DNA from: Candidatus Woesearchaeota archaeon
GTDB taxonomy: Archaea; Nanobdellota; Nanobdellia; Pacearchaeales; GW2011-AR1
DNA length: 62,713 nucleotides
Direction of reading: 5' to 3'
Assembly (NCBI GenBank): GCA_964606775.1
Contig: CAZSGW010000001.1
Span: 90,002-152,714 of the forward strand
Shown here: positions 1 through 62,713 of the stretch, piece after piece
Numbering within the stretch: position 1 is the first letter of the stretch
Layout of the letters: each line of letters starts with the position of its first letter
Position numbers and translations under genes: made by a program
The notes under the pieces: model-generated
Told to the model about the DNA's origin: nothing
The model's input: the letters and a program-made list of their open reading frames with translations, nothing else
Databases searched by the model: none

Positions 1-1716
1 TTCTTGGCTAAAAACTTTAACTGAATTCTTATCGCAAATTTCAGGCAACATGTCTGACTCAGGATATTTATTAAAAAACTCCTCGCACAATTCCAAAGCA
101 CTCTCTCTCTTACCTACTGAATTAGAAAGTTCTATTTCTTTAATCAAAGCTTTCTCCCCAAAATTCTCCTCATCTTCATCTTTGATATTCGCGTAAGATT
201 GCAAAACTTCTTCGTAATCTTCAATTGCACTATCATAATTCTCATTGATTTCTTCACTATCAAAATCTTGTTCAACATTTGTCAAACCATTAACAAAAAC
301 TTTTGTCCCTCTAAATGATTTCCCTTCACCATACTCAATACCTCTAAAGTCACTCCCCTTAACCAACTTTCTTCCAAGAACATTAAACAATGCACCATAA
401 GTCTTCAAAACATTAATCCCTCCATCAACAATATCCGCTCTTGCCGCACTATCTTCTCTCTGAAGAAAACTCACAAATCTCTTTATAGATAAAATTTCTC
501 CATCATCTAATTTTTCTCCTTTATAATCTGGAAAAGAGAATAAATAAGTATTCAAATCACTAACATCTCCAGTAAAACCTTCTGTAGAAACATATCCCAA
601 ATAGACATACTTGCCTTCATCCCCTCGATACAAATAATCTCCAATCTCATAAGAACCCAAATTACCTGCGATTTCTAAGTTAACCTTTGGATTAATATTC
701 AACTCAAGCTTTTCAATACCTTCGTCAGTATTACATTTCAATTCAACTTCTTTATTAATTCCTTGTTTAGTTATCTTACTAACTTTACATCTTTCATCCA
801 AAAATTTCTGTCCTTGAGTTAATTCATAAACATCATCATTAACGCTCAATCGAACTCTTGTTTCTGGATTTTCAATTTCATCCAATCTCAATTTAAGTCC
901 ACCCAAACAATAATCAAAAGTGGGCAAATAAATTTCATTTGACAATTGTCCTTTTTGCAAAATTAAATCCGAAGTTAATTTTTTCTTTCCACTCCATCTT
1001 CCACTAGCAACCGTCTCACCCGAATAAAGAGAAACTCTTGCTGTATCTCCTTCAATACCCTCAAGTTTCAAAAATCCTCTTCCATCCCAAAAACCATATC
1101 TCTTATAACCTTCCTCCCATTCATTATCATCCAATTGAGGAAGATTATAACTCACCCTTCCAACCCCAAACGCATTTTCAATGTCGTATCTTATTGTAGC
1201 TGTTAGATTTCCTTTAACAACTTCAGGCATAGAAAATTCATCCGGATTTCTTCTTAAAACAATAACTGCATAACCCACATTACTTTCAACGGGAGTGTTC
1301 AAATCCCCCCTAGTTCCCAGAGCTGCTTGCGCAGGATGAAAACCAACTCTCGCAACATCTTTAGGATATTCACCGGTAAATCTTATTGTATCAATTGCTT
1401 CAACTTCAATCAAAGGATTCAATTTAACAGCACTAACCGGACAAAAAACTGCAACATTCTGCTCCTCCAATAAATCACTTCTAACAACAGACGGAGTACA
1501 TCCCAGAGGCTGAACCTGTAAAATAAAATCCTGGCCCGCTTCACACATCTTCTTATCATCTAAAGCAAAACCACCCCCACTAAAACCAGCAGTATAACTA
1601 AATCCTGGCATAGTATACTGCGGAGCAGAACGAACATAATTAGCAGAAACTAAAGAACCAAATAACAAAATCCCAAATATAAAAACAATTCCAATTAAAA
1701 TTTTCTTTGAACTCAT
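1..1716 (-). CDS. large secreted hypothetical protein, C-terminus cut by the window edge (at least 572 aa)
   Basis: This ORF is not in the supplied track because it has no stop inside the window. Reverse-complement reading from the ATG at 1714-1716 gives MSSKKILIGIVFIFGILLFGSLVSANYVRSAPQYTMPGF... The frame stays open to base 1 (1716 nt = 572 codons; spot-checked at 1-60, 301-360, 481-540, 841-900 and 1501-1716). The N-terminus has a hydrophobic signal or anchor. Its ATG overlaps the TGA of the upstream gene (ATGA at 1713-1716). Confidence 0.7.
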   Translation of the reverse strand, partial: MSSKKILIGIVFIFGILLFGSLVSANYVRSAPQYTMPGFSYTAGFSGGGFALDDKKMCEAGQDFILQVQPLGCTPSVVRSDLLEEQNVAVFCPVSAVKLNPLIEVEAIDTIRFTGEYPKDVARVGFHPAQAALGTRGDLNTPVESNVGYAVIVLRRNPDEFSMPEVVKGNLTATIRYDIENAFGVGRVSYNLPQLDDNEWEEGYKRYGFWDGRGFLKLEGIEGDTARVSLYSGETVASGRWSGKKKLTSDLILQKGQLSNEIYLPTFDYCLGGLKLRLDEIENPETRVRLSVNDDVYELTQGQKFLDERCKVSKITKQGINKEVELKCNTDEGIEKLELNINPKVNLEIAGNLGSYEIGDYLYRGDEGKYVYLGYVSTEGFTGDVSDLNTYLFSFPDYKGEKLDDGEILSIKRFVSFLQREDSAARADIVDGGINVLKTYGALFNVLGRKLVKGSDFRGIEYGEGKSFRGTKVFVNGLTNVEQDFDSEEINENYDSAIEDYEEVLQSYANIKDEDEENFGEKALIKEIELSNSVGKRESALELCEEFFNKYPESDMLPEICDKNSVKVFSQE

Positions 1717-3527
1717 TTGAAATAAATATCCACCGGTTTATTTTCAAACAAAATATAATTATCTTGTAAATCGTCCAAGCTATTAATGTCTGGAAGAGAC
1801 TCAACATTCAACTCAATAATGCTAGAAGAACTCAATTCAGAATCAACAAAGTAATCACTACTCTCTCCTCCGCCAACTAAAACATCAGAAATAACTTGAG
1901 AAGGAACTTCAATATCAATACATTCTTCCTTAGTCAACCCTAAAGCACCACCAATTCCTGAACGAGGAACTTGAACACACTGCTCTCCCGAGAAAGAATC
2001 CAACTCTAAAGAAGCCTCGTCGTAAATATAAACAGAAACATTATATGCTCCAGCACCTAACTTAACTTTGTCATTCTCGGGATAAACAACTGTCTCACTA
2101 TTATCCTCGGAAACAAAATAAATAATCGCTCTTTTATCATAAGAAATAGAATCAACTTTCAATTCCAAATCCAACTCATACAATCTATCCATAATCAATT
2201 CAACGCTATCCTCCTCAGTAACTGAATAAATTTTTTCTCTATCCTCAAAGCCTTCTGCCTTAGCAATTATTCTTCCATTAACACACTGAGGAAAATTCGC
2301 AACTAAAGGACTTTCTCCAATATAGCATCTCTCTCCAAAACATTCATAATAAACATCTGCCTTAACTCGATTATAATTATTGTCATAAGTATTAACTTGA
2401 AGTTCAGTATTCTTATATTCACACATCTCAGAAGATTCAAAACTTTCCAAGCTTCCATTTAGAGCTTTCCGAGGATTATTCCCAGAGATAATTACCGCCA
2501 TAGGAAATTGAAATGTTTCATCTCCCTCAGAAACTTGAACCAAAACAGGATATTTAACATCATAAACAAAATGATACGGAACATAACAAAAACCAATTAT
2601 TCCTAAACCAGGTTGATTGCCCACTGGCTCAGACATCATAATAGCATTATCAGAAGGAGTAACCTCAAATGTTTTAGGCCAATTTTTAGAAGTCAAAAAA
2701 TTAACCTCCTCGTCAACAGGAAGTTCAACATTAAAATAATCATCGTTTCCAGAATTTTTCAGAGAAAGAGTATTAACCTCAATCCCTTCTTCCAATTCAT
2801 TAAAAACATCCTCGGCATTCCAGATTATTGGAGAACAATTAAATTCAACTCCATCTACGGGAGCATAAAGATGCAAAACATCTAAAGCATAATTTTCTAA
2901 GAACAATTCCTCCTGCTCATATTCATAAATTTCCTTCGCAGAATCATAAAGACTTCCTAAATTAGATGCAATAGAAACTCTATGGTCACTTACCACAGCA
3001 CTATTTTCCAAATAATTCATACTTAACTCCATGTCCAAATCAACAACAACCTCGTCGTTCTTTATATTAACATCTCCAATAGGAAAATCCATAGCAATTT
3101 CATAGCCCTGTTCAGAATAAGAACTTAAATCACAATTTCGAATATTGTCCTCAATATAAGACTCTAAATCTTCTTCCATATCTTCTTCCGAAGGAACATT
3201 TTCTCTTTCAATATTATTTCCAGAAACATAATACCAGTAAGGAATGGGATTTCCTAAAAAATCCAGATGAGACGAAAAAGGCATATGGCTAGAACCAGAT
3301 TCAAACTCCGGCTGTTCAATATACCCTCCCTGGGAAGATAAAACTGAGATACCTACTTCAGTCTCTTCCTCTAAACAACTCAAAAAAGCTGTACGAACCG
3401 GATCAAAATTCGAAGGAATTTGCTCCTGACTAAGTTGTTCTCTAAACACAAAATAACCTGCAACACTCGCTACAATCAAAATTGCTACAATAATAAAAAT
3501 TGTAAGCTGTCCCCTCTTATTTACCAT
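1713..3527 (-). CDS. class III (prepilin-type) signal-peptide protein with a large globular region
   Basis: 604 aa. The N-terminus MVNKRGQ-LTIFIIVAILIVASVAGYF shows basic residues, then G-Q, then a hydrophobic helix, which is the archaeal PibD/FlaK substrate pattern. The first ~160 aa align by eye with ORF 7086-7817. It is translationally coupled to the next gene. Confidence 0.7.
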   Translation of the reverse strand: MVNKRGQLTIFIIVAILIVASVAGYFVFREQLSQEQIPSNFDPVRTAFLSCLEEETEVGISVLSSQGGYIEQPEFESGSSHMPFSSHLDFLGNPIPYWYYVSGNNIERENVPSEEDMEEDLESYIEDNIRNCDLSSYSEQGYEIAMDFPIGDVNIKNDEVVVDLDMELSMNYLENSAVVSDHRVSIASNLGSLYDSAKEIYEYEQEELFLENYALDVLHLYAPVDGVEFNCSPIIWNAEDVFNELEEGIEVNTLSLKNSGNDDYFNVELPVDEEVNFLTSKNWPKTFEVTPSDNAIMMSEPVGNQPGLGIIGFCYVPYHFVYDVKYPVLVQVSEGDETFQFPMAVIISGNNPRKALNGSLESFESSEMCEYKNTELQVNTYDNNYNRVKADVYYECFGERCYIGESPLVANFPQCVNGRIIAKAEGFEDREKIYSVTEEDSVELIMDRLYELDLELKVDSISYDKRAIIYFVSEDNSETVVYPENDKVKLGAGAYNVSVYIYDEASLELDSFSGEQCVQVPRSGIGGALGLTKEECIDIEVPSQVISDVLVGGGESSDYFVDSELSSSSIIELNVESLPDINSLDDLQDNYILFENKPVDIYFK

Positions 3528-3747
3528 ATTAATTAATCTCTTTTTTATAAAGAATACACGAAAATTTCATATATAAATTTAATTAAAATAAAAAGTCTGT
3601 TAAAAATATTTTAATCCAACAAACTCACAAAAATTTTTGAATTTACTAAAAATTCTAACAAAATGAGCAAAAAATACCACAATAATGTAACCCCTAAAAA
3701 ATGACAAGAAAACAACAAATTTATAAATACCAAAAACATCCAAAAAC

Positions 3748-4947
3748 ATGGGAAAAGGAATTTCAAACTCACTCAAAGCAATAGCAATCTCAGCTCCATT
3801 AATTTTAACAAATCCATTAAAAGGACAAGAACCAGGAGATACAACAATAACTCATTTAATGAACAAAGTAACTTCAAAAACAACACCCTTCAACGCAAGA
3901 AGAATAAGAAAATTCAATTACAATAAAGCAATAAAAGAAGCTGAAACAACCATTCAAAAAGATTCTCTAATAAAAGATACTTACACAAAAGAAGAAGCAC
4001 TAAAATTGATAAAGAAAGTAGATTCTATTGTGGTTCCAAAATTAAACCTTCACTACTACCAAGGTGGGAAGGGTTGGCTAAATCCTCCAAAAGAAGAATC
4101 TGACTCATGTATGGTAATAACTAAAGCACATATGGGAATTTATGATGCTTTAAATGTTCCAAATGTAAAAGCTACAATAACAAACAGACATCACATAACA
4201 ATAAGATGGGACGCAAATAATGACGGACACGATGCCTCAAATCCCTCGGCTCCAGAAAACAAGGGAGACTTTAATTGGGATGTACTATCAAAAAAAATAA
4301 TTCCAGACTCAACATACATAAAAGAACAAAACACACATCCTAAATCAATAGAAAACGGATGTTACCTCTCAAATTTAGATGAAAATCAACTACTTAGTCT
4401 TGCATACTGGAGAAACGGAAGAAACCTCTACCTAATACAAGAAGAATTTTCTGGTTATCCTCATCCTGAAAACCCCGATAGTCTAAGACAAGTAAATAAA
4501 AAAAAGGCAATACAAGAATTAAACAAATCTCTTGCACTAAATAAAAAATTCCCTTTAACACATTATCATCGAGGATTAACAAACATTGTTTTAAAAAATT
4601 ACGAAGAAGCAATTGAAGATTTCTCAAAAACGCTAGAACTAGATTCTCTAATGATAAATGCTTATGTTGGACTCACAGACGCACTGGCAAAAAAAGGAGA
4701 ATATAAAAAAGCAATAGAAAATGCAAAGAAAGCACGAAAATCCGGAACAAATCTATCTGAAGTTTATTTTCACGAAGGAGAAAGTTATTTTGGGTTGGGA
4801 GAATACAAAAAAGCATGGGCTTGTTACGATATATACAGAAAAAAAATTCCACCTCACTGGCTAGAAAAATACAGAAATCCAAAGAATGCAAGAAGGATAA
4901 AGATTGCCGAAGAAAAAACAGAAATAATTAACGCCAAGCTAAAATAA
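3748..4947 (+). CDS. secreted TPR-repeat protein
   Basis: 399 aa with a hydrophobic N-terminus. The C-terminal third shows TPR-like repeats (HYHRGLTNIVLKNYEEAIEDFSKTLELD, INAYVGLTDALAKKGEYKKAIENAKKA, VYFHEGESYFGLGEYKKAWACYDIY). Confidence 0.6.
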   Translation: MGKGISNSLKAIAISAPLILTNPLKGQEPGDTTITHLMNKVTSKTTPFNARRIRKFNYNKAIKEAETTIQKDSLIKDTYTKEEALKLIKKVDSIVVPKLNLHYYQGGKGWLNPPKEESDSCMVITKAHMGIYDALNVPNVKATITNRHHITIRWDANNDGHDASNPSAPENKGDFNWDVLSKKIIPDSTYIKEQNTHPKSIENGCYLSNLDENQLLSLAYWRNGRNLYLIQEEFSGYPHPENPDSLRQVNKKKAIQELNKSLALNKKFPLTHYHRGLTNIVLKNYEEAIEDFSKTLELDSLMINAYVGLTDALAKKGEYKKAIENAKKARKSGTNLSEVYFHEGESYFGLGEYKKAWACYDIYRKKIPPHWLEKYRNPKNARRIKIAEEKTEIINAKLK

Positions 4948-4948
4948 A

Positions 4949-7084
4949 TTAAGGTTTTCTATTAAAATCACCCAACAAACTCGTCGGAGGAATGTAACTT
5001 TCATATGTTGCTACTTCAACACCTGGAATAATTTTATGATAATTTACAAAATAATCATTAAAAGAAATTCCCATTTCATTCGCCTTTTTTTGAATAAACG
5101 CCCTTTCCTTAATTCCCAACAAACTAGTTCCAGCATCAGCACCCTTCAAATTTAATCCTTGCTGTTTCAAAGAATTCCTGAAAACTTGTATATTTTTCAA
5201 ATCATTATTATAAGAATCATAATCGTATCCCTGAGGAACTTTACCTAAATTCTCTTGAATAACAAGATTAGCTTGCTGTGGAGAAAGAGAAGGTAACGAA
5301 TTCAACCCATATTCTGTAGCTAAATTATCTTTCAACTGCTGTATTTGAGCCTCCTTCTGAACATCAGTCAAAGAAGGATCACTAGATATGCCCTGAATGC
5401 CAACCTGCAATTCATCAAAAACATCTCTTCCTTTTCCTTCAAACTCAGGAGTTAAAGCAAAAGTATTTTCCAATTCATTAGCCATATGTGGCTGAAGAAG
5501 ATTAACATTTTTTCCTGCATTCTTAAAAGCCCCTACTTCTCCAACAAAATTTTGATTATCAATCATGTCCACAAGATTAGAACCAACTTTCAATTCTTTC
5601 GCAAAGGGGTCAGTAATATCCTTAAAGGGAAACTCGTTCACAAACTTATCTAAGCTCTCATGTTCATCGCCCAAAACATCAATCAAGGATATTGAACCGA
5701 TAGTCTTCTCTCTCGCATAATAAGCCCTATCTCTATTCTTCGTAAACAAAGTAGCTATTTTATCATTATCCAATTCACTTACAACAATCATTGGAACTAT
5801 TCCTTTTCTCTCGCCCTCTGGAATACCCACATCTAAAGCATTAGAAAGTCTCAACTCAGATTTATCTGAAATACTGGTAAGTTGCTTTCCATCCTGTCCA
5901 ATAGTTGTAAAACCTTTAGTTCTCAAAATAGGAAGTGAATTTTTATCGTTCTCTAATGGCTTAGGCGAAATCAACTCAAAAGACGCATCCGATTGGGAAA
6001 AGGTGGGAGCAAGAGCAAAATAATCATTTTTTTCCATAAATTCTCCTAGATAAGGATTCCCAGGGAAAAATTCAACATCACAAACTCTTCCTCCTCCTGA
6101 AGAACTTCCCATCTTAAAACTATCCATTCCAAAATTAATGAAATCTGATTCTTGAATTTCCTCCTCTCCAAAAAATAGAAAAGTATTCGCAGTTCCCTGA
6201 GAAAGTTTAACCTTATTACTAAAATCTAAATCTCCTTTTGGGGGAAGAAACATTCTACTATCACTAGAAGCAAGAGACCCATTAAAAGAAAGCCCTCCAT
6301 TAAAAATACCTCCAGTTAACTCCTTAGAAAGTTTAATATTATTTCCTTCCATAAGAAAATCCGCCTGAACTTTACCTCCCCTATATTCCACGAAAGAGTC
6401 CACTCCCTCGTAACTAGGCAAACTAGAAATTTCCGAATTCTCAGGAAGATTCCAAATACCTCCACTTGCACTCAAAGTAGAATCTTCAGGAATTTTGAAC
6501 TTCCCCCCAAGATAATCAAAATTAGCTCCACCTTCGCCTGCAACAATTTCCAAATTTCTAATCTTATCTCCTTGAAATTCAACATCAAAAGTAGAATCTG
6601 GATCAACATTGTCAAAAGTCAATGTCTTTTCCCCGACAGTTCCAGGATAATTTAAAGATAAAGAATTCTCTTCAAAAATAATTGAAGACTCTGCAGGAAC
6701 ATTCGTTAAAACCTTCTCTCCTTCAAATTCAAAATTCTCTGGAGTCGAAGGCGTAGAAAACTTTCCAGAAAGAACATTTCCCTCAGAATCTAATTTAACA
6801 TATGAATCTTCAGAAGATAAATCAAAATCAGATTTGCCCAACCTCATTCCAAAATCCGCATCATCACCTAATCCCGAAGCTGGTGAAAGAATTGTGTTTC
6901 CATCCTCGTCAACTTGAACATTAAGATTCTCTACCTCCAAATCTTCAATACCAGTCTGAGTAGCAATATCAATAGAGGAATCTCCCACAAAATCTTCATT
7001 CAAAAGGTCCTCTCCCTGAATAAAGACAAAAGACAAATTAAAAACTAGTAAAATTCCAATGACTACAAAAATTCCTTTTCTCAT
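4949..7084 (-). CDS. large secreted hypothetical protein
   Basis: 711 aa with an N-terminal signal-like MRKGIFVVIGILLVFNLSFVFIQG. It starts 1 nt after the stop of the pilin-like gene 7086-7817. I recognise no family. Confidence 0.65.
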   Translation of the reverse strand: MRKGIFVVIGILLVFNLSFVFIQGEDLLNEDFVGDSSIDIATQTGIEDLEVENLNVQVDEDGNTILSPASGLGDDADFGMRLGKSDFDLSSEDSYVKLDSEGNVLSGKFSTPSTPENFEFEGEKVLTNVPAESSIIFEENSLSLNYPGTVGEKTLTFDNVDPDSTFDVEFQGDKIRNLEIVAGEGGANFDYLGGKFKIPEDSTLSASGGIWNLPENSEISSLPSYEGVDSFVEYRGGKVQADFLMEGNNIKLSKELTGGIFNGGLSFNGSLASSDSRMFLPPKGDLDFSNKVKLSQGTANTFLFFGEEEIQESDFINFGMDSFKMGSSSGGGRVCDVEFFPGNPYLGEFMEKNDYFALAPTFSQSDASFELISPKPLENDKNSLPILRTKGFTTIGQDGKQLTSISDKSELRLSNALDVGIPEGERKGIVPMIVVSELDNDKIATLFTKNRDRAYYAREKTIGSISLIDVLGDEHESLDKFVNEFPFKDITDPFAKELKVGSNLVDMIDNQNFVGEVGAFKNAGKNVNLLQPHMANELENTFALTPEFEGKGRDVFDELQVGIQGISSDPSLTDVQKEAQIQQLKDNLATEYGLNSLPSLSPQQANLVIQENLGKVPQGYDYDSYNNDLKNIQVFRNSLKQQGLNLKGADAGTSLLGIKERAFIQKKANEMGISFNDYFVNYHKIIPGVEVATYESYIPPTSLLGDFNRKP

Positions 7085-7085
7085 T

Positions 7086-7817
7086 TTAATTTTTTATCGA
7101 AAATAAATAATTTAATTCATCTTCATTCAAAACTGAATTAGGATCTTCAATTGTAAAAATTGAAGTATCTTCGTCATAATAATTAATGAAAACATATAAA
7201 TCTTGTTGTTCTGTAATATCTATTAAACAGTCAATACAAATAGCTTCATCTCCAGATTGAATTTCCTGGGCAACAAACTGAGAGACAGAATCATAAACCA
7301 AACCTAATCTAATTGGAATATTATATTCAAAATCTTTCGTCTGTGAAACCAAATCTCCCTTCTCAATAGTTAAAGGATATTCCAAATCTATCTTAACTTC
7401 TTCATCCAAAATCTCCACATTTACCGAAGGTTGCTTTTCAACAATATCATACTCTGTAAAACTACTAAATTCATTAACGCAAAATTCAGTTTGAGCTACA
7501 ACATTTTTAGCTATCTCATCACCAATTTCTTGTTTGGTGGGCATTTTATTTTCTCCTTCATAAATATAATATGGAACCTGCAAAAGAGGTGTTGAGAACT
7601 CGCTAGGAGGATAGTAACCTCCATTTTCCGAAACTCGATAAACATAAACATCTGAAACATCTTCAAAACATTCTTGGACATAATTTCTTATAACCGAAAC
7701 CTCAGGAGAATATTCTTTCTCAACAACACCTCCTCTCAAAGAAAAAAATAATACAACTCCTGCTACAATCAAAATTGCAACAATAATAAAAATGGTAACC
7801 TGTCCTCTTTTATACAT
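7086..7817 (-). CDS. class III (prepilin-type) signal-peptide protein, paralog of 1713-3527
   Basis: 243 aa. The N-terminus MYKRGQ-VTIFIIVAILIVAGVVLFF is nearly identical to that of 1713-3527. Downstream positions are also shared (C.E, GGY, P.EF, P.Y.Y, a second Cys, V.I.D.EV..DL). Confidence 0.7.
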   Translation of the reverse strand: MYKRGQVTIFIIVAILIVAGVVLFFSLRGGVVEKEYSPEVSVIRNYVQECFEDVSDVYVYRVSENGGYYPPSEFSTPLLQVPYYIYEGENKMPTKQEIGDEIAKNVVAQTEFCVNEFSSFTEYDIVEKQPSVNVEILDEEVKIDLEYPLTIEKGDLVSQTKDFEYNIPIRLGLVYDSVSQFVAQEIQSGDEAICIDCLIDITEQQDLYVFINYYDEDTSIFTIEDPNSVLNEDELNYLFSIKN

Positions 7818-7876
7818 AAATAAAAGAAAAAAAATTAATATATAAATTTAACTAAATTATAGCAAAAATAAAAAAT

Positions 7877-8059
7877 TCAATGTTTGCCCACACCGATGTA
7901 CTTCAGTCCGGAAATCAAAACAAGAATTCCTCCAGTTAATACAAACCAGTTATTCAAAAATCTCATGAAATCCGGAATTGGAATCAACCCTGCAACCATG
8001 TTGAATAACCAAATTGCAACAACTAAATAAAAAATAAACAAAGCTTTTTGTTTTTTCAT
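7877..8059 (-). CDS. small 2-TM membrane protein
   Basis: 60 aa with two hydrophobic segments. It is a tandem paralog of 8056-8262 (shared pattern P.F...L..W..L.GG.L.I.....F) and overlaps it by 4 nt. Confidence 0.5.
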   Translation of the reverse strand: MKKQKALFIFYLVVAIWLFNMVAGLIPIPDFMRFLNNWFVLTGGILVLISGLKYIGVGKH

Positions 8060-8262
8060 TGCAATAGCGATTTACTCCTCCTTTTAACTCTAAAAAATTT
8101 AAAACTTCCAAAAATTATTAACAAACCTCCAACGAGAGAAATCCATTTATCTAAACCTTCAACAAAATTCGGAACCTCTACAAAAAAGAAAGCCGAATTA
8201 ATAAAATACAATCCAAAGAAAACATACAAAATGAACCAAGCAAACTTCCACCTTTTTCTCAT
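8056..8262 (-). CDS. small 2-TM membrane protein
   Basis: 68 aa, paralogous to 7877-8059. The competing + strand ORF 8048-8290 is a low-complexity shadow. Confidence 0.5.
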   Translation of the reverse strand: MRKRWKFAWFILYVFFGLYFINSAFFFVEVPNFVEGLDKWISLVGGLLIIFGSFKFFRVKRRSKSLLQ

Positions 8263-8304
8263 AAATAAAAAATATAAAACAATTATTTAAATATTGCTAA
8301 AACA

Positions 8305-8376
8305 AGCCTGTAGAGGGATTCGAACCCCCGACCTATTGCTTACAAGGCAACCGCTCTGCCACTGAGCTATACAGGC
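8305..8376 (-). tRNA. tRNA-Thr (anticodon UGU)
   Basis: The reverse complement folds as a cloverleaf: GCCTGTA-TA-GCTC-AGTGGCA-GAGC-G-GTTGC-CTTGTAA-GCAAT-AGGTC-GGGGG-TTCGAAT-CCCTC-TACAGGC. The acceptor stem is perfect and a TTCGAAT T-loop is present. The anticodon loop CT-TGT-AA gives UGU. It forms a GC-rich island in AT-rich DNA. No CCA is encoded. Confidence 0.9.
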
Positions 8377-8409
8377 ACAAAAATGAATAGAATTAACGCT
8401 TTAAAAGAT

Positions 8410-8970
8410 TTATTCTTTCTTAACTTCTTCCGTCTCAATATCTTCAACAACCTTAATTCTTCGAACCTCACAAAGAGACAAAGGATAAACCTTTTTCAAT
8501 TTCAAACTAATTTCTTTTTGCAATTTATTCCTTAAAATATCATCAAAAACTTCTTCATAACCTTTTGATTCAATATAATTTCCAAGTTCCTCTCTAACTT
8601 TTTCTCTCAATGCTTTTCTAACAACCCTTGAAACCTTTTTTCTTGTTATCAAGAAGGGTTTTATTTCTAATTTAGCATCCTTACAATCTGCAACAAAAGA
8701 ATCCTCAACATAATTAGTTCCTTTTCTAATCATTCTCTTTATGTAAACTGGCAGAATCTTTAATCCTCGAGGAGTAGAAGTAAGTTCATCCCCCTTAAGA
8801 AGAGTTTTCAACTGAAGAATGATATTCTTACCTTTGAGAATTCTTGTCAAATCATAGGTGATAAATTTATTGTCCAGTTCCTTCGGCTCAAAAGCTAACA
8901 AATTTGTAGTCTTATTGATTATCGGAATTTCCACATCAAAAAATCTTTTTTTCTTTTTTGCTATTGCCAT
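8410..8970 (-). CDS. rps3ae: 30S ribosomal protein S3Ae (eS1)
   Basis: 186 aa. MAIAKKKKRFFDVEIPIINK...ITYDLTRILKGKN...KVYPLSLCEVRRIKVVE matches the S3Ae pattern (KKKW.DV.AP start, IYP...E.RK.K end). Confidence 0.85.
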   Translation of the reverse strand: MAIAKKKKRFFDVEIPIINKTTNLLAFEPKELDNKFITYDLTRILKGKNIILQLKTLLKGDELTSTPRGLKILPVYIKRMIRKGTNYVEDSFVADCKDAKLEIKPFLITRKKVSRVVRKALREKVREELGNYIESKGYEEVFDDILRNKLQKEISLKLKKVYPLSLCEVRRIKVVEDIETEEVKKE

Positions 8971-8971
8971 T

Positions 8972-9283
8972 TTATTCTTGTACCTGTTTACCTGCCCTTA
9001 TACCTTTCTTTTGATAATGTGATTTCCCACACACTCCACAAGAGTACATAATATTTGTTTTTTTAGTTGTTTTTGTTTTTCTTTTAAACTTCGTAACCGC
9101 AGGTTTTGAACCCCACTTTCCTTTATTTCCAATTCCTCTACCAAGACCCCTAGATTTTGCTCTTGAAATAGAACCTCGAGTTAAAGTACCTCTCTTAGCT
9201 CCAGTACTAACTAATTTAATTTTATGTTCCGTTTTCTTCTTACAACTCGGACAATATCTATTTGTCTTTTTCGGAATCTTCAT
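8972..9283 (-). CDS. rpl44e: 50S ribosomal protein L44e (eL42)
   Basis: 103 aa, very basic. There are two Cys pairs (RYCPSCKKKTEHK and CGVCGKSHYQKKGIR), as in the L44e zinc-ribbon protein. Confidence 0.8.
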   Translation of the reverse strand: MKIPKKTNRYCPSCKKKTEHKIKLVSTGAKRGTLTRGSISRAKSRGLGRGIGNKGKWGSKPAVTKFKRKTKTTKKTNIMYSCGVCGKSHYQKKGIRAGKQVQE

Positions 9284-9333
9284 GATTTCATTAGATATTT
9301 TTGCTTTTTAAAACTTTTGAAAAACCTTTTAAA

Positions 9334-9355
9334 TTATGTTACTTTAGTAACATAA
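9334..9355. promoter_or_regulatory. perfect 10-2-10 palindrome just upstream of ORF 9357
   Basis: TTATGTTACT-TT-AGTAACATAA read directly. It ends 1 nt before the ATG at 9357 and lies just downstream of a TTTTAAATT TATA-like box (9327-9335). Confidence 0.5.
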
Positions 9356-9356
9356 A

Positions 9357-9737
9357 ATGAAATTAAATATCAAAACTCTCGGAATAGAATTCACATTCGA
9401 TTGCAATCTGAAAGGGTCAAAAAAAGTCAATTTTTTTAGAGAACTCTACGGATGCAAAAGAATATCTCACGGAGGAAAATACGTATACATAAAAGACGGG
9501 ATTCTTTCAAACATGAAATATCTAAAACCAACCCGTTCAACAATAATCCTCTCTATAAAAGATGCAAAAACCCTGAGAAAATTTTTCAAAAAAAATAAAA
9601 TAAATTTTAACGAAAAAATAATCTTCCTAAATAAAACCGAGTCAAAAGAACTCAACCTAGAGTTTCCGAATAATCTAGAAAAAATATATGAAGAACTGAA
9701 AGGAAACGAAAACCTAATGTTTAGTCTGGATATTTAA
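9357..9737 (+). CDS. hypothetical protein
   Basis: 126 aa ORF. No family recognised. Confidence 0.5.
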   Translation: MKLNIKTLGIEFTFDCNLKGSKKVNFFRELYGCKRISHGGKYVYIKDGILSNMKYLKPTRSTIILSIKDAKTLRKFFKKNKINFNEKIIFLNKTESKELNLEFPNNLEKIYEELKGNENLMFSLDI

Positions 9738-10721
9738 TCAAACTCTATTCAACAAATTCTTCAAAAGTTTAATGGAATACATAACTATCAAAGGACCTAA
9801 AATAAAACCGATAACGCCAAAAAACGCAAGACCTCCAAGAACTCCTACCAACATCAAGAAAGGATTTAACTTAGCTTTATCTCCAACAATTTTCGCTCTC
9901 AACAAGAAATCTACAAGAGTCAAAATCAAACCAGCAATTAAAACACCTATAACAACCGAATAATCTCCCATCGAACCATAATAAATTGCCAAAGGTAAGA
10001 AAACAATTATCGGACCAAAACCAGGAATAAAAGTAAGAAAGAAAATAAATAGCGAGGGAAGAAAGTAAAACTCAACTCCAGAAAAATAAAAACCTAAAAC
10101 TGCAATTCCAAACTGAATCAATGCAATAAAAAAAGTTCCATAGATAATATTTTTGGTAGTCTCTCCTAATTCTTTAGAAATTTTATCCCTTCCCTTAAAA
10201 GAAACATATTTCTTAAACTGCTCCTGTAAAGAATCCCAATTAACCAAAATAGTAAAAATACCAAAAATTAAAACAATAAAATGAATTATAAGATTTGGAA
10301 CAAAAGAAACCACTGAATCAATTTTAGAAAACAAATAAGATTTCAAATTCAAAGAAAGATTCTGCAAATTAACTCCTAATTTATCTAAAAAAGAATCAGA
10401 GATAAATGTCTGAAAAAACGAAATAATACTATCTTGCTGAAGCGAACTTGCCAACTCAACAAATAATCCATTTATTAAATAATAAAACACCAAAAACAAA
10501 AACGCTACAATAATCAAAACACAAAATGAAGCCGACAAAAGTTTCGGAAAACGCTTATTAAAAAAACTATACAAAGGGTAAATCAAAAAAGCCAAAATAA
10601 AAGCAGAAACAATAGTTATCAAAAAAGGTTTCAAAACTTTATAAGACAAAAAAAGAATCAAAACGATAAGTGCCCAAATAAAAACTTTCTTAAAATTTTT
10701 TGAAAAATCCTCGTTAACCAT
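9738..10721 (-). CDS. AI-2E (PerM/UPF0118) family transporter-like membrane protein
   Basis: 327 aa and polytopic. The C-terminal VLGGLAFFGVIGFILGPLIV segment and the overall layout resemble the AI-2E family. Confidence 0.55.
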   Translation of the reverse strand: MVNEDFSKNFKKVFIWALIVLILFLSYKVLKPFLITIVSAFILAFLIYPLYSFFNKRFPKLLSASFCVLIIVAFLFLVFYYLINGLFVELASSLQQDSIISFFQTFISDSFLDKLGVNLQNLSLNLKSYLFSKIDSVVSFVPNLIIHFIVLIFGIFTILVNWDSLQEQFKKYVSFKGRDKISKELGETTKNIIYGTFFIALIQFGIAVLGFYFSGVEFYFLPSLFIFFLTFIPGFGPIIVFLPLAIYYGSMGDYSVVIGVLIAGLILTLVDFLLRAKIVGDKAKLNPFLMLVGVLGGLAFFGVIGFILGPLIVMYSIKLLKNLLNRV

Positions 10722-10722
10722 T

Positions 10723-11046
10723 TTACTTTAATTTTACCGCAGTTCCATAAGCTAACATCTCAGATGCACCTTTCATAATCATAGAAGTCATAAATCTAAA
10801 ACCCACAACCGCATCAGCACCCAAATCAACAGCCTGGTTTATCATCCGGTTAAATGCTTCATCACGAGCATTAGTCGTCATTTGAGTATAAGTTTTAACT
10901 TCACCTCCAATCAAACTCTTGAAACCGGCACCAATATCTCTTCCAATGTTTCTCGCTCTAACAGTATTGCCTTTAACAACACCTAAAATTTTATCAACCT
11001 TTTTTCCAGGAACATCATTAGTACTCGAAACAATCACCTCTCCCAT
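10723..11046 (-). CDS. YbjQ/UPF0145 family protein
   Basis: 107 aa. The run VVKGNTVRARNIGRDIGAGFKSLIGGEVKTYTQM...AVDLGADAVVGFRF...EMLAYGTAVKL is the typical YbjQ (DUF74) pattern. Confidence 0.8.
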   Translation of the reverse strand: MGEVIVSSTNDVPGKKVDKILGVVKGNTVRARNIGRDIGAGFKSLIGGEVKTYTQMTTNARDEAFNRMINQAVDLGADAVVGFRFMTSMIMKGASEMLAYGTAVKLK

Positions 11047-11047
11047 A

Positions 11048-11239
11048 TTATAAATTAGTCATTTTAGTTTTTATATCTTTTCTCTGTTCAATCTTATCTT
11101 CGGATTTATTCAACAAAATAATCAAACCAACAACAAGAAGAATCAATCCATAAATCCAACCAAAAAAAGGAATAAACAAAAAAGTCACGCCAACTAAAAT
11201 AAAAATAATTCCAGTAATCAACCTGCTAATCAAAACCAT
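11048..11239 (-). CDS. small membrane protein
   Basis: 63 aa with two hydrophobic helices. It lies 1 nt upstream of the ybjQ-like gene. Confidence 0.45.
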   Translation of the reverse strand: MVLISRLITGIIFILVGVTFLFIPFFGWIYGLILLVVGLIILLNKSEDKIEQRKDIKTKMTNL

Positions 11240-11319
11240 AATTGAAAAAATAAAAAGAGATTAATAAACATAACTGAAAAACCCACAAGATATAAAAAAG
11301 ATAAAGAACTTATAAAAAA

Positions 11320-12369
11320 ATGTTTGAAGAATTTCTTCAAGGGACTTACTGGAATAACACCGGAAAAGAATATCTAATCGCGCTTGCAATTTTTGTAGGA
11401 TCCTTCATAGTTTTCAGACTATTCAACTACTCCATAATTCATTCACTAAAAAGATTTGCTAAAAAATCCAAAACAACTTGGGATGACATAGTAGTTGATT
11501 TTCTCGATGGAATACACTGGAATTTTTTCTTTTTCCTTTCAATATACATTGCATCAACATTCTTAGTACTTCCAGAGTTACTAGGGAAAATATTGTATTA
11601 CGCCATGTTAATCCTAACAGGATTCTATATTGCAAAAGGATTAAGTCAAATAGTTCAACATTTCGTAGAAAAACAAGTAAGAAAAAGGCAAGGATTCGAA
11701 GAAAACAAATCCATGATGAAAGTATTTGCAACAATTTCAAAAATAATCATTTGGTCTCTTGTTCTATTAATGGTCCTATCTAATTTAGGTATTGAAATAA
11801 CTCCTCTGATTGCAAGTTTAGGGATAGGGGGTTTAGCCATCGCCTTTGCTTTCCAGGCAGTATTGGAAGATTTATTCTCAGCATTCGTAATATATTTTGA
11901 CAAACCATTCAAAGAAGGAGACTTCATAATAATCGGAAAAGACATGGGAACAATAAAACACATCGGAATAAAATCAACAAGAATTGAAACTCTTCAAGGA
12001 CAAGAATTAGTTGTATCAAACAAAGAACTAACTACAACAAGAGTTAACAATTACAAGAAAATGGACAAAAGAAGAATAAATTTTAACATAGGAGTAACCT
12101 ATTCAACAAGTTCAAAGAAATTAGAAAAAGCAAAAGAAATAATTACAGATGTAATAACCAAAATAAATAATGCAGATTTAGACAGAGTCCATTTTAAAGA
12201 ATTCGGAGACTTCAGCTTAATTTATGAGGTAGTGTATTATGTAAAATCTGCGGATTATAACGAATACATGGACACTCAAGAAAAAATAAACATGGAAATT
12301 TACAAGAGGTTTGAAAAAGAGGGAATAGAATTTGCATTCCCAACACAAACAATCCATTTAGAAAAATAA
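11320..12369 (+). CDS. MscS-family mechanosensitive channel
   Basis: 349 aa with N-terminal TM helices, followed by FDKPFKEGDFIIIGKDMGTIKHIGIKSTRIETLQGQELVVSNKEL, the MscS beta-domain signature. Confidence 0.8.
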   Translation: MFEEFLQGTYWNNTGKEYLIALAIFVGSFIVFRLFNYSIIHSLKRFAKKSKTTWDDIVVDFLDGIHWNFFFFLSIYIASTFLVLPELLGKILYYAMLILTGFYIAKGLSQIVQHFVEKQVRKRQGFEENKSMMKVFATISKIIIWSLVLLMVLSNLGIEITPLIASLGIGGLAIAFAFQAVLEDLFSAFVIYFDKPFKEGDFIIIGKDMGTIKHIGIKSTRIETLQGQELVVSNKELTTTRVNNYKKMDKRRINFNIGVTYSTSSKKLEKAKEIITDVITKINNADLDRVHFKEFGDFSLIYEVVYYVKSADYNEYMDTQEKINMEIYKRFEKEGIEFAFPTQTIHLEK

Positions 12370-12927
12370 TTACTCTTCAACTATCTGTGCTTTTTTATCA
12401 TCAACCAAAATTTTAACAATTTCTTTGGGAAGATTTGCCATCTGACCCTCATCAAAAGGACCTACTTTATTTCCAGTCATATCAACAAACTCTTCAACCT
12501 TATCCAAAAAAACAATCAAAGAATTCTTAGAAGATTGATCCTCAACTTTTGAGTTCAATTTTTCAGAAAGTTTCTTATCCGAAGCATCCATACACTTCAT
12601 CAATTCCTCAAAAAGTTCTTTTTCAAAATCAAGCATATTCTCAAAATCTTGCTTAGAAATCCCCGTCTCAGCAGCAATTAAAACCAAATCCAAAATTTTC
12701 TTTCTTCTCTTAGTCAGTAACTCTCTAAACAAAGTCCTCGCATTTTCCAATTGCTTCTTTGTTTTCATAACAACATCAGAAAAATCCTCTTCACTCTGCA
12801 AGGCCACTTGTTTTTTACTCTCTAAATAAGCCGAAACCTCAAAAATAAAATTCTTCGGAAGCTTTTGCAACTGGTCAGAATACCTCTCCTTCCTCGCAGC
12901 TTCATATATATCATTATAAGTTATCAT
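12370..12927 (-). CDS. gins51: GINS51-type (Sld5/Psf1-like) replication complex subunit
   Basis: 185 aa. The N-terminus has ERYSDQLQKLPKNFIFEV. The C-terminal B-domain-like segment is VFLDKVEEFVDMTGNKVGPFDEGQMANLPKEIVKILVDDKKAQIVE. Both match archaeal Gins51 patterns. Confidence 0.65.
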   Translation of the reverse strand: MITYNDIYEAARKERYSDQLQKLPKNFIFEVSAYLESKKQVALQSEEDFSDVVMKTKKQLENARTLFRELLTKRRKKILDLVLIAAETGISKQDFENMLDFEKELFEELMKCMDASDKKLSEKLNSKVEDQSSKNSLIVFLDKVEEFVDMTGNKVGPFDEGQMANLPKEIVKILVDDKKAQIVEE

Positions 12928-12987
12928 TTCATATCCAAATTATTCTCTATTAAAAAACAATTTATTTTTATTAATTTCTATATTGAA

Positions 12988-14232
12988 TTACTTGTTAAAG
13001 CCAACAATACTAAACAAATCCTTCCCAACAAATTCTCCTAAATTTCCTTCCTTAGAATCCTTCTCAGTAAATCTCTGTTCCTTTTTTCCCTTCCCAACAT
13101 TATAAAATAAAACTGGAACCATGTCCGCAGAATGTTTTTCCAAAATACATGGAGTAGAATGGTCTGCGGTAACAACCACTTTAATCTTATGCTTTTCTGC
13201 CCACTTCCTCAAAAATTTGAACAAATTTACATCTAAATATTCAATCATCAATTTTTTATCAAAAGGTTTATTGTCGTGCCCAGGCAAATCAGTTTCTTTA
13301 ATATGCAAATAAGCATAATCAAATTTCTTCCTATTTTTCTTCAAATGTTTTATAGAATACTTACATGCTTTTTTCAAACTCTGCCATAAATTTTGATAAA
13401 CATCCATAGATTTCAACTTCGGAGGGTTAAAAGAAAAATTTTTCATTCCACAAACTCTCGCAAAACCTCTTTCCAGAGGCATATAAGCAACAGACATCCA
13501 ATCCTCATATTGTTTTAATTTAGGAGTTTCTATTCCAGGTCCCCTAATCAAAAGATAATTTGCAGGCAAAAAACCTTTTTGCATTCTTTCCAAATTAACT
13601 GGATGAGACTGAAGAACTTCATGTGCCTTTTTCAAAAATTCATTAACAATTTTCGCAGTATATTGAGAATTTTCATCTTCATCCAAAGCTTTACAAGGAA
13701 CAACCTTTTTTACATCTCCAGCCTTACCTTGATAATAAGTAGTGTCATTTCCAGAAACATTATCCGAAAAACCCCCTCTAAAAACCAAAGCACCTCTGTG
13801 TTGAACGGTAGATCTAAAGACAAAATCAACTGGAAGCTTTATTTTATTTAATGCCTTAGCCAAAGAATTAGCTTCCCTTGTAGTAAGTGTCCTACCTGCC
13901 CTACGACTCATAACATTTCCTGTTTCCAGAGAATCAATAGTTGCAAAATTAGTTCTCAAAGCCAAATCCCCTCGATTCAATTTCAAATCAGTTCCTCTCG
14001 CCTCCAATTGCCCTCTAGTAGACGAAAGCAATTCATTCCCAAAAATAGAAACAATGGCTTCATCAGATTCCGGAACAAAATTTTTCTTAACAGGATGCAT
14101 AGAACCCAATTCCGAACGAGAAGCAAACCAATCCAAATTTGGAGTATTCGCAGCTTCCAAAGGACTTTTATTATTCAAATCCGGAGATTCCCTATCTCCC
14201 AAACCATCAAGTATAATTAAAACTCCTTTCAT
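12988..14232 (-). CDS. apgM: 2,3-bisphosphoglycerate-independent phosphoglycerate mutase, archaeal type
   Basis: 414 aa. MKGVLIILDGLGDRESPDLNNKSPLEAANTPNLDWFAS, and later VVVTADHSTPC, is the typical ApgM metalloenzyme pattern. Confidence 0.85.
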   Translation of the reverse strand: MKGVLIILDGLGDRESPDLNNKSPLEAANTPNLDWFASRSELGSMHPVKKNFVPESDEAIVSIFGNELLSSTRGQLEARGTDLKLNRGDLALRTNFATIDSLETGNVMSRRAGRTLTTREANSLAKALNKIKLPVDFVFRSTVQHRGALVFRGGFSDNVSGNDTTYYQGKAGDVKKVVPCKALDEDENSQYTAKIVNEFLKKAHEVLQSHPVNLERMQKGFLPANYLLIRGPGIETPKLKQYEDWMSVAYMPLERGFARVCGMKNFSFNPPKLKSMDVYQNLWQSLKKACKYSIKHLKKNRKKFDYAYLHIKETDLPGHDNKPFDKKLMIEYLDVNLFKFLRKWAEKHKIKVVVTADHSTPCILEKHSADMVPVLFYNVGKGKKEQRFTEKDSKEGNLGEFVGKDLFSIVGFNK

Positions 14233-14362
14233 GTAAAAAAAAAGACTCCCTCATTTATAAAAATTTAGATAGTTTTTCCAGTGACAACAAATAAAATTAT
14301 GACAAAGCCCAAAAACAAAAACTAATCCAAAACCTTAAAACTTCTCCTATTATATTAATTCT

Positions 14363-15556
14363 ATGTTCGGAAAACTAAAAAATAAGCTAAAAAGCTGGAC
14401 AAAATCACTTGGAAAAAAGGCAGAAGAAACCGAGAAAGAAGAATCAATAGAAGAAACTGAAGAAATAGAAAAAACCCCAAAAAAAGTAGAAAAACAAAAA
14501 GAGAAAAAACAATCAAAAGAAGAAAAGAAAGTTCAAAAAAGGAAAAAGAGAGAAGAAAAAAAACAGAAAAAACCTGAAAAGAAAGAAGAGCCCGAAACAA
14601 CTTCTAAAGAAATTAAAAAAGAAACTGAAGAAATTCAAGAGATTCCAGAAGAGAAACCAACAGAGAAAAAGAAAAAATCGCTCTTCAAAAAAATAATTTC
14701 CTCAACAAAAAAGATAACAGAAGAACAATTCCAGGAATATTCAGAAGAATTAGAACTTTCCCTTATCGAAAACAATGTTGCATTAGAAGTTGCCGAAAAA
14801 ATAATCAACGACTTAAAAGAAAAAATCATTGACAAAGAAATTCCAAAAAAAGAAATAGAAAAAACAATTGAAGAAGCACTAAAAGAAATAATAAAAGAAA
14901 TATTAATTGAACCTTACGATTTAATTGAGAAAGTAAAAGAATTTCGAAAGGAAAATTCTGAACCCTATGTAATTCTATTCTGCGGGATAAATGGAACTGG
15001 AAAGACAACCTCCATTGCAAAAATTGCAAGCAAACTAAAAGAAAATAAATTGAGCTCTGTAATGGCAGCAGGAGATACATTCAGAGCTGCAAGCATCGAA
15101 CAAATAAAAAAGCACGGAGATAATTTGGGGATAAAAGTTATAGCAAACGACTACGGCTCCGACCCTGCCTCAGTAGGATTTGAAGCGATAAAGTATGCAA
15201 ATAAAAATAATTTAGATTGTGTTCTAATAGACACTGCCGGAAGAATGCATACTGCAAAAAACCTTATGCAAGAAATCGAAAAAGTTTCAAGAATAACAAA
15301 CCCTCAAACAAAAATTTTCGTGGGAGAATCAATCACAGGAAATGACATAGTCGAACAAGTTAAATCATTCAACCAAGCAATAAAAATTGATGGAATAATT
15401 TTAAGCAAGGCAGACATTGATGAAAAGGGCGGAACAGCACTCTCAGTCGGATATGTTACAAAAAAGCCGATTTTATATTTGGGAACAGGACAAGAATATC
15501 AAGATTTAGAAAAATTCGACAAAAATAAATTTCTTGAGAAGTTATTTAGTGACTAA
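14363..15556 (+). CDS. ftsY: signal recognition particle receptor FtsY
   Basis: 397 aa. The N-terminus is a K/E-rich A-domain. The NG domain has GINGTGKTTSIAKIA (G1), DTAGRMH and LSKADIDEKGGTALS. Confidence 0.9.
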   Translation: MFGKLKNKLKSWTKSLGKKAEETEKEESIEETEEIEKTPKKVEKQKEKKQSKEEKKVQKRKKREEKKQKKPEKKEEPETTSKEIKKETEEIQEIPEEKPTEKKKKSLFKKIISSTKKITEEQFQEYSEELELSLIENNVALEVAEKIINDLKEKIIDKEIPKKEIEKTIEEALKEIIKEILIEPYDLIEKVKEFRKENSEPYVILFCGINGTGKTTSIAKIASKLKENKLSSVMAAGDTFRAASIEQIKKHGDNLGIKVIANDYGSDPASVGFEAIKYANKNNLDCVLIDTAGRMHTAKNLMQEIEKVSRITNPQTKIFVGESITGNDIVEQVKSFNQAIKIDGIILSKADIDEKGGTALSVGYVTKKPILYLGTGQEYQDLEKFDKNKFLEKLFSD

Positions 15557-15663
15557 AAAACTCCTAAAATCCAGAAAACCCATTTAAAAAGGTTTCTACA
15601 AAAATCTGTAACTTTTCGGAGAAAAACAACATTTAAAAAGAAAAAAGAACATCACAATTTTGA

Positions 15664-16020
15664 ATGGAAGACTTAGATCCCCATCGCGAACTCAAAGAAA
15701 TCTCAAATTTAGAGATAAAGGCAATTTCTAAAAAAATAAACAAAGAACTGGTAAAAGACCTACTCTCTAAACTAAACAGAGAAGAAAAACCAGAGAAAAA
15801 TACTCCTAAAGAAGAGAAAAACCCCCTAAAGAACTATAATTTAATCCAAGACCAAAATTACTCAAGAAATGAGCCACAATATCAGAAAAAAGTAGAGAGT
15901 GCAAAATATGATAACAAAATAAACATTCTAGAAACAACACGTTTTGACAGACAAAAAGAATTCAACCAAAACATGAAAAAGATGTACGAATCACTTATAA
16001 AACTCGGTTTAAGCCAGTAA
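15664..16020 (+). CDS. hypothetical protein
   Basis: 118 aa hydrophilic ORF between ftsY and srp54. No family recognised. Confidence 0.4.
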   Translation: MEDLDPHRELKEISNLEIKAISKKINKELVKDLLSKLNREEKPEKNTPKEEKNPLKNYNLIQDQNYSRNEPQYQKKVESAKYDNKINILETTRFDRQKEFNQNMKKMYESLIKLGLSQ

Positions 16021-16119
16021 AAACTCCAAAAATAGTTAAGAAATATAGTTTGACTTTACCAATAATTCTCTAAAAACACAAACCAAAAACTTCTTAACCC
16101 TCTTATTTCTTACTAAAAC

Positions 16120-17487
16120 ATGTTAGAAAAGTTAGGAAATACCCTAAAAAAAGCAACAGACAAAATAGCGAATGCTATATTTCTAGACAAAAATCTGGTT
16201 GATGGAATAGTAAGAGATTTACAAAGAGCACTAATTGAAGCGGACGTAAACATAATTTTAGTAAAACAGCTCTCAGACAGAATAAAAAAAGCCGCACAAG
16301 ATGAAAGAATAAAGGGAATTGAAAAAAAGGAACATGTAATAAAATTACTTCATGATGAACTTGTAAAAATCCTTGGAGAATACAAAGAACTAAAACTTGA
16401 TTCAAAAAAACAAAACAGAATTATGCTTCTCGGTTTATACGGGGCAGGTAAAACTACAACAACTGCAAAACTTGGAAACTGGTTTGCAAAACGTGGAAAA
16501 AAAGTTGCACTTGTAGGGCTTGATGTTCACAGGCCTGCAGCAAAAGAGCAATTAAAACAACTCGGCGAAACAAACAACCTAAATGTTTTCGTTGATATGG
16601 AAGAAAATAATGCAGTTAAAACATACAAAAAATTCCAAAAAGAACTAGAAAAATATGATTTAGTTCTGATTGATACAGCAGGTAGACATACATTAGATAA
16701 AGAACTAGTTAAAGAAATTAAATCACTCAACAAAGAAATAAAGCCAACCGAGACAATCTTAGTTATGCCCGCAGATATAGGACAGGCAGCAAAAAAACAA
16801 GCCGAAGAATTCAAACAGGCCTTGGACATGTCAGGAGTAATAATTACAAGAATGGATTCAACAGCAAAAGCGGGTGGAGCGTTAACAGCCTGTGCAGAAG
16901 TTGATGCAGGAGTTTATTTCATAACAACAGGTGAAAAAATAAACGATATCGAAGAGTTCGACCCCGAAGCCTTCCTCTCAAGATTATTGGGAATGGGCGA
17001 CCTATCCTCTTTAATTCAAAAAATACAGTCCGTTACAGGAGAAAAAGAACAAAAAGAAATGCAAGAAAGATTACAAGAAGGAAAAATAACCCTAAACGAT
17101 GTAATAGAACAAACAAAATCAATGGGTGCAATAGGAGGATTTGACAAAATAAAATCGATGATTCCAGGATTAGGAAAAGCAAAAGTTCCGGAAGATAAAT
17201 TACAGCAACAAGAGCAAAAAGTAAAGAAATGGGAACACATAATTAAATCAATGACTCCAGAAGAAAGAGATAATCCAGAATTATTCGAAAAACAAACTTC
17301 AAGAATAGGAAGAGTCGCAAAAGGTGCGGGAGTAAATAATTCAGAGATTAGAGCTCTACTTAAACAATACAAAATGCTTCAATCAATGATAAAGGAACAA
17401 GCTTCATTCGACCCTTCAAAAGGAATGGACATGAAAAAAATGCAAAAAATGATGAAAAAATTTGGTGGAAAAAAGATGAGGTTTTAA
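16120..17487 (+). CDS. srp54: signal recognition particle protein SRP54
   Basis: 455 aa. Motifs GLYGAGKTTTTAKLG, DTAGRH and ITRMDSTAKAGGAL are present, with a Met-rich M domain at the C-terminus (MDMKKMQKMMKKF). Confidence 0.92.
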   Translation: MLEKLGNTLKKATDKIANAIFLDKNLVDGIVRDLQRALIEADVNIILVKQLSDRIKKAAQDERIKGIEKKEHVIKLLHDELVKILGEYKELKLDSKKQNRIMLLGLYGAGKTTTTAKLGNWFAKRGKKVALVGLDVHRPAAKEQLKQLGETNNLNVFVDMEENNAVKTYKKFQKELEKYDLVLIDTAGRHTLDKELVKEIKSLNKEIKPTETILVMPADIGQAAKKQAEEFKQALDMSGVIITRMDSTAKAGGALTACAEVDAGVYFITTGEKINDIEEFDPEAFLSRLLGMGDLSSLIQKIQSVTGEKEQKEMQERLQEGKITLNDVIEQTKSMGAIGGFDKIKSMIPGLGKAKVPEDKLQQQEQKVKKWEHIIKSMTPEERDNPELFEKQTSRIGRVAKGAGVNNSEIRALLKQYKMLQSMIKEQASFDPSKGMDMKKMQKMMKKFGGKKMRF

Positions 17488-17530
17488 CCTCTCCGAAAAA
17501 ATTTATAATCCACAAAAACAAATAAATTCT

Positions 17531-17896
17531 ATGAAAAAAAGAATAAAAAAACAAATCATCTGGCTAACACTAACTGCTTTAATTATGGCAATAGGCCTAG
17601 TACTTCTAAAATACCTCCCAATGCAAATCTTCGGAAAGAATATACTTTTTGACGCATCAGCACACATTGTAATAACAAGCTTCATCCTTTATACAATATA
17701 TTATTTCATAGATCAAAACAAAAATTGGACAACCCCCTATTTCATATTTTCTGCAATAATTTTAACAACAATTTCGATTCAAAGAATACTCAAAGACAAA
17801 CACAACGACATAGGAATAATGTTAGGATTTCTAATAGTAATAATCGCAATAGCAATTCCAAGATTTAAACAAATAAAGAAAAAATTGATATTCTAA
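17531..17896 (+). CDS. small polytopic membrane protein
   Basis: 121 aa with 3-4 hydrophobic helices. Confidence 0.5.
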   Translation: MKKRIKKQIIWLTLTALIMAIGLVLLKYLPMQIFGKNILFDASAHIVITSFILYTIYYFIDQNKNWTTPYFIFSAIILTTISIQRILKDKHNDIGIMLGFLIVIIAIAIPRFKQIKKKLIF

Positions 17897-17935
17897 AACA
17901 ATAATTCTTAAAAACAAACTTAGTTTTTTCGTATA

Positions 17936-18217
17936 ATGAGTCTAGAAAAAGAGGTAAAAATACCAGAACATCAAGAAAAATTAAAGAAAGAAATTCTCAA
18001 CGCAATACAAAACCTTCCAGACAACACATTAACACCTAACGGAAAACATATTCAAGCAACAAAAATGATTCCTATAAACACCTTCTATTTTGGACTAGAA
18101 GATAAATCACAACTAAAAATTCCAAAAGACGCAAAAAATATAGAAGAATACAAAACAACGTCTGCAACAGCATTTCAATATAAAGGTTTAAATTACTTTA
18201 TTGGCTTTAACAATTAA
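17936..18217 (+). CDS. hypothetical protein
   Basis: 93 aa ORF. Confidence 0.4.
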   Translation: MSLEKEVKIPEHQEKLKKEILNAIQNLPDNTLTPNGKHIQATKMIPINTFYFGLEDKSQLKIPKDAKNIEEYKTTSATAFQYKGLNYFIGFNN

Positions 18218-18462
18218 TGAAAAAATATAGAATCCTGATTTTATGGATAGGATTTATAACAATCATAATTCTAGGAGCGAGCGTAATAAATGAGATTCTA
18301 TTTCTAGTACTAAAGGAGAAAATAAATAATCTAGCTTTCAATCTAATCTCTTTCACACTAATTTTTTTGTTTATAACATTTTTATTCAAAATAAAACCCT
18401 TTAAAGAACTATCAGAAAACTTAGATAAACTTGAAAACAAACTCAAAAAGAAAAATCTATAA
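18217..18462 (+). CDS. small membrane protein
   Basis: 81 aa with two hydrophobic helices. Its start overlaps the stop of the preceding ORF (TAATG). Confidence 0.45.
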   Translation: MKKYRILILWIGFITIIILGASVINEILFLVLKEKINNLAFNLISFTLIFLFITFLFKIKPFKELSENLDKLENKLKKKNL

Positions 18463-18484
18463 ACTCAATTTCCCAAATAAGATC

Positions 18485-18625
18485 ATGGAAATAGAAGTAA
18501 TTTTAGAACCACAAGAAGAAGCAATTGAAAATATAAAAGAAGCATTAGAATTATGGCTTGAACCAGATCAAAACGAAATACTTGCTTTCAAAGACAATTT
18601 TGAAACTAAAAAAATAAGAATATAA
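18485..18625 (+). pseudogene. HicB-like antitoxin remnant
   Basis: Reading from the ATG at 18485 gives MEIEVILEP-QEEAIENIKEALELWLE... This keeps the first strand and the EEA..NI.EA.EL.LE helix of small HicB/UPF0150 proteins. It lacks the middle segment (DEDGGY...PGC.TQG). Confidence 0.35.
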
Positions 18626-18687
18626 TGGAACTTCCGCAAATTTCTGGAAAAATAATAAAGTTAACAATCCCTAATCACTCTAAATAA
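18625..18687 (+). pseudogene. HicA-like toxin N-terminal fragment (20 codons)
   Basis: ATG overlaps the previous stop (TAATG). The translation MELPQISGKIIKLTIPNHSK-stop has LP.ISGK..IK, the usual HicA start. The GSH catalytic part is missing. Confidence 0.35.
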
Positions 18688-18753
18688 AAAAAAGAACTCT
18701 AAATAGAATAATAAAAGATTCAGGATTAACAAAAAAAATTTTCAATAAATAAA

Positions 18754-19371
18754 ATGGCTTCACAAAAAATTCTCTCACAAGGCGCAGAAGCAAAAATAAT
18801 TCTTGAAAAAGACTTTATAATAAAGGATAGAATCTCAAAATCTTACAGGCATCCAGAACTAGACAAACAAATAAGAAAAAGAAGAACAAAAGCAGAAACA
18901 AAACTCCTAAAAAAAGCTTCTAAAATAATTAATTCCCCCATTCCAGAAAGTTCAAAAGAATTCGACAAAATAAAAATACCATTCATTGATGGAAAAAAAT
19001 TATCTGAACGACTAGAAAAATTAGAACTTAATGAACAAAAAAAAATAATGAGAGAAGTTGGAAAATCGATTGCAAAAATTCACAAAGAGGACATAATTCA
19101 TGGAGATTTAACAACTTCAAATATGATTCTAAAAAAAGATAAAGTTTTTTTCATTGATTTTGGATTAGGATACATTTCAAAAAAAATAGAGGATAAAGCG
19201 GTTGATTTGCATCTACTTCACCAAGCACTAGAGGCAAAACACTTCGAGCACTGGAAAGAACTTTTACAGGAAGTAAAAAAATCTTATGAAAAAAAATTGG
19301 GAAAAACAGAGGCAAAAAAGATTTTTGAAAGAATAACTGCAGTTGAAAAACGAGGAAGATATAGACACTAA
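18754..19371 (+). CDS. bud32: KEOPS kinase/ATPase Bud32
   Basis: 205 aa. LSQGAEAKIILEKDFIIKDRISKSYRHPELDKQIRKRRTKAETKLLKKA is followed by IIHGDLTTSNMIL, FIDFGLG and EDKAVDLHLL, the typical archaeal Bud32 pattern. Confidence 0.85.
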   Translation: MASQKILSQGAEAKIILEKDFIIKDRISKSYRHPELDKQIRKRRTKAETKLLKKASKIINSPIPESSKEFDKIKIPFIDGKKLSERLEKLELNEQKKIMREVGKSIAKIHKEDIIHGDLTTSNMILKKDKVFFIDFGLGYISKKIEDKAVDLHLLHQALEAKHFEHWKELLQEVKKSYEKKLGKTEAKKIFERITAVEKRGRYRH

Positions 19372-19406
19372 TAAGTTTTAAAAACAAATAAGAATTCAAA
19401 AAATAA

Positions 19407-19479
19407 AGCCCCGTAGTACAGTGGTCAAGTATACTGCCCTTTGAAGGCAGTGACCCCGGTTCGAATCCGGGCGGGGCTA
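19407..19479 (+). tRNA. tRNA-Gln (anticodon UUG)
   Basis: Cloverleaf: AGCCCCG-TA-GTAC-AGTGGTCAA-GTAT-A-CTGCC-CTTTGAA-GGCAG-TGAC-CCCGG-TTCGAAT-CCGGG-CGGGGCT-A. The A1-U72 first pair is typical of archaeal tRNA-Gln. The anticodon loop CT-TTG-AA gives UUG. Confidence 0.88.
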
Positions 19480-19598
19480 TATTTCCTTCTGTCATTTTCC
19501 CTAAGAAACAGGCACACTACACCCTAAAATAACAACTCCTATTTACTTCTAAAAAATGCTCGAGAATTAATATAAATAAATCAATTAATAGAAATACC

Positions 19599-19829
19599 AT
19601 GGAAAGTATAAACCTTTCTTGTCAAAAATCTCCGGGAGAATTTTTCGGAGAATATAGGGTGAGCGTCTTAGACGCAAAAGGCGAGGAAATAACGGGCAAG
19701 ATGTCTCTAAGAGAAAAATATCTAAGAGCAGATATCTTAGAACACCACGGAGACAAAGCACTTGTTTTATTCCCAAAGGGATTAAGCAAAGAAATTGCCT
19801 GGATTAATGACAAATACCTTTTAAATTAA
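19599..19829 (+). CDS. hypothetical protein
   Basis: 76 aa ORF followed by a hairpin and T-tract. Overlapping minus-strand ORFs look like shadows. Confidence 0.4.
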   Translation: MESINLSCQKSPGEFFGEYRVSVLDAKGEEITGKMSLREKYLRADILEHHGDKALVLFPKGLSKEIAWINDKYLLN

Positions 19830-19838
19830 CCCTAATTT

Positions 19839-19868
19839 AAGGTCGAAAGACCTTTTCTTTCTTTTTTA
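19839..19868 (+). terminator. hairpin plus T-tract between convergent genes
   Basis: AAGGTC-GAAA-GACCTT stem-loop followed by TTCTTTCTTTTTTATT. Archaeal termination uses oligo-T tracts. Confidence 0.4.
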
Positions 19869-20675
19869 TTCAAACAAACTCTCATAAAAAACAGCTCGAT
19901 TAATATCTTGTTTCTTAGGATTCATCCATCTAAAGAATCGCTTCAATTTCAAAGGCTTATCTTTTTGTCCGACCAAAGTACTCGCTAATCTCCTATATTC
20001 TTCGCTCGCACTAGATTTAGGTTTATGCAATGTAGAAGGAGTAAATTCAGACAAAGCTTTCAGAACATTAACGTCATGAGGCACCACAGCTAAAACAGGA
20101 ACATCCAATGTATTTTCAATATCATCTAAAGAAACTTCAAATTTCTTATTATGGACTTTATTAAGAACTAATCCATCTATCTGAGCCCCTCTCTGCTTAG
20201 CCAATTTTACAGCCTTAATAGTGGTTCCCAAAGTAGCATGATCTGGAGTAGTAACTACCAATAAACCATCTGAAGCTAACATAACTCCAAGCGTCTCTTC
20301 ATTTAAAGAAGGAGAGGAATCATAAATAATAAAGTCATATTTTTTCTTCAAATAATTCAATCTATCTTTCAATTTCAGAGGAGAAACATTCTTCCTCGAA
20401 AAGGCAGAGGCAGGAATAACATCCAAATTATGAACGCTATGGACTACATCTTTCGCATGATATTCTCGATTCAAAACGTCATGTAAACTTCTTTCGGGAT
20501 CAATAATTTTAAAATGAAAACCTAAATTAGGTGCAGAAAGATTCCCATCAACTAATAAAACTTTCTTATCAAAATTGGCAATAGCAGCACCCAAAGCCGC
20601 AACAACAGAAGTTTTTCCAACACCTCCTTTTAAACTAACCACACCTATACTTCTTCCCATACAAAAAAGAGTCAA
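19866..20675 (-). CDS. MinD/ParA-family P-loop ATPase
   Basis: 269 aa. It has the deviant Walker A VVSLKGGVGKTSVVAALG, VLLVDGN, and a Walker B-like FIIYDSSPS. Confidence 0.8.
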   Translation of the reverse strand: MTLFCMGRSIGVVSLKGGVGKTSVVAALGAAIANFDKKVLLVDGNLSAPNLGFHFKIIDPERSLHDVLNREYHAKDVVHSVHNLDVIPASAFSRKNVSPLKLKDRLNYLKKKYDFIIYDSSPSLNEETLGVMLASDGLLVVTTPDHATLGTTIKAVKLAKQRGAQIDGLVLNKVHNKKFEVSLDDIENTLDVPVLAVVPHDVNVLKALSEFTPSTLHKPKSSASEEYRRLASTLVGQKDKPLKLKRFFRWMNPKKQDINRAVFYESLFE

Positions 20676-20788
20676 AAATACTTTATAAAATTTTCATTGA
20701 GTCTAAAAAGTGATTCTCAGAATTTAATCCAATAAAAATAATGCAAGGGCAACAAAAAACAAAGAGTCTAACGAATATTCAAAACTCT

Positions 20789-21349
20789 TCAATCATGTTT
20801 ATTAACTACGTGTTTAGGTTCAGAGCCTTGACAAACACAAGAATCTCCGTGCCTTACAAAAACATGACCGTCTTTGAACAAATAATATTGTTGTTCCAGA
20901 AGTCTTCGAGAATCTTCCTTTAACCCTGTTTTATCAGAAAGTTCAGAATTCTGTTTTCCAACTTTATTAACAAAATCCTCTAATCTCAAAGAATCCACAT
21001 ACTTCATATAAGAATCCATGTTTTTCTGAGCCTCGTTAATAACTTCTGAGTCCTTCCCTAAAAAATAAACACTCTTTCCACTCGAAGAATCTTTTTCAAC
21101 AACTTTTTTTACTTTATGAGAATCAAAAAACTTGTAACATTTAGCACTATCTTCAACTCTCCTGTCATGATAATCAACATGGTAAATGAACTCTTTACCT
21201 TCCTTTTCTAATTTAAAATTTCCAGAAGGAGTCCTATAAAGAGGATTTTCTCCAATGTTATAAACTTGATTACTACAATTTGAAAAAAATAAAGGAGCAA
21301 CCAAAAATGGTAGCGTCTTTTTCCCTATTTGTTTAATGATATTTTTCAT
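20789..21349 (-). CDS. secreted or lipoprotein-like hypothetical protein
   Basis: The track ORF runs to 21466, but the first 39 codons look like read-through. The ATG at 21347-21349 gives MKNIIKQIGKKTLPFLVAPLFFSNCSNQ, which is signal-peptide-like with a Cys after the hydrophobic core. Confidence 0.5.
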   Translation of the reverse strand: MKNIIKQIGKKTLPFLVAPLFFSNCSNQVYNIGENPLYRTPSGNFKLEKEGKEFIYHVDYHDRRVEDSAKCYKFFDSHKVKKVVEKDSSSGKSVYFLGKDSEVINEAQKNMDSYMKYVDSLRLEDFVNKVGKQNSELSDKTGLKEDSRRLLEQQYYLFKDGHVFVRHGDSCVCQGSEPKHVVNKHD

Positions 21350-21468
21350 ATTATTTTTAAAAATCCAAACTTTATAAATCTTTCTATTTGTTGTTACTCT
21401 ACAATTACACAAAATAATCAAAGGATTATCCAATTCCAAGAACCACTTTCTTAATATGAACAACAACC

Positions 21469-21478
21469 TTTAAAAATA
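21469..21478 (+). promoter_or_regulatory. TATA-like box upstream of rps15
   Basis: TTTAAAAATA lies 20-29 nt upstream of the ATG at 21498. This spacing fits a leaderless or near-leaderless archaeal mRNA. Confidence 0.35.
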
Positions 21479-21497
21479 ACAATCCATACGAATTTAC

Positions 21498-21842
21498 ATG
21501 CCAGAAGAAAAAACAGCAGAGAAAAAGGAAACAAAAAAACTTACTCAAACCCAATTTGAAAAAAAAGTTATTGAGCTAGCTGACAAAGGATTAACAGCAG
21601 AAAAAATCGGAGAAGAATTAAGAAAACAAGAAATTCATCCAAAAGAATTCTCAAAAAAAATATCTAAAATACTAAAAGAAAAAGAAAAATATACTGACCC
21701 TGAATTGACAAATGTTGAAGAAAAATACAACAAACTTTCAAAACATACAGAAAAAAACAAACAAGATAAAAGAGCAATCAGAGAGAAAAGTAGAAGATTG
21801 TCGCACATAAGAAAAATCAAAAAACATCGAAAATTAATCTAA
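21498..21842 (+). CDS. rps15: 30S ribosomal protein S15 (uS15), divergent and short
   Basis: 114 aa. VIELADKGLTAEKIGEELRKQEIHP...ISKILKE...PELTNVEEKYNKLSKHTEKNKQDKRAIREKSRRLSHIRKIKKH follows the archaeal S15 pattern (LakkG.s...IG..LR, PE.L.nl, kHle.NkkD). It sits next to the recJ-like gene, as in many archaea. Confidence 0.6.
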   Translation: MPEEKTAEKKETKKLTQTQFEKKVIELADKGLTAEKIGEELRKQEIHPKEFSKKISKILKEKEKYTDPELTNVEEKYNKLSKHTEKNKQDKRAIREKSRRLSHIRKIKKHRKLI

Positions 21843-21869
21843 TTTTGTTTTAAATTAAAAGAGGGAAAA

Positions 21870-23195
21870 ATGGACAAGAATTTAGAATTAGAAATAAAAA
21901 GAATTGTACCACTATTTCTAGAAAAATCCAAAGAAAAAGAAGTCCAAATAGTAAGCCATTTTGATACTGATGGAATAACTTCTGCTGCAATAATGGTGCA
22001 AGTACTAAAAAATTTGGATATAAAATTCAGTCTAAAGATAGTAAAAAGTTTAGATGAAAAATTCATCGAAGAACTTCCAAAAGAAAAAATACTTCTATTT
22101 CTTGACCTAGCTTCAGGAAGTTTAAATTATCTCAAAAATTTTGAAGATGTCTTCATAATCGACCATCACGAGATTGTTCAAGAAATACCTTCAAACATAA
22201 ATATCATCAACTCCGAACTATTTGAAAAACAAAAAATAAGCGGTTCGGGATTAACATATCTATTTTGTAAAGAAATTAATGAAAAAAACAAAGAATTTGC
22301 AAAGCTTGCAGTTTTGGGAATGGTTGGAGATTGTCTTGAAAAAGAAATAGGAACCTTGAATAATGGAATACTGGAAGACGGAGAAATAAAAAGAAAAAGA
22401 GGACTATTGATTTATCCATCCACAAGACCCCTAAATAGAACTCTCGAATATTGCTCAAATCCCTACATACCCGAAGTAACGGGAGATTTAAAGGGCGTCC
22501 TAGAACTTCTAAGAGAAGCCGGGCTAAATCCTGAAAATGGAAAATACAAAAGTCTTCTGGAATTGAACGAAGAAGAAATGAGCAAATTAACAACCTCAAT
22601 AATTCTAAGAAACCCAAAATCAAAAGATGACATAGTAGGAGATATTTTTTTACTTAAAATGTATAATCAGCTAGAAGATGCAAGAGAAATGAGTGCAAAA
22701 ATAAATGCTTGCTCAAGATACGGAAAAAGTGATATCGCATTACAACTTTGTATGGAAATTCCTTTCGCAAAAAAAAGAGCAGAAGAAATCCATGCAAAAT
22801 ATAAACAAGAACTAATAGGAGGAATAAAAACTGCAAAAAAAATTGAAAAAATAGAAGGAAAAACATTCTCAATAATAAATGCAAAAGATTCTATCAAGGA
22901 CACAATGATTGGAACAATTACAAGCATCCTTTCAAATTCTCCAGACTACCAAGAAGGAACGATTCTTGTGGGATTAGCACACTATGAAGACAAAATAAAA
23001 ATATCTGCAAGAAATGTAGGAAAAAGAGGAAGAAATGTTCGGGACATCCTAGACGGAATTGTAAATGAAATAGGGGGAGAAGTTGGAGGACACGAATTCG
23101 CCGCAGGAGGAATAGTGAAACAAGAAAAAGAAGAAGAATTAATTGAACTTCTAAAAAAGAATTTAGAGATAGAAGTAATAAAAGTTACTAACTAA
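21870..23195 (+). CDS. DHH/DHHA1 RecJ-like nuclease (GAN/Cdc45-like)
   Basis: 441 aa. Motifs are VSHFDTDGITSAAIM (DHH motif I/II), FIIDHH (motif III) and GGHEFAAGG (DHHA1). Confidence 0.8.
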   Translation: MDKNLELEIKRIVPLFLEKSKEKEVQIVSHFDTDGITSAAIMVQVLKNLDIKFSLKIVKSLDEKFIEELPKEKILLFLDLASGSLNYLKNFEDVFIIDHHEIVQEIPSNINIINSELFEKQKISGSGLTYLFCKEINEKNKEFAKLAVLGMVGDCLEKEIGTLNNGILEDGEIKRKRGLLIYPSTRPLNRTLEYCSNPYIPEVTGDLKGVLELLREAGLNPENGKYKSLLELNEEEMSKLTTSIILRNPKSKDDIVGDIFLLKMYNQLEDAREMSAKINACSRYGKSDIALQLCMEIPFAKKRAEEIHAKYKQELIGGIKTAKKIEKIEGKTFSIINAKDSIKDTMIGTITSILSNSPDYQEGTILVGLAHYEDKIKISARNVGKRGRNVRDILDGIVNEIGGEVGGHEFAAGGIVKQEKEEELIELLKKNLEIEVIKVTN

Positions 23196-23436
23196 GTTTC
23201 TTAAAATAAATATAAGAATCATCAGAATGTTCTTCTGTAACTCTCCATGAATGTTTCCTCGGATGTTTTGTACATCTAAAATCATAAAATATTTCTTCAC
23301 AATCTTCAGAATAAATCTGTCTATCAATTTCCCTATACTTAATCATCCCAGAACAATTAAGAGGACAACCAACATCTCCACCAGAAAAAACCTTCTTGAT
23401 GAGAGTTTTATTCATCTTCCTGGATTTTCGAGCCAT
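23188..23436 (-). CDS. hypothetical Cys-containing small protein
   Basis: 82 aa ORF with scattered Cys/His (CPLNC...C...C.KH). It is convergent with the recJ-like gene and overlaps its end by 8 nt. Confidence 0.4.
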   Translation of the reverse strand: MARKSRKMNKTLIKKVFSGGDVGCPLNCSGMIKYREIDRQIYSEDCEEIFYDFRCTKHPRKHSWRVTEEHSDDSYIYFKKLS

Positions 23437-23486
23437 AAAAAAACCACCACAACAAGTTTTAAAACCTCTTCTATTCTACAAAATAT

Positions 23487-24197
23487 ATGACACTTGAAGA
23501 AGGAGACATAACATTATGCACAGTAGACAGGATAGCTGGAACTCTAGTATTCGTAAATATAGACGGGGAAGAAAAAGATGGAAGTATAGTTTTAAGTGAA
23601 ATCGCACCCGGAAGAATAAGAAACTTAAGAGATTATGTAGTTCCAAAGAAAAAAATAATATGCAAGGTTCTAAGCACAAAAGGCGAAACAATAAAATTAT
23701 CCCTAAGGAGAGTTACCAAAAAAGAACAAAAAGAAATGAGAGAAAAAATAAAACAAGAAAAAAGTTTCTCTAGCCTTCTAAAAAGAATAATTGGGGAAGA
23801 AAGGGCAAAAAAAGCAATTAAAGAAATAAAAGAAAAGGAAAAACTATATGAATTCGTAGAAGAGATAAAAGAATCTCCAAAAAAATTAGAAAAAGTTATT
23901 TCAAAAGAGGATGCAGAAAAGGTGCTTGAAATTTTAAATAAACAAAAAACAAAAAAAGCCATTTTAAAAAAAGATTTTACTCTAACAACAACCGATGACG
24001 AAGGATTAAAATTTATAAAAGAGATTTTAGGAAAGATAAAAAAAGGAGAAATAAAATATATCTCCGCAGGGAAATATTCTGTAAAAACAGAAGCTGATGA
24101 CATAAAAAAAGCAGATAATAAAATCAAGGAAATTTTTGAAGAAATAGAAAAATTTGCAAAGAAAAATTCGATGGATTTTTCAACTAAAGAAAAATGA
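23487..24197 (+). CDS. translation initiation factor aIF-2 alpha subunit
   Basis: 236 aa. The N-terminus is an S1/OB domain (EEGDITLCTVDRIAGTLVFVNIDGEEKDGSIVLSEIAPGRIRNLRDYVVPKKKIICKVLS...KLSLRRV), followed by a helical and an alpha/beta domain. A nop10-like ORF follows, as in the conserved archaeal operon. Confidence 0.7.
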   Translation: MTLEEGDITLCTVDRIAGTLVFVNIDGEEKDGSIVLSEIAPGRIRNLRDYVVPKKKIICKVLSTKGETIKLSLRRVTKKEQKEMREKIKQEKSFSSLLKRIIGEERAKKAIKEIKEKEKLYEFVEEIKESPKKLEKVISKEDAEKVLEILNKQKTKKAILKKDFTLTTTDDEGLKFIKEILGKIKKGEIKYISAGKYSVKTEADDIKKADNKIKEIFEEIEKFAKKNSMDFSTKEK

Positions 24198-24346
24198 AAC
24201 TTAAATATTTCTTAAAAGAAAACAAAAAAACCTACACTCTAAAAGAAGAGATAAATGGGGAAAAAACAAAAGACGCACACTACAAGTTTGTAAAAGTTCG
24301 TGACGCTCCAAAAACAAACGACATAAACAAAATTAGAAAAAACTAG
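24194..24346 (+). CDS. nop10: Nop10-like H/ACA RNP protein without zinc-ribbon cysteines
   Basis: Not in the track (50 aa). The ATGA overlap with the aIF-2alpha stop is at 24194-24197. MKLKYFLKENKKTYTLKEEINGEKTKDAHYKFVKVRDAPK... matches the Nop10 core (.YTLKE....GE.T..AHP.RFSP.D), but all four Cys positions are replaced. Confidence 0.5.
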   Translation: MKLKYFLKENKKTYTLKEEINGEKTKDAHYKFVKVRDAPKTNDINKIRKN

Positions 24347-24936
24347 GACAAAGTTTTCTGTTCCCGAGTTTTCTTAACTTGCTCTTTTACAATTTCCATA
24401 TCTTTCTCCCAAAGCGGGGTCAAATCTCTTTTATAAATTATAGCCGCCGGATGGAATAAAGGAATAAGTTTTATCTTAACACCATCAATATTCACAAACT
24501 TAACTTTCCCATGAACCATTGTAATTCCAGGCTGACTCTTCATTTTATCGATATCTCCCTCAGAAAGAAAAAATTTGGTTGCATAATTTCCAAGCGAACA
24601 AATAACCTTGGGTTTAATTTGTTTTATCTGCTCCAAAAGCCAAGGAGTATGGGCTTTAATCTCCTCAGGAAGAGGATCGCGATTTTTTGGTGGACGGCAC
24701 TTCAGAATATTTGCAATATAAATTTCATCAATACTCAGACCAACCTTTGATAAAAGAGCATCCAAATTTTTGCCTGCACGACCAACAAAGGGCAAACCCT
24801 GTTCATCTTCATTTTTTCCAGGAGCTTCACCAACAAAAAGAATCTCTGCATGTTCATCTCCCCTACCAACAACAATATTTGTGCAATTTTTACAAATCTC
24901 AGTTTCCTTAACTTTTTGCATATATTCAGATTCCAT
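24343..24936 (-). CDS. udg: family 4 uracil-DNA glycosylase
   Basis: 197 aa. CKNCTNIVVGRGDEHAEILFVGEAPGKNEDEQGLPFVGRAGKNLDALL plus HPAAIIY is the typical UDG family 4 pattern. Confidence 0.85.
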   Translation of the reverse strand: MESEYMQKVKETEICKNCTNIVVGRGDEHAEILFVGEAPGKNEDEQGLPFVGRAGKNLDALLSKVGLSIDEIYIANILKCRPPKNRDPLPEEIKAHTPWLLEQIKQIKPKVICSLGNYATKFFLSEGDIDKMKSQPGITMVHGKVKFVNIDGVKIKLIPLFHPAAIIYKRDLTPLWEKDMEIVKEQVKKTREQKTLS

Positions 24937-24960
24937 AAAATAAACAATTAAAAATATTAT

Positions 24961-25320
24961 TTAAATATATTTTTTCCAATCAAATTTTTCAAATCTTTTT
25001 TCCAGAGCCAAATAAGATTTCCTCCTTAAAAAACCATATTCATCTTTAATATTCATCACAATAATCTTTTTACGAGCAAATTCAAAATTTTTTACCAGAT
25101 AATTCTTCATATATTTTTCCATAACAAAAACAACATCAACATTTTTCAAAATATTTTTGTTAATTCTTCTACCCAAAAAAACAGATAGCCAACCAACCCC
25201 CGCTGAAGAAATAATTGCCTTAACATTTTTAGCGTCGAGATAACCTCTCAAAAAATCCTCTGCATACCTACTACGAGTAAAGTTATGCTTACAAAGAAAT
25301 AGATATCTTTTTTTATTCAT
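24961..25320 (-). CDS. low-molecular-weight phosphotyrosine phosphatase/ArsC-like protein (short)
   Basis: 119 aa. LFLCKHNFTRSRYAE contains the C-x5-R-S P-loop. SAG, VVFVMEKYMKNYL and IKDEY occupy the positions of the LMW-PTP DlilvMe and DP(y) motifs. Confidence 0.55.
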   Translation of the reverse strand: MNKKRYLFLCKHNFTRSRYAEDFLRGYLDAKNVKAIISSAGVGWLSVFLGRRINKNILKNVDVVFVMEKYMKNYLVKNFEFARKKIIVMNIKDEYGFLRRKSYLALEKRFEKFDWKKYI

Positions 25321-25358
25321 AAAAATAAAAAGTAAAATTTAGTTTTTAAAATGCACTT

Positions 25359-25616
25359 TTACTTACCATAACAATCTAACGAAAATATCAGATATTCCAA
25401 ACCATGCTTCTTTCCAATATTTCTAAGTTCAGAAACATAATCATAATCTCCATAACCAAATTTTCTTCCCTGAAGATCAGGCATTATCAATCCAAAAGGA
25501 TAATTTTTACCTGAAACAAGAAGATTAAAACTTCTTACCTTAATTCCCAGAACATCATTCTCTTCAAAAAAACCAGACAACTCTTTATTCAAATCAGAAA
25601 TTTCTCCTTCTTCCAT
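25359..25616 (-). CDS. hypothetical protein
   Basis: The track ORF (to 25667) overlaps the radA 3' end. The ATG at 25614-25616 (MEEGEISDL...) starts 1 nt after the radA stop, giving 85 aa. Confidence 0.45.
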   Translation of the reverse strand: MEEGEISDLNKELSGFFEENDVLGIKVRSFNLLVSGKNYPFGLIMPDLQGRKFGYGDYDYVSELRNIGKKHGLEYLIFSLDCYGK

Positions 25617-25617
25617 T

Positions 25618-26616
25618 TTAAGCTTTATCAACAACACCTGCATCAGTAACAAAATAAACACATTCATTATCTGGCAAGTTAGGACTATCTATTAACTTTG
25701 CGACACGAGAACCTTGTTTTCCTCTTCTAAGGTACATCCTATAAGTTGAAGCATGGCCTACAATATTCCCTCCAATTGCAGTCGTAGGATCCCCGAAAAG
25801 TTGTGCAGGATTCGCCATAACCTGGTTCGTAACATAAACAGCAATATTATGCGTTTCGGCAAGTTTCATTAAATCATGCATATACCTATTAAGCTTCTGT
25901 TGCCTATCCGCAAGTTGCCCTCGACCAGAATACTCTGCCCTGAAGTGTGCAGTCAAAGAATCAATAATCATCAATTTAATTGGTTCGCCATTCTTCACCA
26001 TCTCACCAACTTTCTCTAAAAGCAACATTTGATGATCTGAATTAAAAGCTCTTGCAACCAAAATATTCTTTAAGACTTTATCAGGATTCAAACCTTTACT
26101 CTCGGCAATTTGTTTTATTCTCTGAGGTCTAAAAGTTCCCTCAGTATCGATAAAAACACATTTACCTTCATTTCCTCCCTTATCTTTAGGCAACTGAACA
26201 TTAACAGCTAAAGTCGAACCTAACTGAGTCTTCCCTGAACCATAAGCTCCGAAAGCCTCAGTTATTGCCCTACTTTCTATACCTCTTCCACCCAGCAATT
26301 GATCAATATTTTCACTTCCAAATGTAATGTAAGAAACATCTTCTCTTTTCTTAGAGTATTCCATTCCATCGGTAAAACCTAATTGCAACATGTCTCTCGC
26401 AGCCTGAATAGCCTTACGAGCAACAGCCGGACTGATTCCAGACATATCTGAGATTGTAGCAGGACTAGCAACGGCCAAAGACATCAAATCCAAAACACCT
26501 CCAGCCTCCAACTTAGCAGCAACAGCAGGCCCAACACCCGGCAAATCAGTTAATTCTGGCTCCTTTTCATCAGAAACAGCTTTCTTCACTTTTTTAATCT
26601 CCTCTTTATCTGCCAT
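25618..26616 (-). CDS. radA: DNA repair and recombination protein RadA
   Basis: HhH region LPGVGPAVAAKLEAGGV, Walker A EAFGAYGSGKTQL and Walker B LMIIDSLTAHFR are present. The track start at 26655 is a TTG; the first ATG (MADKEE) is at 26614-26616. Confidence 0.92.
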   Translation of the reverse strand: MADKEEIKKVKKAVSDEKEPELTDLPGVGPAVAAKLEAGGVLDLMSLAVASPATISDMSGISPAVARKAIQAARDMLQLGFTDGMEYSKKREDVSYITFGSENIDQLLGGRGIESRAITEAFGAYGSGKTQLGSTLAVNVQLPKDKGGNEGKCVFIDTEGTFRPQRIKQIAESKGLNPDKVLKNILVARAFNSDHQMLLLEKVGEMVKNGEPIKLMIIDSLTAHFRAEYSGRGQLADRQQKLNRYMHDLMKLAETHNIAVYVTNQVMANPAQLFGDPTTAIGGNIVGHASTYRMYLRRGKQGSRVAKLIDSPNLPDNECVYFVTDAGVVDKA

Positions 26617-26675
26617 ACAAGAAAAATTCAAACCTAGTTTATAAACATTATTCAACTTACAAATATATATTAAAA

Positions 26676-27617
26676 TTATTTTTCCAACTCAGCAACTAAA
26701 TTATCTACATTAACTTCTTCAACACTATCTATAACAAATTCCGGCTGATTAAAATAAGTGTTCTTCCTAACATTTCCTCCAAAATAAAATTCTTTACCTA
26801 ATAAATCATCTCTTTGATTATTCAATTTTTCTGCATCTTCCAAATCATTTAAACCTAAACTCTTAATATTTTCATGAAACAAAACACTTCGAATATTTTC
26901 AGTTCCATCATCAATAACAATATTTATCAAAGCCCTTTTCTCGGGAACGACCTTGCCATGCTCAACACAAACATAGTTTTCCCCATCGGTATTAGCTTTT
27001 TTGTTACATTGAGGACAAACATAAAAAAACTTTGGCGGAAAGCTCTGAACAACGAATGCACGGCTTTTTACATTATCTGAGATAGAGAAATCAGAAATAT
27101 TCTTTTCTTTAACAATTTTCTCGGTAACCAAATTACTAAAATTTTCAACACTCTTCTTAATTTCAGAAAAACTTCCTAGATGAAGTTCATTATCTCTGAC
27201 ACTCGCATTAACTAACTCAACAACAGAATCCTTTCCAAATTCATTCTTTTCAAACAAATCAATATGATTCGTATCCCACAAAACAACCCGAACATTAGAA
27301 GTATCATCCGCAATAAAAAAATTAGCAACCTTAGAATCATCTCCTTTAGAAGTTTTATAATTTCTAATTATCGGTTCACTAATAACTTTTCCAGAAGTAT
27401 TTGCCTTTCTCATTCCAGGCAAAAGCTCATTAATTTTTAACTTTTCATCCTCAAATGAAATATTCAATTCAGCTGCAACAATTTGAGCAGCCCCTTCATA
27501 ACTAATTAAATCCGAAAGTTTAGCCCTCTTCGCTTCTATTTTTCTTATAACCTCTTCTTTATCCAATTCAGATACCTTAGAGATTTTATCAACAATCCTC
27601 GAATAATTATCGGTCAT
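26676..27617 (-). CDS. replication protein A-like ssDNA-binding protein (OB folds plus zinc ribbon)
   Basis: 313 aa. There are OB-fold-like segments (ISGKVISEPIIRNYKTSKGDDSKVANFFIADDTSNVRVVLWD) and a C-x2-C...C-x2-H zinc ribbon (CPQCNKKANTDGENYVCVEHGKV), as in archaeal RPA/RFA. It is adjacent to radA. Confidence 0.65.
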   Translation of the reverse strand: MTDNYSRIVDKISKVSELDKEEVIRKIEAKRAKLSDLISYEGAAQIVAAELNISFEDEKLKINELLPGMRKANTSGKVISEPIIRNYKTSKGDDSKVANFFIADDTSNVRVVLWDTNHIDLFEKNEFGKDSVVELVNASVRDNELHLGSFSEIKKSVENFSNLVTEKIVKEKNISDFSISDNVKSRAFVVQSFPPKFFYVCPQCNKKANTDGENYVCVEHGKVVPEKRALINIVIDDGTENIRSVLFHENIKSLGLNDLEDAEKLNNQRDDLLGKEFYFGGNVRKNTYFNQPEFVIDSVEEVNVDNLVAELEK

Positions 27618-27729
27618 TTCAAAAAAAGGAGATTCGCTTTTATAAGTATTATGTTAAAAAAACCCCATTAAACCAAAATATTGGTGCAATTAAAAGAAGT
27701 TTCTACAAAATGCCGGCAAAGCAATAATA

Positions 27730-27738
27730 TTTATAAAT
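27730..27738 (+). promoter_or_regulatory. TATA-like box upstream of aEF-1beta
   Basis: TTTATAAAT lies 21-29 nt upstream of the ATG at 27759. Confidence 0.35.
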
Positions 27739-27758
27739 GACTATGAATAAAAATAGTT

Positions 27759-28028
27759 ATGGGAATAAACGGAGCCAAATATAAATTAATGCCAACTTCT
27801 CCAGAGGTGAACTTGGATGAAATAAAAGAATCTGCAAAAAAAATCATAGAAGAATTTGGAGGAGAAAACAAAGAATATACTGAAGAACCAATCGCATTCG
27901 GACTTAAAGCAGTAATAATTTTCTTTTTTTACCAAGACGACAAAAATCCTGAAGAACTAGAACAAAAATTCTCAGAAATAGAAAATGTTAATTCTGTAGA
28001 ACTGATAGACATGAGAAAAATTGCTTAG
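27759..28028 (+). CDS. elongation factor aEF-1 beta
   Basis: 89 aa. KYKLMPTSPEVNLDEIKESAKKII...EEPIAFGLKAVIIFF...VNSVELIDMRKI is the aEF-1beta pattern. Confidence 0.85.
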   Translation: MGINGAKYKLMPTSPEVNLDEIKESAKKIIEEFGGENKEYTEEPIAFGLKAVIIFFFYQDDKNPEELEQKFSEIENVNSVELIDMRKIA

Positions 28029-28085
28029 AAATTCTGACAAAAATTTCACCAACAAACTTATTAATACATTTTCTCTAAATAACTC

Positions 28086-28700
28086 ATGGCCATACCTCAA
28101 GAACAAATTGAGCAGATAAAAGAACAAATAATCTCTCAAATAGAATCTACATTCCCCGAAGAAAAAAAAGACCAAGCAATAGAACAAATAAAGGCAATGA
28201 ATGAAAAGGAACTGGAAGAATTTCTCGAAAAAAATAATCTTATGAAAAATAATGAATCAGAATGTATCTTTTGTTCAATTCTCGAGGGAAAAGTCCCTTC
28301 ATACAAAATAGGAGAAAATGAAAACGCAATTGCAGTATTAAACATAAACCCCTTATCAAAAGGGCACACAACCATAATTCCCAAGGAACACAAAAAAGAA
28401 ATATCCGAACAAATACAAGAATTTTCTAAGAAAATAGGTGTCCTACTAAAAGAAAAATTATCTCCTAAAGAAATTTCAGTGAAAGAGTCTAACATGTTTG
28501 GACACGAAATAGTTGACTTAGTTCCAATCTATGAAGACAATCAAGAATTAAAAGCCAAAAAAGCAAAAGAAAGCGAATTAGAAAGTCTACAAGAATTAAT
28601 CCTCCAGCAAGAAAAGATTCAAGAAGCTCCAGAGGAAAAACCAAAAGAACCCGAAGTAATTACAGAAAAAGATATGTGGCTACCCAGAAGAATTCCTTAA
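28086..28700 (+). CDS. HIT-superfamily protein with a degenerate histidine triad
   Basis: 204 aa. It has CIFCSILEGKVPSYKIGENENAIAVLNINPLSKGHTTIIPKEH. Where H.H.H.. is expected, the sequence reads FGHEIVDLVP, keeping only the first His. Acidic helical extensions flank the domain. Confidence 0.55.
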   Translation: MAIPQEQIEQIKEQIISQIESTFPEEKKDQAIEQIKAMNEKELEEFLEKNNLMKNNESECIFCSILEGKVPSYKIGENENAIAVLNINPLSKGHTTIIPKEHKKEISEQIQEFSKKIGVLLKEKLSPKEISVKESNMFGHEIVDLVPIYEDNQELKAKKAKESELESLQELILQQEKIQEAPEEKPKEPEVITEKDMWLPRRIP

Positions 28701-29945
28701 TTACCTACGGCTTACCAAAATAAAAAACATAATCAGAGAAATTCCTACAAACACCAAAACATAATTAAACAAATTCCTTGAGTTTCCAGAAGGTTCAGAA
28801 TAAACTTTTATACCAACACCTTCTTCCCCAGAAAAAACCTTCTCACCCTCTTGAATTTCAAATGAATCATCCAGCCTAAAAAAAACTCGACCATCATCCT
28901 CTTCCAAATCATAATAAATATCTTCAACCTTTAAGTAAACTCCCTCTCCTAAAAATAGAACATCTCCTTCAAACAGTTTTCCAGTTTCATCTCCCTCAAC
29001 AAATAATTTTACATAGCTAGATTTTATATGAGAGATTGAAATATCAAAATACTTTCCATAAAAATCAGCATCAATTTCATCATCAAAGTAAAGAATACAA
29101 TTATCCGAATTAGAACAATACGAAACGCTCCCATCACTTTCCTCTAAATCTTCTTCATCATAAACACATTCTCCTTTTTCACATCCAGAAATACATTCTT
29201 TATTTAAAGTCTTAAAATCTCCTCCATCACAATATCTCTCAACTAAAACATCTTCATCAATACAATAATCATTAAAACACTCTCCATCAATACAAACACT
29301 TCCAAAATCAAAATAATCAATTCCAGAATCAGAATCTAAACATTCATAACTAAGTTCCCCACAATAAAACCTAACCCTATAATCATGACAAAATCCTGAA
29401 TTATCATCATTCGAACAAAATAAACCCGAATTTAAATCACAAGTCAAATTCTGTCCAGTTTCATTCCAATCAACGCCTCCCAGAGTTTCACACTGAATCA
29501 AAGTTGGAGAATCACATATTTCTGTAGGATACTTATTCCTTATTTTACTAAGAGGCTCATAATCTCCATTTCCATTCACATTATCCATATCAAACCATTG
29601 CGTCCATGAAACTAATTCCCATTCACATCCATTTGTATTCAAACACTCAGACTTATCAAATCCTCCACAACTTCTATCTTTATCGAAACAAATTCCTGAT
29701 ACAGAATCATAGGAACAATAATCTGTCTGCGACTCACACATAAATTCATCGTAATTAAAGTTAGAACAATCATAATTAAAACAACTTTCAGATGCCCAAT
29801 AACAAACAGGGATAGAATTACAATCTAATTCAGAAAATTTAGAACAATCTGTTTTAAAAGTCTCCCCAGTACATATTCCTTCAGAAGAAACAAATCCAAA
29901 CAATAAAATTGTTAAAAATAAAAGCAAAAATATTTTTTTTACCAT
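28701..29945 (-). CDS. Cys-rich surface protein with a WxxW/CysD-like domain and a C-terminal TM anchor
   Basis: 414 aa. It has an N-terminal signal (MVKKIFLLLFLTILLFGFVSSEG), about 40 Cys, and a C-terminal NYVLVFVGISLIMFFILVSRR anchor. Domains are described in the findings. Confidence 0.75.
   Translation of the reverse strand: MVKKIFLLLFLTILLFGFVSSEGICTGETFKTDCSKFSELDCNSIPVCYWASESCFNYDCSNFNYDEFMCESQTDYCSYDSVSGICFDKDRSCGGFDKSECLNTNGCEWELVSWTQWFDMDNVNGNGDYEPLSKIRNKYPTEICDSPTLIQCETLGGVDWNETGQNLTCDLNSGLFCSNDDNSGFCHDYRVRFYCGELSYECLDSDSGIDYFDFGSVCIDGECFNDYCIDEDVLVERYCDGGDFKTLNKECISGCEKGECVYDEEDLEESDGSVSYCSNSDNCILYFDDEIDADFYGKYFDISISHIKSSYVKLFVEGDETGKLFEGDVLFLGEGVYLKVEDIYYDLEEDDGRVFFRLDDSFEIQEGEKVFSGEEGVGIKVYSEPSGNSRNLFNYVLVFVGISLIMFFILVSRR
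29361..29606 (-). other. WxxW (mucin CysD-type) domain-like segment
   Basis: aa 114-195: WTQWFDMDNVNGNGDYEPLSKIRNKYPTEICDSPTLIQCETLGGVDWNETGQNLTCDLNSGLFCSNDDNSGFCHDYRVRFYC. The motif order (WxxWfd.D.p.g.GD.E, C..P..i.C, tGQ...C....Gl.C.N.dq...C.dY.VRf.C) matches the WxxW/CysD pattern as I remember it from MUC2/MUC5AC and CILP. Confidence 0.6.
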
Positions 29946-29979
29946 AAAAGAACCAGAAAATCCCCGTTTTTAAAAACTT

Positions 29980-30792
29980 CTATAATAGAAATATAAGTAT
30001 TATAAAACTAATAAAGAAAACAGGCACATAAGGAATTCCTTCTCTAATGTATACATCCTTGTTCTTTTTCCTCAATAATTCGATATCTTTTTTATTCAAT
30101 CCATTCCAAGTCGCATTAATTTTTTTAGAACCAATCTTAACATCCCTATACAACCAATCACCTTCAGTTAATTTATTTGGAGAAATTTTTTTAACCATAC
30201 AACTTTCATCGACAGACTTTGCGGCTAAAAACAAATAAGGAACTAAAAATACCAAGACTGCAAAAAAAAGCAAACTACTTTCAACAAAAGAAAAAACAAT
30301 CATCACAATAGCTAAAATTAAAACACTAAAAACCAAAGTTTTATTTTTGTTAAATTGTTTAGAAAATTCTTTTCTAAATTTTTTGTAATTTCTAATCGCC
30401 AAATAACCGGTGGAAAATAAACCATACAATGCTCCACTAAACAAGAATAAAAGAATGAATGTAAAAAAAACATTTAAATTGCCTGAAAAATCCGGATAAA
30501 AAGCAAGAACAGGACCAATTGCAACAAACAACTTTGAATCTCCTCCTGCAAACATTCTTCCAAAATAAAGTAAATTACTAAACACAAAAAAAATTCCCAG
30601 TGCAATCAAACCCTGATAAAAAAATCCAAAATCCTCTCCAGAAAAAAGAGAATAAAAAAATCTAAAACCCAATGCAAAAATTATCAAAGAAAAACTAACC
30701 CAATTAGCAATTTCCCTCTTTCTTAAATCCTGTATACTTGCAACTAAAAGCCAAATAACCCCTAAAACAATTAATCCAATAACTTCAATCAT
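29980..30792 (-). CDS. A24-family prepilin/preflagellin peptidase (PibD/FlaK/EppA-like)
   Basis: 270 aa and polytopic. The first catalytic Asp context is SIQDLRKREIANWV and the second is FAGGDSKLF (GxGD-type). It is embedded among pilin-like genes. Confidence 0.8.
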   Translation of the reverse strand: MIEVIGLIVLGVIWLLVASIQDLRKREIANWVSFSLIIFALGFRFFYSLFSGEDFGFFYQGLIALGIFFVFSNLLYFGRMFAGGDSKLFVAIGPVLAFYPDFSGNLNVFFTFILLFLFSGALYGLFSTGYLAIRNYKKFRKEFSKQFNKNKTLVFSVLILAIVMIVFSFVESSLLFFAVLVFLVPYLFLAAKSVDESCMVKKISPNKLTEGDWLYRDVKIGSKKINATWNGLNKKDIELLRKKNKDVYIREGIPYVPVFFISFIILIFLL

Positions 30793-30820
30793 AAATTATA
30801 AAATAAAAATCAGTTTATAA

Positions 30821-30952
30821 TTATTTCTTATCCTTACCCAAGTTTTCTTTATTACTTCTATACTTTCCACCTCTCTTATACGGATGCTTTTTTTTCTCTT
30901 TCTTTTTGTCCTTTCTTTTATTTCTCTTATCACAACCAGAACTATAAGCCAT
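30821..30952 (-). CDS. 43-aa highly basic micro-ORF (speculative)
   Basis: Not in the track. MAYSSGCDKRNKRKDKKKEKKKHPYKRGGKYRSNKENLGKDKK. Its ATG (30950-30952) starts 1 nt after the stop of the upstream pilin-like gene, the same tight spacing seen throughout the operon. Confidence 0.3.
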   Translation of the reverse strand: MAYSSGCDKRNKRKDKKKEKKKHPYKRGGKYRSNKENLGKDKK

Positions 30953-30953
30953 T

Positions 30954-31622
30954 TTACTTCATAATCAAACATCTCTGTCCCGAACCTAAATCGTTCGCCA
31001 ACAAAGAAACATCATAAGCACCTTCTTCATTTGAAATTGATTGACTACTTCCCAAACACTCGCTATTCTCCCAATCACATCCAACCTCGATACAATCATC
31101 CGAGTTAGAAAATTCAGAACACTCTTTAAGTCCTTGAGACTTTGGAGCATCTATACATGCATCATTTATCCATTTACATCCTCTTAAAAGAGTACAATCA
31201 TCCGAAGTCAAAATATCTGAACAAGCCCCAATATTCTGGCTAACTTCTTTAATCTCACCTGTCTTTCCATTTATCTCTAAATTATTACAATTTTGTTTAC
31301 AGTCAAAATCCGATTCTTCAATACCATATTTCTCAAATTCATCGACGACCGCTAAAATAGCACAAGTAGTTTCAACTTCCTCTCCTTCAAATTTCAAATC
31401 CTGAGTCTTATAACAAAAATTAGTATCACCTCCAGTCGTAGCCGAAGCCATACAAGCATTTTTTATTTGATCAACATTATCTTGAGAAAGCCAAGGAGCA
31501 ATCTGTCCCCAACCTTGTGTAAAACCTATAATCAAAATAACAAGAATCGCAATCCCCAATACCAAAAGAATAATTGTACTAGTGCTCATACCTTGAGCCT
31601 TCTTATTACCTCTTTCTAACAT
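30954..31622 (-). CDS. class III signal-peptide (pilin-like) protein with Cys-repeat C-terminal region
   Basis: The track start at 31631 is a TTG; the first ATG is at 31620-31622. The N-terminus MLERGNKKAQGMSTSTIILLVLGIAILVILIIGF is followed by a Cys-rich ectodomain with CSDILTSDDCTLLRGCKWINDAC and CSEFSNSDDCIEVGCDWENSEC repeats. Confidence 0.65.
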   Translation of the reverse strand: MLERGNKKAQGMSTSTIILLVLGIAILVILIIGFTQGWGQIAPWLSQDNVDQIKNACMASATTGGDTNFCYKTQDLKFEGEEVETTCAILAVVDEFEKYGIEESDFDCKQNCNNLEINGKTGEIKEVSQNIGACSDILTSDDCTLLRGCKWINDACIDAPKSQGLKECSEFSNSDDCIEVGCDWENSECLGSSQSISNEEGAYDVSLLANDLGSGQRCLIMK

Positions 31623-31717
31623 ACTAAACAATAGATTATTTTATTTATAAAACTTTCTCAATCATAATCCCAATAAAAAAATAGAATTACTCAAATAAAT
31701 AACAAACTTAAATAGAA

Positions 31718-32071
31718 TCAATCTGCATAATGCTTTGCTGAAAACAAAAATTCTTTATTTTTCCAATCGTCAAAATCAAATTGAAAATTTGTTTTAGTTT
31801 TATTAATTTCAAAATATTCATCTTCACCCTCAACATAATAAAAATCTCCCTCTCCCAATTCAGATAAAATTGAATTCTTATCATAACCTTCGCTAACATA
31901 CACCTCATATTTTTCAACATTGGTGTCAAGTTTTTCCATTAAATCAAGTCCGACAAAATTTCTCTCCATTCGAACTTCAGCAATATAAAAACTCAAAAGA
32001 GCCAAACTACAAATTGCAAAAACTCCGATTACCAAAATTGTTATAGGAACATCCCCTCTCTTATTTTTCAT
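31718..32071 (-). CDS. class III signal-peptide (minor pilin-like) protein
   Basis: 117 aa. MKNKRG-DVPITILVIGVFAICSLALLSFY. It overlaps the upstream gene by 11 nt. Confidence 0.6.
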   Translation of the reverse strand: MKNKRGDVPITILVIGVFAICSLALLSFYIAEVRMERNFVGLDLMEKLDTNVEKYEVYVSEGYDKNSILSELGEGDFYYVEGEDEYFEINKTKTNFQFDFDDWKNKEFLFSAKHYAD

Positions 32072-32402
32072 CTTCCTCCAGATTAGTTTTTAATTCTTCG
32101 AACTCCTTTTCAAAATCTCCATAAAAACTTTTATTCTCATCCATCTCTTCCAACTTAGAATACAAGAATTCTTTATCCTCTCCCTCATCTAAAGAAAAAT
32201 AAGTTATCAAAGACTTAGTCATCAACAAATCAGAATTTCTCGAATAAATATCTGACAAACCAGAACTCTTAGCATACTCAAATTCATTCTGTTTAGATAG
32301 AAGATTAGTCGCAAAAATCGCCAAGAACAAAATAAAAATAATAACAAGAGTTGCAACTATCCAAGTCATCGTTTCTCCTGCCTGCCCAGATTTATTTAAC
32401 AT
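32061..32402 (-). CDS. class III signal-peptide (minor pilin-like) protein
   Basis: 113 aa. MLNKSGQAGETMTWIVATLVIIFILFLAIF. It overlaps both neighbours by 11 nt. Confidence 0.55.
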   Translation of the reverse strand: MLNKSGQAGETMTWIVATLVIIFILFLAIFATNLLSKQNEFEYAKSSGLSDIYSRNSDLLMTKSLITYFSLDEGEDKEFLYSKLEEMDENKSFYGDFEKEFEELKTNLEEDEK

Positions 32403-32892
32403 TTTGTTTTACTTTCCTTACAATAGATAGGATTTTTACTTCATACAAATTTTTATTTTCATCCAAGGAATAAAATTTTCTCTCAACACACTTAGACAAT
32501 TCTTCATAATCCTCATCTTCAATATTACAATCCAATTTCAGATTAAAATTGCCTTCCTTTGCAATCAAATGATTTTTACCATTCGAAAAATTAAGAATAT
32601 TCAATTCTAAATAATATTCCGAACCTTTTTCAGAATCACTTTCAAAAACCTCTTCCTTAAACTTACAATAATTTAAAACATTAAAATCTTTCTCAAAAAT
32701 TTCCGAATTCAAAACTTCCTGTTCTGAAATACATCTTGTAACTTTATTAACCATCAAATTGCCTTCAATTTCACGAACATCATAAGGAGAATTATAAAAA
32801 ATGCTTACCATCGAGACAACTGCCCCAGCTACAATCAATAAAACTGCAAACCAATAAACAGAAATTATCTTATCTGCCCCTTTTTTGTTCAT
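32392..32892 (-). CDS. class III signal-peptide (pilin-like) protein
   Basis: 166 aa. MNKKGADKIISVYWFAVLLIVAGAVVSMV. There is an ATGA overlap with the upstream gene at 32889-32892. Confidence 0.6.
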   Translation of the reverse strand: MNKKGADKIISVYWFAVLLIVAGAVVSMVSIFYNSPYDVREIEGNLMVNKVTRCISEQEVLNSEIFEKDFNVLNYCKFKEEVFESDSEKGSEYYLELNILNFSNGKNHLIAKEGNFNLKLDCNIEDEDYEELSKCVERKFYSLDENKNLYEVKILSIVRKVKQNVK

Positions 32893-33302
32893 TTTTCATT
32901 TACACTGATAATGTAATTACCAGTATTTTCATTTAATTCATTTTTTTCCGGATAAGCCGTTACAAAAACGTCATTAAAGAAAGAATATTCATAGCCTCCC
33001 TTCTCACTAAGCCTCACAAAAACAGAATTCTCCTTAATTAAAACAATTTCCTCAAACATCAAATCATTCTTCTCAGACAATTCCAATCCTTTTTCCATAT
33101 TAATTTTTATTTGGGTAACAGGCTCTGCAGAATCTATCAATAAAGCAATCTGTTTAGAATAACTTTGTTCCATTAGAACAGCTCCAGTACCCTGTTTCCA
33201 TAAAAAGACCATTAAGATTGTAAGAAATAAAGAATTTAAAACAATAAAAATAACATTCTCCACAAGAACCATTCCTTTTTTATTTTTAGATACCTTAAAC
33301 AT
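32889..33302 (-). CDS. class III signal-peptide (pilin-like) protein
   Basis: The track start at 33308 is a TTG; the ATG at 33300-33302 gives MFKVSKNKKG-MVLVENVIFIVLNSLFLTILMVFLW. An SD-like AGAGGT lies 9-14 nt upstream. Confidence 0.6.
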   Translation of the reverse strand: MFKVSKNKKGMVLVENVIFIVLNSLFLTILMVFLWKQGTGAVLMEQSYSKQIALLIDSAEPVTQIKINMEKGLELSEKNDLMFEEIVLIKENSVFVRLSEKGGYEYSFFNDVFVTAYPEKNELNENTGNYIISVNEK

Positions 33303-33338
33303 ATTCAAAACCTCTTCACATATTTAAACAGAATAAAT

Positions 33339-33358
33339 AATTAATAAAACTTTGTAAA
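33339..33358. promoter_or_regulatory. 20-nt exact repeat in an internal pilin-operon promoter region
   Basis: AATTAATAAAACTTTGTAAA is identical to 38604-38623. It sits in the only sizeable gap of the pilin gene string (33303-33366). Confidence 0.5.
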
Positions 33359-33366
33359 AACAAAAA

Positions 33367-34314
33367 CTAAGCAAGGGTTTCAATATCTGCACAATTCAAA
33401 ATTTTAAAACTATCCGAATCCGCCTTTTGAATAGTCGGGGCCATAAATTCATTTTTAATTCCATCACCTTTAACAATTATTGCTCCAATCTGAGGTTCAA
33501 AAGATTCTGCAATTTCTCCTCCTGCAGTTAATGTAGCTGCCCCTGTTCCAAAAATAATTGCACTTGTAACCAAATTAACTCCTGGTATAAATAAACTAAC
33601 AACCCCTACTCCAGTAACAGCACCACCAAACCACTTATAAAAATTTCCAACTTCACTAGTAATTCCCATAATAACATAGTATTGTTCTCCAACATCAATA
33701 TCTCCAAAAGTCCCAATATTCTCCGGATTATTTTCACCTCCAATAATCTCCTGTTTCAAAGATTGGATATCATTAGTTCCTAAAATATACTCTGCATATG
33801 TCTGGTCTCCAGAATAATTATTTTTACTCATATAATCATAAAGACCATCTTTACTTATCTCTCCTTCAACTTCATTCAAATTATTCAAACTATCATCAAA
33901 ATAAATTTGTGAACAAATAGAACAATAATTTTTTTTAGATGCTTTATCTCCAACATAATCCAATTTTCCTGCTCCAAACATCCACCAACAAACAGCCATT
34001 TCCTCAGAAAGAACTTCATAAAGTTCATCCCTCGTTTCAACTTCAATCTCTTCGGGATTTGTCATTCCCTCGCAAGTTCCATCCTCCGTGATACAAATAT
34101 AAGTTCTTTCACATTGAAGACTGGTGGACTTTGGAGTCAAAGCCTGAGACTTAGTTAAAACAGAATTATGGCATAACTCTCTCGCAGATTCCTGTCCAAA
34201 ATTCAAACCAAATAAAAAATATAAAACAACGATAAAACTAGTTATCAGAATAATTAAAATAATTATTTGCTGTGTACTTATTTCTCCTTTTTTTCCAAAA
34301 AGATTTTTTCTCAT
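33367..34314 (-). CDS. class III signal-peptide protein with large ectodomain and extra C-terminal hydrophobic segments
   Basis: 315 aa. MRKNLFGKKGE-ISTQQIIILIILITSFIVVLYFLF is followed by a Cys-containing globular part, then a Gly-rich hydrophobic stretch GGAVTGVGVVSLFIPGVNLVTSAIIFGTGAATLTAGG. Confidence 0.6.
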   Translation of the reverse strand: MRKNLFGKKGEISTQQIIILIILITSFIVVLYFLFGLNFGQESARELCHNSVLTKSQALTPKSTSLQCERTYICITEDGTCEGMTNPEEIEVETRDELYEVLSEEMAVCWWMFGAGKLDYVGDKASKKNYCSICSQIYFDDSLNNLNEVEGEISKDGLYDYMSKNNYSGDQTYAEYILGTNDIQSLKQEIIGGENNPENIGTFGDIDVGEQYYVIMGITSEVGNFYKWFGGAVTGVGVVSLFIPGVNLVTSAIIFGTGAATLTAGGEIAESFEPQIGAIIVKGDGIKNEFMAPTIQKADSDSFKILNCADIETLA

Positions 34315-34416
34315 CTATGCAACCCCCAATTTTTTTAAAGCGAAGTATAACCCAACCGAAACAATTCCAAAAAAGACAATCCATATTAAATATTTTATTA
34401 CATTATCAAGATTCAT
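34315..34416 (-). CDS. 33-aa single-TM micro-ORF
   Basis: Not in the track. MNLDNVIKYLIWIVFFGIVSVGLYFALKKLGVA. Its ATG overlaps the stop of gene 34413-34892 (ATGA), and its TAG directly abuts the ATG of 33367-34314. Confidence 0.5.
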   Translation of the reverse strand: MNLDNVIKYLIWIVFFGIVSVGLYFALKKLGVA

Positions 34417-34892
34417 TTTACTTCCTCAAGTTTAATTCCTTCTTCCATTTCAATAACCTCAATATCCGTAGCCCCTTCATTTGTTTCTTTAATTTCAATA
34501 ATTTCAAATCCCAAAAGATTTTCAACGACTAAACATCTTCCATCTTTCTGACACTCTTTTAATTGTCTATTTCCAAAAACTCCAGCATAATTGGTAGAAA
34601 TTTCATCACAAATGCAAATACATTTCTTTCCAGCACACTGATTAGGTTTACTCTTTTCACTAAAATTAAAAATACTCCATCCAGTAGGAGTCACCCCCTT
34701 CAACTCTCCGCCCCCTTCACCAATTTTTATTTCAATCTGTTCTAAAGTGGCTTCAGCCTGATTTTGTTTTTTTTCATCCAAATTAGAAAAATATAAAGAA
34801 GTCAAAAAATAAGCCAAAAAACCAATACAAATAACTGCAATAACAATTTTTAAAGTTTCTTCAGCCAACAAAAAACCTTTCTTATTTCTCAT
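34413..34892 (-). CDS. type IV pilin-like protein (candidate major pilin)
   Basis: The track start at 34904 is a TTG; the ATG at 34890-34892 overlaps the upstream stop (ATGA). MRNKKG-FLLAEETLKIVIAVICIGFLAYFL has G then F at +1 and E at +5, as in bacterial type IV prepilins. The small globular head carries 6 Cys. Confidence 0.7.
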   Translation of the reverse strand: MRNKKGFLLAEETLKIVIAVICIGFLAYFLTSLYFSNLDEKKQNQAEATLEQIEIKIGEGGGELKGVTPTGWSIFNFSEKSKPNQCAGKKCICICDEISTNYAGVFGNRQLKECQKDGRCLVVENLLGFEIIEIKETNEGATDIEVIEMEEGIKLEEVK

Positions 34893-35038
34893 ATTAGACT
34901 CCAAAAAATCCCTCCCAGTCCACTAAAAAAAGCATTAATTTTATCTCTAAAGAAAAAATAAAGTGCGATAACAACTGTAACAAAAACAGCTACTCCCAAA
35001 ATAATTTTTATTAATCTACTTATTGCTAACTCTGCCAT
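34889..35038 (-). CDS. 49-aa single-TM micro-ORF
   Basis: Not in the track. MAELAISRLIKIILGVAVFVTVVIALYFFFRDKINAFFSGLGGIFWSLI, translated base by base. It is coupled on both sides (TAATG at 35036-35040, ATGA at 34889-34892). Confidence 0.5.
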   Translation of the reverse strand: MAELAISRLIKIILGVAVFVTVVIALYFFFRDKINAFFSGLGGIFWSLI

Positions 35039-35208
35039 TATGTTCTGAATAACCCCTTAATTTTATCAATCAATGAAAAGCCTTGTTCTCTCAATAAAAA
35101 AATAGTCGTCATAATAATTGCCAGAACAGCAATACCAATCAACAACCATGGCAAATATTCTGAAACTAAACCTCTCTTCTCTTTCAAATTAAAACAACTC
35201 TTTTTCAT
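35038..35208 (-). CDS. 56-aa class III signal-peptide-like micro-ORF, first gene of the pilin operon
   Basis: Not in the track. MKKSCFNLKEKRG-LVSEYLPWLLIGIAVLAIIMTTIFLLREQGFSLIDKIKGLFRT. A KRG motif precedes the hydrophobic helix. Confidence 0.5.
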   Translation of the reverse strand: MKKSCFNLKEKRGLVSEYLPWLLIGIAVLAIIMTTIFLLREQGFSLIDKIKGLFRT

Positions 35209-35230
35209 AAAAATAAATAAGAAAAGAGAT

Positions 35231-35248
35231 TAATAAATCTTTAGAAAA
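35231..35248. promoter_or_regulatory. shared 18-nt promoter-region motif, copy at the pilin operon
   Basis: TAATAAATCTTTAGAAAA lies 23-40 nt upstream of the ATG at 35208 (minus strand). On the minus strand it reads TTTTCTAAAGATTTATTA, which contains a TATA-like TTTATTA. Related copies are at 35353-35370, 33342-33359 and 38607-38624. Confidence 0.45.
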
Positions 35249-35309
35249 TTTATTTTCGAACAAAAATAGTTTTCTTTTACACTGTAATCTTAAGTTTTCT
35301 ACCACTGTA

Positions 35310-35329
35310 GTTTCTTTTTCAAAAGAAAC
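35310..35329. repeat. 9-bp perfect inverted repeat (hairpin) in the divergent intergenic region
   Basis: GTTTCTTTT-TC-AAAAGAAAC read directly. It is preceded by two CACTGTA direct repeats (35280-35286 and 35303-35309). Confidence 0.5.
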
Positions 35330-35372
35330 CCATTTTTCTAAAAGAAAAACCCAAATAAATCTTTAGAAAATA

Positions 35373-35380
35373 TTTAAAAG
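35373..35380 (+). promoter_or_regulatory. TATA-like box upstream of the FISUMP-domain gene
   Basis: TTTAAAAG lies 22-29 nt upstream of the ATG at 35402, immediately after the 18-nt motif copy at 35353-35370. Confidence 0.35.
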
Positions 35381-35401
35381 TATAAAGGACACTCAAAGTT
35401 T

Positions 35402-36391
35402 ATGGAAATATTAACAAAATTGTCAAAACTCCCTTTAATAGGAAAAGTAGCGGGAGTGGTTGGAACAGTAGCAATTATTTCAGCTCCAATAATTTACTCA
35501 ATTACCGGAAATAAACAAGAAGCAAAAGAGAAAAAAATAGAAAGAAAAGAATGGTGGGAAGAACAATCAGAAAAATCAAAAGTAGTTTTTGGTGAAGGGT
35601 ATCTAAAAGATGGCTATTCTGTTTTTGATCCTAACCCCGAATATGAACCAAGAACAAAAGTTCAAGATGCTGTAAAAACAGGACTTTATGTTTTATCAGA
35701 CAACCTCTCTGGATCTTCTGAGATTTTAGATGGAATAGAATTAGCTATTGAAACAGAAAACAAAATAAAAGAAAATCTTGAAACCAAAGCTCAAAAAAAA
35801 CCAATTAAAAAAGAAAAAACAAAGGGAACATTTACAGACAAAAGAGATAATCAAGAATATAAATGGGTAAAAATAGGAGACCAAATTTGGATGGCTGAAA
35901 ATTTAAATTATTCAACTTCTTACGGTTCTTGGTGTTATGATAATAAAAAATCGAATTGTGAAACATACGGAAAACTTTACAATTGGAATGTAGCTCTAAA
36001 ATCTTGTCCTAAAGGATGGCATCTGCCTTCAAATGATGATTGGGAAAAACTTGGAAAATACATTAGTAAAGATAATGGAGGATATAATCAAACTAAAGGA
36101 GATTGGGAAAAAATAGGAATGCATCTTAAATCTAAAACAGGTTGGAGATTACCTTACATAAGTTCAGTAAAAGGAACTGATGATTATGGATTTTCCGCAC
36201 TAGGAGGGGGTTATCGTAGTGATGATGGAAAACTAATGAGCGGCTTAAAAATTATGGGAAATTGGTGGACTTCAAGTAAAAAAGATATAAAGAATGCTTT
36301 TTCACGTACTATATATGATGAAGGAAAATTATTCAAAGAAAGTTATCCTAAACAAGGAGGATATAGTGTCCGTTGCATAAAAAATAAATAA
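35402..36391 (+). CDS. membrane-anchored protein with a FISUMP (Fibrobacter succinogenes major paralogous) domain
   Basis: 329 aa with an N-terminal TM (GKVAGVVGTVAIISAPIIYSI). The C-terminus FTDKRDNQEYKWVKIGDQIWMAENLNY...CYDNKKSNCETYGKLYNWNVALKSCPKGWHLPSNDDWEKL...GTDDYGFSALGGGYR...WWTSS...GYSVRCIK matches the FISUMP consensus almost position by position. Confidence 0.8.
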   Translation: MEILTKLSKLPLIGKVAGVVGTVAIISAPIIYSITGNKQEAKEKKIERKEWWEEQSEKSKVVFGEGYLKDGYSVFDPNPEYEPRTKVQDAVKTGLYVLSDNLSGSSEILDGIELAIETENKIKENLETKAQKKPIKKEKTKGTFTDKRDNQEYKWVKIGDQIWMAENLNYSTSYGSWCYDNKKSNCETYGKLYNWNVALKSCPKGWHLPSNDDWEKLGKYISKDNGGYNQTKGDWEKIGMHLKSKTGWRLPYISSVKGTDDYGFSALGGGYRSDDGKLMSGLKIMGNWWTSSKKDIKNAFSRTIYDEGKLFKESYPKQGGYSVRCIKNK

Positions 36392-38572
36392 CTACAAATT
36401 ACCCAATACAACTGAGCTCAAGATAAACAATACCAAAACAGCAATTAAAGCAACCACAAAGTATAACCCGATACCTCGCTTCAAATTCACCCCAATTTTA
36501 TGAGCTTTCTCAAGTTTATCTTCTCCTGAATCTACTGTAACCAAAGTCCCAGTTAAAATAAAAATTATCTGAACTAAATAAATTCCAATCGCAATTTGCA
36601 AATAATAAGGAGGAATCATAGAACTCATACTGAACGTCTCCAAGAAACCTCCAAGACCTCCAAGAGCTTCAGCACTTCCTGTTGCACCTTTTGCAATTTC
36701 TAATTTATTCAAAATAGAAGTTATCATTGCTGCTAAACCAACAACAATACCTGAAAGCAAAGGCGCTAAAAAAGTCATATTACTCTTCATACTAGAAACT
36801 GTTTCCGCAAGTAAATCTTTCAACCTCTGGGTTATTTTGCTTATATTCTTCGCATACTCTGAAATACTCATTAAACTTATTGCTGCAATCTTCAAACCTT
36901 TCTTAGAAGCTTCAACTAAAATTCTCATACTACTCGCAATCAAATCCGAAGGGTAATACTGAATAGCCCCTCTCCTCCTATCAAAAATTGCTTTCTCAAC
37001 ACTCATCCCCATTTGGCGGATATTATAATTAACCCTCTTAAAAAATTCTCCAGTCCTCAAGCCTTTTGCAGATTCAGCAACTTTTCCAAAAACAAGCTCG
37101 GGAGGAACACCATTACCCAAACGATTTCCTAATTGAAATAAAGAATTATTAAATTCGGCCTCTAATTGTTTAGTTTTCTTTCTTTCCTTAATTAGCTCCT
37201 TAGTCCTTTCCCTATAAGCAATAGAATAAAATAAAGCCACTCCAAGAGGAATGAACAAACTCAAAAAAACAGCGCCAATACCATAGGGTCCAGAACCATC
37301 TTCCTTAAAATCAAAAAAGTAAACTCTTCCATCAGGATCAAAAGAAGTCAAACCAACCTGAGATAAAGTAAAATCCTTTTGCATTCCAAGCGCCTCTGGA
37401 ATTGGAGTAAACTGGAAAATCAAAGGAAGAAGACCTAAAATCAAAAAAGGTAAACAAATCACAAAGGCAGTAGTATAAGGTTTCTTACTCTTAAATTTAT
37501 AATAAAGAGGGTTTCTTTCAAGTAACTTGGACTCTCCATAACCTCCTGGCCTCAACAACAAAATTTTATCTATCATAAAAAATGCAATAAAAGGAATCAG
37601 TAAATTATACAAAACAAAAATATGGATTGCTGTAATGAAATCACCCACTAAGGCGGAAGCCAAAGGAATCAAAGCAATACCTAAAACTGGAAGCATAACT
37701 GCCAACATGTAAACATTAGTCAAGGGAGACTTTACATTGTGACTAAATTTCAACATCTTATCGTAAACCCCGTCTAAAACAACTTGTAAAGACTTTTCCA
37801 AAGTGGAAATCCTTCGAGAATTATCTGGCTCGAATAAACTACTCTCAATTAAATGAAAAGCTTCAATAAATTCAACAGAATAATCTCTCCAAGTTTCAAG
37901 ATAACCATCTAAACTCTCCTTAATGGTAGAAAACTTTCCAACCTCCACATCATAAAACACCTTCTTGAAATCAAGAGCTAAAGGATCTTGCAAATTATCA
38001 GAAGTGAATGCTATTGCCTTTTCTAAATTAGGAGTATGTCTCATATAAACAACAACATACAACAAAGCTGGAACCATTTGACTCGAGGCCTTAAGTCTCC
38101 ACTTATTAGCCAATCTTGCAGGATAACCATTAACATAATAAAACAAAAAAACGGAGGCAAACAAAACCAACATAAAGAAACCAAGAGGAAATGCGGAAAT
38201 ACTTCCTTTAATCAAAACAACAGCAATAGAAGATAATAAACCAACAAAAAATATTGCCAAAAAAGACATAACTCCTAATGCTAAAGCCTCCGAAGGCCTA
38301 ACATCTAAATGTGCAATATCCAATTGTTTTTGAACTTTTTGAGCATCTTTCTCAGAAACCTTAAAATTAATTGATTTTCCCAAACTCTTAGCCAATTTCT
38401 CATATCTTGAAAGTTCAGGAGACATCTCTTTCTTAAAACCAACATAAGAACTACTATAAGCCGAAGAACTTGCAGAAGGCGATGAATCTATTTTTTTCTC
38501 AATCTGCCCCCCATATTTCTTGAGAACATCCTTCACGCTGGGTCTTTTACCTCTCGGAATTCTTCTTGCCAT
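36392..38572 (-). CDS. polytopic membrane protein, candidate pilus platform (TadC/FlaJ/PilC-like)
   Basis: 726 aa. Many TM helices are separated by soluble helical regions. It is divergent from the secretion ATPase and flanked by pilin genes. GAGGTGA (SD) lies 5 nt upstream of the ATG. The assignment rests on context and topology, not on a recognised motif. Confidence 0.5.
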   Translation of the reverse strand: MARRIPRGKRPSVKDVLKKYGGQIEKKIDSSPSASSSAYSSSYVGFKKEMSPELSRYEKLAKSLGKSINFKVSEKDAQKVQKQLDIAHLDVRPSEALALGVMSFLAIFFVGLLSSIAVVLIKGSISAFPLGFFMLVLFASVFLFYYVNGYPARLANKWRLKASSQMVPALLYVVVYMRHTPNLEKAIAFTSDNLQDPLALDFKKVFYDVEVGKFSTIKESLDGYLETWRDYSVEFIEAFHLIESSLFEPDNSRRISTLEKSLQVVLDGVYDKMLKFSHNVKSPLTNVYMLAVMLPVLGIALIPLASALVGDFITAIHIFVLYNLLIPFIAFFMIDKILLLRPGGYGESKLLERNPLYYKFKSKKPYTTAFVICLPFLILGLLPLIFQFTPIPEALGMQKDFTLSQVGLTSFDPDGRVYFFDFKEDGSGPYGIGAVFLSLFIPLGVALFYSIAYRERTKELIKERKKTKQLEAEFNNSLFQLGNRLGNGVPPELVFGKVAESAKGLRTGEFFKRVNYNIRQMGMSVEKAIFDRRRGAIQYYPSDLIASSMRILVEASKKGLKIAAISLMSISEYAKNISKITQRLKDLLAETVSSMKSNMTFLAPLLSGIVVGLAAMITSILNKLEIAKGATGSAEALGGLGGFLETFSMSSMIPPYYLQIAIGIYLVQIIFILTGTLVTVDSGEDKLEKAHKIGVNLKRGIGLYFVVALIAVLVLFILSSVVLGNL

Positions 38573-38603
38573 ATCTTCACCTCAAAAAATACAAGAAGAA
38601 ATT

Positions 38604-38623
38604 AATTAATAAAACTTTGTAAA
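38604..38623. promoter_or_regulatory. 20-nt exact repeat in the promoter region of the platform gene
   Basis: AATTAATAAAACTTTGTAAA is identical to 33339-33358. It lies 32-51 nt upstream of the ATG at 38572 (minus strand) and carries TTTTATTAA on the coding strand. Confidence 0.5.
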
Positions 38624-38729
38624 CCCTGCTAAAAAATACAAACAAAAAAATTTATTCAACAAAATATCTTATTTTTAATTCCAACCATATTTTGATTATA
38701 CAAAATGTTTTAAATTAATTCTTCTTCAA

Positions 38730-41018
38730 ATGTTTATGCAATTTGAACAAGGGGCGCCTTTGTATTCTACAGAGGTTTCTAGAGAAGGGGGTGAAGATGT
38801 TTTATACATCAATTATCTAGGAGCTCCTTTCGTTCCAAGCCTAGCCGAACACGATTTTGTTATGGAAAAAACTGTGGATTCTTTAATGGAAAATCCAAAT
38901 GTTTCAAGAATTGTTTTTGTTCAGCAAAAAAACTACAACTATGATTTTGAAGAAACGAGGATGTTATTAGAACTTGCCGAATTTTACACCTACTTAATTA
39001 AACAAGAAAAAATTTTATCTCAAGAAAAAATAGGTAATTCTCAATTTTTTTCTAAAAGATATAACTCCCTTTTCTCATTTTTACTTTTATTGAAGAAAGA
39101 TCCTCTTGCAAGTTATAGCGAATTAAAAAAAATGATTTATGAACAAAGAATTTTTTCAGAAAAAGTTGGAGGTCATCTCAAATTAGACGTAGAAAATTAT
39201 CTAAACCTGCTTGAAAAAATATTATTTCTTTTTGAAAAAATTAAAATTATTGAAAATATAAAACCTTTTATAGGAGACTATTCCCGAGGAGACAGAGAAA
39301 TTTACTCCCGTCTGTTCAGGGCAGATGTTATTCCAAATTTTTCTTTTACACGTTTAGTCTCAGATTTGCCCAATGATGCAGAAATTATAGACCAATATGA
39401 AATAGTTGGTGAAGATTACGATAAATCTCTCGTTACAATCTTACGATTAAAAGGAGAATCTAAATTAATGTACCATTTAACTCCTCCAGAACATACACTT
39501 GACGAAGACCACAACACGCTTTTAAATTTAGCGAGAGGTGTTTTGATTGAACACCAACCCAAAGCCGAAGAATTTACAGATGTCGAAAGAATCAGACAGG
39601 TTTTCTTCAACATCGCAAGAGATTTATTAAGGGATTTAGGGGAAAGTAAAGGAATAATTTTATCTTATCCAGATTTAAATAAATTAGCAAAAATCTTGGT
39701 TAGAAGCACTATTGGTTTTGGCCTAATAGAGGTTTTGTTACAAGATAAAAAAATTCACGATATTTCTCTAAACTCTCCAATCCCTCAGGTTCCAGTTTAT
39801 ATTAGACACAGAGATTATGATGAATGCCTTTCAAATATTCGTCCAAGTCAGGAAGACGCAGACTCTTGGGCTGCAAAATTTAGGATGATTTCAGGAAGGC
39901 CATTAGATGAAGCAAATCCCATTTTAGATACTCAATTAGAAATTGGAAAACTAAGGGCCAGAATTGCAATCATCCAAAAACCTCTCTCAGTAGATGGATT
40001 GGCCTATTCAATTAGACGTCACAGAGAATCTCCATGGACTCTCCCTCTTTTTGTCCAAAACAGAATGCTTAATCCTTTCGCCGCAGGGTTATTTAGTTTT
40101 TTAATTGACGGCTCGAGAACGTTATTGGTTGCTGGAACTAGAAGTTCAGGAAAGACATCTTTGTTAGGAAGTTTATTATTGGAAATTATTCCTAAATTTA
40201 GAATTATTGTTGTTGAAGATACATCAGAATTGCCTGTTGAATCTTTGAGAAAATTAGATTATAATATTATTCGAATGTTAGTTCGTTCTGCTATGATGAA
40301 AGGAGAAGCGGGAGTTTCTGCGGATGATGGGATTAGGACAAGTTTACGTTTGGGTGATTCGGCTTTGATAGTTGGAGAGATTAGAAGTCAGGAAGCTAAA
40401 GCACTTTATGAGGCAATGAGGGTTGGAGCATTAGCAAACGTGGTTGCCGGAACAATTCACGGTGCTTCACCGTATGGGGTTTTCGATAGGGTTGTTAATG
40501 ATTTAAATGTACCTGCTACATCCTTCAAAGCTACCGATTTGATAACCGTTTGCAATCCAGTTAAATCTCCAGATGGCTTACAATCGTGGAAGAGGTGTGT
40601 AAGATTATCTGAGATTAGAAAACACTGGAAAGAGGATCCTCTAAAAGAACAAGGTTTTGTAGATTTAATGAAATATAATGTGGAAAAAGACGAGCTTGAA
40701 CCCAGTGAAGATTTAATCAATGGAGATAGCGAGATAATAAAAGACATTGCTTCAAGCGTTAAAGGATGGGCGGGCAATTGGGATGCTGTTTATGATAATG
40801 TTTTACTAAGAGCGAAAATGAAAAAAGAAATTGTAGAAGTTTCAAAGAAAGCTGGAAATCCAGACATCCTTGAAGCAAAATTTAATACTCTTGCAAATCA
40901 TCAGTTTCATAAAATTTCTTCAGAAGTTTCTAAAGAGATTGGAATTCCTTCTAGCGAGAGAGTTTTTCCTGAGTGGCAAAAATGGTTGAATCAGGAAGTT
41001 AAGAAATGGGGCATTTAG
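38730..41018 (+). CDS. type II/IV secretion family ATPase (FlaI/VirB11/TadA-like) with a long N-terminal extension
   Basis: 762 aa. Walker A is LLVAGTRSSGKTSLLGSLL and Walker B is RIIVVEDTSEL. GEIRSQEA and AGTIHGASP (His box) are also present. A second ATG at 38736 is also possible. Confidence 0.85.
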   Translation: MFMQFEQGAPLYSTEVSREGGEDVLYINYLGAPFVPSLAEHDFVMEKTVDSLMENPNVSRIVFVQQKNYNYDFEETRMLLELAEFYTYLIKQEKILSQEKIGNSQFFSKRYNSLFSFLLLLKKDPLASYSELKKMIYEQRIFSEKVGGHLKLDVENYLNLLEKILFLFEKIKIIENIKPFIGDYSRGDREIYSRLFRADVIPNFSFTRLVSDLPNDAEIIDQYEIVGEDYDKSLVTILRLKGESKLMYHLTPPEHTLDEDHNTLLNLARGVLIEHQPKAEEFTDVERIRQVFFNIARDLLRDLGESKGIILSYPDLNKLAKILVRSTIGFGLIEVLLQDKKIHDISLNSPIPQVPVYIRHRDYDECLSNIRPSQEDADSWAAKFRMISGRPLDEANPILDTQLEIGKLRARIAIIQKPLSVDGLAYSIRRHRESPWTLPLFVQNRMLNPFAAGLFSFLIDGSRTLLVAGTRSSGKTSLLGSLLLEIIPKFRIIVVEDTSELPVESLRKLDYNIIRMLVRSAMMKGEAGVSADDGIRTSLRLGDSALIVGEIRSQEAKALYEAMRVGALANVVAGTIHGASPYGVFDRVVNDLNVPATSFKATDLITVCNPVKSPDGLQSWKRCVRLSEIRKHWKEDPLKEQGFVDLMKYNVEKDELEPSEDLINGDSEIIKDIASSVKGWAGNWDAVYDNVLLRAKMKKEIVEVSKKAGNPDILEAKFNTLANHQFHKISSEVSKEIGIPSSERVFPEWQKWLNQEVKKWGI

Positions 41019-41052
41019 TTAATTTTATTAATTATCCTTTATTGTTATTTCT

Positions 41053-41871
41053 ATGAAGAAATTAAGTGTTTTATTTTTATTTGTTTTTTGCTTGAGTTTC
41101 ATTAGTGCGAATTCTGTTGTTTTTCACTTGAGTAATGAAAATGTTTTAGTAGAATATAAGTTGGAAGAGGTTTATGATTTAGAGATTGAACTTCCTTCTA
41201 ATGTTAAGGCCTTGGAAGTTAATAAAGAGTATTCTTTTGAAAAAGACATTTTAAAAGTTGATGAAGGAAGGGATGTAGAAATAAAATATATTTCTAATTA
41301 TTATGTAGAGAAAACTTCCAAAGGTAATTATTTTGTTTTTAATTTTGCTTTAAATGTTTCACATGTTAAAGTCTATTTGCCCGAGGGTTCCAAGTTGTCA
41401 GAAAATAAATTAATTTTTCCAGAGATTGAGAGTATTTCTAGTGATGGTTACAACATTATTTTAGAATGGAATAATTTTGATGAAAATGAAATTTTAGTTT
41501 CCTATGAATTTGTAGATGACGATAATTCTTTGTTTGTTTTTATTTTGATTGTAGGTGTTCTTTTCATTATTTTTCTTTTTTCAAACAAAATTGTAAAAAT
41601 GCTCCAAAGAAAAAAGGGTGTAAATGTTCGCTTTAAGGATAAGGACGGAGAGTTGTTAGGTCTGACTAAAAATTTGTTTGAAGATGAAAAAAAGATTGTT
41701 GAGTATTTGTATGGTAAAAAAGATAATGAGTCCTGGACTAAAGAAATCATAAAAGATTTGGGGATTAGTAAAGTAAAATTAAGTAGAAAGTTAAGAAGTT
41801 TGGAACAAAAGGAATTGATTAAAAGAATTCCTTACGGGAATGAAAATCGTATTCGGTTGTTAAAAAAGTGA
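41053..41871 (+). CDS. bitopic membrane protein: extracellular beta-rich domain, one TM, cytoplasmic winged-HTH
   Basis: 272 aa. It has a signal (MKKLSVLFLFVFCLSFISANS) and a TM (LFVFILIVGVLFIIFLFS). After a basic stretch comes EDEKKIVEYLYGKKDNESWTKEIIKDLGISKVKLSRKLRSLEQKELIKRIPYGNENRIRLL, which is MarR/ArsR-type wHTH-like. Confidence 0.65.
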   Translation: MKKLSVLFLFVFCLSFISANSVVFHLSNENVLVEYKLEEVYDLEIELPSNVKALEVNKEYSFEKDILKVDEGRDVEIKYISNYYVEKTSKGNYFVFNFALNVSHVKVYLPEGSKLSENKLIFPEIESISSDGYNIILEWNNFDENEILVSYEFVDDDNSLFVFILIVGVLFIIFLFSNKIVKMLQRKKGVNVRFKDKDGELLGLTKNLFEDEKKIVEYLYGKKDNESWTKEIIKDLGISKVKLSRKLRSLEQKELIKRIPYGNENRIRLLKK

Positions 41872-41878
41872 GTTGTTT

Positions 41879-41898
41879 CAGGCTGTTAACAGGCTGTT
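41879..41898. repeat. tandem direct repeat CAGGCTGTT-AA-CAGGCTGTT
   Basis: Read directly. It is relatively GC-rich, has an 11-nt period, lies just after the stop of the wHTH gene, and contains a GTTAAC palindrome at the junction. Confidence 0.5.
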
Positions 41899-41996
41899 TC
41901 ACGAATTAATTAAATAGTTTTTTTTCTTAGATGTTTTATGAAAAATCAAAGGGTCTTAGGCTCTGCATTTTACAGAAGTGTAAGGAGGTTAAAAAA

Positions 41997-42980
41997 ATGA
42001 AAACAAAATTATTAACAATCTTTGTGGTGGGTTTTTTAGCCATGTCTTTCATGATAGGATTTGTTTCAGCAGAGGGAAGTAATGTTCCTGTTACTGCTCA
42101 AGTAATTTCTTCGGAAGATGGAGATTCTTTAGTAGATAACAATTCAGCAGATGATACGCTTGAAGTGAATGAATTGGATTCTTCTGGAATTTTTTGGAAT
42201 AAAATCCAAAGAGCCTTTACATTTAGTAAAGAGAAAAAAGCTGAAATCTCTTTAAAGATAGCAGAGAAGAGAATGGCTCAGGCAGCTAAACTTTCCAAAG
42301 CTGAAAAGTATGAAAAAGCTAAAGAAATTTCTAAGAAGCATAAAATGCAATTAGAAAAAGCGGAAGCTTATCTTAAAGAGGTTGAAGTTAATGGTGATGA
42401 AGGCGAGACTAAGAAAGCGTTGGCTTCTACAATAAAGATTCAAAACAAGATAGGATCTCATAAGCAAAAAGTTGTAGAAATCCATGCAGCTATTTTAGAA
42501 AAAAATTCAGAAACTATGACTGAAGAACAACTTGCTCATCTTGAAGAAGTTTTTGAAATGATTGAATCTAAGTTAGAAGAGTCTGAGGAAAAGTTCTCAC
42601 AAAAGCAAGAAAATCTTAAGACAAAGTATAAACTTCAATCCGAGATGACTGATGAAGAAATTGAAGAAGCAATTGAAGAATACAAGGAAAATCTTTCTAT
42701 AAAAGAACAGGAAAGAATCCAGAAAAAAGAACAAGCTATAGAGGCTATTAAGAAAAAAATCCAAGATAAAAAAGCCTCAAGTAATTCAGATTCTTCAAGC
42801 GCAACTGCAGTAGCTTCTGCTTCTGGAAACGATGCAAAGGTAGCTGTTAGTGCTTCATCTTCTAGTTCAAGCGAAAATTCTGGTTCTAGTGATTCAAGTT
42901 TAGAAAACGATGAAGAAATAGGAGAGACTTCTGAAGATTCAAACGACTCTGATAAAGAAGATACTTTCTCGAGTAACTAA
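41997..42980 (+). CDS. secreted coiled-coil protein with a Ser-rich acidic tail
   Basis: The track ORF starts at 41931. The ATG at 41997 is preceded by AGGAGG (41983-41988) and gives the signal peptide MKTKLLTIFVVGFLAMSFMIGFVSAEG. The rest is K/E-rich helical, followed by a SSSATAVASASG...SSSSSSENSGSSDSS tail. Confidence 0.6.
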   Translation: MKTKLLTIFVVGFLAMSFMIGFVSAEGSNVPVTAQVISSEDGDSLVDNNSADDTLEVNELDSSGIFWNKIQRAFTFSKEKKAEISLKIAEKRMAQAAKLSKAEKYEKAKEISKKHKMQLEKAEAYLKEVEVNGDEGETKKALASTIKIQNKIGSHKQKVVEIHAAILEKNSETMTEEQLAHLEEVFEMIESKLEESEEKFSQKQENLKTKYKLQSEMTDEEIEEAIEEYKENLSIKEQERIQKKEQAIEAIKKKIQDKKASSNSDSSSATAVASASGNDAKVAVSASSSSSSENSGSSDSSLENDEEIGETSEDSNDSDKEDTFSSN

Positions 42981-43165
42981 AACCAATTTTTATTTTTTTT
43001 TATTTTTTTATTTATTCTTAAAAAATTTATTCCGCATTTCGAGCATACCAATTTTACCAAAACAATCTGATTTTCAAATAAAAACAAAAAATTCAGAAAA
43101 TCAAAAGCTAACTGAAAAAATATCTAAATAAAAACAAATTTAAACTTACTTAAACTTAATATCAT

Positions 43166-43486
43166 ATGGCAGACGATGAAAATTACATGGATCAGGCTTA
43201 CAATGAAACAAATCTAAAGTTCAACGATATAGAGCAAAAACAAAGAATTCTAAAAGACAGACTATTGTTGGTGGGACAAAACCTAATAGATACAAAACAA
43301 GAAACATCAGAAAAAATCCTTGAGATAAAAAAAGAAATTGAAGAATTACACGAAAGTTTTGAAAAAGTAAAAAGATTCATAGAAAACATTTCAAAGGAAC
43401 TTCCAAAATTTGCAAAAAAAGACGATGTAGAAATACTTGCAAAACAAGCAAAGATGTTCGAACCTCTCGAATCATTAAAAAGATAA
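43166..43486 (+). CDS. coiled-coil protein
   Basis: 106 aa. Its C-terminal part (ISKELPKFAKKDD) resembles the end of 43517-44227 (FSKTLPEFAKKYN). Confidence 0.5.
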   Translation: MADDENYMDQAYNETNLKFNDIEQKQRILKDRLLLVGQNLIDTKQETSEKILEIKKEIEELHESFEKVKRFIENISKELPKFAKKDDVEILAKQAKMFEPLESLKR

Positions 43487-43516
43487 AATTAAAAATAAGA
43501 TTTACCTAAAAACAAC

Positions 43517-44227
43517 ATGGGTGCAATAGAACAAATAAAAAAAATGAAACAACAAGGAAAAACAGACCAAGAAATAACTCAAACCCTTCAAAACCAAGGA
43601 GTTTCCCCAAAAGCAATAAATGAAGCTTTTGGTCAAGCACAAATAAAAGATGCTGTATCTGGAAGTCAGGAATACAACGAACCTCCAATGCCTAACGAAA
43701 ATCTTCCTCAAACTCCTGTTCAAGAAAACCAAGATTATTACGATCCTCAACCCCAAACACAAGACTATTCCCAACAAAATTATTCTCCACCAGAACAAGA
43801 CCAGTATTACGATCAAAGCTACGATCAAGGACAGGGAGGATATGAACAAGAACAATACTATCCTCAACAAGGAGGTTACAATTCATACTCTTCCGCTGGA
43901 ACTTCAACGGACACCATGATTGAGATAGCAGGACAAGTATTCGAAGAAAAAACAAAAAAAATACAAAAACAAATTTCAGAAATAAATGAATTCAAAACAA
44001 TAACTGGAACTAAAATTGAAAATTATGGAGAAAGAATAAAAAAAATAGAGTCGATTATTGACAAGTTACAAATTGCAATACTAGAAAAAATAGGTTCATA
44101 TGGACAAAATTTAAACAGCATAAAAAAAGAAATGTCAATGATGCAAGATTCTTTTAGCAAAACACTTCCAGAATTTGCAAAAAAATACAATTCAAAAAAT
44201 AAAACTTCTCACAAAAAGAAAAAATAA
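43517..44227 (+). CDS. protein with a small N-terminal helical domain, a Q/Y/P-rich low-complexity region and a coiled coil
   Basis: 236 aa. The N-terminus is IEQIKKMKQQGKTDQEITQTLQNQGVSPKAINEAF. Residues 51-128 are almost only Q, Y, P, D, E, N, G and S. The C-terminus is a coiled coil. Confidence 0.6.
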   Translation: MGAIEQIKKMKQQGKTDQEITQTLQNQGVSPKAINEAFGQAQIKDAVSGSQEYNEPPMPNENLPQTPVQENQDYYDPQPQTQDYSQQNYSPPEQDQYYDQSYDQGQGGYEQEQYYPQQGGYNSYSSAGTSTDTMIEIAGQVFEEKTKKIQKQISEINEFKTITGTKIENYGERIKKIESIIDKLQIAILEKIGSYGQNLNSIKKEMSMMQDSFSKTLPEFAKKYNSKNKTSHKKKK

Positions 44228-44262
44228 ATTCTTTTTATCTCTCTAAAAAATCTAATCAAAAA

Positions 44263-44862
44263 TTATTTTCTTGCGCCAGAAAGAATATCCATCCACATAT
44301 TATCAGGATTATTCTTGCTATCATCCTTCTTCTTAAAAGAAGACACAACTACGATAAACAAAATTATGAAAACTATTATCGGCCAGTAAGCATTCAAAAT
44401 ATTCATTATCCAATAACCAACTCCTCCACCTCCGCCCATAGAAAACGAAGAAACTGAACCAATAATTACCCATAAAACAATTCCAACTATAACAACAATT
44501 AATCCCCAATTAAAACCCTTATTTGATTTGGGCAAAAATAGTCCTGCTCCAATTAAAATAACCAAAATAATAGCAAGGGCAATACCAAATCGAGGAAACA
44601 ATTCTGCAAAAAACATTGAAACAAAATCAAACTGTAAAGACATTAACGAAATAGACAATGCAATAATAGCGTTAATAGTCCTATTGGGATCCCCTTCCTT
44701 AGTCGAAAAAAGTCCAAGCCTCATCAACAATCCAAAAACCAATGCAAAAATTAAAAGGAAAGGTAACACATAACTAAAAATTCCAGACGCTTCCCACTGA
44801 GCAAGAAGATTTCCCATTGCACCTCCAACAAAACCATAAGAAGCTAAACTTATCACCATCAT
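44263..44862 (-). CDS. polytopic membrane protein (paralog of 44898-45392)
   Basis: 199 aa. It shares the N-terminal pattern ..PFLL.F..VF..L......F......NA..A..I.L with the upstream gene. Confidence 0.55.
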   Translation of the reverse strand: MMVISLASYGFVGGAMGNLLAQWEASGIFSYVLPFLLIFALVFGLLMRLGLFSTKEGDPNRTINAIIALSISLMSLQFDFVSMFFAELFPRFGIALAIILVILIGAGLFLPKSNKGFNWGLIVVIVGIVLWVIIGSVSSFSMGGGGGVGYWIMNILNAYWPIIVFIILFIVVVSSFKKKDDSKNNPDNMWMDILSGARK

Positions 44863-44897
44863 ATAATCTACTCAATTTTATTTAAATATGTTTCGAA

Positions 44898-45392
44898 TTA
44901 ACCGCTTTTCTTTTTTCCAATAACAAGAGCCAAAGCAACTGCAATCAAAACAATAAAAATAAGATTCGACCAAAATGCCCCGCTCCACGACTGATTAAAT
45001 AAATCACCTAAAAAACCTACTCCAACTCCTGTTGCCCAAAGGATAGCAATAATAACCGAGATACCAATTATAATTCCGAGAGTAATTTTCATTGTCTTAT
45101 TTGGAGTAAAACCCTCTTTCTTGTCTCCATAGACAAAGCCCCATAATAGAAGAACTACAAAAACAATAATCAATGCGACGCTCAAAAACAAAGTCATATT
45201 CGTAATTATCTGTTTAGGAAAAACCGCACTAACAAGAATCAATCCAATAACAAATGCAACCAAGGCATTAAGTTGTTGTTTTTTTTCTCCAAAAAGTTGA
45301 GTCTTCTCCAAAACAGCAAAGACAATAAAAAAGACTAATAAAAAAGGGTATGCAAAATTAACTAAAATATCACTTTGTAAAATTGTTGCCAT
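44898..45392 (-). CDS. polytopic membrane protein (paralog of 44263-44862)
   Basis: 164 aa with 4-5 TM helices. Confidence 0.55.
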   Translation of the reverse strand: MATILQSDILVNFAYPFLLVFFIVFAVLEKTQLFGEKKQQLNALVAFVIGLILVSAVFPKQIITNMTLFLSVALIIVFVVLLLWGFVYGDKKEGFTPNKTMKITLGIIIGISVIIAILWATGVGVGFLGDLFNQSWSGAFWSNLIFIVLIAVALALVIGKKKSG

Positions 45393-45419
45393 TGTATACC
45401 TCTTTTAACTTTCCAATAT

Positions 45420-45695
45420 TTATAATTCTTCTGGAACCTCTTCTAATCCTGATTCCTGACTTGGAAGAGCTGCATTGTTAATAATAATTACATCTCCAAT
45501 AGCTTTAACAAACTGATGAGGAATAATGACTCCTCTCGCACCACCAATCAAATTCAAAATACTTCCACCAACCTTGATTCTCCAGCTATCTACCTTATTT
45601 TCATAAACGTTAGCTTCCTCTATTTCTCCAAAAAAATTTCCAGAGTCAGTATAAACTTTAACGCCAATCAAATCAGTAATTTTCTTTACTATCAT
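45420..45695 (-). CDS. PRC-barrel domain protein
   Basis: The track start at 45710 is a TTG; the first ATG is at 45693-45695. MIVKKITDLIGVKVYTDSGNFFGEIEEANVYENKVDSWRIKVGG...GVIIPHQFVKAIGDVIIIN is the typical PRC-barrel pattern. Confidence 0.65.
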   Translation of the reverse strand: MIVKKITDLIGVKVYTDSGNFFGEIEEANVYENKVDSWRIKVGGSILNLIGGARGVIIPHQFVKAIGDVIIINNAALPSQESGLEEVPEEL

Positions 45696-45799
45696 ACTAA
45701 AAATTAACAAAAATCATTTAAATACTTTTCCATAATCAAAAGACTATTTTAATGACAATAAAACAAAACTATGGGATCAAAAAACCAGGCATAACAAAC

Positions 45800-45808
45800 T
45801 TTATAAAA
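45800..45808 (+). promoter_or_regulatory. TATA-like box
   Basis: TTTATAAAA lies 21-29 nt upstream of the ATG at 45829. Confidence 0.35.
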
Positions 45809-45828
45809 AATTTTGGATTAAAAATATA

Positions 45829-46461
45829 ATGATAAAACAAAAAGAGTGTGTACCATTAATAACACTTTCAATAATCTTCGCTTTCTCGATAACACTTCTA
45901 GAAAGTTCTTCATACTTTCTCTACGTGCTCGCAGGAATTTTCATCATCCTATTGCTAAACACTCTCATAAAAAAAATAACTGCATACTACCTCGAATCGG
46001 AAATTGAAATAAAAATGTGGGAATTTAAAAGATATGGATATCAAAACTCCCAAAAATTAAAAAGACCCTTTCCCGCAGGAGCATTCTTTCCATTAATCTC
46101 AAGAGTTTTATTTTTTCCGCTAAATGGATTCATCTGGATGGCATCTTTAGTATTCGACGTAAAATCAAAAACATACAAAGCCGCAAAACGCCACGGACAA
46201 TACTCTTATTCGGAAATAAACGAATCCGATATAGGATTAATCGCTGCAACAGGAATTTTTGCAAATCTATTATTAGCATTCTTATTTTACTTAGTGGGTT
46301 TTTCAGAATTTGCAAAGTTCAGCATTTGGTACGCCTTCTTTAATTTAATCCCTCTTTCAAATTTAGATGGAAACAAAATCTTTTTTGGAAGTAGCCTCTT
46401 ATGGAGTATTTTGTCTACAATAACTCTAATCGCACTTTCGTATAGTTTCTTCATAATTTAA
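45829..46461 (+). CDS. M50 (site-2 protease)-like membrane protein lacking the HExxH motif
   Basis: 210 aa. FFNLIPLSNLDGNKIF matches the NLlP..PLDG motif, and IAATGIFANLLLAF matches AGP..N. The HExxH position reads LNTLIKKITAYYL, so no metal ligands are present. Confidence 0.45.
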   Translation: MIKQKECVPLITLSIIFAFSITLLESSSYFLYVLAGIFIILLLNTLIKKITAYYLESEIEIKMWEFKRYGYQNSQKLKRPFPAGAFFPLISRVLFFPLNGFIWMASLVFDVKSKTYKAAKRHGQYSYSEINESDIGLIAATGIFANLLLAFLFYLVGFSEFAKFSIWYAFFNLIPLSNLDGNKIFFGSSLLWSILSTITLIALSYSFFII

Positions 46462-48012
46462 ATGGAATTTCTAAAAGGAATAACCCCGAGAGAATATCAA
46501 AAAAATATTCTTGAAACATGTAAAGAAAAGAATTGTTTAGTAGTGCTTCCAACCGGACTCGGAAAAACACTGATAGCATTAATGTTAACAATAGAAAGAA
46601 TGAAAAAATTTCCAGGAGAAAAAGTTTTATTCCTAGCTCCAACAAAACCTCTCACAGAACAACATTTAATTTCCTACAAAAAATATCTTCCCGAACTCTT
46701 CGGAGAAATACAATTATTCACTGGAGAAATAAATGCTGAAAAAAGAAAAAAAATCTGGCAGACTGCAGATATAATATTTTCAACACCCCAATGCATTGCA
46801 AACGACTTACAAAAAAGATTATATGATCTCTCAGATGTTTGTTTACTTATAGAAGACGAAGCCCATAGATGTGTAAAAAATTACGACTACAATAAAATTG
46901 CTCAACTTTACAGGATACAAGGAAAAAACAAAAGAATAATCGGAATGACTGCATCTCCCGGAAGCGATACAACAAAAATAAAACAAATATGCAGAAATCT
47001 CTCAATAGAAGAAGTAGAATTAAGAACGCGAAACTCCGAGGACGTAAAAAAATATTTACAAGACCTAGAATTCAAAAAAGTAAATGTAGATTTTCCCCCA
47101 GAATTTCAAGAAATGAAACATCTTCTATTAAAATTATTCAATCAATACACAGAAGAAATGAGATATAGAAATGTTCTATTCGGACCCGTAACAAAAACAA
47201 ATCTATTAAAACTCCAAAAAAACATGATGTCTACCTTATCAAGAGGAAACAGAAACTATAATTATATGTTGGGAATGAGCGCATGCGCACAAGCAATAAA
47301 ACTTCAACACGCACTAGAATTATTAGAAACCCAAACATTAGAAAGTTTCAATAAATATCTAAAAAATTTATTTGACCAAGCATCAAAAAAACAAAGCAAA
47401 GGGGTTGTAAAACTCGTAGCAAAACCAGAATTCAATTTCCTTTTCATGCAATCAAACGAACTACTTTCAAAAAACAAGGAACATCCAAAATTATTAGAAC
47501 TCGAAAAAATAATTTCAAATGAAAATGCAGAATCAAAAAAAATAATATTTACTCAATTCAGGGACACTGCCGAAGCGATAAATAAAAGATTGAAAGAAAT
47601 ACCGGGAATAAAACCAAAAACTTTTGTGGGACAATCCAATAAAACAAATTCTGGAGGACAAAAAGGATTAAGTCAAAAAGAACAAAAAAAGATAATACAA
47701 GAATTTTCCGAGGGAGAAATAAATACACTTGTTGCAACCTGCATTGCAGAGGAGGGACTTGATATTCCGGAAGTAAACACCGTCATATTTTATGAACCTT
47801 TGCCCTCTGCCATAAGGACAATTCAACGGACGGGAAGAACAGCGAGGCTAAATAAAGGAAAACTCATAATGCTGATAACTAAAAAAACCAGGGATGAAAA
47901 CTACTTTTATATTTCAAAATCACGTGAGAAAAAAATGGAATCGTCAATAGAAACAATAAAAAATCAACTCTCAAACGAAAATAAATTAGACTACCAAAAA
48001 AATCTAACATGA
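46462..48012 (+). CDS. hef: Hef/FANCM-type SF2 helicase (helicase part only)
   Basis: 516 aa. Motifs include REYQKNILETCKEKNCLVVLPTGLGKTLIA (motif I), LIEDEAHR (DEAH), MTASPGS and QRTGRTAR (motif VI). Confidence 0.85.
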   Translation: MEFLKGITPREYQKNILETCKEKNCLVVLPTGLGKTLIALMLTIERMKKFPGEKVLFLAPTKPLTEQHLISYKKYLPELFGEIQLFTGEINAEKRKKIWQTADIIFSTPQCIANDLQKRLYDLSDVCLLIEDEAHRCVKNYDYNKIAQLYRIQGKNKRIIGMTASPGSDTTKIKQICRNLSIEEVELRTRNSEDVKKYLQDLEFKKVNVDFPPEFQEMKHLLLKLFNQYTEEMRYRNVLFGPVTKTNLLKLQKNMMSTLSRGNRNYNYMLGMSACAQAIKLQHALELLETQTLESFNKYLKNLFDQASKKQSKGVVKLVAKPEFNFLFMQSNELLSKNKEHPKLLELEKIISNENAESKKIIFTQFRDTAEAINKRLKEIPGIKPKTFVGQSNKTNSGGQKGLSQKEQKKIIQEFSEGEINTLVATCIAEEGLDIPEVNTVIFYEPLPSAIRTIQRTGRTARLNKGKLIMLITKKTRDENYFYISKSREKKMESSIETIKNQLSNENKLDYQKNLT

Positions 48013-48539
48013 TAATCACAATAGCGGGAGAAGCTGGTTCGGGAAAAGGAACGATATCAAAGATACTTAAAGAAAAAATGAATTACGAATATTTCTCAAT
48101 GGGAGACATCCGAAGAGAGATTGCAAAAACAAAAAATATTACAATTGATGAGTTAAATAAAATAGGAGAAAAAGAAAAATGGACAGACAGCGAAGTTGAT
48201 AATTTTCAGAGAGAAATTCTTTCAAAAAAAGATAATATAATTGTAGATGGAAGACTCTCTTGGCATTTCATAAAAAACTCACTAAAAATATTTCTATACG
48301 TAGATGAAAATGAAAGTGCAAAAAGAATCTTTAATAATCAAAGAGATTCCGAGAAAAAATTTAATAAAATTAAAGAAGTAATTGAATACAATAAAGAAAG
48401 AAAAAACAGCGACATAAAAAGATACAAAAAATACTACAAAATAAATCCGTATGAAAAAAATAATTTTGATTTAACCATTAACACAACAAACAAAACTCCC
48501 AAAGAAATAGTTGAAGAAATAATGAAAAAAATAAAATGA
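48009..48539 (+). CDS. cmk: archaeal-type cytidylate kinase
   Basis: 176 aa. MIITIAGEAGSGKGTISKILKEKMNYEYFSMGDIRREIA...IVDGRLSWHF...KRYKKYYKINPYEKNNFDLTINT matches the archaeal CMP kinase pattern. ATGA overlaps occur at both ends. Confidence 0.8.
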   Translation: MIITIAGEAGSGKGTISKILKEKMNYEYFSMGDIRREIAKTKNITIDELNKIGEKEKWTDSEVDNFQREILSKKDNIIVDGRLSWHFIKNSLKIFLYVDENESAKRIFNNQRDSEKKFNKIKEVIEYNKERKNSDIKRYKKYYKINPYEKNNFDLTINTTNKTPKEIVEEIMKKIK

Positions 48540-49240
48540 AAACAATAATAAAAAAACAAATCGAAGACATTTTTTCAAAGAAAAATCCTTCCAAAGAAAC
48601 ATCCAAAAAAGAATCTAAAATAAAAGTTCAAGTTGATTATCGTGAAAAGAACTCCTTAGTCCCAACAGAATTAATAAAAAATGGGTTTGAAATAGAATTC
48701 AAAGAATTAAAAGTTGCGGATTACATAGTAAAAGACACTGCAATCGAAAGAAAATACGTATCAGACTTTGTTGGATCAATGATGAATCAAAGACTTCTAA
48801 GACAAATTGAAGAATTAAAACAATATAAAAATAAACTACTAATAATCGAGGGCATAGATGAACAAGAACTATATAACGACGAGGAAACAGGTGTAAACGC
48901 AAATGCAATCAGAGGATTCATTCTCTCAATTATTTTAAAACACCAAATCCCAACAATCTTTACAAAAGATGCAAAAGATACTGCAAAATTCATATCTGTA
49001 TTAGCAAAAAAAAGAAAAAAGGAAACAAAACTAAATCCAAGAAAGAAAACTCTGGACAAGAAAGAACAATTACAATTTATAGTGGAGAGTTTTCCAGGAA
49101 TAGGACCAAAAAAATCAAAAGAACTCTTAAAAAAATTCGGAAATTTACAAAACATAATTAATGCGCCAACAGAAGAACTTCAAGAAATTCTCGGGAAAAA
49201 AGCGGAAACAATAATTGAGATAATTAATCGGAAATACTAA
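48536..49240 (+). CDS. XPF/Hef ERCC4 nuclease domain with HhH2
   Basis: 234 aa. VQVDYREKNS...VADYIVKDTAIERKYVSDFVGSM is the ERCC4 GDx(n)ERKx3D-type motif. The C-terminal FPGIGPKKSKELLKKFGNLQNIINA is an HhH. Confidence 0.8.
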   Translation: MKTIIKKQIEDIFSKKNPSKETSKKESKIKVQVDYREKNSLVPTELIKNGFEIEFKELKVADYIVKDTAIERKYVSDFVGSMMNQRLLRQIEELKQYKNKLLIIEGIDEQELYNDEETGVNANAIRGFILSIILKHQIPTIFTKDAKDTAKFISVLAKKRKKETKLNPRKKTLDKKEQLQFIVESFPGIGPKKSKELLKKFGNLQNIINAPTEELQEILGKKAETIIEIINRKY

Positions 49241-49259
49241 CTAAATTTTATACAAAAAA

Positions 49260-49814
49260 CTAACCCCTATACAATAAATTAAAATCCCTTAAAACAGAAT
49301 ATCTCGGACCCTTAGGAGTTAAAACTGATTTAACCAACGAAAATTGCTCCGCAATAAAAAACATTTTTGAGGGAGTAACTTCTTTCAATTTTTGAAAAAA
49401 TCCAGCCCTATTTTTTATCTTTTTGATCCGAGCAATTGTAACATGGGAACTAAAATCTCTTTCATCTTTTGGGATACCAGCTTCTTCCAATTTCTCTTCA
49501 AGAATACTTTTCAATTCCTCAATATCATTAGCAACTAACTTAATCCAGAGAATTCTAGGTTTCTTTTCATCTGGAAAAAATCCTACCTCTCCGGTCTCAA
49601 CAGGAAATTTTCTAAAGTTTATAGAAGATAAAGCCTTTTCAACTTTTTCTATCTGATGCTTAGACAAATTACCTAAAAACTTCAAAGTCAAATGTAAATT
49701 CTCCTTACGAGTAAAATTCCCAAAAAGAAATCCTGATTTTTTCAACCCCCTAAATGATTTAAAAATATTTGAACGAATATTTTCAGGCAATTCAATTGAA
49801 ACAAAAGCTCTCAT
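49260..49814 (-). CDS. 2H phosphoesterase (RNA 2',3'-cyclic phosphodiesterase / LigT-like)
   Basis: 184 aa with two H-x-T-x motifs: NLHLTLKFLG and SHVTIARI. Confidence 0.8.
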   Translation of the reverse strand: MRAFVSIELPENIRSNIFKSFRGLKKSGFLFGNFTRKENLHLTLKFLGNLSKHQIEKVEKALSSINFRKFPVETGEVGFFPDEKKPRILWIKLVANDIEELKSILEEKLEEAGIPKDERDFSSHVTIARIKKIKNRAGFFQKLKEVTPSKMFFIAEQFSLVKSVLTPKGPRYSVLRDFNLLYRG

Positions 49815-49815
49815 T

Positions 49816-50619
49816 TTAAACTAATTCAGATAAAATCTTTGCACCTAATTTTGTGGTTAAATTATCTCTATCCTTATCTGGATTTATCTCAACCAAATCA
49901 AAACCTCTTAAATTTTTAAGTTTATATATTCTAGAAAGCAAGTATAAAAACTCCCTCGAAGACAAGCCTCCACCCTCAAGATAACCCGTCCCAGGAGCAA
50001 ACGCAGGATCAATAACATCAATATCTAGCGAAACATAGAGCTCTTTTCCTCTTGAAAACTCCATAATAACATCACAACATTCATGCAAATTTTCCAACAA
50101 AGAATTCATTGGCATTATTTTAACACCCTTTTCCCTCAAAAATCCCAACTCATTTTCCCATATTTTTCTAACACCTACCAACAAAATATTCTCAGAAGGA
50201 AAACCCTCCTCAATTACCTTTCTTAACCACTCTTCATGAGTTGGCTCTTGATTTGGATAATCACAATCAGCATGAGCATCAAAAACAACAAGACAAGGCT
50301 CCTTTCCAGAATTTTGAACAGAATCCAAAAACCCTCTAACCAAAGGATAACTAACAGAATGGTCCCCTCCCAAAAAAAGAGTAAATGGTTTAGATTCAAA
50401 ACTTTCAAAAGATTTATCATAAATCAAACGAACATTTTTCTCCAAATCAGAATCATCCAATTTAAGAGAATCTAATGTAAATTTAGAAACATCAACTTCT
50501 CTTCCAGATTCATTTGAAAATTTATCTTCTCTTAAAACTTTCAAAATCTCGCTTCCAGCTTTTTCACAGCCTTTCGTTTTCCCTAATCCATTAATTCCAG
50601 GAACTTTTACAACAAACAT
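49816..50619 (-). CDS. ureohydrolase family protein (agmatinase/arginase-like)
   Basis: 267 aa. FLGGDHSVSYPLV, VVFDAHADC and SLDIDVIDPAFAPGTG are the conserved Mn-binding motifs. Confidence 0.8.
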   Translation of the reverse strand: MFVVKVPGINGLGKTKGCEKAGSEILKVLREDKFSNESGREVDVSKFTLDSLKLDDSDLEKNVRLIYDKSFESFESKPFTLFLGGDHSVSYPLVRGFLDSVQNSGKEPCLVVFDAHADCDYPNQEPTHEEWLRKVIEEGFPSENILLVGVRKIWENELGFLREKGVKIMPMNSLLENLHECCDVIMEFSRGKELYVSLDIDVIDPAFAPGTGYLEGGGLSSREFLYLLSRIYKLKNLRGFDLVEINPDKDRDNLTTKLGAKILSELV

Positions 50620-50766
50620 ATTATTAAAGAAAACTTGATGTTTTTAAGATTATTCATGACGACCACAAAAATATTTAGATTTTATTAAATAAATGAGATT
50701 TAAAAACAACCCTCAAATAAAAACAATAAAGACCAAAAAACTTTAAAAGGAAAATTACGAAAAAAG

Positions 50767-51093
50767 TTGATGATAATTTCAAAAGACCAAGATAAAGAAT
50801 TGTATGGAAAGGCAATAAAATATCTTAAAAACAAAAACCCTTGGAGAAATTCAAAAATAAACCTTTCAAAAGAAAGTTATGGAATAGATTACAAAAAATT
50901 AGCAAGAAGCCATGCAGAAGAAGAGTTAGGAAAATTGGAAGAGAAGGCCCACATTGCAATAATTGAAGAAGAAAAATCAAAAATAAAAGAACCTTCAATA
51001 AAAACAAAATACTTTAAACTAAATACAAAAGAATACAAAATATTGGAAACGATAAAGAAAAGGACAGATAATACTTTATTCCTCAGGAACTAA
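50767..51093 (+). CDS. hypothetical protein
   Basis: 108 aa ORF (TTG at 50767, ATG at 50770). It overlaps the convergent M16 gene end by 18 nt. Confidence 0.35.
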   Translation: MMIISKDQDKELYGKAIKYLKNKNPWRNSKINLSKESYGIDYKKLARSHAEEELGKLEEKAHIAIIEEEKSKIKEPSIKTKYFKLNTKEYKILETIKKRTDNTLFLRN

Positions 51094-52287
51094 CGCAAAA
51101 AAACTATAATTGCCTTCCTTCACATTAGAGGCCATTTCTTTTACATCTTCCAACTTAACTTCAGAAATATTTTTTTCAAAATCATAAAAATCTTCTGCTT
51201 TAGTATGAATTTCTGAAGCCAATAAATCCATCATCTGGGAAGATGAGTCTTCCATTGAAATTTGATGTTGTCCGATCAATTGGTCCTTAACTTGTTTCAA
51301 CTCTTTATCTCCCAACTCCTTAGAAACTTTTTGAAATTCTTCTAATATTATCTTCTTAACCTCTTCAACATTTTCCGGAGACGTTCCAACATAAACAAAA
51401 TTATAAGCAAACCTTTTATTTATATCGGCACCACCTTTAACAGCATAAGCCAAATTTCTTTTCTCACGTACTTCACTAAATAATCTGGAAGACATTCCAT
51501 CTGCCATCAAAGTATTCAAAACTCTAGCAACAGAAGATTTCTTTTCACCTGCCAAAGGAACATGGTATGCAAAAACCAAATTCGCCTGATCAATACCTTT
51601 TCTTTTTTCAACCTTAACTTCATTCTTCAATTCAATATCTCTCTCAGGTATGCTTCCCTCTTTCTTAACAAAATTCTTTTCGCAAAAATTAACCAAATCA
51701 TCAAATTCACAATCTCCAACTACTGTCAAAACCATATTCTCAGAAAAATAATCTCTTTCAAAATAACCTTTCAATTTCTCTCGATCAATAGAGTTCATAG
51801 TTTCGTGAGTTCCGATAATGTCTACACTCAATGATCCTCCATAAAGACATCGCTGAATCTCATTAAAAACATGTTTAATTGGATTATCATGGTAAAGTTT
51901 AATTTCTTCAAAAATAACTTTTCGCTCCTTCTCTAATTCTTTTTCATCGAACAAAGGATTCTTAACTAAATCGCTTAAAACCTCTAATGCTGAATTCAAA
52001 TTTTTAGAAGGAATCTTACAATAAAAACCAACAAGTTCTTCCGAAGTAAATGCATTCATCTCTCCTCCTTTTTTCTCAATCTCCTCTGGAATCTCTTTAA
52101 CAGACCTATTTTTAGTTCCCTTAAAAACCATGTGCTCAATAAAATGAGAAATTCCTTTTTCATCTAAGCCTTCATTAATAGAACCTGACTTAATTGCAAA
52201 AGAAACACTTACAACCGGAACATCCCTCTTCTCAAAAAGTATAGTCATGCCATTACTCAAAACCTTTTTATTAAAATTCTCACGCAT
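51076..52287 (-). CDS. M16 (pitrilysin) family zinc peptidase
   Basis: 403 aa. GISHFIEHMVFKGT contains the inverted HxxEH zinc motif. The length and layout are typical of the M16B family. Confidence 0.85.
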   Translation of the reverse strand: MRENFNKKVLSNGMTILFEKRDVPVVSVSFAIKSGSINEGLDEKGISHFIEHMVFKGTKNRSVKEIPEEIEKKGGEMNAFTSEELVGFYCKIPSKNLNSALEVLSDLVKNPLFDEKELEKERKVIFEEIKLYHDNPIKHVFNEIQRCLYGGSLSVDIIGTHETMNSIDREKLKGYFERDYFSENMVLTVVGDCEFDDLVNFCEKNFVKKEGSIPERDIELKNEVKVEKRKGIDQANLVFAYHVPLAGEKKSSVARVLNTLMADGMSSRLFSEVREKRNLAYAVKGGADINKRFAYNFVYVGTSPENVEEVKKIILEEFQKVSKELGDKELKQVKDQLIGQHQISMEDSSSQMMDLLASEIHTKAEDFYDFEKNISEVKLEDVKEMASNVKEGNYSFFALVPEE

Positions 52288-52323
52288 AAAGAAAAAAAAA
52301 GATGTAACTATTTAAAGATTATT
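52264..52323. repeat. 60-nt duplicated segment, copy A
   Basis: CTTTTTATTAAAATTCTCACGCATAAAG-A9-GATGTAACTATTTAAAGATTATT covers the first 8 codons of the M16 gene, the intergenic region and the last codons of 52312-52962. It is nearly identical to 53449-53507. Confidence 0.85.
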
Positions 52324-52962
52324 CTTTGCTAGTTTATTCAATTGAACTTGACTAACTATCATTGCAACAGGACCTAAAAATATCCACAATGCAAAGAGTC
52401 CTCCCTTACTAAATCCAGTCAATTCATTAATTGCAGCACTATACTTCCAAAAATAAATAAAAGGAACAACAAAATTCACCACCGGAATTAAAAATAACCA
52501 CAAGGTACTTGGTTTTGGAGCTGTTTCTGTATTATGTCTTAATTCTTTAGTTGTTTTAACTAACCAAACAATTCCATAAATCCCAAAAGTAATGATAGAT
52601 AACAACAAAACTATTCCTGCTTTTCTTTGTTTAGGAATTTTCTTTAAATTTTTATTAGAAACACTTTTTTCTTCTTTTTTCTGAAATTTTTCTTCTTTAT
52701 CTTGAACTTTTTTTGCAGGAGTTTCAGGTTTTTGTTGTTTAATTTGAGAAGTAAATTCTTCTTCAACATATTTCTTAGAAGGTTTTTTCGGGGTAGTTTT
52801 CTTTTTAGCCTCAGAAGTTTTTCCTTGTTTTAGATAATTAACAGCATCATCAACAGTCTTCTCTTTAAAACCACCTTTTAACAACTCTTGTTTAAGTCTT
52901 TGATAAGAAAAACCTCTTTTCTTTCCTTTTTGCAAATAATTTACAACTTTTTGACTAACCAT
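52312..52962 (-). CDS. membrane protein: small N-terminal helical domain, K-rich linker, DUF4234-like TM region
   Basis: 216 aa. The N-terminus VVNYLQKGKKRGFSYQRLKQELLKGGFKEKTVDDAVNYL is paralogous to 53503-54030. The C-terminal ITFGIYGIVWLVKTTKEL resembles DUF4234. Confidence 0.6.
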   Translation of the reverse strand: MVSQKVVNYLQKGKKRGFSYQRLKQELLKGGFKEKTVDDAVNYLKQGKTSEAKKKTTPKKPSKKYVEEEFTSQIKQQKPETPAKKVQDKEEKFQKKEEKSVSNKNLKKIPKQRKAGIVLLLSIITFGIYGIVWLVKTTKELRHNTETAPKPSTLWLFLIPVVNFVVPFIYFWKYSAAINELTGFSKGGLFALWIFLGPVAMIVSQVQLNKLAKNNL

Positions 52963-53000
52963 CTTATCCTCTTTTTACAAATATACTAATAAAAATCTAT

Positions 53001-53312
53001 TTAAATATTTTCCTGTTTATTTTTATCTCCCTTGTAAGCATACTTCTCATTATATCTCTTTTGAAATTTTTTATTCCACTTGTTTGATAGCTTTGCAAGT
53101 TTTGAAAAACCAAAAAACAAAAGTGCTATTCCTAAAAATATCAAGCCTGCTTTCCAACTGAATATAAAAGCAATTATAGAAACAATTACAGAAATAATTG
53201 AAATAACTAAACAAACAACAGAAGAAATTTTATTACTCATTTTATTTCTTTCATAAGAAGCATTCACCATTTTATCAGTAAATTGATGCATTGAATCCTT
53301 AAATTCTCCCAT
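53001..53312 (-). CDS. small 2-TM membrane protein
   Basis: 103 aa with two hydrophobic helices in the centre. Confidence 0.5.
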   Translation of the reverse strand: MGEFKDSMHQFTDKMVNASYERNKMSNKISSVVCLVISIISVIVSIIAFIFSWKAGLIFLGIALLFFGFSKLAKLSNKWNKKFQKRYNEKYAYKGDKNKQENI

Positions 53313-53334
53313 ACTCTAAAAATAAAAATAATGT

Positions 53335-53472
53335 TTAAATAGCTTTCTGAAATAAATTATTCTGATTTATTAGAAATCTTTTTGTGCCAATCACAATTAT
53401 CTTGTTTCCTTTTTCTTTTATTTCCGCGTTTGGGCAAGCCTTCAAAATCTTTTTATTAAAATTCTCACGCAT
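53335..53472 (-). CDS. 45-aa chimeric micro-ORF starting with the duplicated M16 start (probably a remnant)
   Basis: Not in the track. MRENFNKKILKACPNAEIKEKGNKIIVIGTKRFLINQNNLFQKAI. The first 8 codons are identical to the M16 peptidase start because of the 60-nt duplication. Confidence 0.3.
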   Translation of the reverse strand: MRENFNKKILKACPNAEIKEKGNKIIVIGTKRFLINQNNLFQKAI

Positions 53473-53507
53473 AAAGAAAAAAAATATGTAACTATTTAAA
53501 GATTATT
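53449..53507. repeat. 60-nt duplicated segment, copy B
   Basis: Same sequence as 52264-52323, apart from one A fewer in the A-run and one G-to-T change. Confidence 0.85.
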
Positions 53508-54030
53508 GCATAAGTAAAAACGCAACAACTCCTCCAGCAACAACAAGTATGCCAACAAAAACCCACCAAAACCACTTAGGAACTCCTTTTGGAGGAGCCT
53601 TCTCTTCACCTTGTCCTTTCTTCATAGCTTCATTAGAAACATTTTCTTTTCTAGCCTTGATATTTTTATCAGAAGACTTTTCAACTTTTTTATTTTCAGA
53701 AACCTTCTGAGACTGAGCAGAACCTTTAGGAACAATTGGTTTAATTTGATTAGTTTGAGAATCCTTAGACTGCTTTTGAACTGCCTTCTTTGGCTTAGCC
53801 TGAGTAGTCTTCGCAACTTTCTTAACAACCTTCTTCTTAGCAGGAGTTGTAGTTTTCTGGGTAGTGGATTTTTTAACCACTTTTTTCTTAGAACTCTTCA
53901 AAAAATTAATCGCCTCGTCAACTTCTGCAGAATTAAAATTATTTTTAACAAGCTCCTGTTTCAATCGAGCATAAGTAAAACCTCTCGCCTTACCCTTCTT
54001 CAAATAATCAACAATAGATTTGTTCACCAT
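53503..54030 (-). CDS. membrane-anchored protein, paralog of 52312-52962 (N-terminal domain)
   Basis: 175 aa. IVDYLKKGKARGFTYARLKQELVKNNFNSAEVDEAINFL is followed by a K/T/Q-rich linker and a C-terminal TM (WFWWVFVGILVVAGGVVAFLL). The + strand ORF 53611-54096 is rejected as a shadow. Confidence 0.6.
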   Translation of the reverse strand: MVNKSIVDYLKKGKARGFTYARLKQELVKNNFNSAEVDEAINFLKSSKKKVVKKSTTQKTTTPAKKKVVKKVAKTTQAKPKKAVQKQSKDSQTNQIKPIVPKGSAQSQKVSENKKVEKSSDKNIKARKENVSNEAMKKGQGEEKAPPKGVPKWFWWVFVGILVVAGGVVAFLLMQ

Positions 54031-54128
54031 CTTTTAAATATAAAAGAAAAATCAATTATAAATGTTTTCATTTCAAAACACTTTATAAAATTTTAATAAA
54101 AAATAGCAAGACTCAAAAAATAAAATAA

Positions 54129-54896
54129 TCATTTCCTAAAAACAATGTACTTTTCTCCTCCAAATTCAAAATCCTCTAAAATTTCAAAATTTTCTTCAAT
54201 ATACTTAATAGCCCAACTTCTTCTAACCTTAAAATTCTCTCTCTTAAAAAAACTCTTCATCGCAAAACTAACAACAAAAATATCACACAAAGAAACAAGC
54301 TCATCTAAAAATTTTTTCGTATAATTTCTTTCTAACATCTCCAAAGAATCAATGGACTTAAACAAAAAACAAATACGGGGTTTTTTTTGCTTTTTAATCA
54401 AGCCTTTAATTTTTTCTAATTCAAATAAGCTCATCTGAACCGCCTTCGCAGAATACTTATTTTTTTCAAAGAAGTAATTACTAACATTAACAAGCTGTCC
54501 AACAGCCTCTATGCCTAAATAATTTACCTCATTCCCCAATTTTTTAAAATACTCATAAGACAATCCATTAATCCCACAACCTAAATCAATAATACTGCAT
54601 TTATCAAAACCCTTCAAAACTCTCGAATAAACTTTCTCGTAATAATCAAACCTCTCTTTTGTAGAAACATGCCTTAACAAAAACCACCGAGCATCCTTGT
54701 CCTTTGGGTTCCTTATCTTTCTTCCCATAAATGCAGTAAAAACTCTCTTCAGTAAATCCCGTGTAAACTTAACCTTCTCACTTTCATTATATTCTTCCTT
54801 ATCAAATTTTTCAAATGCCTTCTCAACATCATTCCGAGGTAATTCAGAAAACTCTGCCTTTGAAATGATCTTCTCAATTAACTCTTCTTTATTCAT
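54129..54896 (-). CDS. FmrO/ArmA/Rmt-like 16S rRNA methyltransferase homologue (class I SAM MTase)
   Basis: 255 aa. LLRHVSTKERFDYYEKVYSRVL....SIIDLGCGINGLSY parallels H.STKERl..ld.lY..if....vlDiaCGlNPL of RmtB/ArmA. FLFKSIDSLEMLERN..., VVSFAMKSF and the C-terminal GGEKYIVFRK parallel ifKllP.LE.q, aVSFPtrSl and g.El.yli.k. Confidence 0.6.
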   Translation of the reverse strand: MNKEELIEKIISKAEFSELPRNDVEKAFEKFDKEEYNESEKVKFTRDLLKRVFTAFMGRKIRNPKDKDARWFLLRHVSTKERFDYYEKVYSRVLKGFDKCSIIDLGCGINGLSYEYFKKLGNEVNYLGIEAVGQLVNVSNYFFEKNKYSAKAVQMSLFELEKIKGLIKKQKKPRICFLFKSIDSLEMLERNYTKKFLDELVSLCDIFVVSFAMKSFFKRENFKVRRSWAIKYIEENFEILEDFEFGGEKYIVFRK

Positions 54897-54930
54897 AAAA
54901 CTTTTAAGCCAAATACCCTTATAAATTTAC

Positions 54931-55857
54931 ATGCCAATAAACATAAACGACCCAGAATACACTAAAGCCGAAAAAGAATTTTACGAAGCCTCAAGTCCCG
55001 AAGAACAACTGATTGCATTAAACAAAATGATTTCTCATATGCCCTCACATAAGGGTGCGGAAAATTTAAGACAACAACTGCGAACAAGAAGAAAAAAATT
55101 AGAATCCCAAATTGAAAAAAAGAAAAAATCTGGAAAATCTTCCAAAATTGGAATAAGAAAAGAAGACATGCAAGCTGTAATAATTGGAAAAACAAATTCA
55201 GGAAAATCCTCTTTACTAAATCTTCTAACAAATGCGGAACCAAAAATATCCGAAACACATTTCAGAACAAAGGAACCTCAAATTGGAATAATGAATTTTG
55301 CAAACACAAATATTCAGTTAATAGAAATCCCAGCAATAGAATCAGAATACTACGAAAAAAGTATAGTTCACACTGCGGACACTGTTTTAATTTTAATAAC
55401 AAAATTGGAAGAAATATCTGAAATAGAAAAAATGCTAAACGCAAGAGGGAAAAAAATAATTCTCTTCAATAAAACAGACAAACTTTCAGAAAATGAAAAG
55501 AGAAAAATATCTGCAACACTTAAATCCAAATATAAAAAATATGATTTTGTCTTAATTTCTACAAAAACAGAAGAAAATATTGAAGAACTAAAAAACAAAA
55601 TATTCCAAAGCTTTGGAAAATTAAGAGTATATACAAAAGAACCTGGAAAAACAATTGAAGAAGCAAAAAGAAGAAAACCAATAATTCTAAATCCAAATTC
55701 AACAATAAAAGATGTTGCAGAAAAAATACTAAAAGGATTTTCAGAAAAAATAAAAGAAACAAAAATAACTGGCCCAAGTTCAAAATTTCCAAATCAAAAA
55801 GTAGGGCTAAAACATAAGGTAAAGGATTTAGATATTGTTGAATTCAAAACAATATAA
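54931..55857 (+). CDS. DRG/Obg-like GTPase with a C-terminal TGS domain
   Basis: 308 aa. G1 is IIGKTNSGKSSLLNLLT and G4-like is LFNKTD. The TGS-like C-terminus is LRVYTKEPGK...PIILNPNSTIKDVAEKI...KVGLKHKVKDLDIVEF. Confidence 0.7.
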   Translation: MPININDPEYTKAEKEFYEASSPEEQLIALNKMISHMPSHKGAENLRQQLRTRRKKLESQIEKKKKSGKSSKIGIRKEDMQAVIIGKTNSGKSSLLNLLTNAEPKISETHFRTKEPQIGIMNFANTNIQLIEIPAIESEYYEKSIVHTADTVLILITKLEEISEIEKMLNARGKKIILFNKTDKLSENEKRKISATLKSKYKKYDFVLISTKTEENIEELKNKIFQSFGKLRVYTKEPGKTIEEAKRRKPIILNPNSTIKDVAEKILKGFSEKIKETKITGPSSKFPNQKVGLKHKVKDLDIVEFKTI

Positions 55858-55864
55858 AAAACAA

Positions 55865-57577
55865 TTATTTCTTTTTAGAAGACTTCTTCCTATATTTCTT
55901 ACTGCCTTTCTTTTTTATTAAAACTAATTTTTTACCTAGAGGGTTTTTCAAAAGATTTATTTTTGATTTTTTTTTATTTTTCTTTTCATTCTTTCTCTTC
56001 TTATAAAGAATAAACCAAATTAGGAAAATAATCAATAAAATCACAATCACAAAAATGATTATAATTCTCCTTTTAATTTTCACGTCAAAAATTGCACTTC
56101 CAATAGCCTTCTTACCGTCATAAGAAACATCCACTTCAAAAATATATTTTTCTGGACAAGTAGTTTCTGGAAGATTAAATTCTTTAAGAAAAATAACTTT
56201 TGTATCAATCGCAATCATCTCCGAATCCTGCAATAAAACGTCTCCATCAAAATTCTTAATATAATAATCAATAACAAAATCTGTCTTATCCAAGTCTCCC
56301 ATTTCAATTATTGTAATTTGTGCAAAAACCTCTTCACCGGGATAAACTACCTGAAATTGAGAAGGTATTTCTACTTTAACATCAAATAAAGCTTCTTTGG
56401 GATTTACCTCTATCACTACAGGAATCTCAACTTTCTGAGAAGAAGACTCAACAAAAATTTTCCCCAAATATAAATCAGATTGAACATTCTCCAAAGCAAA
56501 AACATCTAATAAAACCAATTTAGTCTCTCTTGCACCCAATGTAAATTCTTCTTCCTTGACCCTAATAAAATCTTGTAGATTACTTGAAACACTTATTTCA
56601 ATTTCTGAATCCTGTAAACTTGAAACAGAAAAAAATTCACTTGTAACTCCTCCCTGTTTAAGACTAACCTTCATTTCATCAATACTCACTGAAAATCCCT
56701 GTTGGACAACAGGTGTAGCACCACCTCCACCGCCCCCTCCTCCTCCAGGGGTCTTTGGCTTAGGAGTAGTTGGAGTTTCTCTAACAGTATAAACCCCTCC
56801 CAACCTTGTAACACTAAAAACAAAAACACCTGAAGAATAACTTATCTCCGCACAATCAGAGCAAACACTTCCATCTACCAAAACCTGAGGATTACTAAAA
56901 CTTAAACCTCTAATATAAAGGGTAGCGTTTTTCTCAAAATTAGGTAACTGCGTTTCATTAACAAAAATTCTATTGTCTGAAATATTAATTCCAGAATCCA
57001 AGTCCAAAATATAATCAAAAGAGTCCTCGTCTGAAACCAAATTAACGGTATCGTTCATCACAATTTTCCCATGAGAGGTGTGTTCCAATGTAACATCAGA
57101 AACTGCTCCTGTGTCTTCATAAGGAATTTTAACGAAATCTGTAGAGTCTCCTCTAGTGGACCCGTTAAATTCAGAATAATAAATAGTCAATAAACTCAAA
57201 TTAGAGGTAAAATAAACACTCTCCTTTGAAATAGAACCCGAATTATTTGCATATAAATTTAACAAATGCTGTCCCTCCGTAACATTAAAACTAGAATTTC
57301 CACTAATACTTACATTGGCTCCATTATCCAGATTATACCAAAAATCACTTGCAGAACTTGTAAAATTTAAAGGTAAACTTTCATTATACAAATAAGTTTT
57401 GTTCTCGGGTAAAATAAGATTCAAAACAGGTGGTGCTCCCGTCAAGGTTATCCCTATAGATAAATTATATGATGTAACTTTTCCAGTAAGTGCAACGTCT
57501 CCAGTCAAATCAATTGCCGAGATAAAACAAATAGAAAATAAAACTAAAAATAAAACAAAGACTCCTCTCTTTCCCAT
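55865..57577 (-). CDS. surface protein: signal peptide, sequon-rich beta domains, poly-Gly linker, TM, polybasic tail
   Basis: 570 aa. The N-terminus is MGKRGVFVLFLVLFSICFISA, and many N-x-S/T sequons follow. Other elements are TPKPKTPGGGGGGGGGATP, the TM IIIIFVIVILLIIFLIWFILY and a K-rich tail. Confidence 0.7.
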   Translation of the reverse strand: MGKRGVFVLFLVLFSICFISAIDLTGDVALTGKVTSYNLSIGITLTGAPPVLNLILPENKTYLYNESLPLNFTSSASDFWYNLDNGANVSISGNSSFNVTEGQHLLNLYANNSGSISKESVYFTSNLSLLTIYYSEFNGSTRGDSTDFVKIPYEDTGAVSDVTLEHTSHGKIVMNDTVNLVSDEDSFDYILDLDSGINISDNRIFVNETQLPNFEKNATLYIRGLSFSNPQVLVDGSVCSDCAEISYSSGVFVFSVTRLGGVYTVRETPTTPKPKTPGGGGGGGGGATPVVQQGFSVSIDEMKVSLKQGGVTSEFFSVSSLQDSEIEISVSSNLQDFIRVKEEEFTLGARETKLVLLDVFALENVQSDLYLGKIFVESSSQKVEIPVVIEVNPKEALFDVKVEIPSQFQVVYPGEEVFAQITIIEMGDLDKTDFVIDYYIKNFDGDVLLQDSEMIAIDTKVIFLKEFNLPETTCPEKYIFEVDVSYDGKKAIGSAIFDVKIKRRIIIIFVIVILLIIFLIWFILYKKRKNEKKNKKKSKINLLKNPLGKKLVLIKKKGSKKYRKKSSKKK

Positions 57578-57622
57578 GATAAATAAATCAAAAGATTATA
57601 TTTAAACCTTTTTTAATAGAAA

Positions 57623-58186
57623 TTATTTCTTCTTTTTCTTAGAAGAAGTTTTCTTTTTACATTTAGAACAATTCGTCATTTCCTTCCTTACATAAACTAT
57701 AATCGCAATTAAAAGAATCAAAACTACAATACCTATCAAAACACTAGAGGTCTCATCCGAAATAGCTTTCCCCTTGGTAACCGTTAAAGCAATTTTCTTA
57801 TTCAATCCAGGAGCAATCTTAACATTATCTCCCTCTCCAGAAGAAGTCTGTTCTAATCTAATCACAACACTATAATTTCCTGATTCAGTTTTCCTTGGAA
57901 TATCAAAAACAATTGGAACTTCAACATCCTCAACTCCAAAAGGAACATCATAACTATTTTCAACAAGAGATGCAAATTCTTCCCCAGAAGTAATCTCCAA
58001 ATTAAAAACAACATCTTTTGGTTCCCCCGCCATATTCTGCAACACACAAGAAGTTGTTACCGACTCTCCTGCAGGAATCTCTATTGGGTTGTCATCACTA
58101 TAATCACAACTAATCCCAGATGCACTAATTAAAGCCCCAGCTAAAATAAAACATGCAAAAATTAAACTTAATTTTTTATATTCCAT
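57623..58186 (-). CDS. small surface protein with a C-terminal TM and polybasic tail
   Basis: The track start at 58210 overlaps the upstream gene. The ATG at 58184-58186 (MEYKKLSLIFACFILAGALISASG) overlaps the upstream TAA (TAATG). The C-terminus has LIGIVVLILLIAIIVYV and then ...CSKCKKKTSSKKKKK. Confidence 0.65.
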   Translation of the reverse strand: MEYKKLSLIFACFILAGALISASGISCDYSDDNPIEIPAGESVTTSCVLQNMAGEPKDVVFNLEITSGEEFASLVENSYDVPFGVEDVEVPIVFDIPRKTESGNYSVVIRLEQTSSGEGDNVKIAPGLNKKIALTVTKGKAISDETSSVLIGIVVLILLIAIIVYVRKEMTNCSKCKKKTSSKKKKK

Positions 58187-59094
58187 TATGAATATACCTC
58201 CACTGTCCAACTTCCATGAGTCGATGTTGAATATGACTGTGATGTCAAATCTGCATTCATCGCCTCTAAATAAAAGTACAATTGCTCTTGTCCAGTACTT
58301 CCATCATTAACTGAGTGATTACCTCTATTTAAAGTTGCGCTTGTAACAGTAACTGCAGTATTATTTGATAATAAATCTCCATCCGAAGCATCATTAACAT
58401 TAGTAGATAAATTCTCAGAGTAAATTACCTTAGAACTATCACTATTACCTACTAAGTCCAATGCAGTAACATTAACAGACAAACTCTCATCATTTCCAGT
58501 GTTATTCAAAGTAATTGGATCGTTACCTGCACCAACATCAACATCAGTAACACTTAAACCTGTCCAGTTCAATGCATTAGGATCCATAACAAATGCAGTC
58601 AATTCATTCAAAGAAAAGGTATTTGAAGAATTAGTATCACTCGCACCATTTAAATCAGAAATAGTTCCATTAATAGTCCAAGTCCCATCATCATCAAAAT
58701 ACCACATATCTATGGTACACGAATAATTAGCAGCCCATGCATTCAAATCCGCAACATGAGTACAACTCAAATTATATCTTGTCGTCTCCCCTGATTTATT
58801 AAATTGACCTCTTGCACTAGAATCATCTAAATTCGCAACTCCGTCTGAATCATTAGCAGCAAAATAAAAAGTAATAGCTTTAGAATTATCTTCTGTAACA
58901 GACTGGGAAGATAAAGATGAAACCCAATAAATAACGGGAGCTGTATTTCCTATCGTAACTTGAGCAGCAGTACTTTGAGATGTTGCCTTTCCAGTTCCTG
59001 TCAACCAATCAAATAAACCTGCAGAAACCACTGAAATAGAAACTAAAACTAACGCAAAAACAAAAACCAAAATTAAATTCTTTCTTTTCATCAT
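58186..59094 (-). CDS. secreted protein paralogous to the membrane-proximal ectodomain of the giant protein
   Basis: 302 aa with a signal peptide (MMKRKNLILVFVFALVLVSISVVSAG). It is collinear with residues ...NTAPQISVSS...STSTHGSW of 59148-62713 (shared GETTRYN.SC, ANYSCTI.MWYFD, NELTAFVM, LNNTGND, SGQEQLYF.LE..NADLTSQSYSTSTHGSW). Confidence 0.75.
   Translation of the reverse strand: MMKRKNLILVFVFALVLVSISVVSAGLFDWLTGTGKATSQSTAAQVTIGNTAPVIYWVSSLSSQSVTEDNSKAITFYFAANDSDGVANLDDSSARGQFNKSGETTRYNLSCTHVADLNAWAANYSCTIDMWYFDDDGTWTINGTISDLNGASDTNSSNTFSLNELTAFVMDPNALNWTGLSVTDVDVGAGNDPITLNNTGNDESLSVNVTALDLVGNSDSSKVIYSENLSTNVNDASDGDLLSNNTAVTVTSATLNRGNHSVNDGSTGQEQLYFYLEAMNADLTSQSYSTSTHGSWTVEVYS
58206..58259. 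repeat. 54-nt near-identical repeat (copy in the 302-aa paralog)
   Basis: TCCAACTTCCATGAGTCGATGTTGAATATGACTGTGATGTCAAATCTGCATTCA, read directly. Confidence 0.85.
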
Positions 59095-59147
59095 AACCTC
59101 TTTAGTAAAATTTCTAAATATTTTTACTATTTAAATATTTCTCTTAT

Positions 59148-59700
59148 TTAATTATTCAGTTTTCTTAATGCTCTTGCATGTAATGTCCAAATATTTCGAG
59201 GGTCTTTATTCAAAACTCTCGCTATCTCTGAATTCTTCATCTTCCTCTTCCTTAATTCATAAACTAATGATTCCATAATACTCAAATTACGATTAGAAAA
59301 AATGTCTGCCGAAACAAACAGATTATCTTTCTTTGATTTAATCTTAATCTTATCTTTCTCAATAGCATTTCTATAATTGGTTGAAATTGTCCTAGGATCC
59401 CTATTAATTAGTTTAGAAATTTCTGAAAATCTCATTTTCTTGTTTTCTTTAAGATATTTAGTTAAAGCTTCTGAAGGCCCTAGTTTTCCTTGGAAAATTG
59501 AAACAGGAACAGCTTCTTCTATTCCTTCTTCTTGTTTTTGTTCTTTTGGTAATTCGATTAATTTGTTAATTAAGTCTCCTACAAGTCCTTCTGCTTTAAG
59601 TTCTTTAGCTAGCTTATCTAATTCTTTTAAAGTATATTTTTTCTTTTTCTTTCTTCTCCTCGCAGGAACAACAACTGCAAGCATAATCGAAATTATCCAA
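59148..59700 (-). other. TM-like segment, polybasic stop-transfer and two HTH units
   Basis: HGSWIISIMLAVVVPA-RRRKKKKK comes first. Then VPVSIFQGKLGPSEALTKYLKENKKMRFSEISKLINRDPRTISTNYRNAIEK and VSADIFSNRNLSIMESLVYELRKRKMKNSEIARVLNKDPRNIWTLHARALRKL follow. These are two copies of one unit resembling sigma-70 region 4/LuxR-type HTH. Confidence 0.6.
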
Positions 59701-62700
59701 CTTCCGTGAGTCGATGTTGAATATGACTGTGATGTTAAATCCGCATTCACAAACTCTAAACAAAAATATAATTGCTCTTGTCCCGAAGTCTCGTTTCCAT
59801 AATTCAAAGAGTTATTCCCATTAGATAAAATTGCTGAACTAATGCTTATCTGAGAAGCATTAACTAATGAATCCCCCCCACATACATTAGAAACACTAAC
59901 TGAAAAATTCTCAGCATAAATTATCTTTGAATTATCAGATTCTCCAACCAAATCATAACCTGTAACATTTACATCTCCGACCGCAACACCATCATTTCCA
60001 GTATTGTTCAAAAGAAGAGGATTATTGTCCGCAAGAATATTTGAATCAGAAGCACTAATGTCTGTCCAGTTTAATGAAGAGGAAGACATTACAAATGCTG
60101 TTAATTCATTATACTGAAAACTAGTAGAATCATTAACTGAAACAGCCTCTGAATTATCTTTAGCATAAACAATTACATTCCAATCTCCGGCTCCGTCAAA
60201 ATACCACATCCCAATTGTACAAGAGTAATTTGCAGTAGTAGAATCCAAATCTCCAACTAAAACACAAGATGAATTATAACGAGTAGTTTCCCCTGTCCGA
60301 GAGAATGATGCATTAATTGAAGAATCATTTATATCTCCAACACCCTCGGCATCAGAAACATTTACAAAAAATTCAACACTTGTTGTAGAACTTTCTGTAG
60401 GATTTATATTTGGAATTGAAGAAACACTTATTTGAGGAGCTGTATTTGCTTCCCCTAAAATTGTAAGATTATTACTCGTTTCAGTCGTTCCAGCTTCAGT
60501 TGAAGAGAAAGGAGTAACTTCACAAGTCCAATTTTCACCTGCATTTGTTTCATCTGAAACTATTAAATCTGTTCTGTTATTGTATATTGCCTTTATTTGT
60601 TGTGGTGATAAGGAGTGGTTATAGATTCTCAAGTCATCAATGGTTCCATTAAAAGGTCCAAAAGCGCTGTTATAAGAAAAATTCAAACCTACAAAAAGTT
60701 GAGGCATAGGAAATCTATCGTCAACTAAAGTAGTGCTGTTTGAAACTAATTGTCCATCAAAATAAAGTTCATGAAAATTATCATTCCACCTGCCTATTGC
60801 TGCAACATGGTGCCAGTTCAGATCAGCAGGATATCCATCAACAGTAGTGTAAGACATTTGAGCATCAGCATCATTAAAAGATTCAAATCTCCAGTCTATA
60901 CTTGAACTGTCAAGTGCAATATAGAAATATTTAGAAGAATCATCGCCACCGTCAATTAAAGTTCCGCCATTACCTGTAAGGCTATCTGCTTTGTACCATA
61001 AAGTGATCGTAAAGTTTGTTTGTGTTGGAATAACATCACTTGATAAATTGATGTATTCAGAATTACTTTTATCAAATTTGAATGCGCCATATCCATCATG
61101 ACCGCCTGATTTATTCCAATTCCCTCCGCCATTTGTTGCATCATTATTGTTGCCGGAGTAATCTAATAATGCGTTTGTAGAGTTGCCTTCCATTGGCATA
61201 TATAAAACCATGTCAGGTGTTCCGTTTTTATACCATGAAACTGCTGCAGTTGTTGCACTTCCATTTAGATCATATTGACAAGTTAAATTATCACTAGTTA
61301 AATTATTTGTTGATGTTGCATTCAAAAATAAAGTCTCTAAATCCGGATCAGGAGTTAAAAGTCTCATATACCCCCAACTATCAGGTCTATTATACGCACT
61401 TCCTGTAAACCAATGTCCAGAATTATCGGCATTTCCACCATCATCATCATCATTAAAGTAAGTATAGAACCCCAAGATATCCTCATAATTAACAGTATAA
61501 TCTAAATCACTCCAAGGAATTGCAAACTCTAAAATATAATAATTATCAGTGTCTCCATTATCATTTAAAGTCCCTGAATAAGTTGAATCTCTTTCACCTG
61601 TAAAATTCCAAGTATAATTGTAAGCTGATTGAGATCCTCCAATCTGCCCATTTCCATCATAGGTAGCATTTCCAACAGAATAGATTATTTGATAATCATC
61701 TGGATACATCATCATTGTTTTATTATTCAAAATATCAAAAAACACTTGGACATTATCATCCTTATTTGCAGAAGTATCAATCGTTCCAGGAGAAGCTGAA
61801 TCATTCCACAATTCTGCATCTGTTGCATTAACTGCAACATAAACATAATCATTATCATACATTAAATAAACAGTTGCAGTATTGTCATCCCCACTATAAG
61901 TCACATTATTTGCAGAAGTCCATTCACTCAAATCAGCATCGATGGTTGCAGAACCATAAGTTACATTAATTATGTCCTTTCTTTCCAAAGTATAATTCAA
62001 AGAATCACTTGAATAATATTGTCCATCATAAGCTGTAGCCTGACAAGTCCAATTATCTTGATAAGTTAAATTTCCAACCAAAACAGAAGAAACTAAACTT
62101 AAAGTATTGTTATCAATCAATCCAGATTGACCAGATAAAAATTCAACTGAATTATTATACCAAGTATAGTTAACATAAACCTGTGAAGCATTACTCGAAG
62201 TAACATTTGCATAACAGTTAAAATCCCCTTCATTATCAGAATAAATTTTCACATCCGTTACATTCAAAAGAAGAGTAGTAAAATTCCCACTCTGATTAAC
62301 TTCCAATCCAGTTGTATCATTCGCATAAATTGTATAATTCACTTCACCAACTGGAAATGTTTCATTAGTTCCAAAAGTTATACTCCAAAGATTTCCAGAA
62401 ATCAATTGTAAAAACCCTTGGAAAATCACATTAGAAACTCCAACCAATCCCTCCCAAACTTTCACCCAAACAGAATCAATATCATCATCAACATCTGTAA
62501 TTGTTGCATTTATCGTCACATTATCTCCAACCTGAACAACTCCATCTTCAGTGCCAGATTCGTTTATGTCGATTACTTCTGTTATGTTTGGAGAATCAAA
62601 TTCAATATCCAAAACATTCGAAATTTCAGTTATTCCAGCCTCAGCAGAGTTAAATGGGGTAACTTCACAAGTCCAGTTTTCACCTACATTTGTTTCTTCT

Positions 62701-62713
62701 GAAACTATCAAGT
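59148..62713 (-). CDS. giant surface glycoprotein-like protein (N-terminus outside the window) with LamG and CBM9-like domains, one TM-like segment and a cytoplasmic double-HTH tail
   Basis: The frame is open from the window edge (at least 1188 codons). Domain evidence is given in separate entries and in the findings. Confidence 0.8.
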   Translation of the reverse strand, partial: LIVSEETNVGENWTCEVTPFNSAEAGITEISNVLDIEFDSPNITEVIDINESGTEDGVVQVGDNVTINATITDVDDDIDSVWVKVWEGLVGVSNVIFQGFLQLISGNLWSITFGTNETFPVGEVNYTIYANDTTGLEVNQSGNFTTLLLNVTDVKIYSDNEGDFNCYANVTSSNASQVYVNYTWYNNSVEFLSGQSGLIDNNTLSLVSSVLVGNLTYQDNWTCQATAYDGQYYSSDSLNYTLERKDIINVTYGSATIDADLSEWTSANNVTYSGDDNTATVYLMYDNDYVYVAVNATDAELWNDSASPGTIDTSANKDDNVQVFFDILNNKTMMMYPDDYQIIYSVGNATYDGNGQIGGSQSAYNYTWNFTGERDSTYSGTLNDNGDTDNYYILEFAIPWSDLDYTVNYEDILGFYTYFNDDDDGGNADNSGHWFTGSAYNRPDSWGYMRLLTPDPDLETLFLNATSTNNLTSDNLTCQYDLNGSATTAAVSWYKNGTPDMVLYMPMEGNSTNALLDYSGNNNDATNGGGNWNKSGGHDGYGAFKFDKSNSEYINLSSDVIPTQTNFTITLWYKADSLTGNGGTLIDGGDDSSKYFYIALDSSSIDWRFESFNDADAQMSYTTVDGYPADLNWHHVAAIGRWNDNFHELYFDGQLVSNSTTLVDDRFPMPQLFVGLNFSYNSAFGPFNGTIDDLRIYNHSLSPQQIKAIYNNRTDLIVSDETNAGENWTCEVTPFSSTEAGTTETSNNLTILGEANTAPQISVSSIPNINPTESSTTSVEFFVNVSDAEGVGDINDSSINASFSRTGETTRYNSSCVLVGDLDSTTANYSCTIGMWYFDGAGDWNVIVYAKDNSEAVSVNDSTSFQYNELTAFVMSSSSLNWTDISASDSNILADNNPLLLNNTGNDGVAVGDVNVTGYDLVGESDNSKIIYAENFSVSVSNVCGGDSLVNASQISISSAILSNGNNSLNYGNETSGQEQLYFCLEFVNADLTSQSYSTSTHGSWIISIMLAVVVPARRRKKKKKYTLKELDKLAKELKAEGLVGDLINKLIELPKEQKQEEGIEEAVPVSIFQGKLGPSEALTKYLKENKKMRFSEISKLINRDPRTISTNYRNAIEKDKIKIKSKKDNLFVSADIFSNRNLSIMESLVYELRKRKMKNSEIARVLNKDPRNIWTLHARALRKLNN
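59696..59749. repeat. 54-nt near-identical repeat (copy in the giant gene)
   Basis: TCCAACTTCCGTGAGTCGATGTTGAATATGACTGTGATGTTAAATCCGCATTCA differs from 58206-58259 at 3 positions. Weaker similarity continues for several hundred nt. Confidence 0.85.
60481..60570. repeat. internal ~90-nt repeat of the giant gene (post-LamG motif)
   Basis: It encodes LIVSDETNAGENWTCEVTPFSSTEAGTTETS. Its partner at 62625-62713 encodes (M)IVSEETNVGENWTCEVTPFNSAEAGITEIS. By eye, about four fifths of the nucleotides are identical. Confidence 0.8.
60575..61210 (-). other. LamG (concanavalin A-like lectin, LamG_3-type) domain
   Basis: LYMPMEGNSTNALLDYSGNNNDAT...FTITLWYKA...WHHVAAI...LYFDGQLV...GTIDDLRIYNHSLSPQQIKAIYNNR has the classic LamG_3 start and the DD.RIYN..LS..EI end signature. 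Confidence 0.75.
61355..61960 (-). other. CBM9/DOMON-like sugar-binding beta-sandwich (tentative)
   Basis: GSATIDADLSEWTSANNVTYSGDDNTATVYLMYDNDYVYVAVNATDAELWND ... RPDSWGYMRLL resembles the carbohydrate-binding family 9-like pattern (idG.l.E.W... v.l.yD...LYva..v.D ... P..wG.l.l). Confidence 0.45.

Follow-up and report, generated by a model that had tools for sequence, protein, structure and literature searches.

A WxxW/CysD-fold domain in a predicted cysteine-rich surface protein encoded next to a type IV pilus operon of a DPANN archaeon

The window (the whole stretch of DNA analysed, 62,713 nucleotides) contains a type IV pilus operon followed by the gene of a 414-residue cysteine-rich protein, P0001, predicted to be secreted and anchored in the membrane. 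According to the ORF listing and its translation, this gene occupies positions 28701-29945 of the minus strand (the plus-strand translation of the same coordinates is full of stops). Directly upstream, in the same orientation, lies the gene of a prepilin/preflagellin (class III signal) peptidase (29980-30792, minus strand), matched by Pfam Peptidase_A24 with an E-value of 1.5e-10 and by NCBIfam FlaK_Arch with 1.1e-9, the latter under the family cut-off. In the spacer between the two genes (29946-29979, minus strand, 34 nt), TTTTTAAAAA lies about 26 nt ahead of the ATG; from its sequence and position it may be an archaeal TATA box, and the transcript would then be leaderless or have a short leader. 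A scan for promoters and terminators returned counts equal to the shuffled expectation, and its consensus is bacterial (sigma-70 in the case of promoters), not archaeal.

Further upstream, nine small ORFs on the minus strand (30954-35208) have pilin-like N-termini in their translations, composed of a short basic stretch ending in KKG, KRG or AQG and about 20 hydrophobic residues, and belong to no Pfam family (30954-31631, 31718-32071, 32061-32402, 32392-32892, 32889-33308, 33367-34314, 34413-34904, 34889-35038, and 35038-35208). They are followed by the gene of a 726-residue polytopic membrane protein (36392-38572, minus strand) with many hydrophobic segments and no family match. Judged by its position, this is probably the filament assembly platform: in the related locus L033 its gene lies beside the ATPase gene, and in L001 and L035 at the same end of the pilin array. 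The FlaI/TadA-type type IV filament ATPase is encoded on the plus strand (38730-41018; Pfam T2SSE 5.7e-14, NCBIfam TadA-family 3e-36 and FlaI 9.5e-36, both NCBIfam values under the family cut-offs). The location of the WxxW protein gene beside pilus genes, as proposed in an earlier sequence-only reading, is thus borne out. The minus-strand orientation of the gene had escaped that reading.

The same reading had called the protein archaeal, and the housekeeping neighbours agree. They include aEF-1beta, RadA, RPA, GINS51, a Cdc45/GAN-like DHH protein, eIF2alpha, and ribosomal S3Ae, in addition to the FlaK-type prepilin peptidase, all archaeal. The nearest named relatives of RadA are proteins of Pacearchaeota/Nanoarchaeota MAGs, with 80-84% identity. 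This places the host among the DPANN archaea, in the Pacearchaeota/Woesearchaeota group. Its description as host-associated is not supported; the MAG and sample names of related loci (names only) suggest environmental sources: groundwater, spring, and marine water.

P0001 contains 28 cysteines and is divided into six regions, all on the minus strand. Residues 1-21 (29883-29945) form a Sec-type signal peptide in the hydropathy scan (MVKK, a hydrophobic core, and SSE/G), and residues 2-19 are modeled with confidence as a helix in the full-length AF2 prediction. Residues 22-112 (29610-29882) contain 12 cysteines and, in a motif scan, two copies of the pattern C-x(8,9)-C-x(5,6)-C-x-[WY]-x(5,7)-C. 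This region matches no Pfam or NCBIfam family and its AF2 model is uninformative (pLDDT about 30). Homology of its repeats to the Cys-rich tail of the pilin-like ORF 30954-31631 was considered and rejected (BLAST E-value 0.27, not significant); the two have only the motif pattern in common. Residues 114-195 (29361-29606) are the WxxW/CysD-fold domain with six cysteines, described below. The following module with eight cysteines (residues 196-262; 29160-29360) was delimited by alignment, has no Pfam family, and shows the pattern C-x-D-x-D-x-G ... L-x-E-x-x-C ... C-x-x-G-C-x-x-G-x-C. Residues 263-390 (28776-29159) make up an acidic linker and beta-rich stalk (35 D+E in 128 residues), with a homologous segment in P0002 (the orthologue encoded in L001), L023, and P0150, and with low AF2 confidence. 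A C-terminal transmembrane anchor, followed by RR, covers residues 391-414 (28704-28775) in the hydropathy scan; it is modeled as a helix at 389-413 (pLDDT 71-84), and P0002 has a similar one, ending with IIIRKRRR. The mean pLDDT of the full-length model, built from a 7-row alignment, is 45, with confident values only for the signal peptide, the WxxW domain, and the transmembrane helix, so no fold is assigned to the other three regions. No Pfam match to VWD, C8, or TIL domains was found in the protein, no NCBIfam model matches it, and by composition the flanks of the WxxW domain are Cys-rich and acidic, not Pro/Thr/Ser-rich. The cysteine content, the signal peptide, and the terminal helix agree with the earlier description of a Cys-rich surface protein.

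Residues 114-195 correspond exactly to the 82-residue peptide at 29361-29606 in which a mucin-type WxxW domain had been noticed. Pfam PF13330 (Mucin2_WxxW) aligns to them over its full length (model positions 1-88 of 88) with an E-value of 9.8e-23 and 81.1 bits, against a curated gathering cut-off of 22.4 bits. In a sequence search of PDB chains the CysD chains of MUC5B, MUC5AC, and MUC2 are found with E-values from 6.9e-9 to 4e-4, and all six cysteines of the domain align with mucin cysteines. The AF2 model of residues 105-200 is of moderate confidence only (pLDDT 72); its best five Foldseek matches in the PDB are all CysD structures of MUC5B, MUC5AC, or MUC2 (TM 0.59-0.71, probability 1.0), and the first match after these has an E-value of 0.6. 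The match to the family is far above chance, and the domain truly belongs to the WxxW (mucin CysD) fold family, in agreement with the initial assignment.

Both W114-T-Q-W117 and C186-H-D-Y-R-V-R-F-Y-C195 are present, at positions kept in 290-314 of 329 aligned family domains. Five of the six ordered motifs listed in the sequence-only reading are exact (GDYE, CDSPTLIQC, TGQNLTC, GLFCSN, and CHDYRVRFYC), whereas the first reads WTQWFDMDNV, with V123 in place of a proline found in 299 of the 329 domains. Conservation in the same alignment is high for W114 (291 domains), W117 (306), G127 (318), D128 (300), E130 (309), G174 (328), Y189 (314), and R192 (290); D121 is kept in 231. The acidic residues D119, D121, D128, E130, and D188, present here and conserved family-wide, are the putative Ca2+ site, judging from the sequence motifs, and W114, W117, R190, and R192 the putative Trp/Arg ladder. 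The six cysteines are at positions 144, 152, 169, 177, 186, and 195, with none directly before W114 and no second one after C195. Their predicted pairing is C144-C195, C152-C169, and C177-C186. The pattern CCCCCC occurs in 191 of the 329 domains and C--CCC in 112, which indicates that the second and third cysteines are gained or lost together.

Outside the window, the WxxW gene is found at the same position and in the same gene order in L001, an independent assembly from another sample. In both it adjoins the prepilin peptidase gene, and all nine pilin-like ORFs are kept in L001 with 61-77% identity (more weakly in L033 and L035). P0001 and P0002 are only 40-46% identical, while the flanking proteins reach 61-89%; in the comparison with L001, P0001 is the fastest-evolving gene product of the locus (46% vs 61-89%). 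P0002 also has extra N- and C-terminal modules. Three more distant relatives (L033, L035, and JGI 3300072015) keep the operon but lack the WxxW gene in the same slot, flanked by the peptidase and HIT genes. The WxxW gene is therefore no core component of the pilus locus, and any link to the pilus would be optional. The flanks of the other archaeal WxxW loci from GTDB contain no pilus genes, and within short flanks none were seen near the metagenome WxxW loci or near two WxxW proteins with pilin-like N-termini. P0001 itself was rejected as a pilus subunit. Its N-terminus (MVKKIFLLLFLTILLFGFVSS/EG) is Sec-like, not class III, and lacks the KKG/KRG and long hydrophobic stretch of the neighboring pilin-like ORFs (by pattern reading only), and the protein has a C-terminal transmembrane anchor besides.

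The scan of GTDB (185,579 species genomes) gave 31 WxxW loci. The carriers are four Woesearchaeota MAGs (UBA12459, Zod_Metabat.644, binchicken_co100_462, and co211_210) together with Cellvibrio, Teredinibacter, Hyphomonadaceae, Myxococcota, and Chloroflexota, with Cellvibrio mixtus J3-8, Teredinibacter sp. ISS155, and Hyphobacterium among the named bacteria. The 'Neisseriales' locus L006 was rejected as bacterial evidence, as it resembles a mis-binned eukaryotic contig. JGI metagenomes added 75 loci (33 low-GC and 19 high-GC). The genes next to prokaryotic WxxW genes are ordinary cellular ones (ribosomal L3/L4 and ArgRS). The fusion partners in prokaryotes, confirmed by Pfam for the GTDB loci, are subtilases, Cys-rich surface proteins, and, in bacteria, a GH43/ricin enzyme and a phosphoesterase. 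WxxW and the 8-Cys module form a conserved two-module cassette, present also in P0002, P0139, P0090 (twice), L003, L022, and L028, and in the same order in the metagenome loci L040, L051, L060, L064, L075, L085, L098, and L099. In the word-indexed searches, the full-length protein found one relative only and the domain profile short proteins only; just two names are attached to the relatives, both 'hypothetical protein' of NCBI. The nearest relatives of the window domain are single-domain, prokaryote-style proteins with 52-56% identity, whereas metazoan-type domains reach at most about 46%.

Multi-repeat, metazoan-type proteins dominate the family numerically, as had been expected. Of the two origins suggested earlier, the data favor the unrecognised prokaryotic reservoir, with the 31 GTDB and 75 metagenome loci and their prokaryotic architectures. 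Since the same domain occurs, sparsely, in other archaea and in bacteria, the range of the WxxW/CysD fold extends beyond animals, contrary to the searchable literature, in which no paper mentioning prokaryotic WxxW/CysD members was found. The window domain belongs to this sparse prokaryotic branch, where it is a portable extracellular module. In respect to the direction of transfer, a neighbor-joining tree of 57 labelled domains (300 bootstraps) was built, in which no deep node reached 50% support, and a larger unlabelled tree was no more informative; neither prokaryotic monophyly nor a direction of transfer is thus claimed. The tree does place at least two divergent WxxW groups inside Woesearchaeota, with a bootstrap value of 97% for the group L022/L023/L028. 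No WxxW relative was found in the IMG/VR scan, and a viral vector for the gene was rejected on that result.

Taken as a whole, these observations are probably best explained by a horizontally acquired accessory module for adhesion or binding, carried by a surface protein. The protein would be exported via Sec and tethered to the membrane by its C-terminal helix. The WxxW domain is a small beta-sandwich that, by homology, would be held by the Trp-Arg ladder (W114 and W117 with R190 and R192) and stabilized by the acidic Ca2+ motif (F-D-x-D ... G-D-x-E, and D188), with three disulfides that would represent the conserved core of the mucin domain minus two extra metazoan ones. Displayed on the cell surface, it would most likely act as a rigid binding or adhesion module, with the variable, disulfide-closed loop C177-C186 as the likely contact surface, like the equivalent loop in MUC2 CysD1. 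The gene would be lineage-specific cargo at the 3' end of the pilus operon, having arrived by horizontal transfer. The adhesion or matrix role proposed earlier is plausible. Several observations weigh against this explanation: the signal is of the Sec and not the pilin type, three relatives keep the operon and lack the gene, and the other archaeal GTDB loci have no pilus genes in their flanks; V123 replaces a near-invariant proline of the calcium-loop motif; no disulfide-forming VKOR-type enzyme was found within the window, where it was sought at the position at which relatives have one; and the full-length model outside the WxxW domain and the deep nodes of the tree are uninformative.

The domain could instead be a carbohydrate-binding module that targets a protein or enzyme to a polysaccharide or glycan surface, in which case the archaeal protein would be a lectin-type adhesin. 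The protein of Teredinibacter sp. ISS155 points in this direction: it combines GH43 with three WxxW copies and four ricin-type lectin repeats, and after these come a poly-Ser linker and a short C-terminal segment rich in Cys and Trp. In glycoside hydrolases, modules placed like WxxW here usually bind carbohydrate, and many of the bacterial carriers (Cellvibrio, Cellvibrionaceae, Agarilytica) degrade polysaccharides. However, the domain is fused to subtilases and a phosphoesterase too, no known CBM fold is among the Foldseek matches, and the documented contacts of MUC2 CysD are protein-protein (PMC7599080), which leaves this possibility a doubtful one. It is unlikely that the domain does no more than give rigidity or spacing to an S-layer-like envelope protein, with no specific ligand and an incidental adjacency to the pilus genes. 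Such a role would suit the string of disulfide-rich modules, the acidic stalk, and the membrane anchor, and equally the gene's absence from relatives with the same operon and the lack of recognisable pilus genes near other archaeal WxxW loci. Nevertheless, P0001 diverges faster than its neighbors and modules are gained or lost between close relatives, as typical of interacting proteins and not of scaffolds, and the bacterial copies are carried by secreted enzymes, in which a mere spacer would be less expected.

Beyond the preferred adhesion or binding module, a wider history can be sketched, as a speculative reading with a small chance of being right in full. In it, WxxW/CysD would have originated not in animals but earlier, as a prokaryotic module that binds outside the cell and is stabilized by Ca2+, carried by the adhesins of episymbiotic DPANN archaea and by enzymes that aquatic bacteria secrete. 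Its capture by early animals would have come later, followed by the addition of two disulfides and tandem repeats to give the cross-linking domain of mucins and CILP, and in this archaeon it would serve as an adhesin domain, encoded at the pilus locus, for attachment to a host cell.

That a host-associated archaeon received a mucin/CILP-type domain recently and directly from its animal host, the other origin proposed from the sequence alone, is very improbable. The numerical dominance of metazoan-type multi-repeat proteins, the identity of up to about 46% to their domains, and the patchy prokaryotic distribution would fit it, but the gene has fully the composition of its genome, its nearest relatives are prokaryote-style single-domain proteins, and the extra metazoan cysteines are absent. 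The divergent groups within Woesearchaeota speak against it as well, and no MAG or sample name points to an animal-associated habitat. The reading of the domain as an assembly chimera or a eukaryotic contaminant in an archaeal contig is effectively refuted, even if L006 shows that such errors occur in the family: GC is uniform over the whole window, the gene lies within its range (GC 0.310 vs a mean of 0.317, z -0.27; GC3 likewise), the reading frame runs on into archaeal-style modules on both sides, and the same gene stands at the same position in the independent assembly L001.

The three-disulfide version found in archaea and bacteria, with about 40-45% identity to animal domains, is a minimal one, and offers mucin biologists a natural core domain in which the roles of the WxxW ladder and calcium site in the fold may be set apart from the needs of C-mannosylation or cross-linking. 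It also makes it a testable question whether extracellular matrix modules have moved between the domains of life. In DPANN biology, the fast-evolving accessory surface protein encoded at the pilus locus is a candidate host-attachment factor. Two things limit the finding: the domain match can be had from a routine Pfam scan, and extracellular adhesion domains common to animals and microbes have precedents.

In 2020 the CysD fold, a small two-sheet beta-sandwich described as unique to CysD, was presented as not seen before; two Ca2+ ions are bound by MUC2 CysD1, which also contains a Trp-Arg/Lys ladder (PMC7599080). Mucin CysD has ten cysteines forming five conserved disulfides, and the docking loop of MUC2 is C1365-C1379 (PMC11912381). 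An evolutionary survey dates the appearance of the domain to Bilateria (Lang et al. 2016, PMC4948705). The window domain has the same Pfam family and fold as the CysD domains of MUC2, MUC5AC, and MUC5B (PDB 6tm6, 6tm2, 7a5o, 8ov0, 8oer), and in common with them the WxxW motif, the acidic calcium-loop, G-[LF]-x-C-x-N, C-x-D-Y-x-V-R-F-x-C, and six aligned cysteines. It differs in having six cysteines and three predicted disulfides instead of ten and five, V in place of the conserved P, a shorter C177-C186 loop (8 residues between the cysteines vs 13 in MUC2), and neither the flanking PTS/O-glycosylated regions nor the VWD-C8-TIL context. The identity to human CysD domains is only 24-30%. Archaea are not expected to C-mannosylate the WxxW tryptophans, a modification proposed for metazoan proteins.

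The non-mucin metazoan WxxW proteins (CILP-like and 'mucin-5AC-like', from brachiopods, molluscs, tunicates, fish, and cnidarians) belong to the same Pfam family and are up to about 46% identical to the window domain. They are short, with WxxW often as the sole recognisable domain, usually in tandem repeats. Many of their domains have a four-Cys core with one Cys before the first Trp and one after the last (C-W-T-x-W ... R-F-x-C-P-C); the window domain has neither of these, but keeps the C152/C169 pair. The other prokaryotic WxxW proteins resemble it in the single or few copies, the lack of a Cys before the first Trp, and the use as an extracellular accessory module. They differ in the partner (subtilase, GH43/ricin, metallophosphoesterase), many bacterial copies are of the four-Cys type, and, unlike in the window, no GTDB locus adjoins a pilus operon. 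The DPANN members, the window included, have in common the WxxW and 8-Cys cassette and a beta-rich C-terminal segment. A precedent, itself unrelated to WxxW, is FCGBP_N, a metazoan mucus-protein domain found in bacteria, not Archaea (Lang et al. 2016, PMC4948705), where it is part of secreted proteins of quite different architecture.

The ORF at 28701-29945 is read on the minus strand (414 codons; the plus-strand reading is riddled with stops), and residues 114-195 of its Cys-rich product match the Pfam family PF13330 (Mucin2_WxxW) over the whole model (1-88 of 88), with an E-value of 9.8e-23 and a score of 81.1 bits (cut-off 22.4 bits). These residues are exactly the 82-residue peptide (window 29361-29606) in which the sequence-only reading had recognized a mucin-type WxxW domain; the call is correct, and it is reproducible with a routine Pfam scan. 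Five of the six ordered motifs listed for it are exact, while the first one carries V123 in place of the proline found at the equivalent position in 299 of 329 family domains. In a sequence search of PDB chains, the only type of match for this segment is the CysD domain of gel-forming mucins (MUC5B 8oer, 6.9e-9; MUC5AC 8ov0, 6.9e-6; MUC2 6tm6 and 6tm2, ~4-7e-4), and all six archaeal cysteines are aligned onto mucin cysteines.

The AlphaFold2 model of residues 105-200, built on a six-row alignment, shows predominantly beta strands (pLDDT 72, pTM 0.63), and its five best Foldseek matches in the PDB are all mucin CysD domains (MUC5B, CysD7 of MUC5AC and three MUC2 chains; probability 1.0, TM 0.59-0.71), the sixth match having an E-value of 0.6. 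The crystal structure of MUC2 CysD1, reported as a fold unseen before, is a small beta-sandwich that binds two calcium ions and contains a Trp-Arg/Lys ladder founded on the WxxW motif (PMC7599080). The ladder and acidic-motif residues of the window protein coincide with positions conserved family-wide (W114, W117, D119, D121, G127, D128, E130, G174, N179, D188, Y189 and R192) in an alignment of 329 domain instances drawn from the retrieved proteins and loci. The WxxW tryptophans are conserved also in the prokaryotic members, from organisms not known to C-mannosylate, and this speaks for a primarily structural role of these residues (in the ladder) and not for that of a glycosylation signal.

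The GC content of the window is flat (~0.30-0.34), and the WxxW gene matches it, with 0.310 in respect to the mean of 0.317 (z -0.27; GC3 z -1.5). The neighbouring genes are archaeal and encode aEF-1beta, a HIT protein, RPA, RadA, ribosomal S3Ae, GINS51, SRP54/FtsY, RIO kinase, a Cdc45/GAN-like DHH protein, eIF2alpha and UDG. The nearest named relatives of RadA, with 80-84% identity, come from MAGs and are labelled Pacearchaeota, Nanoarchaeota or Nanoarchaeia, and thus the host is a DPANN archaeon. In the syntenic locus L001 of an independent assembly (Logan ERR15087767), the order is pilin-like genes, prepilin peptidase, WxxW gene, HIT, aEF-1beta, Peptidase_M23, RPA and RadA, which is that of the window except for the inserted Peptidase_M23 gene, absent from the latter. 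With the uniform GC and this synteny, chimeric assembly or contamination as the source of the WxxW gene is ruled out for practical purposes. The sole Rfam gathering-level matches in the window are two tRNA genes, Thr-TGT at 8305-8376 (-) and Gln-TTG at 19407-19479 (+).

The window protein consists of a predicted Sec-type signal peptide (residues 1-21), an N-terminal region with 12 cysteines (22-112), the WxxW domain (114-195), an 8-Cys module (196-262), an acidic, beta-rich segment (263-390) and a predicted C-terminal transmembrane helix with RR at its end (391-414). No family was found in Pfam or NCBIfam for the portions outside the WxxW domain, and the protein as such lacks an NCBIfam model. 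The cassette of WxxW domain and 8-Cys module is also present in the L001 orthologue (P0002), in the retrieved proteins P0139 and P0090 (twice), in the Woesearchaeota loci L003, L022 and L028, and in eight metagenome loci. Next to the genes for RIO kinase and SRP54, related loci encode a disulfide-forming protein of the VKOR family (L033:19912-20331, L034:20156-20575 and L035:19359-19784), and the equivalent place in the window (17531-18750) holds only small Cys-free hydrophobic ORFs, so the oxidation route for this 28-Cys surface protein is not visible in the window.

The pilus-gene neighbourhood proposed earlier for the WxxW gene is borne out. A FlaK/A24-type prepilin peptidase gene lies 34 nt upstream on the same strand, followed further upstream by nine small ORFs with pilin-like N-termini and the gene of a 726-aa polytopic membrane protein, also on this strand, and then, on the opposite strand, by a FlaI/TadA-type ATPase gene; together they mark the locus as type IV pilus-like. 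In the 34-nt spacer, TTTTTAAAAA is found ~26 nt upstream of the WxxW ATG, and thus the gene may be transcribed from a promoter of its own. The pilin-like ORF adjoining the peptidase gene, 30954-31631 (-), ends in a Cys-rich extension of ~100 aa that contains C-x8-C-x5-C-x-W-x5-C twice, a motif of which the WxxW protein also has two copies in its N-terminus (BLAST between the two regions gives a non-significant E of 0.27); its orthologue in L001 has the extension, and those in L033 (106 aa) and L035 (116 aa) do not.

The flanking proteins of the window and L001 share 61-89% identity (the 726-aa protein 89%, RadA 81%, peptidase 76%, pilin-like proteins 61-77%); for the WxxW protein the value is 40-46%, and the module content differs. 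In three relatives more distant from the window than L001, namely L033 (GCA_964653605.1), L035 (GCA_050302495.1) and JGI 3300072015, the operon is kept together with HIT, aEF-1beta, RPA and RadA, and the peptidase gene adjoins HIT directly or with a 52-codon ORF alone in between; the WxxW gene was not found by tblastn in the DNA of L033 and L035. This pattern is most simply read as one gain, in the ancestor shared by the window and L001 lineages, with repeated loss as a possible alternative. Inside the pilus locus, a FISUMP/Fib_succ_major protein is encoded at 35402-36391 (+) (Pfam 1.5e-32, TIGR02145 9e-49). Its gene, missing in the syntenic L001, L033 and L035 and low in GC3 (z -2.0), looks like another accessory surface gene, probably transferred. 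In L035, from a related DPANN genome, a 793-aa Laminin_G_3 protein (2237-4618) is inserted mid-array among orthologous pilin genes, and thus the locus seems to gather different accessory surface proteins in different lineages.

When 1.84 billion representative proteins were searched exhaustively, 1521 matched at E<=1e-3, among them 634 at <=1e-10 and 115 at <=1e-30. The highest-ranked are mostly multi-repeat proteins (up to 32 repeats), and the scanned or named ones include TIL- or EGF-bearing proteins and proteins of fish, molluscs, brachiopods, tunicates and cnidarians. The best single-domain matches are short, single-copy proteins with a signal peptide (P0139 and P0148, 56 and 52% identity). 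WxxW domains occur in archaea and bacteria alike, with at least 31 loci in GTDB (one genome per species) and at least 75 further loci in JGI metagenomes, both counts being lower bounds since one or two peptide patterns served as seeds for the scans. The GTDB loci comprise five in four Woesearchaeota MAGs, and others in Cellvibrio mixtus J3-8 and Teredinibacter sp. ISS155 (neither labelled as a MAG), several Cellvibrionaceae, Agarilytica, Alcanivoracaceae, Hyphobacterium, Algimonas, Robiginitomaculum, Parvularculaceae and other Alphaproteobacteria (two on complete chromosomes), Myxococcota, Chloroflexota, Thioploca and Parabeggiatoa. PF13330 is matched at E<=1e-15 in 9 of 10 proteins scanned from these loci. 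The JGI loci (GC <0.40 in 33, >=0.50 in 19) have mostly intact ORFs and ordinary cellular neighbours, e.g. ribosomal L3/L4 and ArgRS.

The GTDB architectures include Peptidase_S8 + WxxW, WxxW + I9 + S8 + FG-GAP, Metallophos + PPC + WxxW, and GH43 + ricin lectins + three WxxW. The last one, the clearest example of WxxW on a carbohydrate-active enzyme, is a 1099-aa protein of Teredinibacter sp. ISS155 (L029:3352-6651) with GH43, four ricin-type lectin repeats, three tandem WxxW domains, a ~70-residue poly-serine linker and a short Cys/Trp-rich C-terminal segment; more WxxW copies lie ~2.5 kb downstream (8849-9448, tblastn). In some metagenomic proteins (L064 and L069 from JGI Ga0265322 and Ga0265323, L036, L037 and P0148), a short basic stretch and a hydrophobic helix of at least 20 residues are found at the N-terminus (e.g. 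MENKAGFYIVFIVAIVGLIG..., MNKKGKSAVIFGLIVALGLVAF...), resembling the pilin-like ORFs of the window, and the WxxW domain may be fused there to pilin-like or signal-anchor N-termini; pilus genes were not seen in the short flanks of these loci. L037 may be bacterial, given the HU-like and integrase genes nearby. One apparent bacterial case was discounted: L006:2494-3588 (SSGX01000062.1, Neisseriales bacterium Bin_45_1; GC 0.32) has, in a single frame, four tandem WxxW repeats interrupted by 13 TAA/TAG codons at sites of expected Gln or Glu, with one TGA at the end, a stop usage that fits a ciliate-type genetic code, and it is probably a mis-binned eukaryotic contig. If so, the domain is present in a non-metazoan eukaryote.

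The domain is not a new kind of thing, as a routine scan finds it and PF13330 tags on such proteins are already precomputed in public collections. The two source names found for prokaryotic members are both NCBI 'hypothetical protein', and our literature search found no paper mentioning prokaryotic WxxW domains. The sole evolutionary survey found places the appearance of CysD in Bilateria (PMC4948705), in contrast to the cnidarian proteins that carry WxxW too. New are the minimal three-disulfide core (predicted pairs), the architecture and the domain of life.

The window domain is up to ~46% identical to metazoan-type domains and up to 47% to bacterial ones, and with the patchy prokaryotic distribution, horizontal transfer between domains of life, in either direction, is the only reasonable explanation. 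In a neighbour-joining tree of 57 labelled domains with bootstrapping, only shallow groups have support, e.g. the Woesearchaeota L022/L023/L028 (97%), and no deep node does. The archaeal domains form at least two divergent groups, six-Cys and four-Cys. No viral carrier of WxxW was found in an IMG/VR scan. Nothing points to an animal-associated habitat, and the earlier description of the archaeon as host-associated is not supported.

We argue that WxxW is probably a binding or adhesion module, since the window protein has a predicted cell-surface location, bacterial WxxW domains occupy the position of targeting modules on secreted enzymes, the MUC2 domain docks onto other domains via a loop apparently equivalent to C177-C186, and the WxxW gene is the fastest diverging and most modular one in a surface-filament locus. 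DPANN archaea of this group are generally considered dependent on attachment to other cells. Rival readings of the domain are a lectin-type module and a pure structural spacer, and the location beside the pilus genes may also be incidental.

In respect to the mucin CysD, which has five conserved disulfides (PMC11912381), the archaeal domain has six cysteines. All six are present in 191 of the 329 domains, and the first and the last three in 112; the second and third are gained or lost together, and thus C152 and C169 presumably pair. The MUC2 docking loop is closed by the C1365-C1379 pair (PMC11912381), which appears to correspond to archaeal C177-C186, as counted by hand onto the PDB-chain sequence alignment, leaving C144-C195 as the third predicted pair. 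An additional cysteine is found up to 3 residues before the first Trp in ~60% of the scanned domains, and the metazoan-type examples examined have a second one beyond the last; the window domain has neither, and, unlike in gel-forming mucins, it is not set in a PTS or VWD-C8-TIL context. It thus belongs to the WxxW family and has the CysD fold, but is not a canonical ten-Cys mucin CysD.

What the first reader, a model, noticed from the sequence alone, without database searches (positions are those of the whole stretch)
29980..41871. Compact type IV pilus-like locus with an unusually large set of class III signal-peptide genes
Seen in sequence:
- An A24 prepilin peptidase is present (DLRKREI and GGDSKLF Asp motifs).
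- Ten consecutive minus-strand genes run from 35208 to 30954. Eight of them begin with basic residues, G/A and a hydrophobic helix (for example MRNKKG-FLLAEETLKIVIAVI with F+1 and E+5).
- There is a 726-aa polytopic membrane protein and a divergently transcribed FlaI/VirB11-type ATPase (GTRSSGKTSLL, VVEDTSEL, GEIRSQEA, GTIHGASP) with a ~300-aa N-terminal extension.
- Directly downstream lies a TM-anchored wHTH protein.
- Most genes overlap by ATGA, TAATG or 11 nt.

Established knowledge: peptidase, pilins, platform and ATPase define archaeal type IV filament systems (Aap/Ups/Epd/archaellum).

Inference: the pilin repertoire is much richer than in those systems. It ranges from 33-56 aa micro-proteins to 315 aa and includes one with Cys-repeat lectin-like modules and one with additional C-terminal hydrophobic segments. 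The embedded FISUMP protein and regulator are also unusual. Together these suggest an adhesion or host-contact filament that may be a distinct subtype.
Basis: partly seen in the sequence, partly recalled or inferred. Interest (0 to 1): 0.7.

Follow-up and report, generated by a model that had tools for sequence, protein, structure and literature searches.

The report
Conserved Pacearchaeota type IV pilus operon
This is a real type IV pilus-like gene cluster that hundreds of tiny symbiotic (DPANN/Pacearchaeota) archaea share almost gene for gene; in some relatives its pilin genes carry bacterial cell-wall-cutting enzymes, which hints that the filament is used to grip or breach bacterial hosts.

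Summary
The window has an A24 prepilin peptidase, ten tightly packed minus-strand genes, a 726-aa polytopic protein and a T2SSE ATPase. Eight of the ten genes start with the same N-K-[KR]-[GA] leader plus a hydrophobic helix.

The 726-aa protein gets no direct Pfam hit. It is T2SSF-like by transitive profile evidence and by its predicted fold.

The cluster is not a one-off. The order ATPase, platform, 56-aa pilin, eight to nine further small genes, peptidase recurs in most of 80 related Pacearchaeota/Woesearchaeota loci. At least 343 species representatives encode the platform.

The FISUMP gene, the Cys-rich WxxW gene and (in 76 of 80 loci) the membrane wHTH gene are missing from relatives. 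They are local insertions, not system parts. The divergent ATPase is a window-specific inversion.

Hamm et al. 2024 already reported conserved CpaF/TadC pilus-like loci with coiled-coil genes in this DPANN group, so the system's existence is not new.

What appears undescribed:
- the fixed set of eight orphan pilin families;
- two leaderless micro-proteins;
- in 12 relatives, lytic-transglycosylase or amidase modules fused to pilin orthologues.

Verdict: a new variant of a known kind, of moderate interest.

The parts
38730..41018 (+). Secretion/assembly ATPase (762 aa), archaeal GspE/CpaF/FlaI branch, with an unassigned N-terminal extension of about 200 aa. It is inverted here relative to relatives.
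   Evidence: Pfam T2SSE 5.7e-14. NCBIfam TadA-family 125 bits and FlaI 124 bits, both far below their cut-offs. PDB: 2oap 1.3e-25, CpaF 4.5e-25, FlaI 9e-17. About 74% identical across Pacearchaeota. Co-directional with the platform in 54 of 58 relatives.
36392..38572 (-). Polytopic platform protein (726 aa), a divergent T2SSF/TadC/FlaJ-type protein with two T2SSF-like repeats.
   Evidence: No direct Pfam hit. 32 of 66 distant members hit T2SSF, best 3.2e-10. Hits map to both halves. PDB profile top hit is GspF, E = 0.056. AF2 pLDDT 89. Foldseek matches EpsF/OutF/PilC domains at prob 0.96-1.0. More than 3000 homologues at about 70% identity.
35038..35208 (-). 56-aa pilin (about 43 aa when mature), leader ...KRG|LVSEYLPW. 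Candidate major subunit, Flp-sized.
   Evidence: First gene after the platform in relatives, with a gap under 50 nt in 22 of 39. Most conserved of the eight leader-bearing pilin families, median 60% identity; only the leaderless 33-aa micro-protein scores higher (62%). Consensus K-k-G|I-i-S-E-Y-L-P-W. No PDB or Pfam pilin hit.
34889..35038 (-). 49-aa single-TM micro-protein without a leader. Paralogue of the 33-aa protein.
   Evidence: Found in 26 loci. hhalign probability 91% against tm33. Called as a gene in L081.
34413..34904 (-). 163-aa pilin, NKKG|FLLAEETLK (F+1, E+5), with six invariant Cys. The likely start is the ATG at 34892.
   Evidence: Alignment of 28 orthologues. Found in 59 loci. 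Only the N-terminal helix gives weak PDB hits.
34315..34416 (-). 33-aa single-TM micro-protein without a leader.
   Evidence: Found in 49 loci, median 62% identity. Called in L081.
33367..34314 (-). 315-aa pilin, KKG|EISTQQ. It has a conserved Cys-rich domain (DCWWMFGEGK, YCSIC) and a Gly/Ala-rich hydrophobic insert that some orthologues lack.
   Evidence: Alignment A5. No PDB or Pfam relatives.
32889..33308 (-). 139-aa pilin, NKKG|MVLVEN (E+5).
   Evidence: Found in 53 loci. Orthologues in L044, L054 and L055 carry an SLT domain.
32392..32892 (-). 166-aa pilin, NKKG|ADKIISVYWF.
   Evidence: Found in 51 loci. Orthologues in L078, L042 and L031 carry Amidase_2.
32061..32402 (-). 113-aa pilin, NKSG|QAGETMTW (family consensus NKKA|QiGETiTW).
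   Evidence: Found in 26 loci. A pil113-like protein in L027 carries Amidase_2.
31718..32071 (-). 117-aa pilin, NKRG|DVPITILVIGV.
   Evidence: Found in 40 loci. Orthologues in L064, L047, L060 and L061 are fused to an SLT lytic transglycosylase. About 80 near-full-length clusters of this fusion in the database, by my rough count of rows with query cover of about 90% or more.
30954..31631 (-). 225-aa pilin, NKKAQG|MSTSTIILL, with a window-specific Cys-rich C-terminal extension. Orthologues are mostly 104-195 aa.
   Evidence: Found in 41 loci. The C-terminus has no family hit.
29980..30792 (-). A24 prepilin peptidase (270 aa), FlaK/TadV-like short form.
   Evidence: Pfam 1.5e-10. Catalytic D22 and D85 conserved. 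Terminal gene of the cluster in 40 of 44 loci.
35402..36391 (+). FISUMP-domain membrane protein. A local insertion between the platform and the pilin operon, not a conserved part.
   Evidence: TIGR02145 9e-49. Present in 0 of 80 related loci.
41053..41871 (+). Membrane-anchored wHTH protein. A sub-lineage accessory gene and possible regulator.
   Evidence: DUF7343 at its threshold, plus weak TrmB/MarR hits. Present in 4 of 80 loci. In L020 it lies between the ATPase and the platform.
43166..44227 (+). Two coiled-coil-type genes (106 aa at 43166-43486 and 236 aa at 43517-44227). In relatives they sit next to the ATPase and are transcribed divergently from it. Probably the 'CCP' genes of Hamm et al.
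   Evidence: Present in 51 of 80 loci at the same position. Only weak hits, all to coiled-coil families. They share an LPxFAKK motif. Literature.

Best explanation
The locus encodes the lineage-wide type IV filament machine of Pacearchaeota/Woesearchaeota-type DPANN archaea.

Proposed mechanism:
1. The A24 aspartic peptidase cuts the N-K-[KR]-[G/A] leader from eight pilin precursors. (Inferred.)
2. The hexameric CpaF/GspE-type ATPase, docked on the two-repeat T2SSF-type platform, extracts the mature pilins from the membrane and polymerises them through their N-terminal helices. (Inferred from the family.)
3. The 43-aa mature product of the first gene, which is Flp-sized, is the most likely bulk subunit. 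(Inferred.)
4. The seven larger pilins form a priming or tip complex. Their C-terminal domains are exposed and act as interchangeable carriers of binding or enzymatic modules. (Inferred.)
5. The filament mediates contact with another cell, probably a bacterium. (Inferred from relatives.)

Shown here: gene identities, leader motifs, conservation, synteny, and the hydrolase fusions in relatives.

Not part of the machine: the FISUMP, WxxW and wHTH genes, which are contig- or sub-lineage-specific additions.
For: All four core parts are present:
- ATPase.
- Platform.
- Peptidase with conserved catalytic Asp residues.
- Eight pilin families that share only an N-terminal segment of 30-47 aa, as type IV pilins do (hhalign probabilities up to 93%), with a uniform NK[KR][GA] leader.

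Synteny and conservation:
- The operon order ATPase, platform, small pilin, larger pilins, peptidase is conserved in relatives.
- An independent annotation calls the same genes in the same order (L081).
- The ATPase (72% median identity) and platform (67%) are more conserved than every flanking gene (44-59%), which indicates strong selection.

Host contact:
- 12 related loci have SLT or Amidase_2 modules fused to orthologues of the 117-, 139-, 166- and 113-aa pilins.
- The pil117-SLT fusion forms about 80 clusters, by my rough count of near-full-length rows, named from Pacearchaeota/Nanoarchaeota.
- Archaea have no murein, so these modules imply a bacterial target (inference). Large SLT proteins had already led to the same host hypothesis (Castelle et al. 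2021).
- Hamm et al. 2024 describe homologous loci with coiled-coil genes in this clade and propose host interaction.
Against: - No filament has been seen or purified from any Pacearchaeote. Cleavage of the leaders is untested.
- The window's own pilins carry no recognisable enzyme or lectin module.
- The 56-aa protein has no detectable similarity to Flp or to any solved pilin. Calling it the major pilin rests on size, position and conservation only.
- Gene dosage is one copy each, which fits a short pseudopilus equally well.
- The roles of the two leaderless micro-proteins and of the ATPase N-terminal extension are unexplained.
- The sequence link between the coiled-coil neighbours and the Nanohaloarchaeum CCPs was not tested.
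Confidence: 0.6

Rival explanations
1. A bindosome-like or pseudopilus surface-display system. The same machinery builds only a short membrane-proximal stub. Its job is to anchor and present class III-signal proteins (enzymes, binding proteins) at the cell surface or to push them out, as in the Sulfolobus Bas system or a bacterial T2SS, rather than to make a long adhesive pilus.
For: - Many different pilin-like proteins have globular domains, each at single gene dosage.
- Enzyme modules are fused to the pilins in relatives.
- The window holds two further large proteins with the same leader, 604 aa and 243 aa, encoded elsewhere. They resemble bindosome substrates.
- The ATPase gives a full-length-type alignment to the NCBIfam BasE model, 65.8 bits over residues 217-699.
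- The gene order is the same as T2SS gspE-F-G-H-I-J-K...O (my own knowledge).
Against: - The BasE score is far below its cut-off of 1000 and lower than the TadA and FlaI scores.
- A highly conserved 43-aa mature pilin with no head domain is what thin Flp-type filaments are made of. It has no obvious role in display.
- No secretin or S-layer conduit is needed in a cell with a single membrane.
Confidence: 0.22
2. A competence (Com-like) DNA-uptake pilus. The filament binds and reels in extracellular DNA to feed nucleotide salvage in an organism that lacks nucleotide biosynthesis.
For: - The operon layout mirrors comGA-GB-GC...GG plus comC (my own knowledge).
- Pacearchaeota are proposed to live on scavenged nucleotides (Castelle et al. 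2021 abstract).
- The ATPase is CpaF-like. In Caulobacter, CpaF powers both extension and retraction (my own knowledge).
Against: - No ComEC, ComEA or DprA-type gene was recognised among the window proteins scanned. Not every ORF was scanned.
- The NCBIfam ComGA score is only 40 bits against a cut-off of 300.
- Murein-hydrolase pilins point to cell walls, not DNA.
Confidence: 0.08
3. A reduced archaellum or another motility organelle.
For: The NCBIfam FlaI model aligns over residues 301-703 at 124 bits. JGI names some homologues 'FlaI'.
Against: - The FlaI score is far below its cut-off of 550.
- There is no FlaH/KaiC-like, FlaX, FlaCDE or archaellin (PF01917) gene in the locus or in the scanned neighbours.
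- AfGspE and CpaF are closer than FlaI by sequence.
Confidence: 0.03

Closest known systems
Conserved type IV pilus-like loci of cluster-2 DPANN (Hamm et al. 2024, Nat Commun, PMC11291902, Fig. 4)
   Same: - Same taxa are named: Pacearchaeota and Woesearchaeota.
- CpaF-like ATPase plus TadC-like platform.
- Small coiled-coil genes next to the ATPase. In the window these are 43166-44227, conserved in 51 of 80 relatives.
   Different: - As far as the text read shows, that paper does not describe the ten-gene pilin/micro-protein operon, the dedicated peptidase at its end, or hydrolase-bearing pilins.
- A direct sequence link to the Nanohaloarchaeum loci was not tested here.
Bacterial Tad/Flp pilus (CpaF/TadA, TadB+TadC, Flp, TadV)
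   Same: - The ATPase is as close to CpaF as to any solved protein (4.5e-25).
- The peptidase is the short form without a methyltransferase domain.
- The first pilin is Flp-sized, with a G|xxxEY motif one residue shorter than Flp's G|xxxxEY.
   Different: - The platform is a single 726-aa two-repeat protein, not separate TadB and TadC.
- No secretin, TadZ or TadD.
- Seven larger pilins with globular domains.
- The TadA-family score is 125 bits against a cut-off of 373.
- The pil56 profile finds no Flp.
Euryarchaeal adhesion pili (Haloferax PilB/PilC with PilA1-6; Methanococcus Epd pili) as classified by Makarova, Koonin and Albers 2016
   Same: - Archaeal ATPase plus a fused TadC-type platform plus several class III pilins plus an A24 peptidase.
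- Some archaeal pilins also have an acidic residue near +5.
- Regulators and surface proteins are often attached to such loci.
   Different: - None of the pilins hits Pfam archaeal pilin families.
- The EppA model scores 16 bits against a cut-off of 450.
- Gene order and pilin families are specific to this DPANN clade.
- That 2016 census could not find the cognate pilins for nanoarchaeal ATPases.
Modular type IV pilins of bacteria (Raynaud et al. 2021, PNAS, PMC8179133)
   Same: A functional module is grafted onto the C-terminus of a pilin module for presentation by the filament. This is the architecture seen in the SLT- and Amidase_2-pilins of the related loci.
   Different: - That survey covered bacteria. 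Its main text mentions no archaea, transglycosylase or amidase modules.
- Here the carriers are archaeal, and the modules target a wall polymer that the producer lacks.
T2SS / ComG operons
   Same: Gene order: ATPase, platform, small major (pseudo)pilin, several minor pilins, peptidase.
   Different: - The ATPase belongs to the archaeal/Tad branch. The ComGA model scores 40 bits and PilT 22 bits.
- No secretin and no ComEC.

Membership tests
Type IV filament (TFF) superfamily | PilB/GspE/FlaI-family hexameric ATPase (Pfam T2SSE) | tested here: met
   T2SSE 52 bits against a cut-off of 24.9. Walker A GTRSSGKT, GEIRS and GTIHG boxes seen in the sequence. PDB 2oap, CpaF and FlaI hits.
Type IV filament (TFF) superfamily | Polytopic platform of the T2SSF/PilC/TadC/FlaJ family with two repeats | tested here: met
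   Indirect. The window protein itself gives no hit. 32 of 66 family members do, best 3.2e-10, with hits in both halves. Foldseek matches EpsF/OutF/PilC domains at prob 0.96-1.0. Self-alignment of the two halves is weak, probability 26%.
Type IV filament (TFF) superfamily | Subunits with a class III signal peptide (short basic leader ending in G/A, then about 20 hydrophobic residues) | tested here: met
   Eight families with a conserved NK[KR][GA] leader. Enrichment p = 2e-6. Similarity among the families is confined to the N-terminus. FlaFind/PilFind were not available, and cleavage is untested.
Type IV filament (TFF) superfamily | A24 aspartic prepilin peptidase with two catalytic Asp residues | tested here: met
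   Pfam A24 above its cut-off. D22 and D85 (GGD) at least 95% conserved.
Archaellum | FlaI equivalog score; FlaH, FlaF/G, FlaX or FlaCDE; archaellin subunits | tested here: not met
   FlaI 124 bits against a cut-off of 550. No archaellin, FlaH or KaiC hit in the locus or the scanned neighbours.
Bacterial Tad/Flp pilus | TadA equivalog; separate TadB and TadC; Flp pilin family (G|xxxxEY); secretin RcpA; TadZ | tested here: not met
   TadA-family 125 bits against a cut-off of 373. The platform is a single fused protein. pil56 has G|xxxEY but no Flp_Fap or PDB hit. No secretin or TadZ among the genes.
Methanococcus Epd pilus | EppA-type peptidase and EpdA-E pilins | tested here: not met
   EppA model 16 bits against a cut-off of 450. 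The pilins have no family hits. No Epd pilin references were available for direct comparison.
Sulfolobales Aap / Ups pili | AapE/UpsE ATPase clade, AapF/UpsF, AapX/UpsX, AapA/B or UpsA/B pilins | not testable with these tools
   No reference sequences or models were to hand. ATPase phylogeny was not run.
Sulfolobus bindosome assembly system (Bas) | BasE/BasF equivalogs, BasABC, and class III-signal binding proteins as substrates | tested here: not met
   BasE 65.8 bits against a cut-off of 1000. Two extra class III proteins do exist in the window.
DPANN cluster-2 T4P-like/CCP loci (Hamm et al. 2024) | CpaF-like ATPase plus TadC-like platform with adjacent coiled-coil protein genes, in Pacearchaeota, Woesearchaeota and related lineages | tested here: inconclusive
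   The architecture and taxon match. Homology to the Nanohaloarchaeum antarcticus proteins could not be checked because no sequences were held.

The most novel reading that the evidence does not exclude
The Pacearchaeota filament is a cell-wall-engaging organelle aimed at bacteria. Its minor pilins are a cassette system in which C-terminal effector or binding modules are swapped between lineages: lytic transglycosylase on three different pilin families, muramoyl-alanine amidase on two, and Cys-rich modules in this window. On this reading the pilus tip determines host range, and Pacearchaeota are episymbionts or predators of bacteria rather than of archaea. The Flp-sized first pilin and the CpaF-like ATPase would also make this system a living relative of the archaeal ancestor proposed for bacterial Tad pili.
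Probability: 0.3. Interest if true: 0.8.

Novelty: new variant of a known kind. Interest (0 to 1): 0.55.

Why it matters
Pacearchaeota and Woesearchaeota are abundant and uncultivated, and their hosts are unknown.

One groundwater study took pili on ultra-small cells as proof that the cells were CPR bacteria. Its stated reason was that type IV pilus components are 'missing in DPANN genomes' (He et al. preprint). This locus shows that a complete, strongly conserved pilus operon is present in at least 343 species representatives. Annotation largely misses it, because the platform and all the pilins escape Pfam.

The murein-hydrolase pilins in relatives give a concrete, testable handle on two open questions: what these archaea attach to, and how.

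The fixed leader motif and the dedicated peptidase also give a simple rule for finding the rest of the surface proteome.

Tried and rejected
- Direct Pfam/NCBIfam scans of the 726-aa protein found nothing. Close homologues gave only 4 of 28 marginal T2SSF hits. Distant members were needed.
- Self-alignment of the two platform halves was weak (probability 26%). I do not use it as evidence on its own.
- PDB profile searches for the 56-, 163- and 315-aa pilin families gave nothing beyond weak hits to the N-terminal helix. PHROGs gave nothing. A Pfam scan of 118 pilin orthologues gave no pilin family. 'Flp-like' therefore remains an analogy, not a membership call.
- The ATPase structure prediction was poor: pLDDT 61, with the core below 50. 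Foldseek only re-found GspE and CpaF. The N-terminal extension stays unassigned.
- No convincing inverted repeats flank the inverted ATPase block.
- The idea that the Cys-rich tail of the 225-aa pilin is the same module as in the neighbouring WxxW protein was not supported by BLASTP (E = 0.28).
- The exact-sequence look-up of the window platform in the contig index failed. A homologue was used instead.
- The supplement of Hamm et al. gave no usable locus table.
- ATPase phylogeny against the Aap, Ups, Epd, FlaI and Tad clades was not possible, because no reference sequences were held.
- Genes inserted at the two hot spots in relatives are heterogeneous. I did not pursue them.

Full report
**What is in the window**

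The window is about 30% G+C. It carries ordinary chromosomal genes: SRP54, phosphoglycerate mutase, a DHH phosphoesterase, a DEAD helicase, an M16 peptidase and two tRNAs. Close homologues of its proteins come from MAGs named Candidatus Pacearchaeota, Woesearchaeota or Nanoarchaeota.

- The peptidase (29980-30792, minus strand) passes Pfam Peptidase_A24. D22 and D85 are conserved in 43 orthologues.
- The ATPase (38730-41018, plus strand) passes Pfam T2SSE. NCBIfam models for TadA-family and FlaI score 125 and 124 bits, far below their cut-offs.
- Its closest solved relatives are A. fulgidus GspE (1.3e-25), Caulobacter CpaF (4.5e-25) and FlaI (9e-17). About 295 N-terminal residues are unaligned. 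That makes it roughly 180-200 aa longer than those proteins, not 300.
- Ten minus-strand genes (30954-35208) abut or overlap by 0, 1, 4 or 11 nt at seven of ten junctions (coordinates).
- Eight of the ten begin with a basic leader ending in G/A, followed by about 20 hydrophobic residues.
- A strict pattern finds 7 of 11 genes in the cluster against 2 of 73 elsewhere (p = 2e-6).

**The platform**

The 726-aa protein has no direct Pfam or NCBIfam hit. It does have more than 3000 homologues at about 70% identity. A profile of these finds 1161 cluster representatives.

- Among 66 distant members (24-44% identical), 32 hit Pfam T2SSF, best 3.2e-10, and four hit the related SpoIIIAB family.
- In individual members the full T2SSF model maps either to the first or to the second half.
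- The top PDB hit of the family profile is the GspF cytoplasmic domain (E = 0.056).
- An AlphaFold model (pLDDT 89) matches the EpsF, OutF and PilC cytoplasmic domains. Foldseek probability is 0.96-1.0 and TM-score 0.66-0.75 normalised to the target.
- One distant member's cluster holds an NCBI protein from an Aenigmarchaeota MAG annotated 'type II secretion system F family protein'.

**Conservation and synteny**

A scan of one genome per GTDB species found 343 loci encoding the platform, and 80 were fetched.

- Where flanks allow, the order is ATPase, platform, 56-aa, (49-aa), 163-aa, 33-aa, 315-aa, 139-aa, 166-aa, (113-aa), 117-aa, 225-aa, peptidase.
- An independent annotation of GCA_030637545.1 calls ten genes of 66, 55, 157, 33, 300, 147, 184, 87, 104 and 163 aa between the platform and the A24 peptidase.
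- The ATPase (median 72% identity) and platform (67%) are more conserved than any flanking gene (44-59%).
- The ATPase is co-directional with the platform in 54 of 58 relatives and divergent in none. The window carries an inversion of the ATPase-wHTH block. No flanking repeats were found.
- FISUMP and the WxxW/Cys-rich protein occur in 0 of 80 loci. The wHTH occurs in 4 of 80.
- The ATPase-platform and platform-pilin junctions are insertion hot spots, with gaps of 15-6836 nt.
- Two coiled-coil-type genes (43166-44227) flank the ATPase in 51 of 80 loci.

**The pilins**

Family consensus N-termini all read N-K-[KR]-[GA] followed by a family-specific mature end:

| Family | Mature N-terminus | Note |
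|---|---|---|
| 56 aa | IiSEYLPW | |
| 163 aa | FLLAEETLK | F+1, E+5, six invariant Cys |
| 315 aa | ELTTQQIV | eight conserved Cys, DCWWMFGEGK motif |
| 139 aa | xILxENVIF | E+5 |
| 166 aa | xDKIlSVYWF | |
| 113 aa | QiGETiTW | |
| 117 aa | DIPVTILVIG | |
| 225 aa | QGLSTNAII | |

- Profile-profile comparison shows that the families share only the first 30-47 residues, as type IV pilins do.
- The 49-aa and 33-aa proteins lack a leader and are paralogues of each other (probability 91%).
- None of the families has a Pfam, NCBIfam, PHROG or PDB relative beyond the helix.

**Functional clue from relatives**

In 12 related loci, orthologues at the same operon positions carry murein hydrolase modules.

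- SLT is fused to the 117-aa family (L064, L047, L060, L061), to the 139-aa family (L044, L054, L055) and to another class III protein (L029).
- Amidase_2 is fused to the 166-aa family (L078, L042, L031) and to a 113-like protein (L027).
- Pfam E-values reach 2.8e-16 for SLT and 2.2e-26 for Amidase_2.
- The pil117-SLT fusion alone has about 80 near-full-length clusters, by my rough count of rows in that table. All carry PF01464 and all are from these archaea.
- The window has no such module.

Because archaea lack murein, these are best read as modules presented to bacterial walls. This is an inference.

**Mechanism**

See Best explanation. The assembly chemistry is inferred from the TFF family. 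The choice of the 56-aa product as bulk subunit is inferred from its size, its position directly after the platform and its conservation. The host-contact role is inferred from the hydrolase pilins and from the literature.

**Comparison with what is known**

- Hamm et al. 2024 reported two conserved pilus-like loci (CpaF, TadC, coiled-coil proteins) across cluster-2 DPANN, including Pacearchaeota. The system's existence is therefore known.
- Makarova et al. 2016 could not find the pilins that go with nanoarchaeal ATPases.
- He et al. (preprint) stated that type IV pilus parts are missing from DPANN.
- Castelle et al. 2021 noted large SLT proteins in these lineages and proposed bacterial hosts.
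- Modular pilins are established in bacteria.
- I found no paper that describes this pilin operon or hydrolase-bearing archaeal pilins.

**Verdict**

The locus is a new variant of a known kind. Interest is 0.55.

Noticed in passing
window 1713-3527(-) and 7086-7817(-), with 4949-7084(-) between them: Two paralogous proteins of 604 and 243 aa (BLASTP 7e-19) start with NKRG/YKRG|Q[LV]TIFIIVAILIVA. This is the same leader type as the pilin operon 25 kb away. They flank a 711-aa Sec-signal protein. None of the three has a Pfam hit. They are probably further substrates of the same peptidase.
   Followed up: partly
L064:15279-16097, L047:15328-16149, L060:15908-16711, L061:15266-16102, L044:7759-8799, L054:11096-12091, L055:14321-15280, L029:12358-13119, L078:13541-14770, L042:16711-17904, L031:14546-15676, L027:16512-17747: Pilin orthologues in related loci are fused to SLT lytic transglycosylase or Amidase_2 (muramoyl-L-alanine amidase) modules. 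At least four different pilin families carry them, which implies several independent fusions.
   Followed up: yes
window 38573-43165: The ATPase, wHTH and DUF5667-protein block is inverted relative to the arrangement in 54 of 58 relatives. In the closest relative, L020, the order is ATPase, wHTH, platform, all co-directional. No flanking inverted repeats were detected.
   Followed up: partly
window 35402-36391(+) and 28701-29945(-): A FISUMP-domain membrane protein and a Cys-rich Mucin2_WxxW protein with a C-terminal anchor sit at the edges of the pilin operon. Both are absent from all 80 related loci. They are likely recent acquisitions of surface proteins at insertion hot spots.
   Followed up: partly
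window 34315-34416(-) and 34889-35038(-): Two conserved paralogous single-TM micro-proteins of 33 and 49 aa, without a leader peptide, are interleaved with the pilins. Their N-termini share a LIK[IY][IL][IL] motif. Their function is unknown. One possibility is a leaderless pilin-like or assembly factor.
   Followed up: partly
L031:9351-9830, L027:9232-9687, L042:7995-8507 and ten other loci: Thirteen relatives encode a protein of about 150-200 aa between the ATPase and the platform. It has a helical cytoplasmic N-terminus and two C-terminal TM segments. The window has no homologue.
   Followed up: partly
window 59148-62711(-): A large ORF of more than 1187 aa with a Laminin_G_3 / concanavalin-like domain runs to within two bases of the window's end. 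It is a giant surface protein of the kind often noted in DPANN.
   Followed up: no
window 43166-44862: Three genes are conserved next to the ATPase in 47-51 of 80 relatives: coiled-coil proteins of 106 and 236 aa, and a 199-aa membrane protein. The 236-aa protein has a Q/P/Y-rich low-complexity N-terminal half.
   Followed up: partly
L041:3665-9929 and L057:3663-9927: In two relatives, three large genes of 928, 516 and 644 aa are inserted between the ATPase and the platform. Their N-termini look like UvrA/UvrC/UvrB to me. This is my own recognition and was not tested.
   Followed up: no

What the first reader, a model, noticed from the sequence alone, without database searches (positions are those of the whole stretch)
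59148..62713. Giant LamG/CBM9-like surface protein continues through one hydrophobic segment into a cytoplasmic double-HTH tail (candidate membrane-tethered transcription factor)
Seen in sequence:
- One uninterrupted minus-strand frame runs from the window edge to 59148.
- The first ~1000 aa look extracellular. They contain a LamG_3 signature (IDDLRIYNHSLSPQQIKAIY), a CBM9-like module and beta-rich repeats. N-x-S/T sequons are extremely dense (for example NVTINATITD, NETFPVGEVNYTIYANDTTGLEVNQSGNFTTLLLNVTD).
- The ectodomain ends in HGSWIISIMLAVVVPA, immediately followed by RRRKKKKK, a positive-inside stop-transfer.
- About 165 further residues carry two copies of a unit (VPVSIF..LGPSEALTKYLKENKKMRFSEISKLINRDPRTISTNYRNAIEK and VSADIF...LSIMESLVYELRKRKMKNSEIARVLNKDPRNIWTLHARALRKL) that reads like sigma-70 region 4/LuxR-type HTH.
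- There is no ATG between the K-run and the first conserved HTH unit, so the tail is unlikely to be a separate gene.

Inference: a glycan- or host-surface-binding ectodomain is physically coupled to DNA binding. This resembles ToxR/CadC but with inverted topology, or a factor released by proteolysis. In an episymbiont-like archaeon this could be a contact-sensing switch. I do not know of a described LamG-TM-HTH architecture in archaea.
Basis: partly seen in the sequence, partly recalled or inferred. Interest (0 to 1): 0.8.

Follow-up and report, generated by a model that had tools for sequence, protein, structure and literature searches.

The report
Giant surface protein with DNA-binding tail
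A giant sugar-coated surface protein of a tiny DPANN archaeon ends in a short membrane anchor and a cytoplasmic pair of DNA-binding helix-turn-helix domains; this one-piece design recurs in dozens of related archaea and appears undescribed, and it could link what the cell touches outside to its DNA inside.

Summary
ORF 59148-62711 (-) is open to the window edge. It encodes a CBM9-like module, a LamG domain, an Ig-like membrane-proximal module, a 13-residue hydrophobic stretch, RRRKKKKK and two sigma-70-region-4-like HTH units.

The fusion is not an assembly artefact:
- A second assembly (Logan, SRR15425353) is 100% identical across the junction.
- The same architecture occurs in Woesearchaeota and Pacearchaeota genomes (1884 aa and over 2057 aa).
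- About 55 fetched family members show it, some up to 5919 aa.

Full-length relatives add a conserved cytoplasmic N-domain and a strong first transmembrane helix. The protein is therefore most likely two-pass, with both ends inside the cell. Topology is supported by:
- N-glycosylation sequons at 2.1 times expectation in ectodomains but not in tails;
- pI 4.05 for the ectodomain against 9.8 for the tail;
- free 164-210 aa homologues that lack signal peptides.

The hydrophobic segment itself is weak and short by hydropathy.

Best reading: a DPANN-specific transmembrane one-component regulator, a new variant of membrane-tethered transcription factors. It is not a sigma factor, although public annotation says so. 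DNA binding, targets and any proteolytic release remain untested. I found no paper describing it.

The parts
59148..62711 (-). C-terminal 1187 codons of the giant fusion ORF. The N-terminus lies beyond the window edge.
   Evidence: The frame is open from the window edge to the stop. L010 is 100% identical to window 53455-60384.
61650..61964 (-). CBM9-like carbohydrate-binding module (residues 250-354)
   Evidence: phmmer hit to 1i82_A, the CBM9-2 module of T. maritima Xyn10A, E 3.7e-6.
60591..61067 (-). LamG / concanavalin-A-like lectin domain (residues 549-707)
   Evidence: Pfam Laminin_G_3, E 2.3e-21, 77 bits against a cut-off of 27.6.
59685..60495 (-). Membrane-proximal module (residues 739-1009). 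An Ig-like beta sandwich is followed by a second beta-rich part. It ends with YSTSTHGSW-IISI.
   Evidence: 49% identical to the downstream 302-aa secreted protein, E 2e-73. The first domain is a confident Ig-like sandwich in AF2, and Foldseek finds Siglec-like and S-layer Ig hits. The motif is conserved in relatives.
59661..59699 (-). Short hydrophobic segment WIISIMLAVVVPA (residues 1005-1017), the candidate second membrane span
   Evidence: Hydropathy is weak. The junction pattern is conserved in about 55 relatives, with a median of 14 residues from the Trp to the basic cluster.
59682..59684 (-). In-frame ATG inside the hydrophobic segment, a possible but unconserved internal start
   Evidence: Sequence. 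L006 and L007 have no Met at this place.
59637..59660 (-). Polybasic stop-transfer cluster RRRKKKKK (residues 1018-1025)
   Evidence: Conserved in all fused relatives.
59514..59636 (-). Helical linker (residues 1026-1066), shared with free-standing family members
   Evidence: AF2 predicts helices H19-31 and H37-51 at moderate confidence. See also alignment A2.
59355..59513 (-). HTH unit 1 (residues 1067-1119): short strand VPVSIF followed by three helices
   Evidence: AF2 pLDDT 95-98. Sub-threshold HTH_38 hit. P60 and F64 are invariant in the family alignment.
59154..59318 (-). HTH unit 2 (residues 1132-1186), sigma-70-region-4-like
   Evidence: Sigma70_r4_2 at 25.3-25.6 bits against a cut-off of 25.7. 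AF2 pLDDT 93-98. 38% identical to unit 1.
58186..59094 (-). Downstream gene: a 302-aa secreted paralogue of the membrane-proximal module, without anchor or tail
   Evidence: A gene in the same position is present in L001, L006, L007 and L009.
57623..58186 (-). Downstream gene: 187-aa secreted protein with a C-terminal transmembrane anchor and a Lys-rich tail. Its ATG overlaps the upstream stop (TAATG).
   Evidence: Homologues sit in the same position in L007 and L009, and partly in L001.
55865..57577 (-). Downstream gene: 570-aa sequon-rich surface protein with a strong C-terminal anchor and a Lys-rich tail

Best explanation
The ORF encodes the C-terminal part of a giant, heavily N-glycosylated surface protein of a DPANN archaeon (Pacearchaeota/Woesearchaeota-like).

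**Architecture**
- The visible ectodomain carries a CBM9-like module, a LamG domain and an Ig-like membrane-proximal module.
- It is followed by a short apolar stop-transfer segment, a polybasic cluster, a helical linker and a tandem pair of sigma-70-region-4/LuxR/Tfx-type helix-turn-helix units in the cytoplasm.
- Full-length relatives begin with a conserved cytoplasmic helical domain of about 95 aa and a strong signal-anchor helix. The whole protein is therefore two-pass, N-in and C-in.

**Proposed mechanism (inferred)**
- The HTH pair is a single-chain pseudo-dimer that binds DNA at the membrane.
- It acts as a transmembrane one-component regulator, most plausibly of the surface-protein gene cluster it sits in.
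- The state of the ectodomain (ligand or host-surface binding, folding, shedding) would be coupled to DNA binding either directly or after proteolytic release.

**Shown:** reality and conservation of the fusion, the HTH fold, and the topology signals.

**Inferred:** that the short segment spans the membrane, that the tail binds DNA, that the effect is transcriptional, and what the signal is.
For: **The fusion is real**
- Logan contig L010 is 100% identical over 6930 nt, including the junction.
- The same in-frame architecture occurs in L006 (Woesearchaeota, complete 1884 aa), L007 (Pacearchaeota, over 2057 aa) and L009.
- P0031, P0032, P0033, P0034, P0041, P0042, P0049, P0051 and P0058 cover module, anchor and tail together.
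- The exhaustive profile search found 2249 representative proteins at E<=1e-3. Of the best 150, 32 are longer than 600 aa (up to 5919 aa) and carry the HTH units at the C-terminal end.

**Topology**
- Strong N-terminal transmembrane helices (19-residue Kyte-Doolittle mean 2.4-3.2) follow a Lys/Arg-rich N-domain in 17 full-length relatives.
- Across 34 fused proteins, sequons run at 4.17 per 100 aa in ectodomains (observed/expected 2.10). Tails have 0.56 per 100 aa (0.79) and N-domains 0.51 per 100 aa (1.01).
- In the window, the ectodomain has pI 4.05 and the tail pI 9.8.
- Free-standing homologues have no signal peptide.

**HTH**
- The AF2 tail model has mean pLDDT 82, with both units above 93.
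- Local Foldseek matches: the RcsB HTH at 0.8 Å over 44 aa, SigR region 4 at 0.8 Å over 42 aa, and archaeal regulator 8hno_B at 0.7 Å over 44 aa with 39% identity.
- 17 of 18 family members hit PF08281, best E 2.8e-9.

**Link to surface-protein loci**
- A conserved downstream gene order of secreted or anchored proteins is seen in the window, L001, L006, L007 and L009.
- Free-standing family genes sit next to sequon-rich secreted proteins in L002/L003 and overlap the start of a 3950-aa protein in L004/L005.
Against: - The hydrophobic segment is short and weak: 13 residues here and a median of 14 in relatives. The 19-residue Kyte-Doolittle mean is 1.3-1.8 and the simple Hessa sum is about +5 kcal/mol. 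Its first five residues belong to the last beta strand of the ectodomain module.
- AF2 gave no confident helix there. No dedicated transmembrane predictor could be run.
- The window's own tail is 0.1-0.4 bit below the Pfam cut-off.
- Whole-model Foldseek E-values are not significant (best 0.047).
- Sequence matches to solved structures are weak, E 0.03-0.1.
- No DNA target was found. The one candidate repeat, in L008, is not enriched in the window.
- The only S2P-like gene in the window lacks HExxH, so nothing here supports proteolytic release.
- The near-invariant recognition helices across the family are unusual for regulators with diverse operators. They could point to a common non-specific or protein target.
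Confidence: 0.6

Rival explanations
1. The cytoplasmic tail is a DNA tether rather than a transcription factor. The polybasic stretch and the 2-4 HTH units would hold the chromosome, or incoming or outgoing DNA, at the membrane under the surface complex. Possible purposes are nucleoid anchoring, co-translational insertion of the products of this gene cluster near their genes, or DNA exchange at a host contact site.
For: - The recognition helices are near-invariant across a family of 2249 representatives, which fits a common or non-specific target.
- Unit number varies between 2 and 4.
- The tail has pI 9.8.
- No specific operator motif was found.
Against: - Free cytoplasmic homologues of 164-210 aa exist in large numbers. 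That fits diffusible regulators better than tethers.
- Sigma-region-4, LuxR and Tfx-type HTH domains are sequence-specific regulators in all characterised cases (established knowledge).
Confidence: 0.17
2. The ORF is continuous, but the working HTH protein is made separately. Translation would start at the in-frame ATG at 59682-59684 and give a free 178-aa regulator like the stand-alone family members. The full-length fusion would be a by-product of a lost stop codon.
For: - There is an in-frame ATG inside the hydrophobic stretch.
- The resulting 178-aa product would have the size and Lys-rich N-terminus of free homologues.
- The paralogous module ends about where the ATG lies.
Against: - L006 and L007 have no Met between the module and the first HTH unit, and Met does not recur at this position in the other fused relatives.
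- The junction (apolar stretch plus polybasic cluster) is conserved in about 55 relatives, which implies selection on the fused form.
- No Shine-Dalgarno-like sequence stands out upstream of the ATG.
Confidence: 0.08
3. The hydrophobic stretch does not span the membrane. The basic HTH tail would be exported with the rest of the protein and would bind extracellular DNA or anionic host-surface polymers.
For: - Hydropathy is weak and the segment is short.
- AF2 models WIISI as a beta strand and the rest as coil.
Against: - Sequons are enriched 2.1-fold in ectodomains but are at or below expectation in tails.
- The charge bias fits the positive-inside rule.
- Free homologues lack signal peptides.
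- The polybasic cluster immediately after the apolar stretch is invariant.
Confidence: 0.05
4. A frameshift or assembly error in the A-rich K-run has joined a C-terminally anchored surface protein gene to a separate HTH gene.
For: - A-rich homopolymers lie at 59637-59660.
- A shift of +1 or -1 would end the surface protein a few codons after the K-run, as in the neighbouring anchored proteins.
Against: - A second assembly has the identical sequence.
- No start codon lies between the K-run and the HTH units.
- The same fusion is found in many independent assemblies, including contigs of 333-648 kb.
Confidence: 0.02

Closest known systems
Transmembrane transcription regulators (TTRs): ToxR, TcpP and CadC in bacteria; ArnR and ArnR1 in Sulfolobus (class defined in Demey et al. 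2023, PMC10269533; Sulfolobus examples in PMC6396743)
   Same: One polypeptide combines a DNA-binding HTH domain in the cytoplasm, a membrane span and an extracytoplasmic domain. The class is known to occur in archaea.
   Different: - The DNA-binding part is C-terminal and is a tandem (x2 or x4) sigma-region-4-like HTH, not an N-terminal OmpR-type winged helix.
- The protein is two-pass, with a second cytoplasmic domain at the N-terminus.
- The outside part is a giant (1000-5800 aa) glycosylated adhesin-like array, not a small sensor domain.
- The span next to the HTH is unusually short.
- The words DPANN, Woesearchaeota and Nanoarchaeota do not occur in the main text of the Demey et al. census.
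ECF sigma / anti-sigma pairs and regulated intramembrane proteolysis (RseA-RseP, RsiV)
   Same: - The HTH is of sigma-70 region 4 type.
- Full-length relatives have the anti-sigma topology: a cytoplasmic N-domain, a transmembrane helix and an extracytoplasmic sensor.
- JGI annotates members as 'sigma24 family protein'. Castelle et al. 2021 (PMC8204110) reported 'sigma-70' genes in Woesearchaeota with no anti-sigma factor.
   Different: - There is no sigma region 2. Both units are region-4-like, and TIGR02937 scores 29.8 bits against a cut-off of 42.9.
- Archaea have no bacterial core RNA polymerase for a sigma factor to bind (established knowledge).
- Binder and sensor are one chain.
- No active site-2 protease was seen in the window.
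Archaeal Tfx / EnfR-type regulators (TIGR00721, NF053597; structures 8hno and 8hnp)
   Same: Closest archaeal relatives of a single unit:
- Foldseek gives 0.7 Å over 44 aa with 39% identity to 8hno_B.
- The profile hit to 8hnp_A has E 0.08.
- There are sub-threshold NCBIfam hits.
   Different: - Those proteins are soluble, with one N-terminal HTH and a C-terminal domain.
- Here two units sit in tandem, preceded by a short strand ('VPVSIF'), and they occur both free and fused to surface proteins.
- Scores are far below the family cut-offs.
Eukaryotic membrane-tethered transcription factors (Notch, SREBP, ATF6, plant NAC/NTL)
   Same: In both, a large extracytoplasmic or luminal part and a DNA-binding part are joined through a membrane span. 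For Notch, the analogy is ligand or contact sensing by a giant repeat ectodomain.
   Different: There is no homology. Release by proteolysis is obligatory in eukaryotes because of the nucleus; here it is optional and untested.
Giant surface proteins of DPANN archaea (for example SPEARE proteins of Nanohaloarchaeota; LamG-rich proteins reported in DPANN genome papers such as PMC10266531 and PMC7443923)
   Same: Very large, LamG- or Ig-rich, glycosylated proteins thought to mediate host attachment.
   Different: In the papers I searched, none is described with a C-terminal cytoplasmic HTH pair.

Membership tests
Transmembrane transcription regulators (operational definition of Demey et al. 2023: a DNA-binding domain plus at least one predicted transmembrane region) | A recognised DNA-binding domain in the polypeptide | tested here: met
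   - AF2 predicts two three-helix HTH units with pLDDT above 93.
- Local superpositions on the RcsB HTH, SigR region 4 and 8hno are 0.7-0.8 Å.
- 17 of 18 family members hit PF08281.
- The window's own score is 25.3-25.6 bits against a cut-off of 25.7.
Transmembrane transcription regulators | At least one membrane-spanning segment | tested here: inconclusive
   - The window segment is 13 residues and weak by hydropathy.
- Indirect support comes from sequon and charge asymmetry and from the conserved junction.
- Strong N-terminal transmembrane helices are present in full-length relatives, but that part is off the window.
- No DeepTMHMM or TOPCONS was available.
Transmembrane transcription regulators | Binds DNA and regulates transcription while at the membrane | not testable with these tools
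   Needs EMSA, DAP-seq or ChIP, plus expression data.
ToxR/CadC-type regulators | N-terminal OmpR-type winged-helix domain, single span, C-terminal periplasmic sensor | tested here: not met
   - There is no Trans_reg_C hit.
- The HTH is C-terminal and of sigma-region-4 type.
- Relatives are two-pass.
Sigma-70 / ECF sigma factors | Region 2 (binding of the -10 element and of core polymerase) together with region 4 | tested here: not met
   - There is no Sigma70_r2 hit.
- TIGR02937 scores 29.8 bits against a cut-off of 42.9.
- Both units resemble region 4 and are 38% identical to each other.
Sigma-70 region 4 type HTH (PF08281 Sigma70_r4_2) as a domain | Score at or above the Pfam gathering threshold | tested here: inconclusive
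   - The window scores 25.3-25.6 bits against 25.7.
- At E<=0.01, 17 of 18 relatives match, best E 2.8e-9.
- The precomputed Pfam column lists PF08281 for most homologues.
LuxR/GerE family HTH (PF00196) | Profile match | tested here: not met
   E 0.18 and 11.9 bits against a cut-off of 23.5. Only the fold is similar, to RcsB.
Tfx / EnfR archaeal regulators | Family profile match (TIGR00721, NF053597) | tested here: not met
   14.2 bits against a cut-off of 60.25, and 18.8 bits against 260.
LamG / concanavalin-A-like lectin domain proteins | Laminin_G_3 profile match | tested here: met
   E 2.3e-21 and 77 bits against a cut-off of 27.6, covering profile positions 2-151 of 151.
CBM9 carbohydrate-binding modules | Sequence similarity to a characterised CBM9 | tested here: met
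   Match to 1i82_A with E 3.7e-6 over 105 residues. There was no Pfam CBM9 hit at E<=1, and sugar binding was not tested.
Substrates of regulated intramembrane proteolysis | A cognate intramembrane protease and a cleavable span | tested here: inconclusive
   - The window's M50-like protein (45829-46461) is below the Pfam cut-off and lacks HExxH.
- Pro occurs in the span in 16 of about 55 relatives.
- The rest of the genome was not available.
C-terminal sorting signals (PGF-CTERM and other archaeosortase targets, LPXTG) | Signature motif, transmembrane helix and basic cluster at the extreme C-terminus | tested here: not met
   About 160-380 further residues follow the basic cluster. There is no PGF, PEF or LPXTG motif before the apolar stretch.

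The most novel reading that the evidence does not exclude
The protein is a self-contained contact sensor of an episymbiotic archaeon.
- The conserved cytoplasmic N-domain would act like an anti-sigma domain that masks the C-terminal sigma-4-like HTH pair of the same chain.
- Engagement, tension on, or shedding of the giant lectin-like ectodomain at the host surface would unmask or release the pair.
- The freed pair would then switch on the adjacent surface-protein cluster.

This would be a Notch-like one-protein pathway from cell contact to DNA in archaea. It would also explain the 'sigma factors without anti-sigma factors' reported in DPANN genomes.
Probability: 0.15. Interest if true: 0.85.

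Novelty: new variant of a known kind. Interest (0 to 1): 0.68.

Why it matters
DPANN archaea are tiny, mostly uncultured and thought to live attached to hosts. How they sense attachment and control their large, variable surface proteins is unknown.

- This family joins an adhesin-like ectodomain of up to 5800 aa to a DNA-binding module in one chain. It is common in Pacearchaeota and Woesearchaeota, with 2249 representative clusters for the HTH module and dozens of fused forms.
- It offers a concrete, testable candidate for outside-to-DNA signalling in these organisms.
- It corrects a misleading public annotation ('sigma24 family protein', 'sigma-70' in DPANN). These are not sigma factors but tandem region-4-like HTH modules, often membrane-tethered.
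- It extends the known range of membrane-tethered regulators to a two-pass design with a C-terminal DNA-binding domain and a giant ectodomain.

Tried and rejected
1. **Two-gene or lost-stop idea.** The first homology search with the tail alone returned only free proteins of 164-210 aa. Together with the in-frame ATG and the paralogue ending at ...WTVEVYS*, this made a two-gene explanation attractive. I dropped it after the genome scan and the longer query found conserved fusions.
2. **Best free hit P0001.** It turned out to be cut by the contig edge, with the frame open upstream, so it is uninformative.
3. **The search for related loci with the 18-sequence alignment.** This failed because there was no conserved stretch. 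A 9-sequence alignment worked.
4. **AF2 of module + anchor + tail.** With an 11-row alignment it gave low confidence for residues 128-320 of the model and says nothing on the membrane span.
5. **Whole-model Foldseek E-values for the tail.** They are not significant; only the local superpositions are informative.
6. **Operator search.** The repeat ACACATTCWTAGTAAA occurs twice upstream of the free gene in L008. It is absent from the other loci and not enriched in the window: 4 matches at up to 3 mismatches against 1.5 expected, a count reached by 7 of 100 shuffles.
7. **The N-terminal cytoplasmic domain of relatives.** It matches no Pfam or NCBIfam family.
8. **The M50-like gene as a candidate releasing protease.** It lacks HExxH.
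9. **Literature.** Five searches found the general TTR class and the DPANN 'sigma-70' remark, but no description of this architecture. Absence from the held library is not proof of absence.

Full report
**1. Observation**

On the minus strand one frame is open from the window edge (62711) to a TAA at 59148-59150, a total of 1187 codons. The N-terminus lies beyond the window.

- Pfam finds a Laminin_G_3 domain at residues 549-707, E 2.3e-21.
- Residues 250-354 match the CBM9-2 module of Thermotoga maritima xylanase 10A (1i82_A), E 3.7e-6. The CBM9-like call is therefore supported by sequence, although Pfam gave no CBM9 hit.
- The first 34 residues (LIVSEETNVGENWTCEVTPF...) recur at 713-746 directly after the LamG domain. 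This suggests a further LamG repeat upstream of the window.
- The 1004-residue ectodomain carries 56 N-x-S/T sequons against 22.9 expected from its composition. The 162-residue tail carries one.
- The ectodomain has pI 4.05 (137 Asp+Glu, 25 Lys+Arg). The tail has pI 9.8.
- After ...YSTSTHGSW come IISIMLAVVVPA, RRRKKKKK, about 40 helical residues and two units that are 38% identical to each other over 53 residues, E 3e-9.

Two details need correcting.

- There is an in-frame ATG inside the apolar stretch at 59682-59684, although there is none between the K-run and the first unit.
- The apolar stretch is only 13 residues. Its best 19-residue Kyte-Doolittle mean is 1.34 and a simple Hessa-scale sum is about +5 kcal/mol. 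The C-terminal anchors of the next two genes score 3.3-3.8 and -5 to -9.

**2. Is the fusion real?**

My first search with the tail alone returned 30 proteins, all 164-210 aa, starting with Met and a Lys-rich stretch. The gene just downstream (58186-59094, 302 aa) is a secreted paralogue of giant residues 739-1009: 49% identity, E 2e-73. It ends ...STHGSWTVEVYS*, which is where the giant continues WIISIMLAVVV. With the in-frame ATG, this made a lost stop codon or a two-gene artefact plausible. Later evidence removed that reading.

- A Logan assembly of run SRR15425353 (L010, 6930 nt) is 100% identical to window 53455-60384, including the junction and K-run.
- A scan of one genome per species found the same in-frame architecture in a Woesearchaeota MAG (L006, complete ORF of 1884 aa), in Pacearchaeota RIFOXYC1_FULL_38_15 (L007, over 2057 aa) and in a second Pacearchaeota MAG (L009, with its second unit frameshifted). 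It also found one free-standing gene, in L008.
- A query spanning module, anchor and tail recovered P0031, P0032, P0033, P0034, P0041, P0042, P0049, P0051, P0058 and others that cover all three parts.
- An exhaustive profile search of 1.84 billion representatives found 2249 proteins at E<=1e-3 and 1220 at E<=1e-30. Among the best 150, 32 are longer than 600 aa (up to 5919 aa) and carry the HTH units at the C-terminal end. Some lie on contigs of 333-648 kb.
- L006 and L007 have no Met between the module and the first HTH unit, and Met does not recur at this position in the other relatives. An internal start is therefore not the conserved solution.

**3. Anatomy of the family**

Full-length relatives share one plan:

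- a conserved, Lys/Arg-rich helical N-domain of about 90-110 aa, matching no known family;
- a strong transmembrane helix (19-residue Kyte-Doolittle mean 2.4-3.2);
- an ectodomain of 1000-5800 aa built from varied LamG, Ig-like, beta-helix and other modules;
- a conserved membrane-proximal module ending Y-S-T-x(3-5)-W-x-I-x-I;
- a short apolar stretch, with a median of 14 residues from the Trp to the basic cluster and 10 strictly uncharged residues. A minority have 24-35 residues;
- at least five Arg/Lys;
- linker helices;
- two or four HTH units.

AlphaFold2 models the first half of the membrane-proximal module as an Ig-like sandwich. Foldseek matches it to Siglec-like adhesin domains and an S-layer Ig domain.

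**4. Topology**

Hydropathy alone cannot settle whether the short stretch spans the membrane. The AlphaFold2 model of this region is of low confidence: WIISI is a strand and the rest is coil. Indirect evidence is consistent and comes from many sequences.

- In 34 fused proteins, sequons occur at 4.17 per 100 aa in ectodomains, 2.10 times the composition expectation. Tails have 0.56 per 100 aa (0.79 times) and N-domains 0.51 per 100 aa (1.01 times).
- The charge asymmetry follows the positive-inside rule.
- The polybasic cluster directly after the apolar stretch is invariant.
- Free family members have no signal peptide.
- With an N-in signal anchor, a second span is needed to return the tail to the cytoplasm.

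I take N-in / ectodomain-out / C-in as the most likely topology, at about 0.8. A weak second span could be stabilised by packing against the first; that is inference.

**5. The tail**

- AlphaFold2 with an 18-row alignment gives mean pLDDT 82. Both units score above 93. Each is a short strand (VPVSIF / VSADIF), a turn of helix and three helices.
- Whole-model Foldseek E-values are not significant, the best being 0.047.
- Local superpositions are close: RcsB LuxR-type HTH at 0.8 Å over 44 aa, SigR region 4 at 0.8 Å over 42 aa, sigma-E region 4 on -35 DNA, and archaeal regulator 8hno_B at 0.7 Å over 44 aa with 39% identity.
- Pfam Sigma70_r4_2 scores 25.3-25.6 bits for the window tail against a cut-off of 25.7. 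It matches 17 of 18 family members, best E 2.8e-9.
- There is no sigma region 2. TIGR02937 and the Tfx and EnfR models are far below their cut-offs.

The module is therefore a tandem region-4/LuxR/Tfx-type HTH, a single-chain pseudo-dimer. It is not a sigma factor. The recognition helices are strikingly conserved across the family...NRDxRTIWxxYxxAxKK in unit 1 and ...NKDxRNIWTxYxRAxKK in unit 2.

**6. Context**

The window comes from an archaeon.

- It encodes RadA, ribosomal protein S3Ae, a GINS subunit and aIF2-alpha.
- GC content is 31.5%.
- The nearest relatives of the locus are Pacearchaeota, Woesearchaeota and 'Nanoarchaeota' MAGs.

Downstream of the giant gene lie three more surface-protein genes:

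- the 302-aa paralogue;
- a 187-aa protein with a C-terminal anchor, whose ATG overlaps the upstream stop;
- a 570-aa anchored protein.

The first two positions are conserved in L001, L006, L007 and L009.

Free family genes sit beside sequon-rich secreted proteins in L002/L003. In L004/L005 the free gene overlaps the start of a 3950-aa protein. Only one copy of the HTH family is present in the 62.7-kb window.

**7. Mechanism**

- **Best-supported reading (0.6).** This is a transmembrane one-component regulator. The ectodomain reports on the outside, through glycan or host-surface binding, folding or shedding. The cytoplasmic HTH pair binds DNA at the membrane, or after release, most plausibly at the surface-protein cluster itself.
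- **Main rival (about 0.17).** The tail is a non-transcriptional DNA tether. The near-invariant recognition helices and the variable unit number favour this.
- **Separate translation from the internal ATG (about 0.08).**
- **An exported tail (about 0.05).**
- **An assembly artefact (about 0.02).**

Nothing in the window supports proteolytic release. The only M50-like gene (45829-46461) is below the Pfam threshold and lacks HExxH, although it keeps the NxxPxxxLDG motif. I found no operator motif.

**8. Comparison with what is known**

- Transmembrane transcription regulators are a recognised class in bacteria and archaea (Demey et al. 2023, PMC10269533; Sulfolobus ArnR and ArnR1, PMC6396743). 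The words DPANN, Woesearchaeota and Nanoarchaeota do not occur in the main text of that census.
- Castelle et al. 2021 (PMC8204110) reported 'sigma-70' families in Woesearchaeota with no anti-sigma factors and an unclear mechanism. The present family, which JGI names 'sigma24 family protein' even for a 1704-aa member, probably accounts for at least part of that observation.
- Five literature searches found no description of the fusion. That is not proof of novelty.

I rate the finding a new variant of a known kind. It works like a membrane-tethered transcription factor. It differs in having a C-terminal tandem region-4-like DNA-binding module, a two-pass topology with a second cytoplasmic domain, a giant adhesin-like ectodomain and an unusually short second span.

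**9. Verdict**

Function remains to be shown. Interest is 0.68. The family is large, conserved, mis-annotated and sits at the surface-to-DNA interface of organisms whose host sensing is unknown. The most novel reading not excluded is an intramolecular anti-sigma-like contact sensor (probability about 0.15).

Noticed in passing
window 58186-59094 (-), 57623-58186 (-), 55865-57577 (-): Three surface-protein genes follow the giant gene. The first is a 302-aa secreted paralogue of its membrane-proximal module (49% identity). The other two have strong C-terminal anchors and Lys-rich tails. The first two positions are conserved in L001, L006, L007 and L009, so this looks like a conserved surface-complex operon.
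   Followed up: partly
window 45829-46461 (+): A 210-aa membrane protein resembles site-2 protease (Peptidase_M50, 25.7 bits against a cut-off of 27.2). It keeps NxxPxxxLDG but lacks the HExxH zinc site. It may be an inactive pseudo-protease or a divergent one.
   Followed up: partly
window 52312-52962 (-) and 53503-54030 (-): Two neighbouring paralogous small proteins share an N-terminal motif (V.YL.KGK.RGF.Y.RLKQEL.K), a long Lys-rich linker and C-terminal membrane segments. The first hits DUF4234. Function is unknown.
   Followed up: no
window 28701-41018: - A type IV pilus-like set is present: an A24 prepilin peptidase (29980-30792) and a T2SSE-family ATPase (38730-41018).
- It is flanked by secreted proteins with a Mucin2_WxxW domain (28701-29945) and a Fib_succ_major domain (35402-36391). 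Both domains are unusual in an archaeon.
   Followed up: no
L008 4174-4189 and 4275-4290: The direct repeat ACACATTCWTAGTAAA occurs twice, about 100 nt apart, just upstream of a free-standing HTH-family gene (4331-4909). It is a possible operator, but it is absent from the other loci and not enriched in the window.
   Followed up: partly
L009 3400-3900: In this Pacearchaeota relative the second HTH unit lies in a different frame from the first, next to a long poly-A/K run. This may be an assembly indel or a decaying copy.
   Followed up: no
P0036, P0120, P0121, P0124, P0126, P0130, P0135, P0138, P0140-P0142 and others: Many family members carry four HTH units, with the pair duplicated in tandem. 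Many fragments of 300-360 aa show two profile stretches. Unit number is therefore variable within the family.
   Followed up: partly
P0121, P0191, P0208 (public records): Fused proteins are publicly named 'DNA-directed RNA polymerase specialized sigma24 family protein' (1704 aa), 'LamG-like jellyroll fold domain-containing protein' and 'sialate O-acetylesterase'. None of these names reflects the architecture.
   Followed up: yes
window 62610-62711 and 60474-60575 (-): Residues 1-34 of the visible ORF repeat at 713-746 directly after the LamG domain. The missing N-terminal part therefore probably contains at least one more LamG repeat.
   Followed up: no
L006 777-1150; P0120, P0124, P0191 and others, N-termini: Full-length relatives share a conserved cytoplasmic N-terminal helical domain of about 95 aa (..IS..EY...L.GKT..EWI.YYD.Y..) before the first transmembrane helix. 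It matches no Pfam or NCBIfam family.
   Followed up: partly
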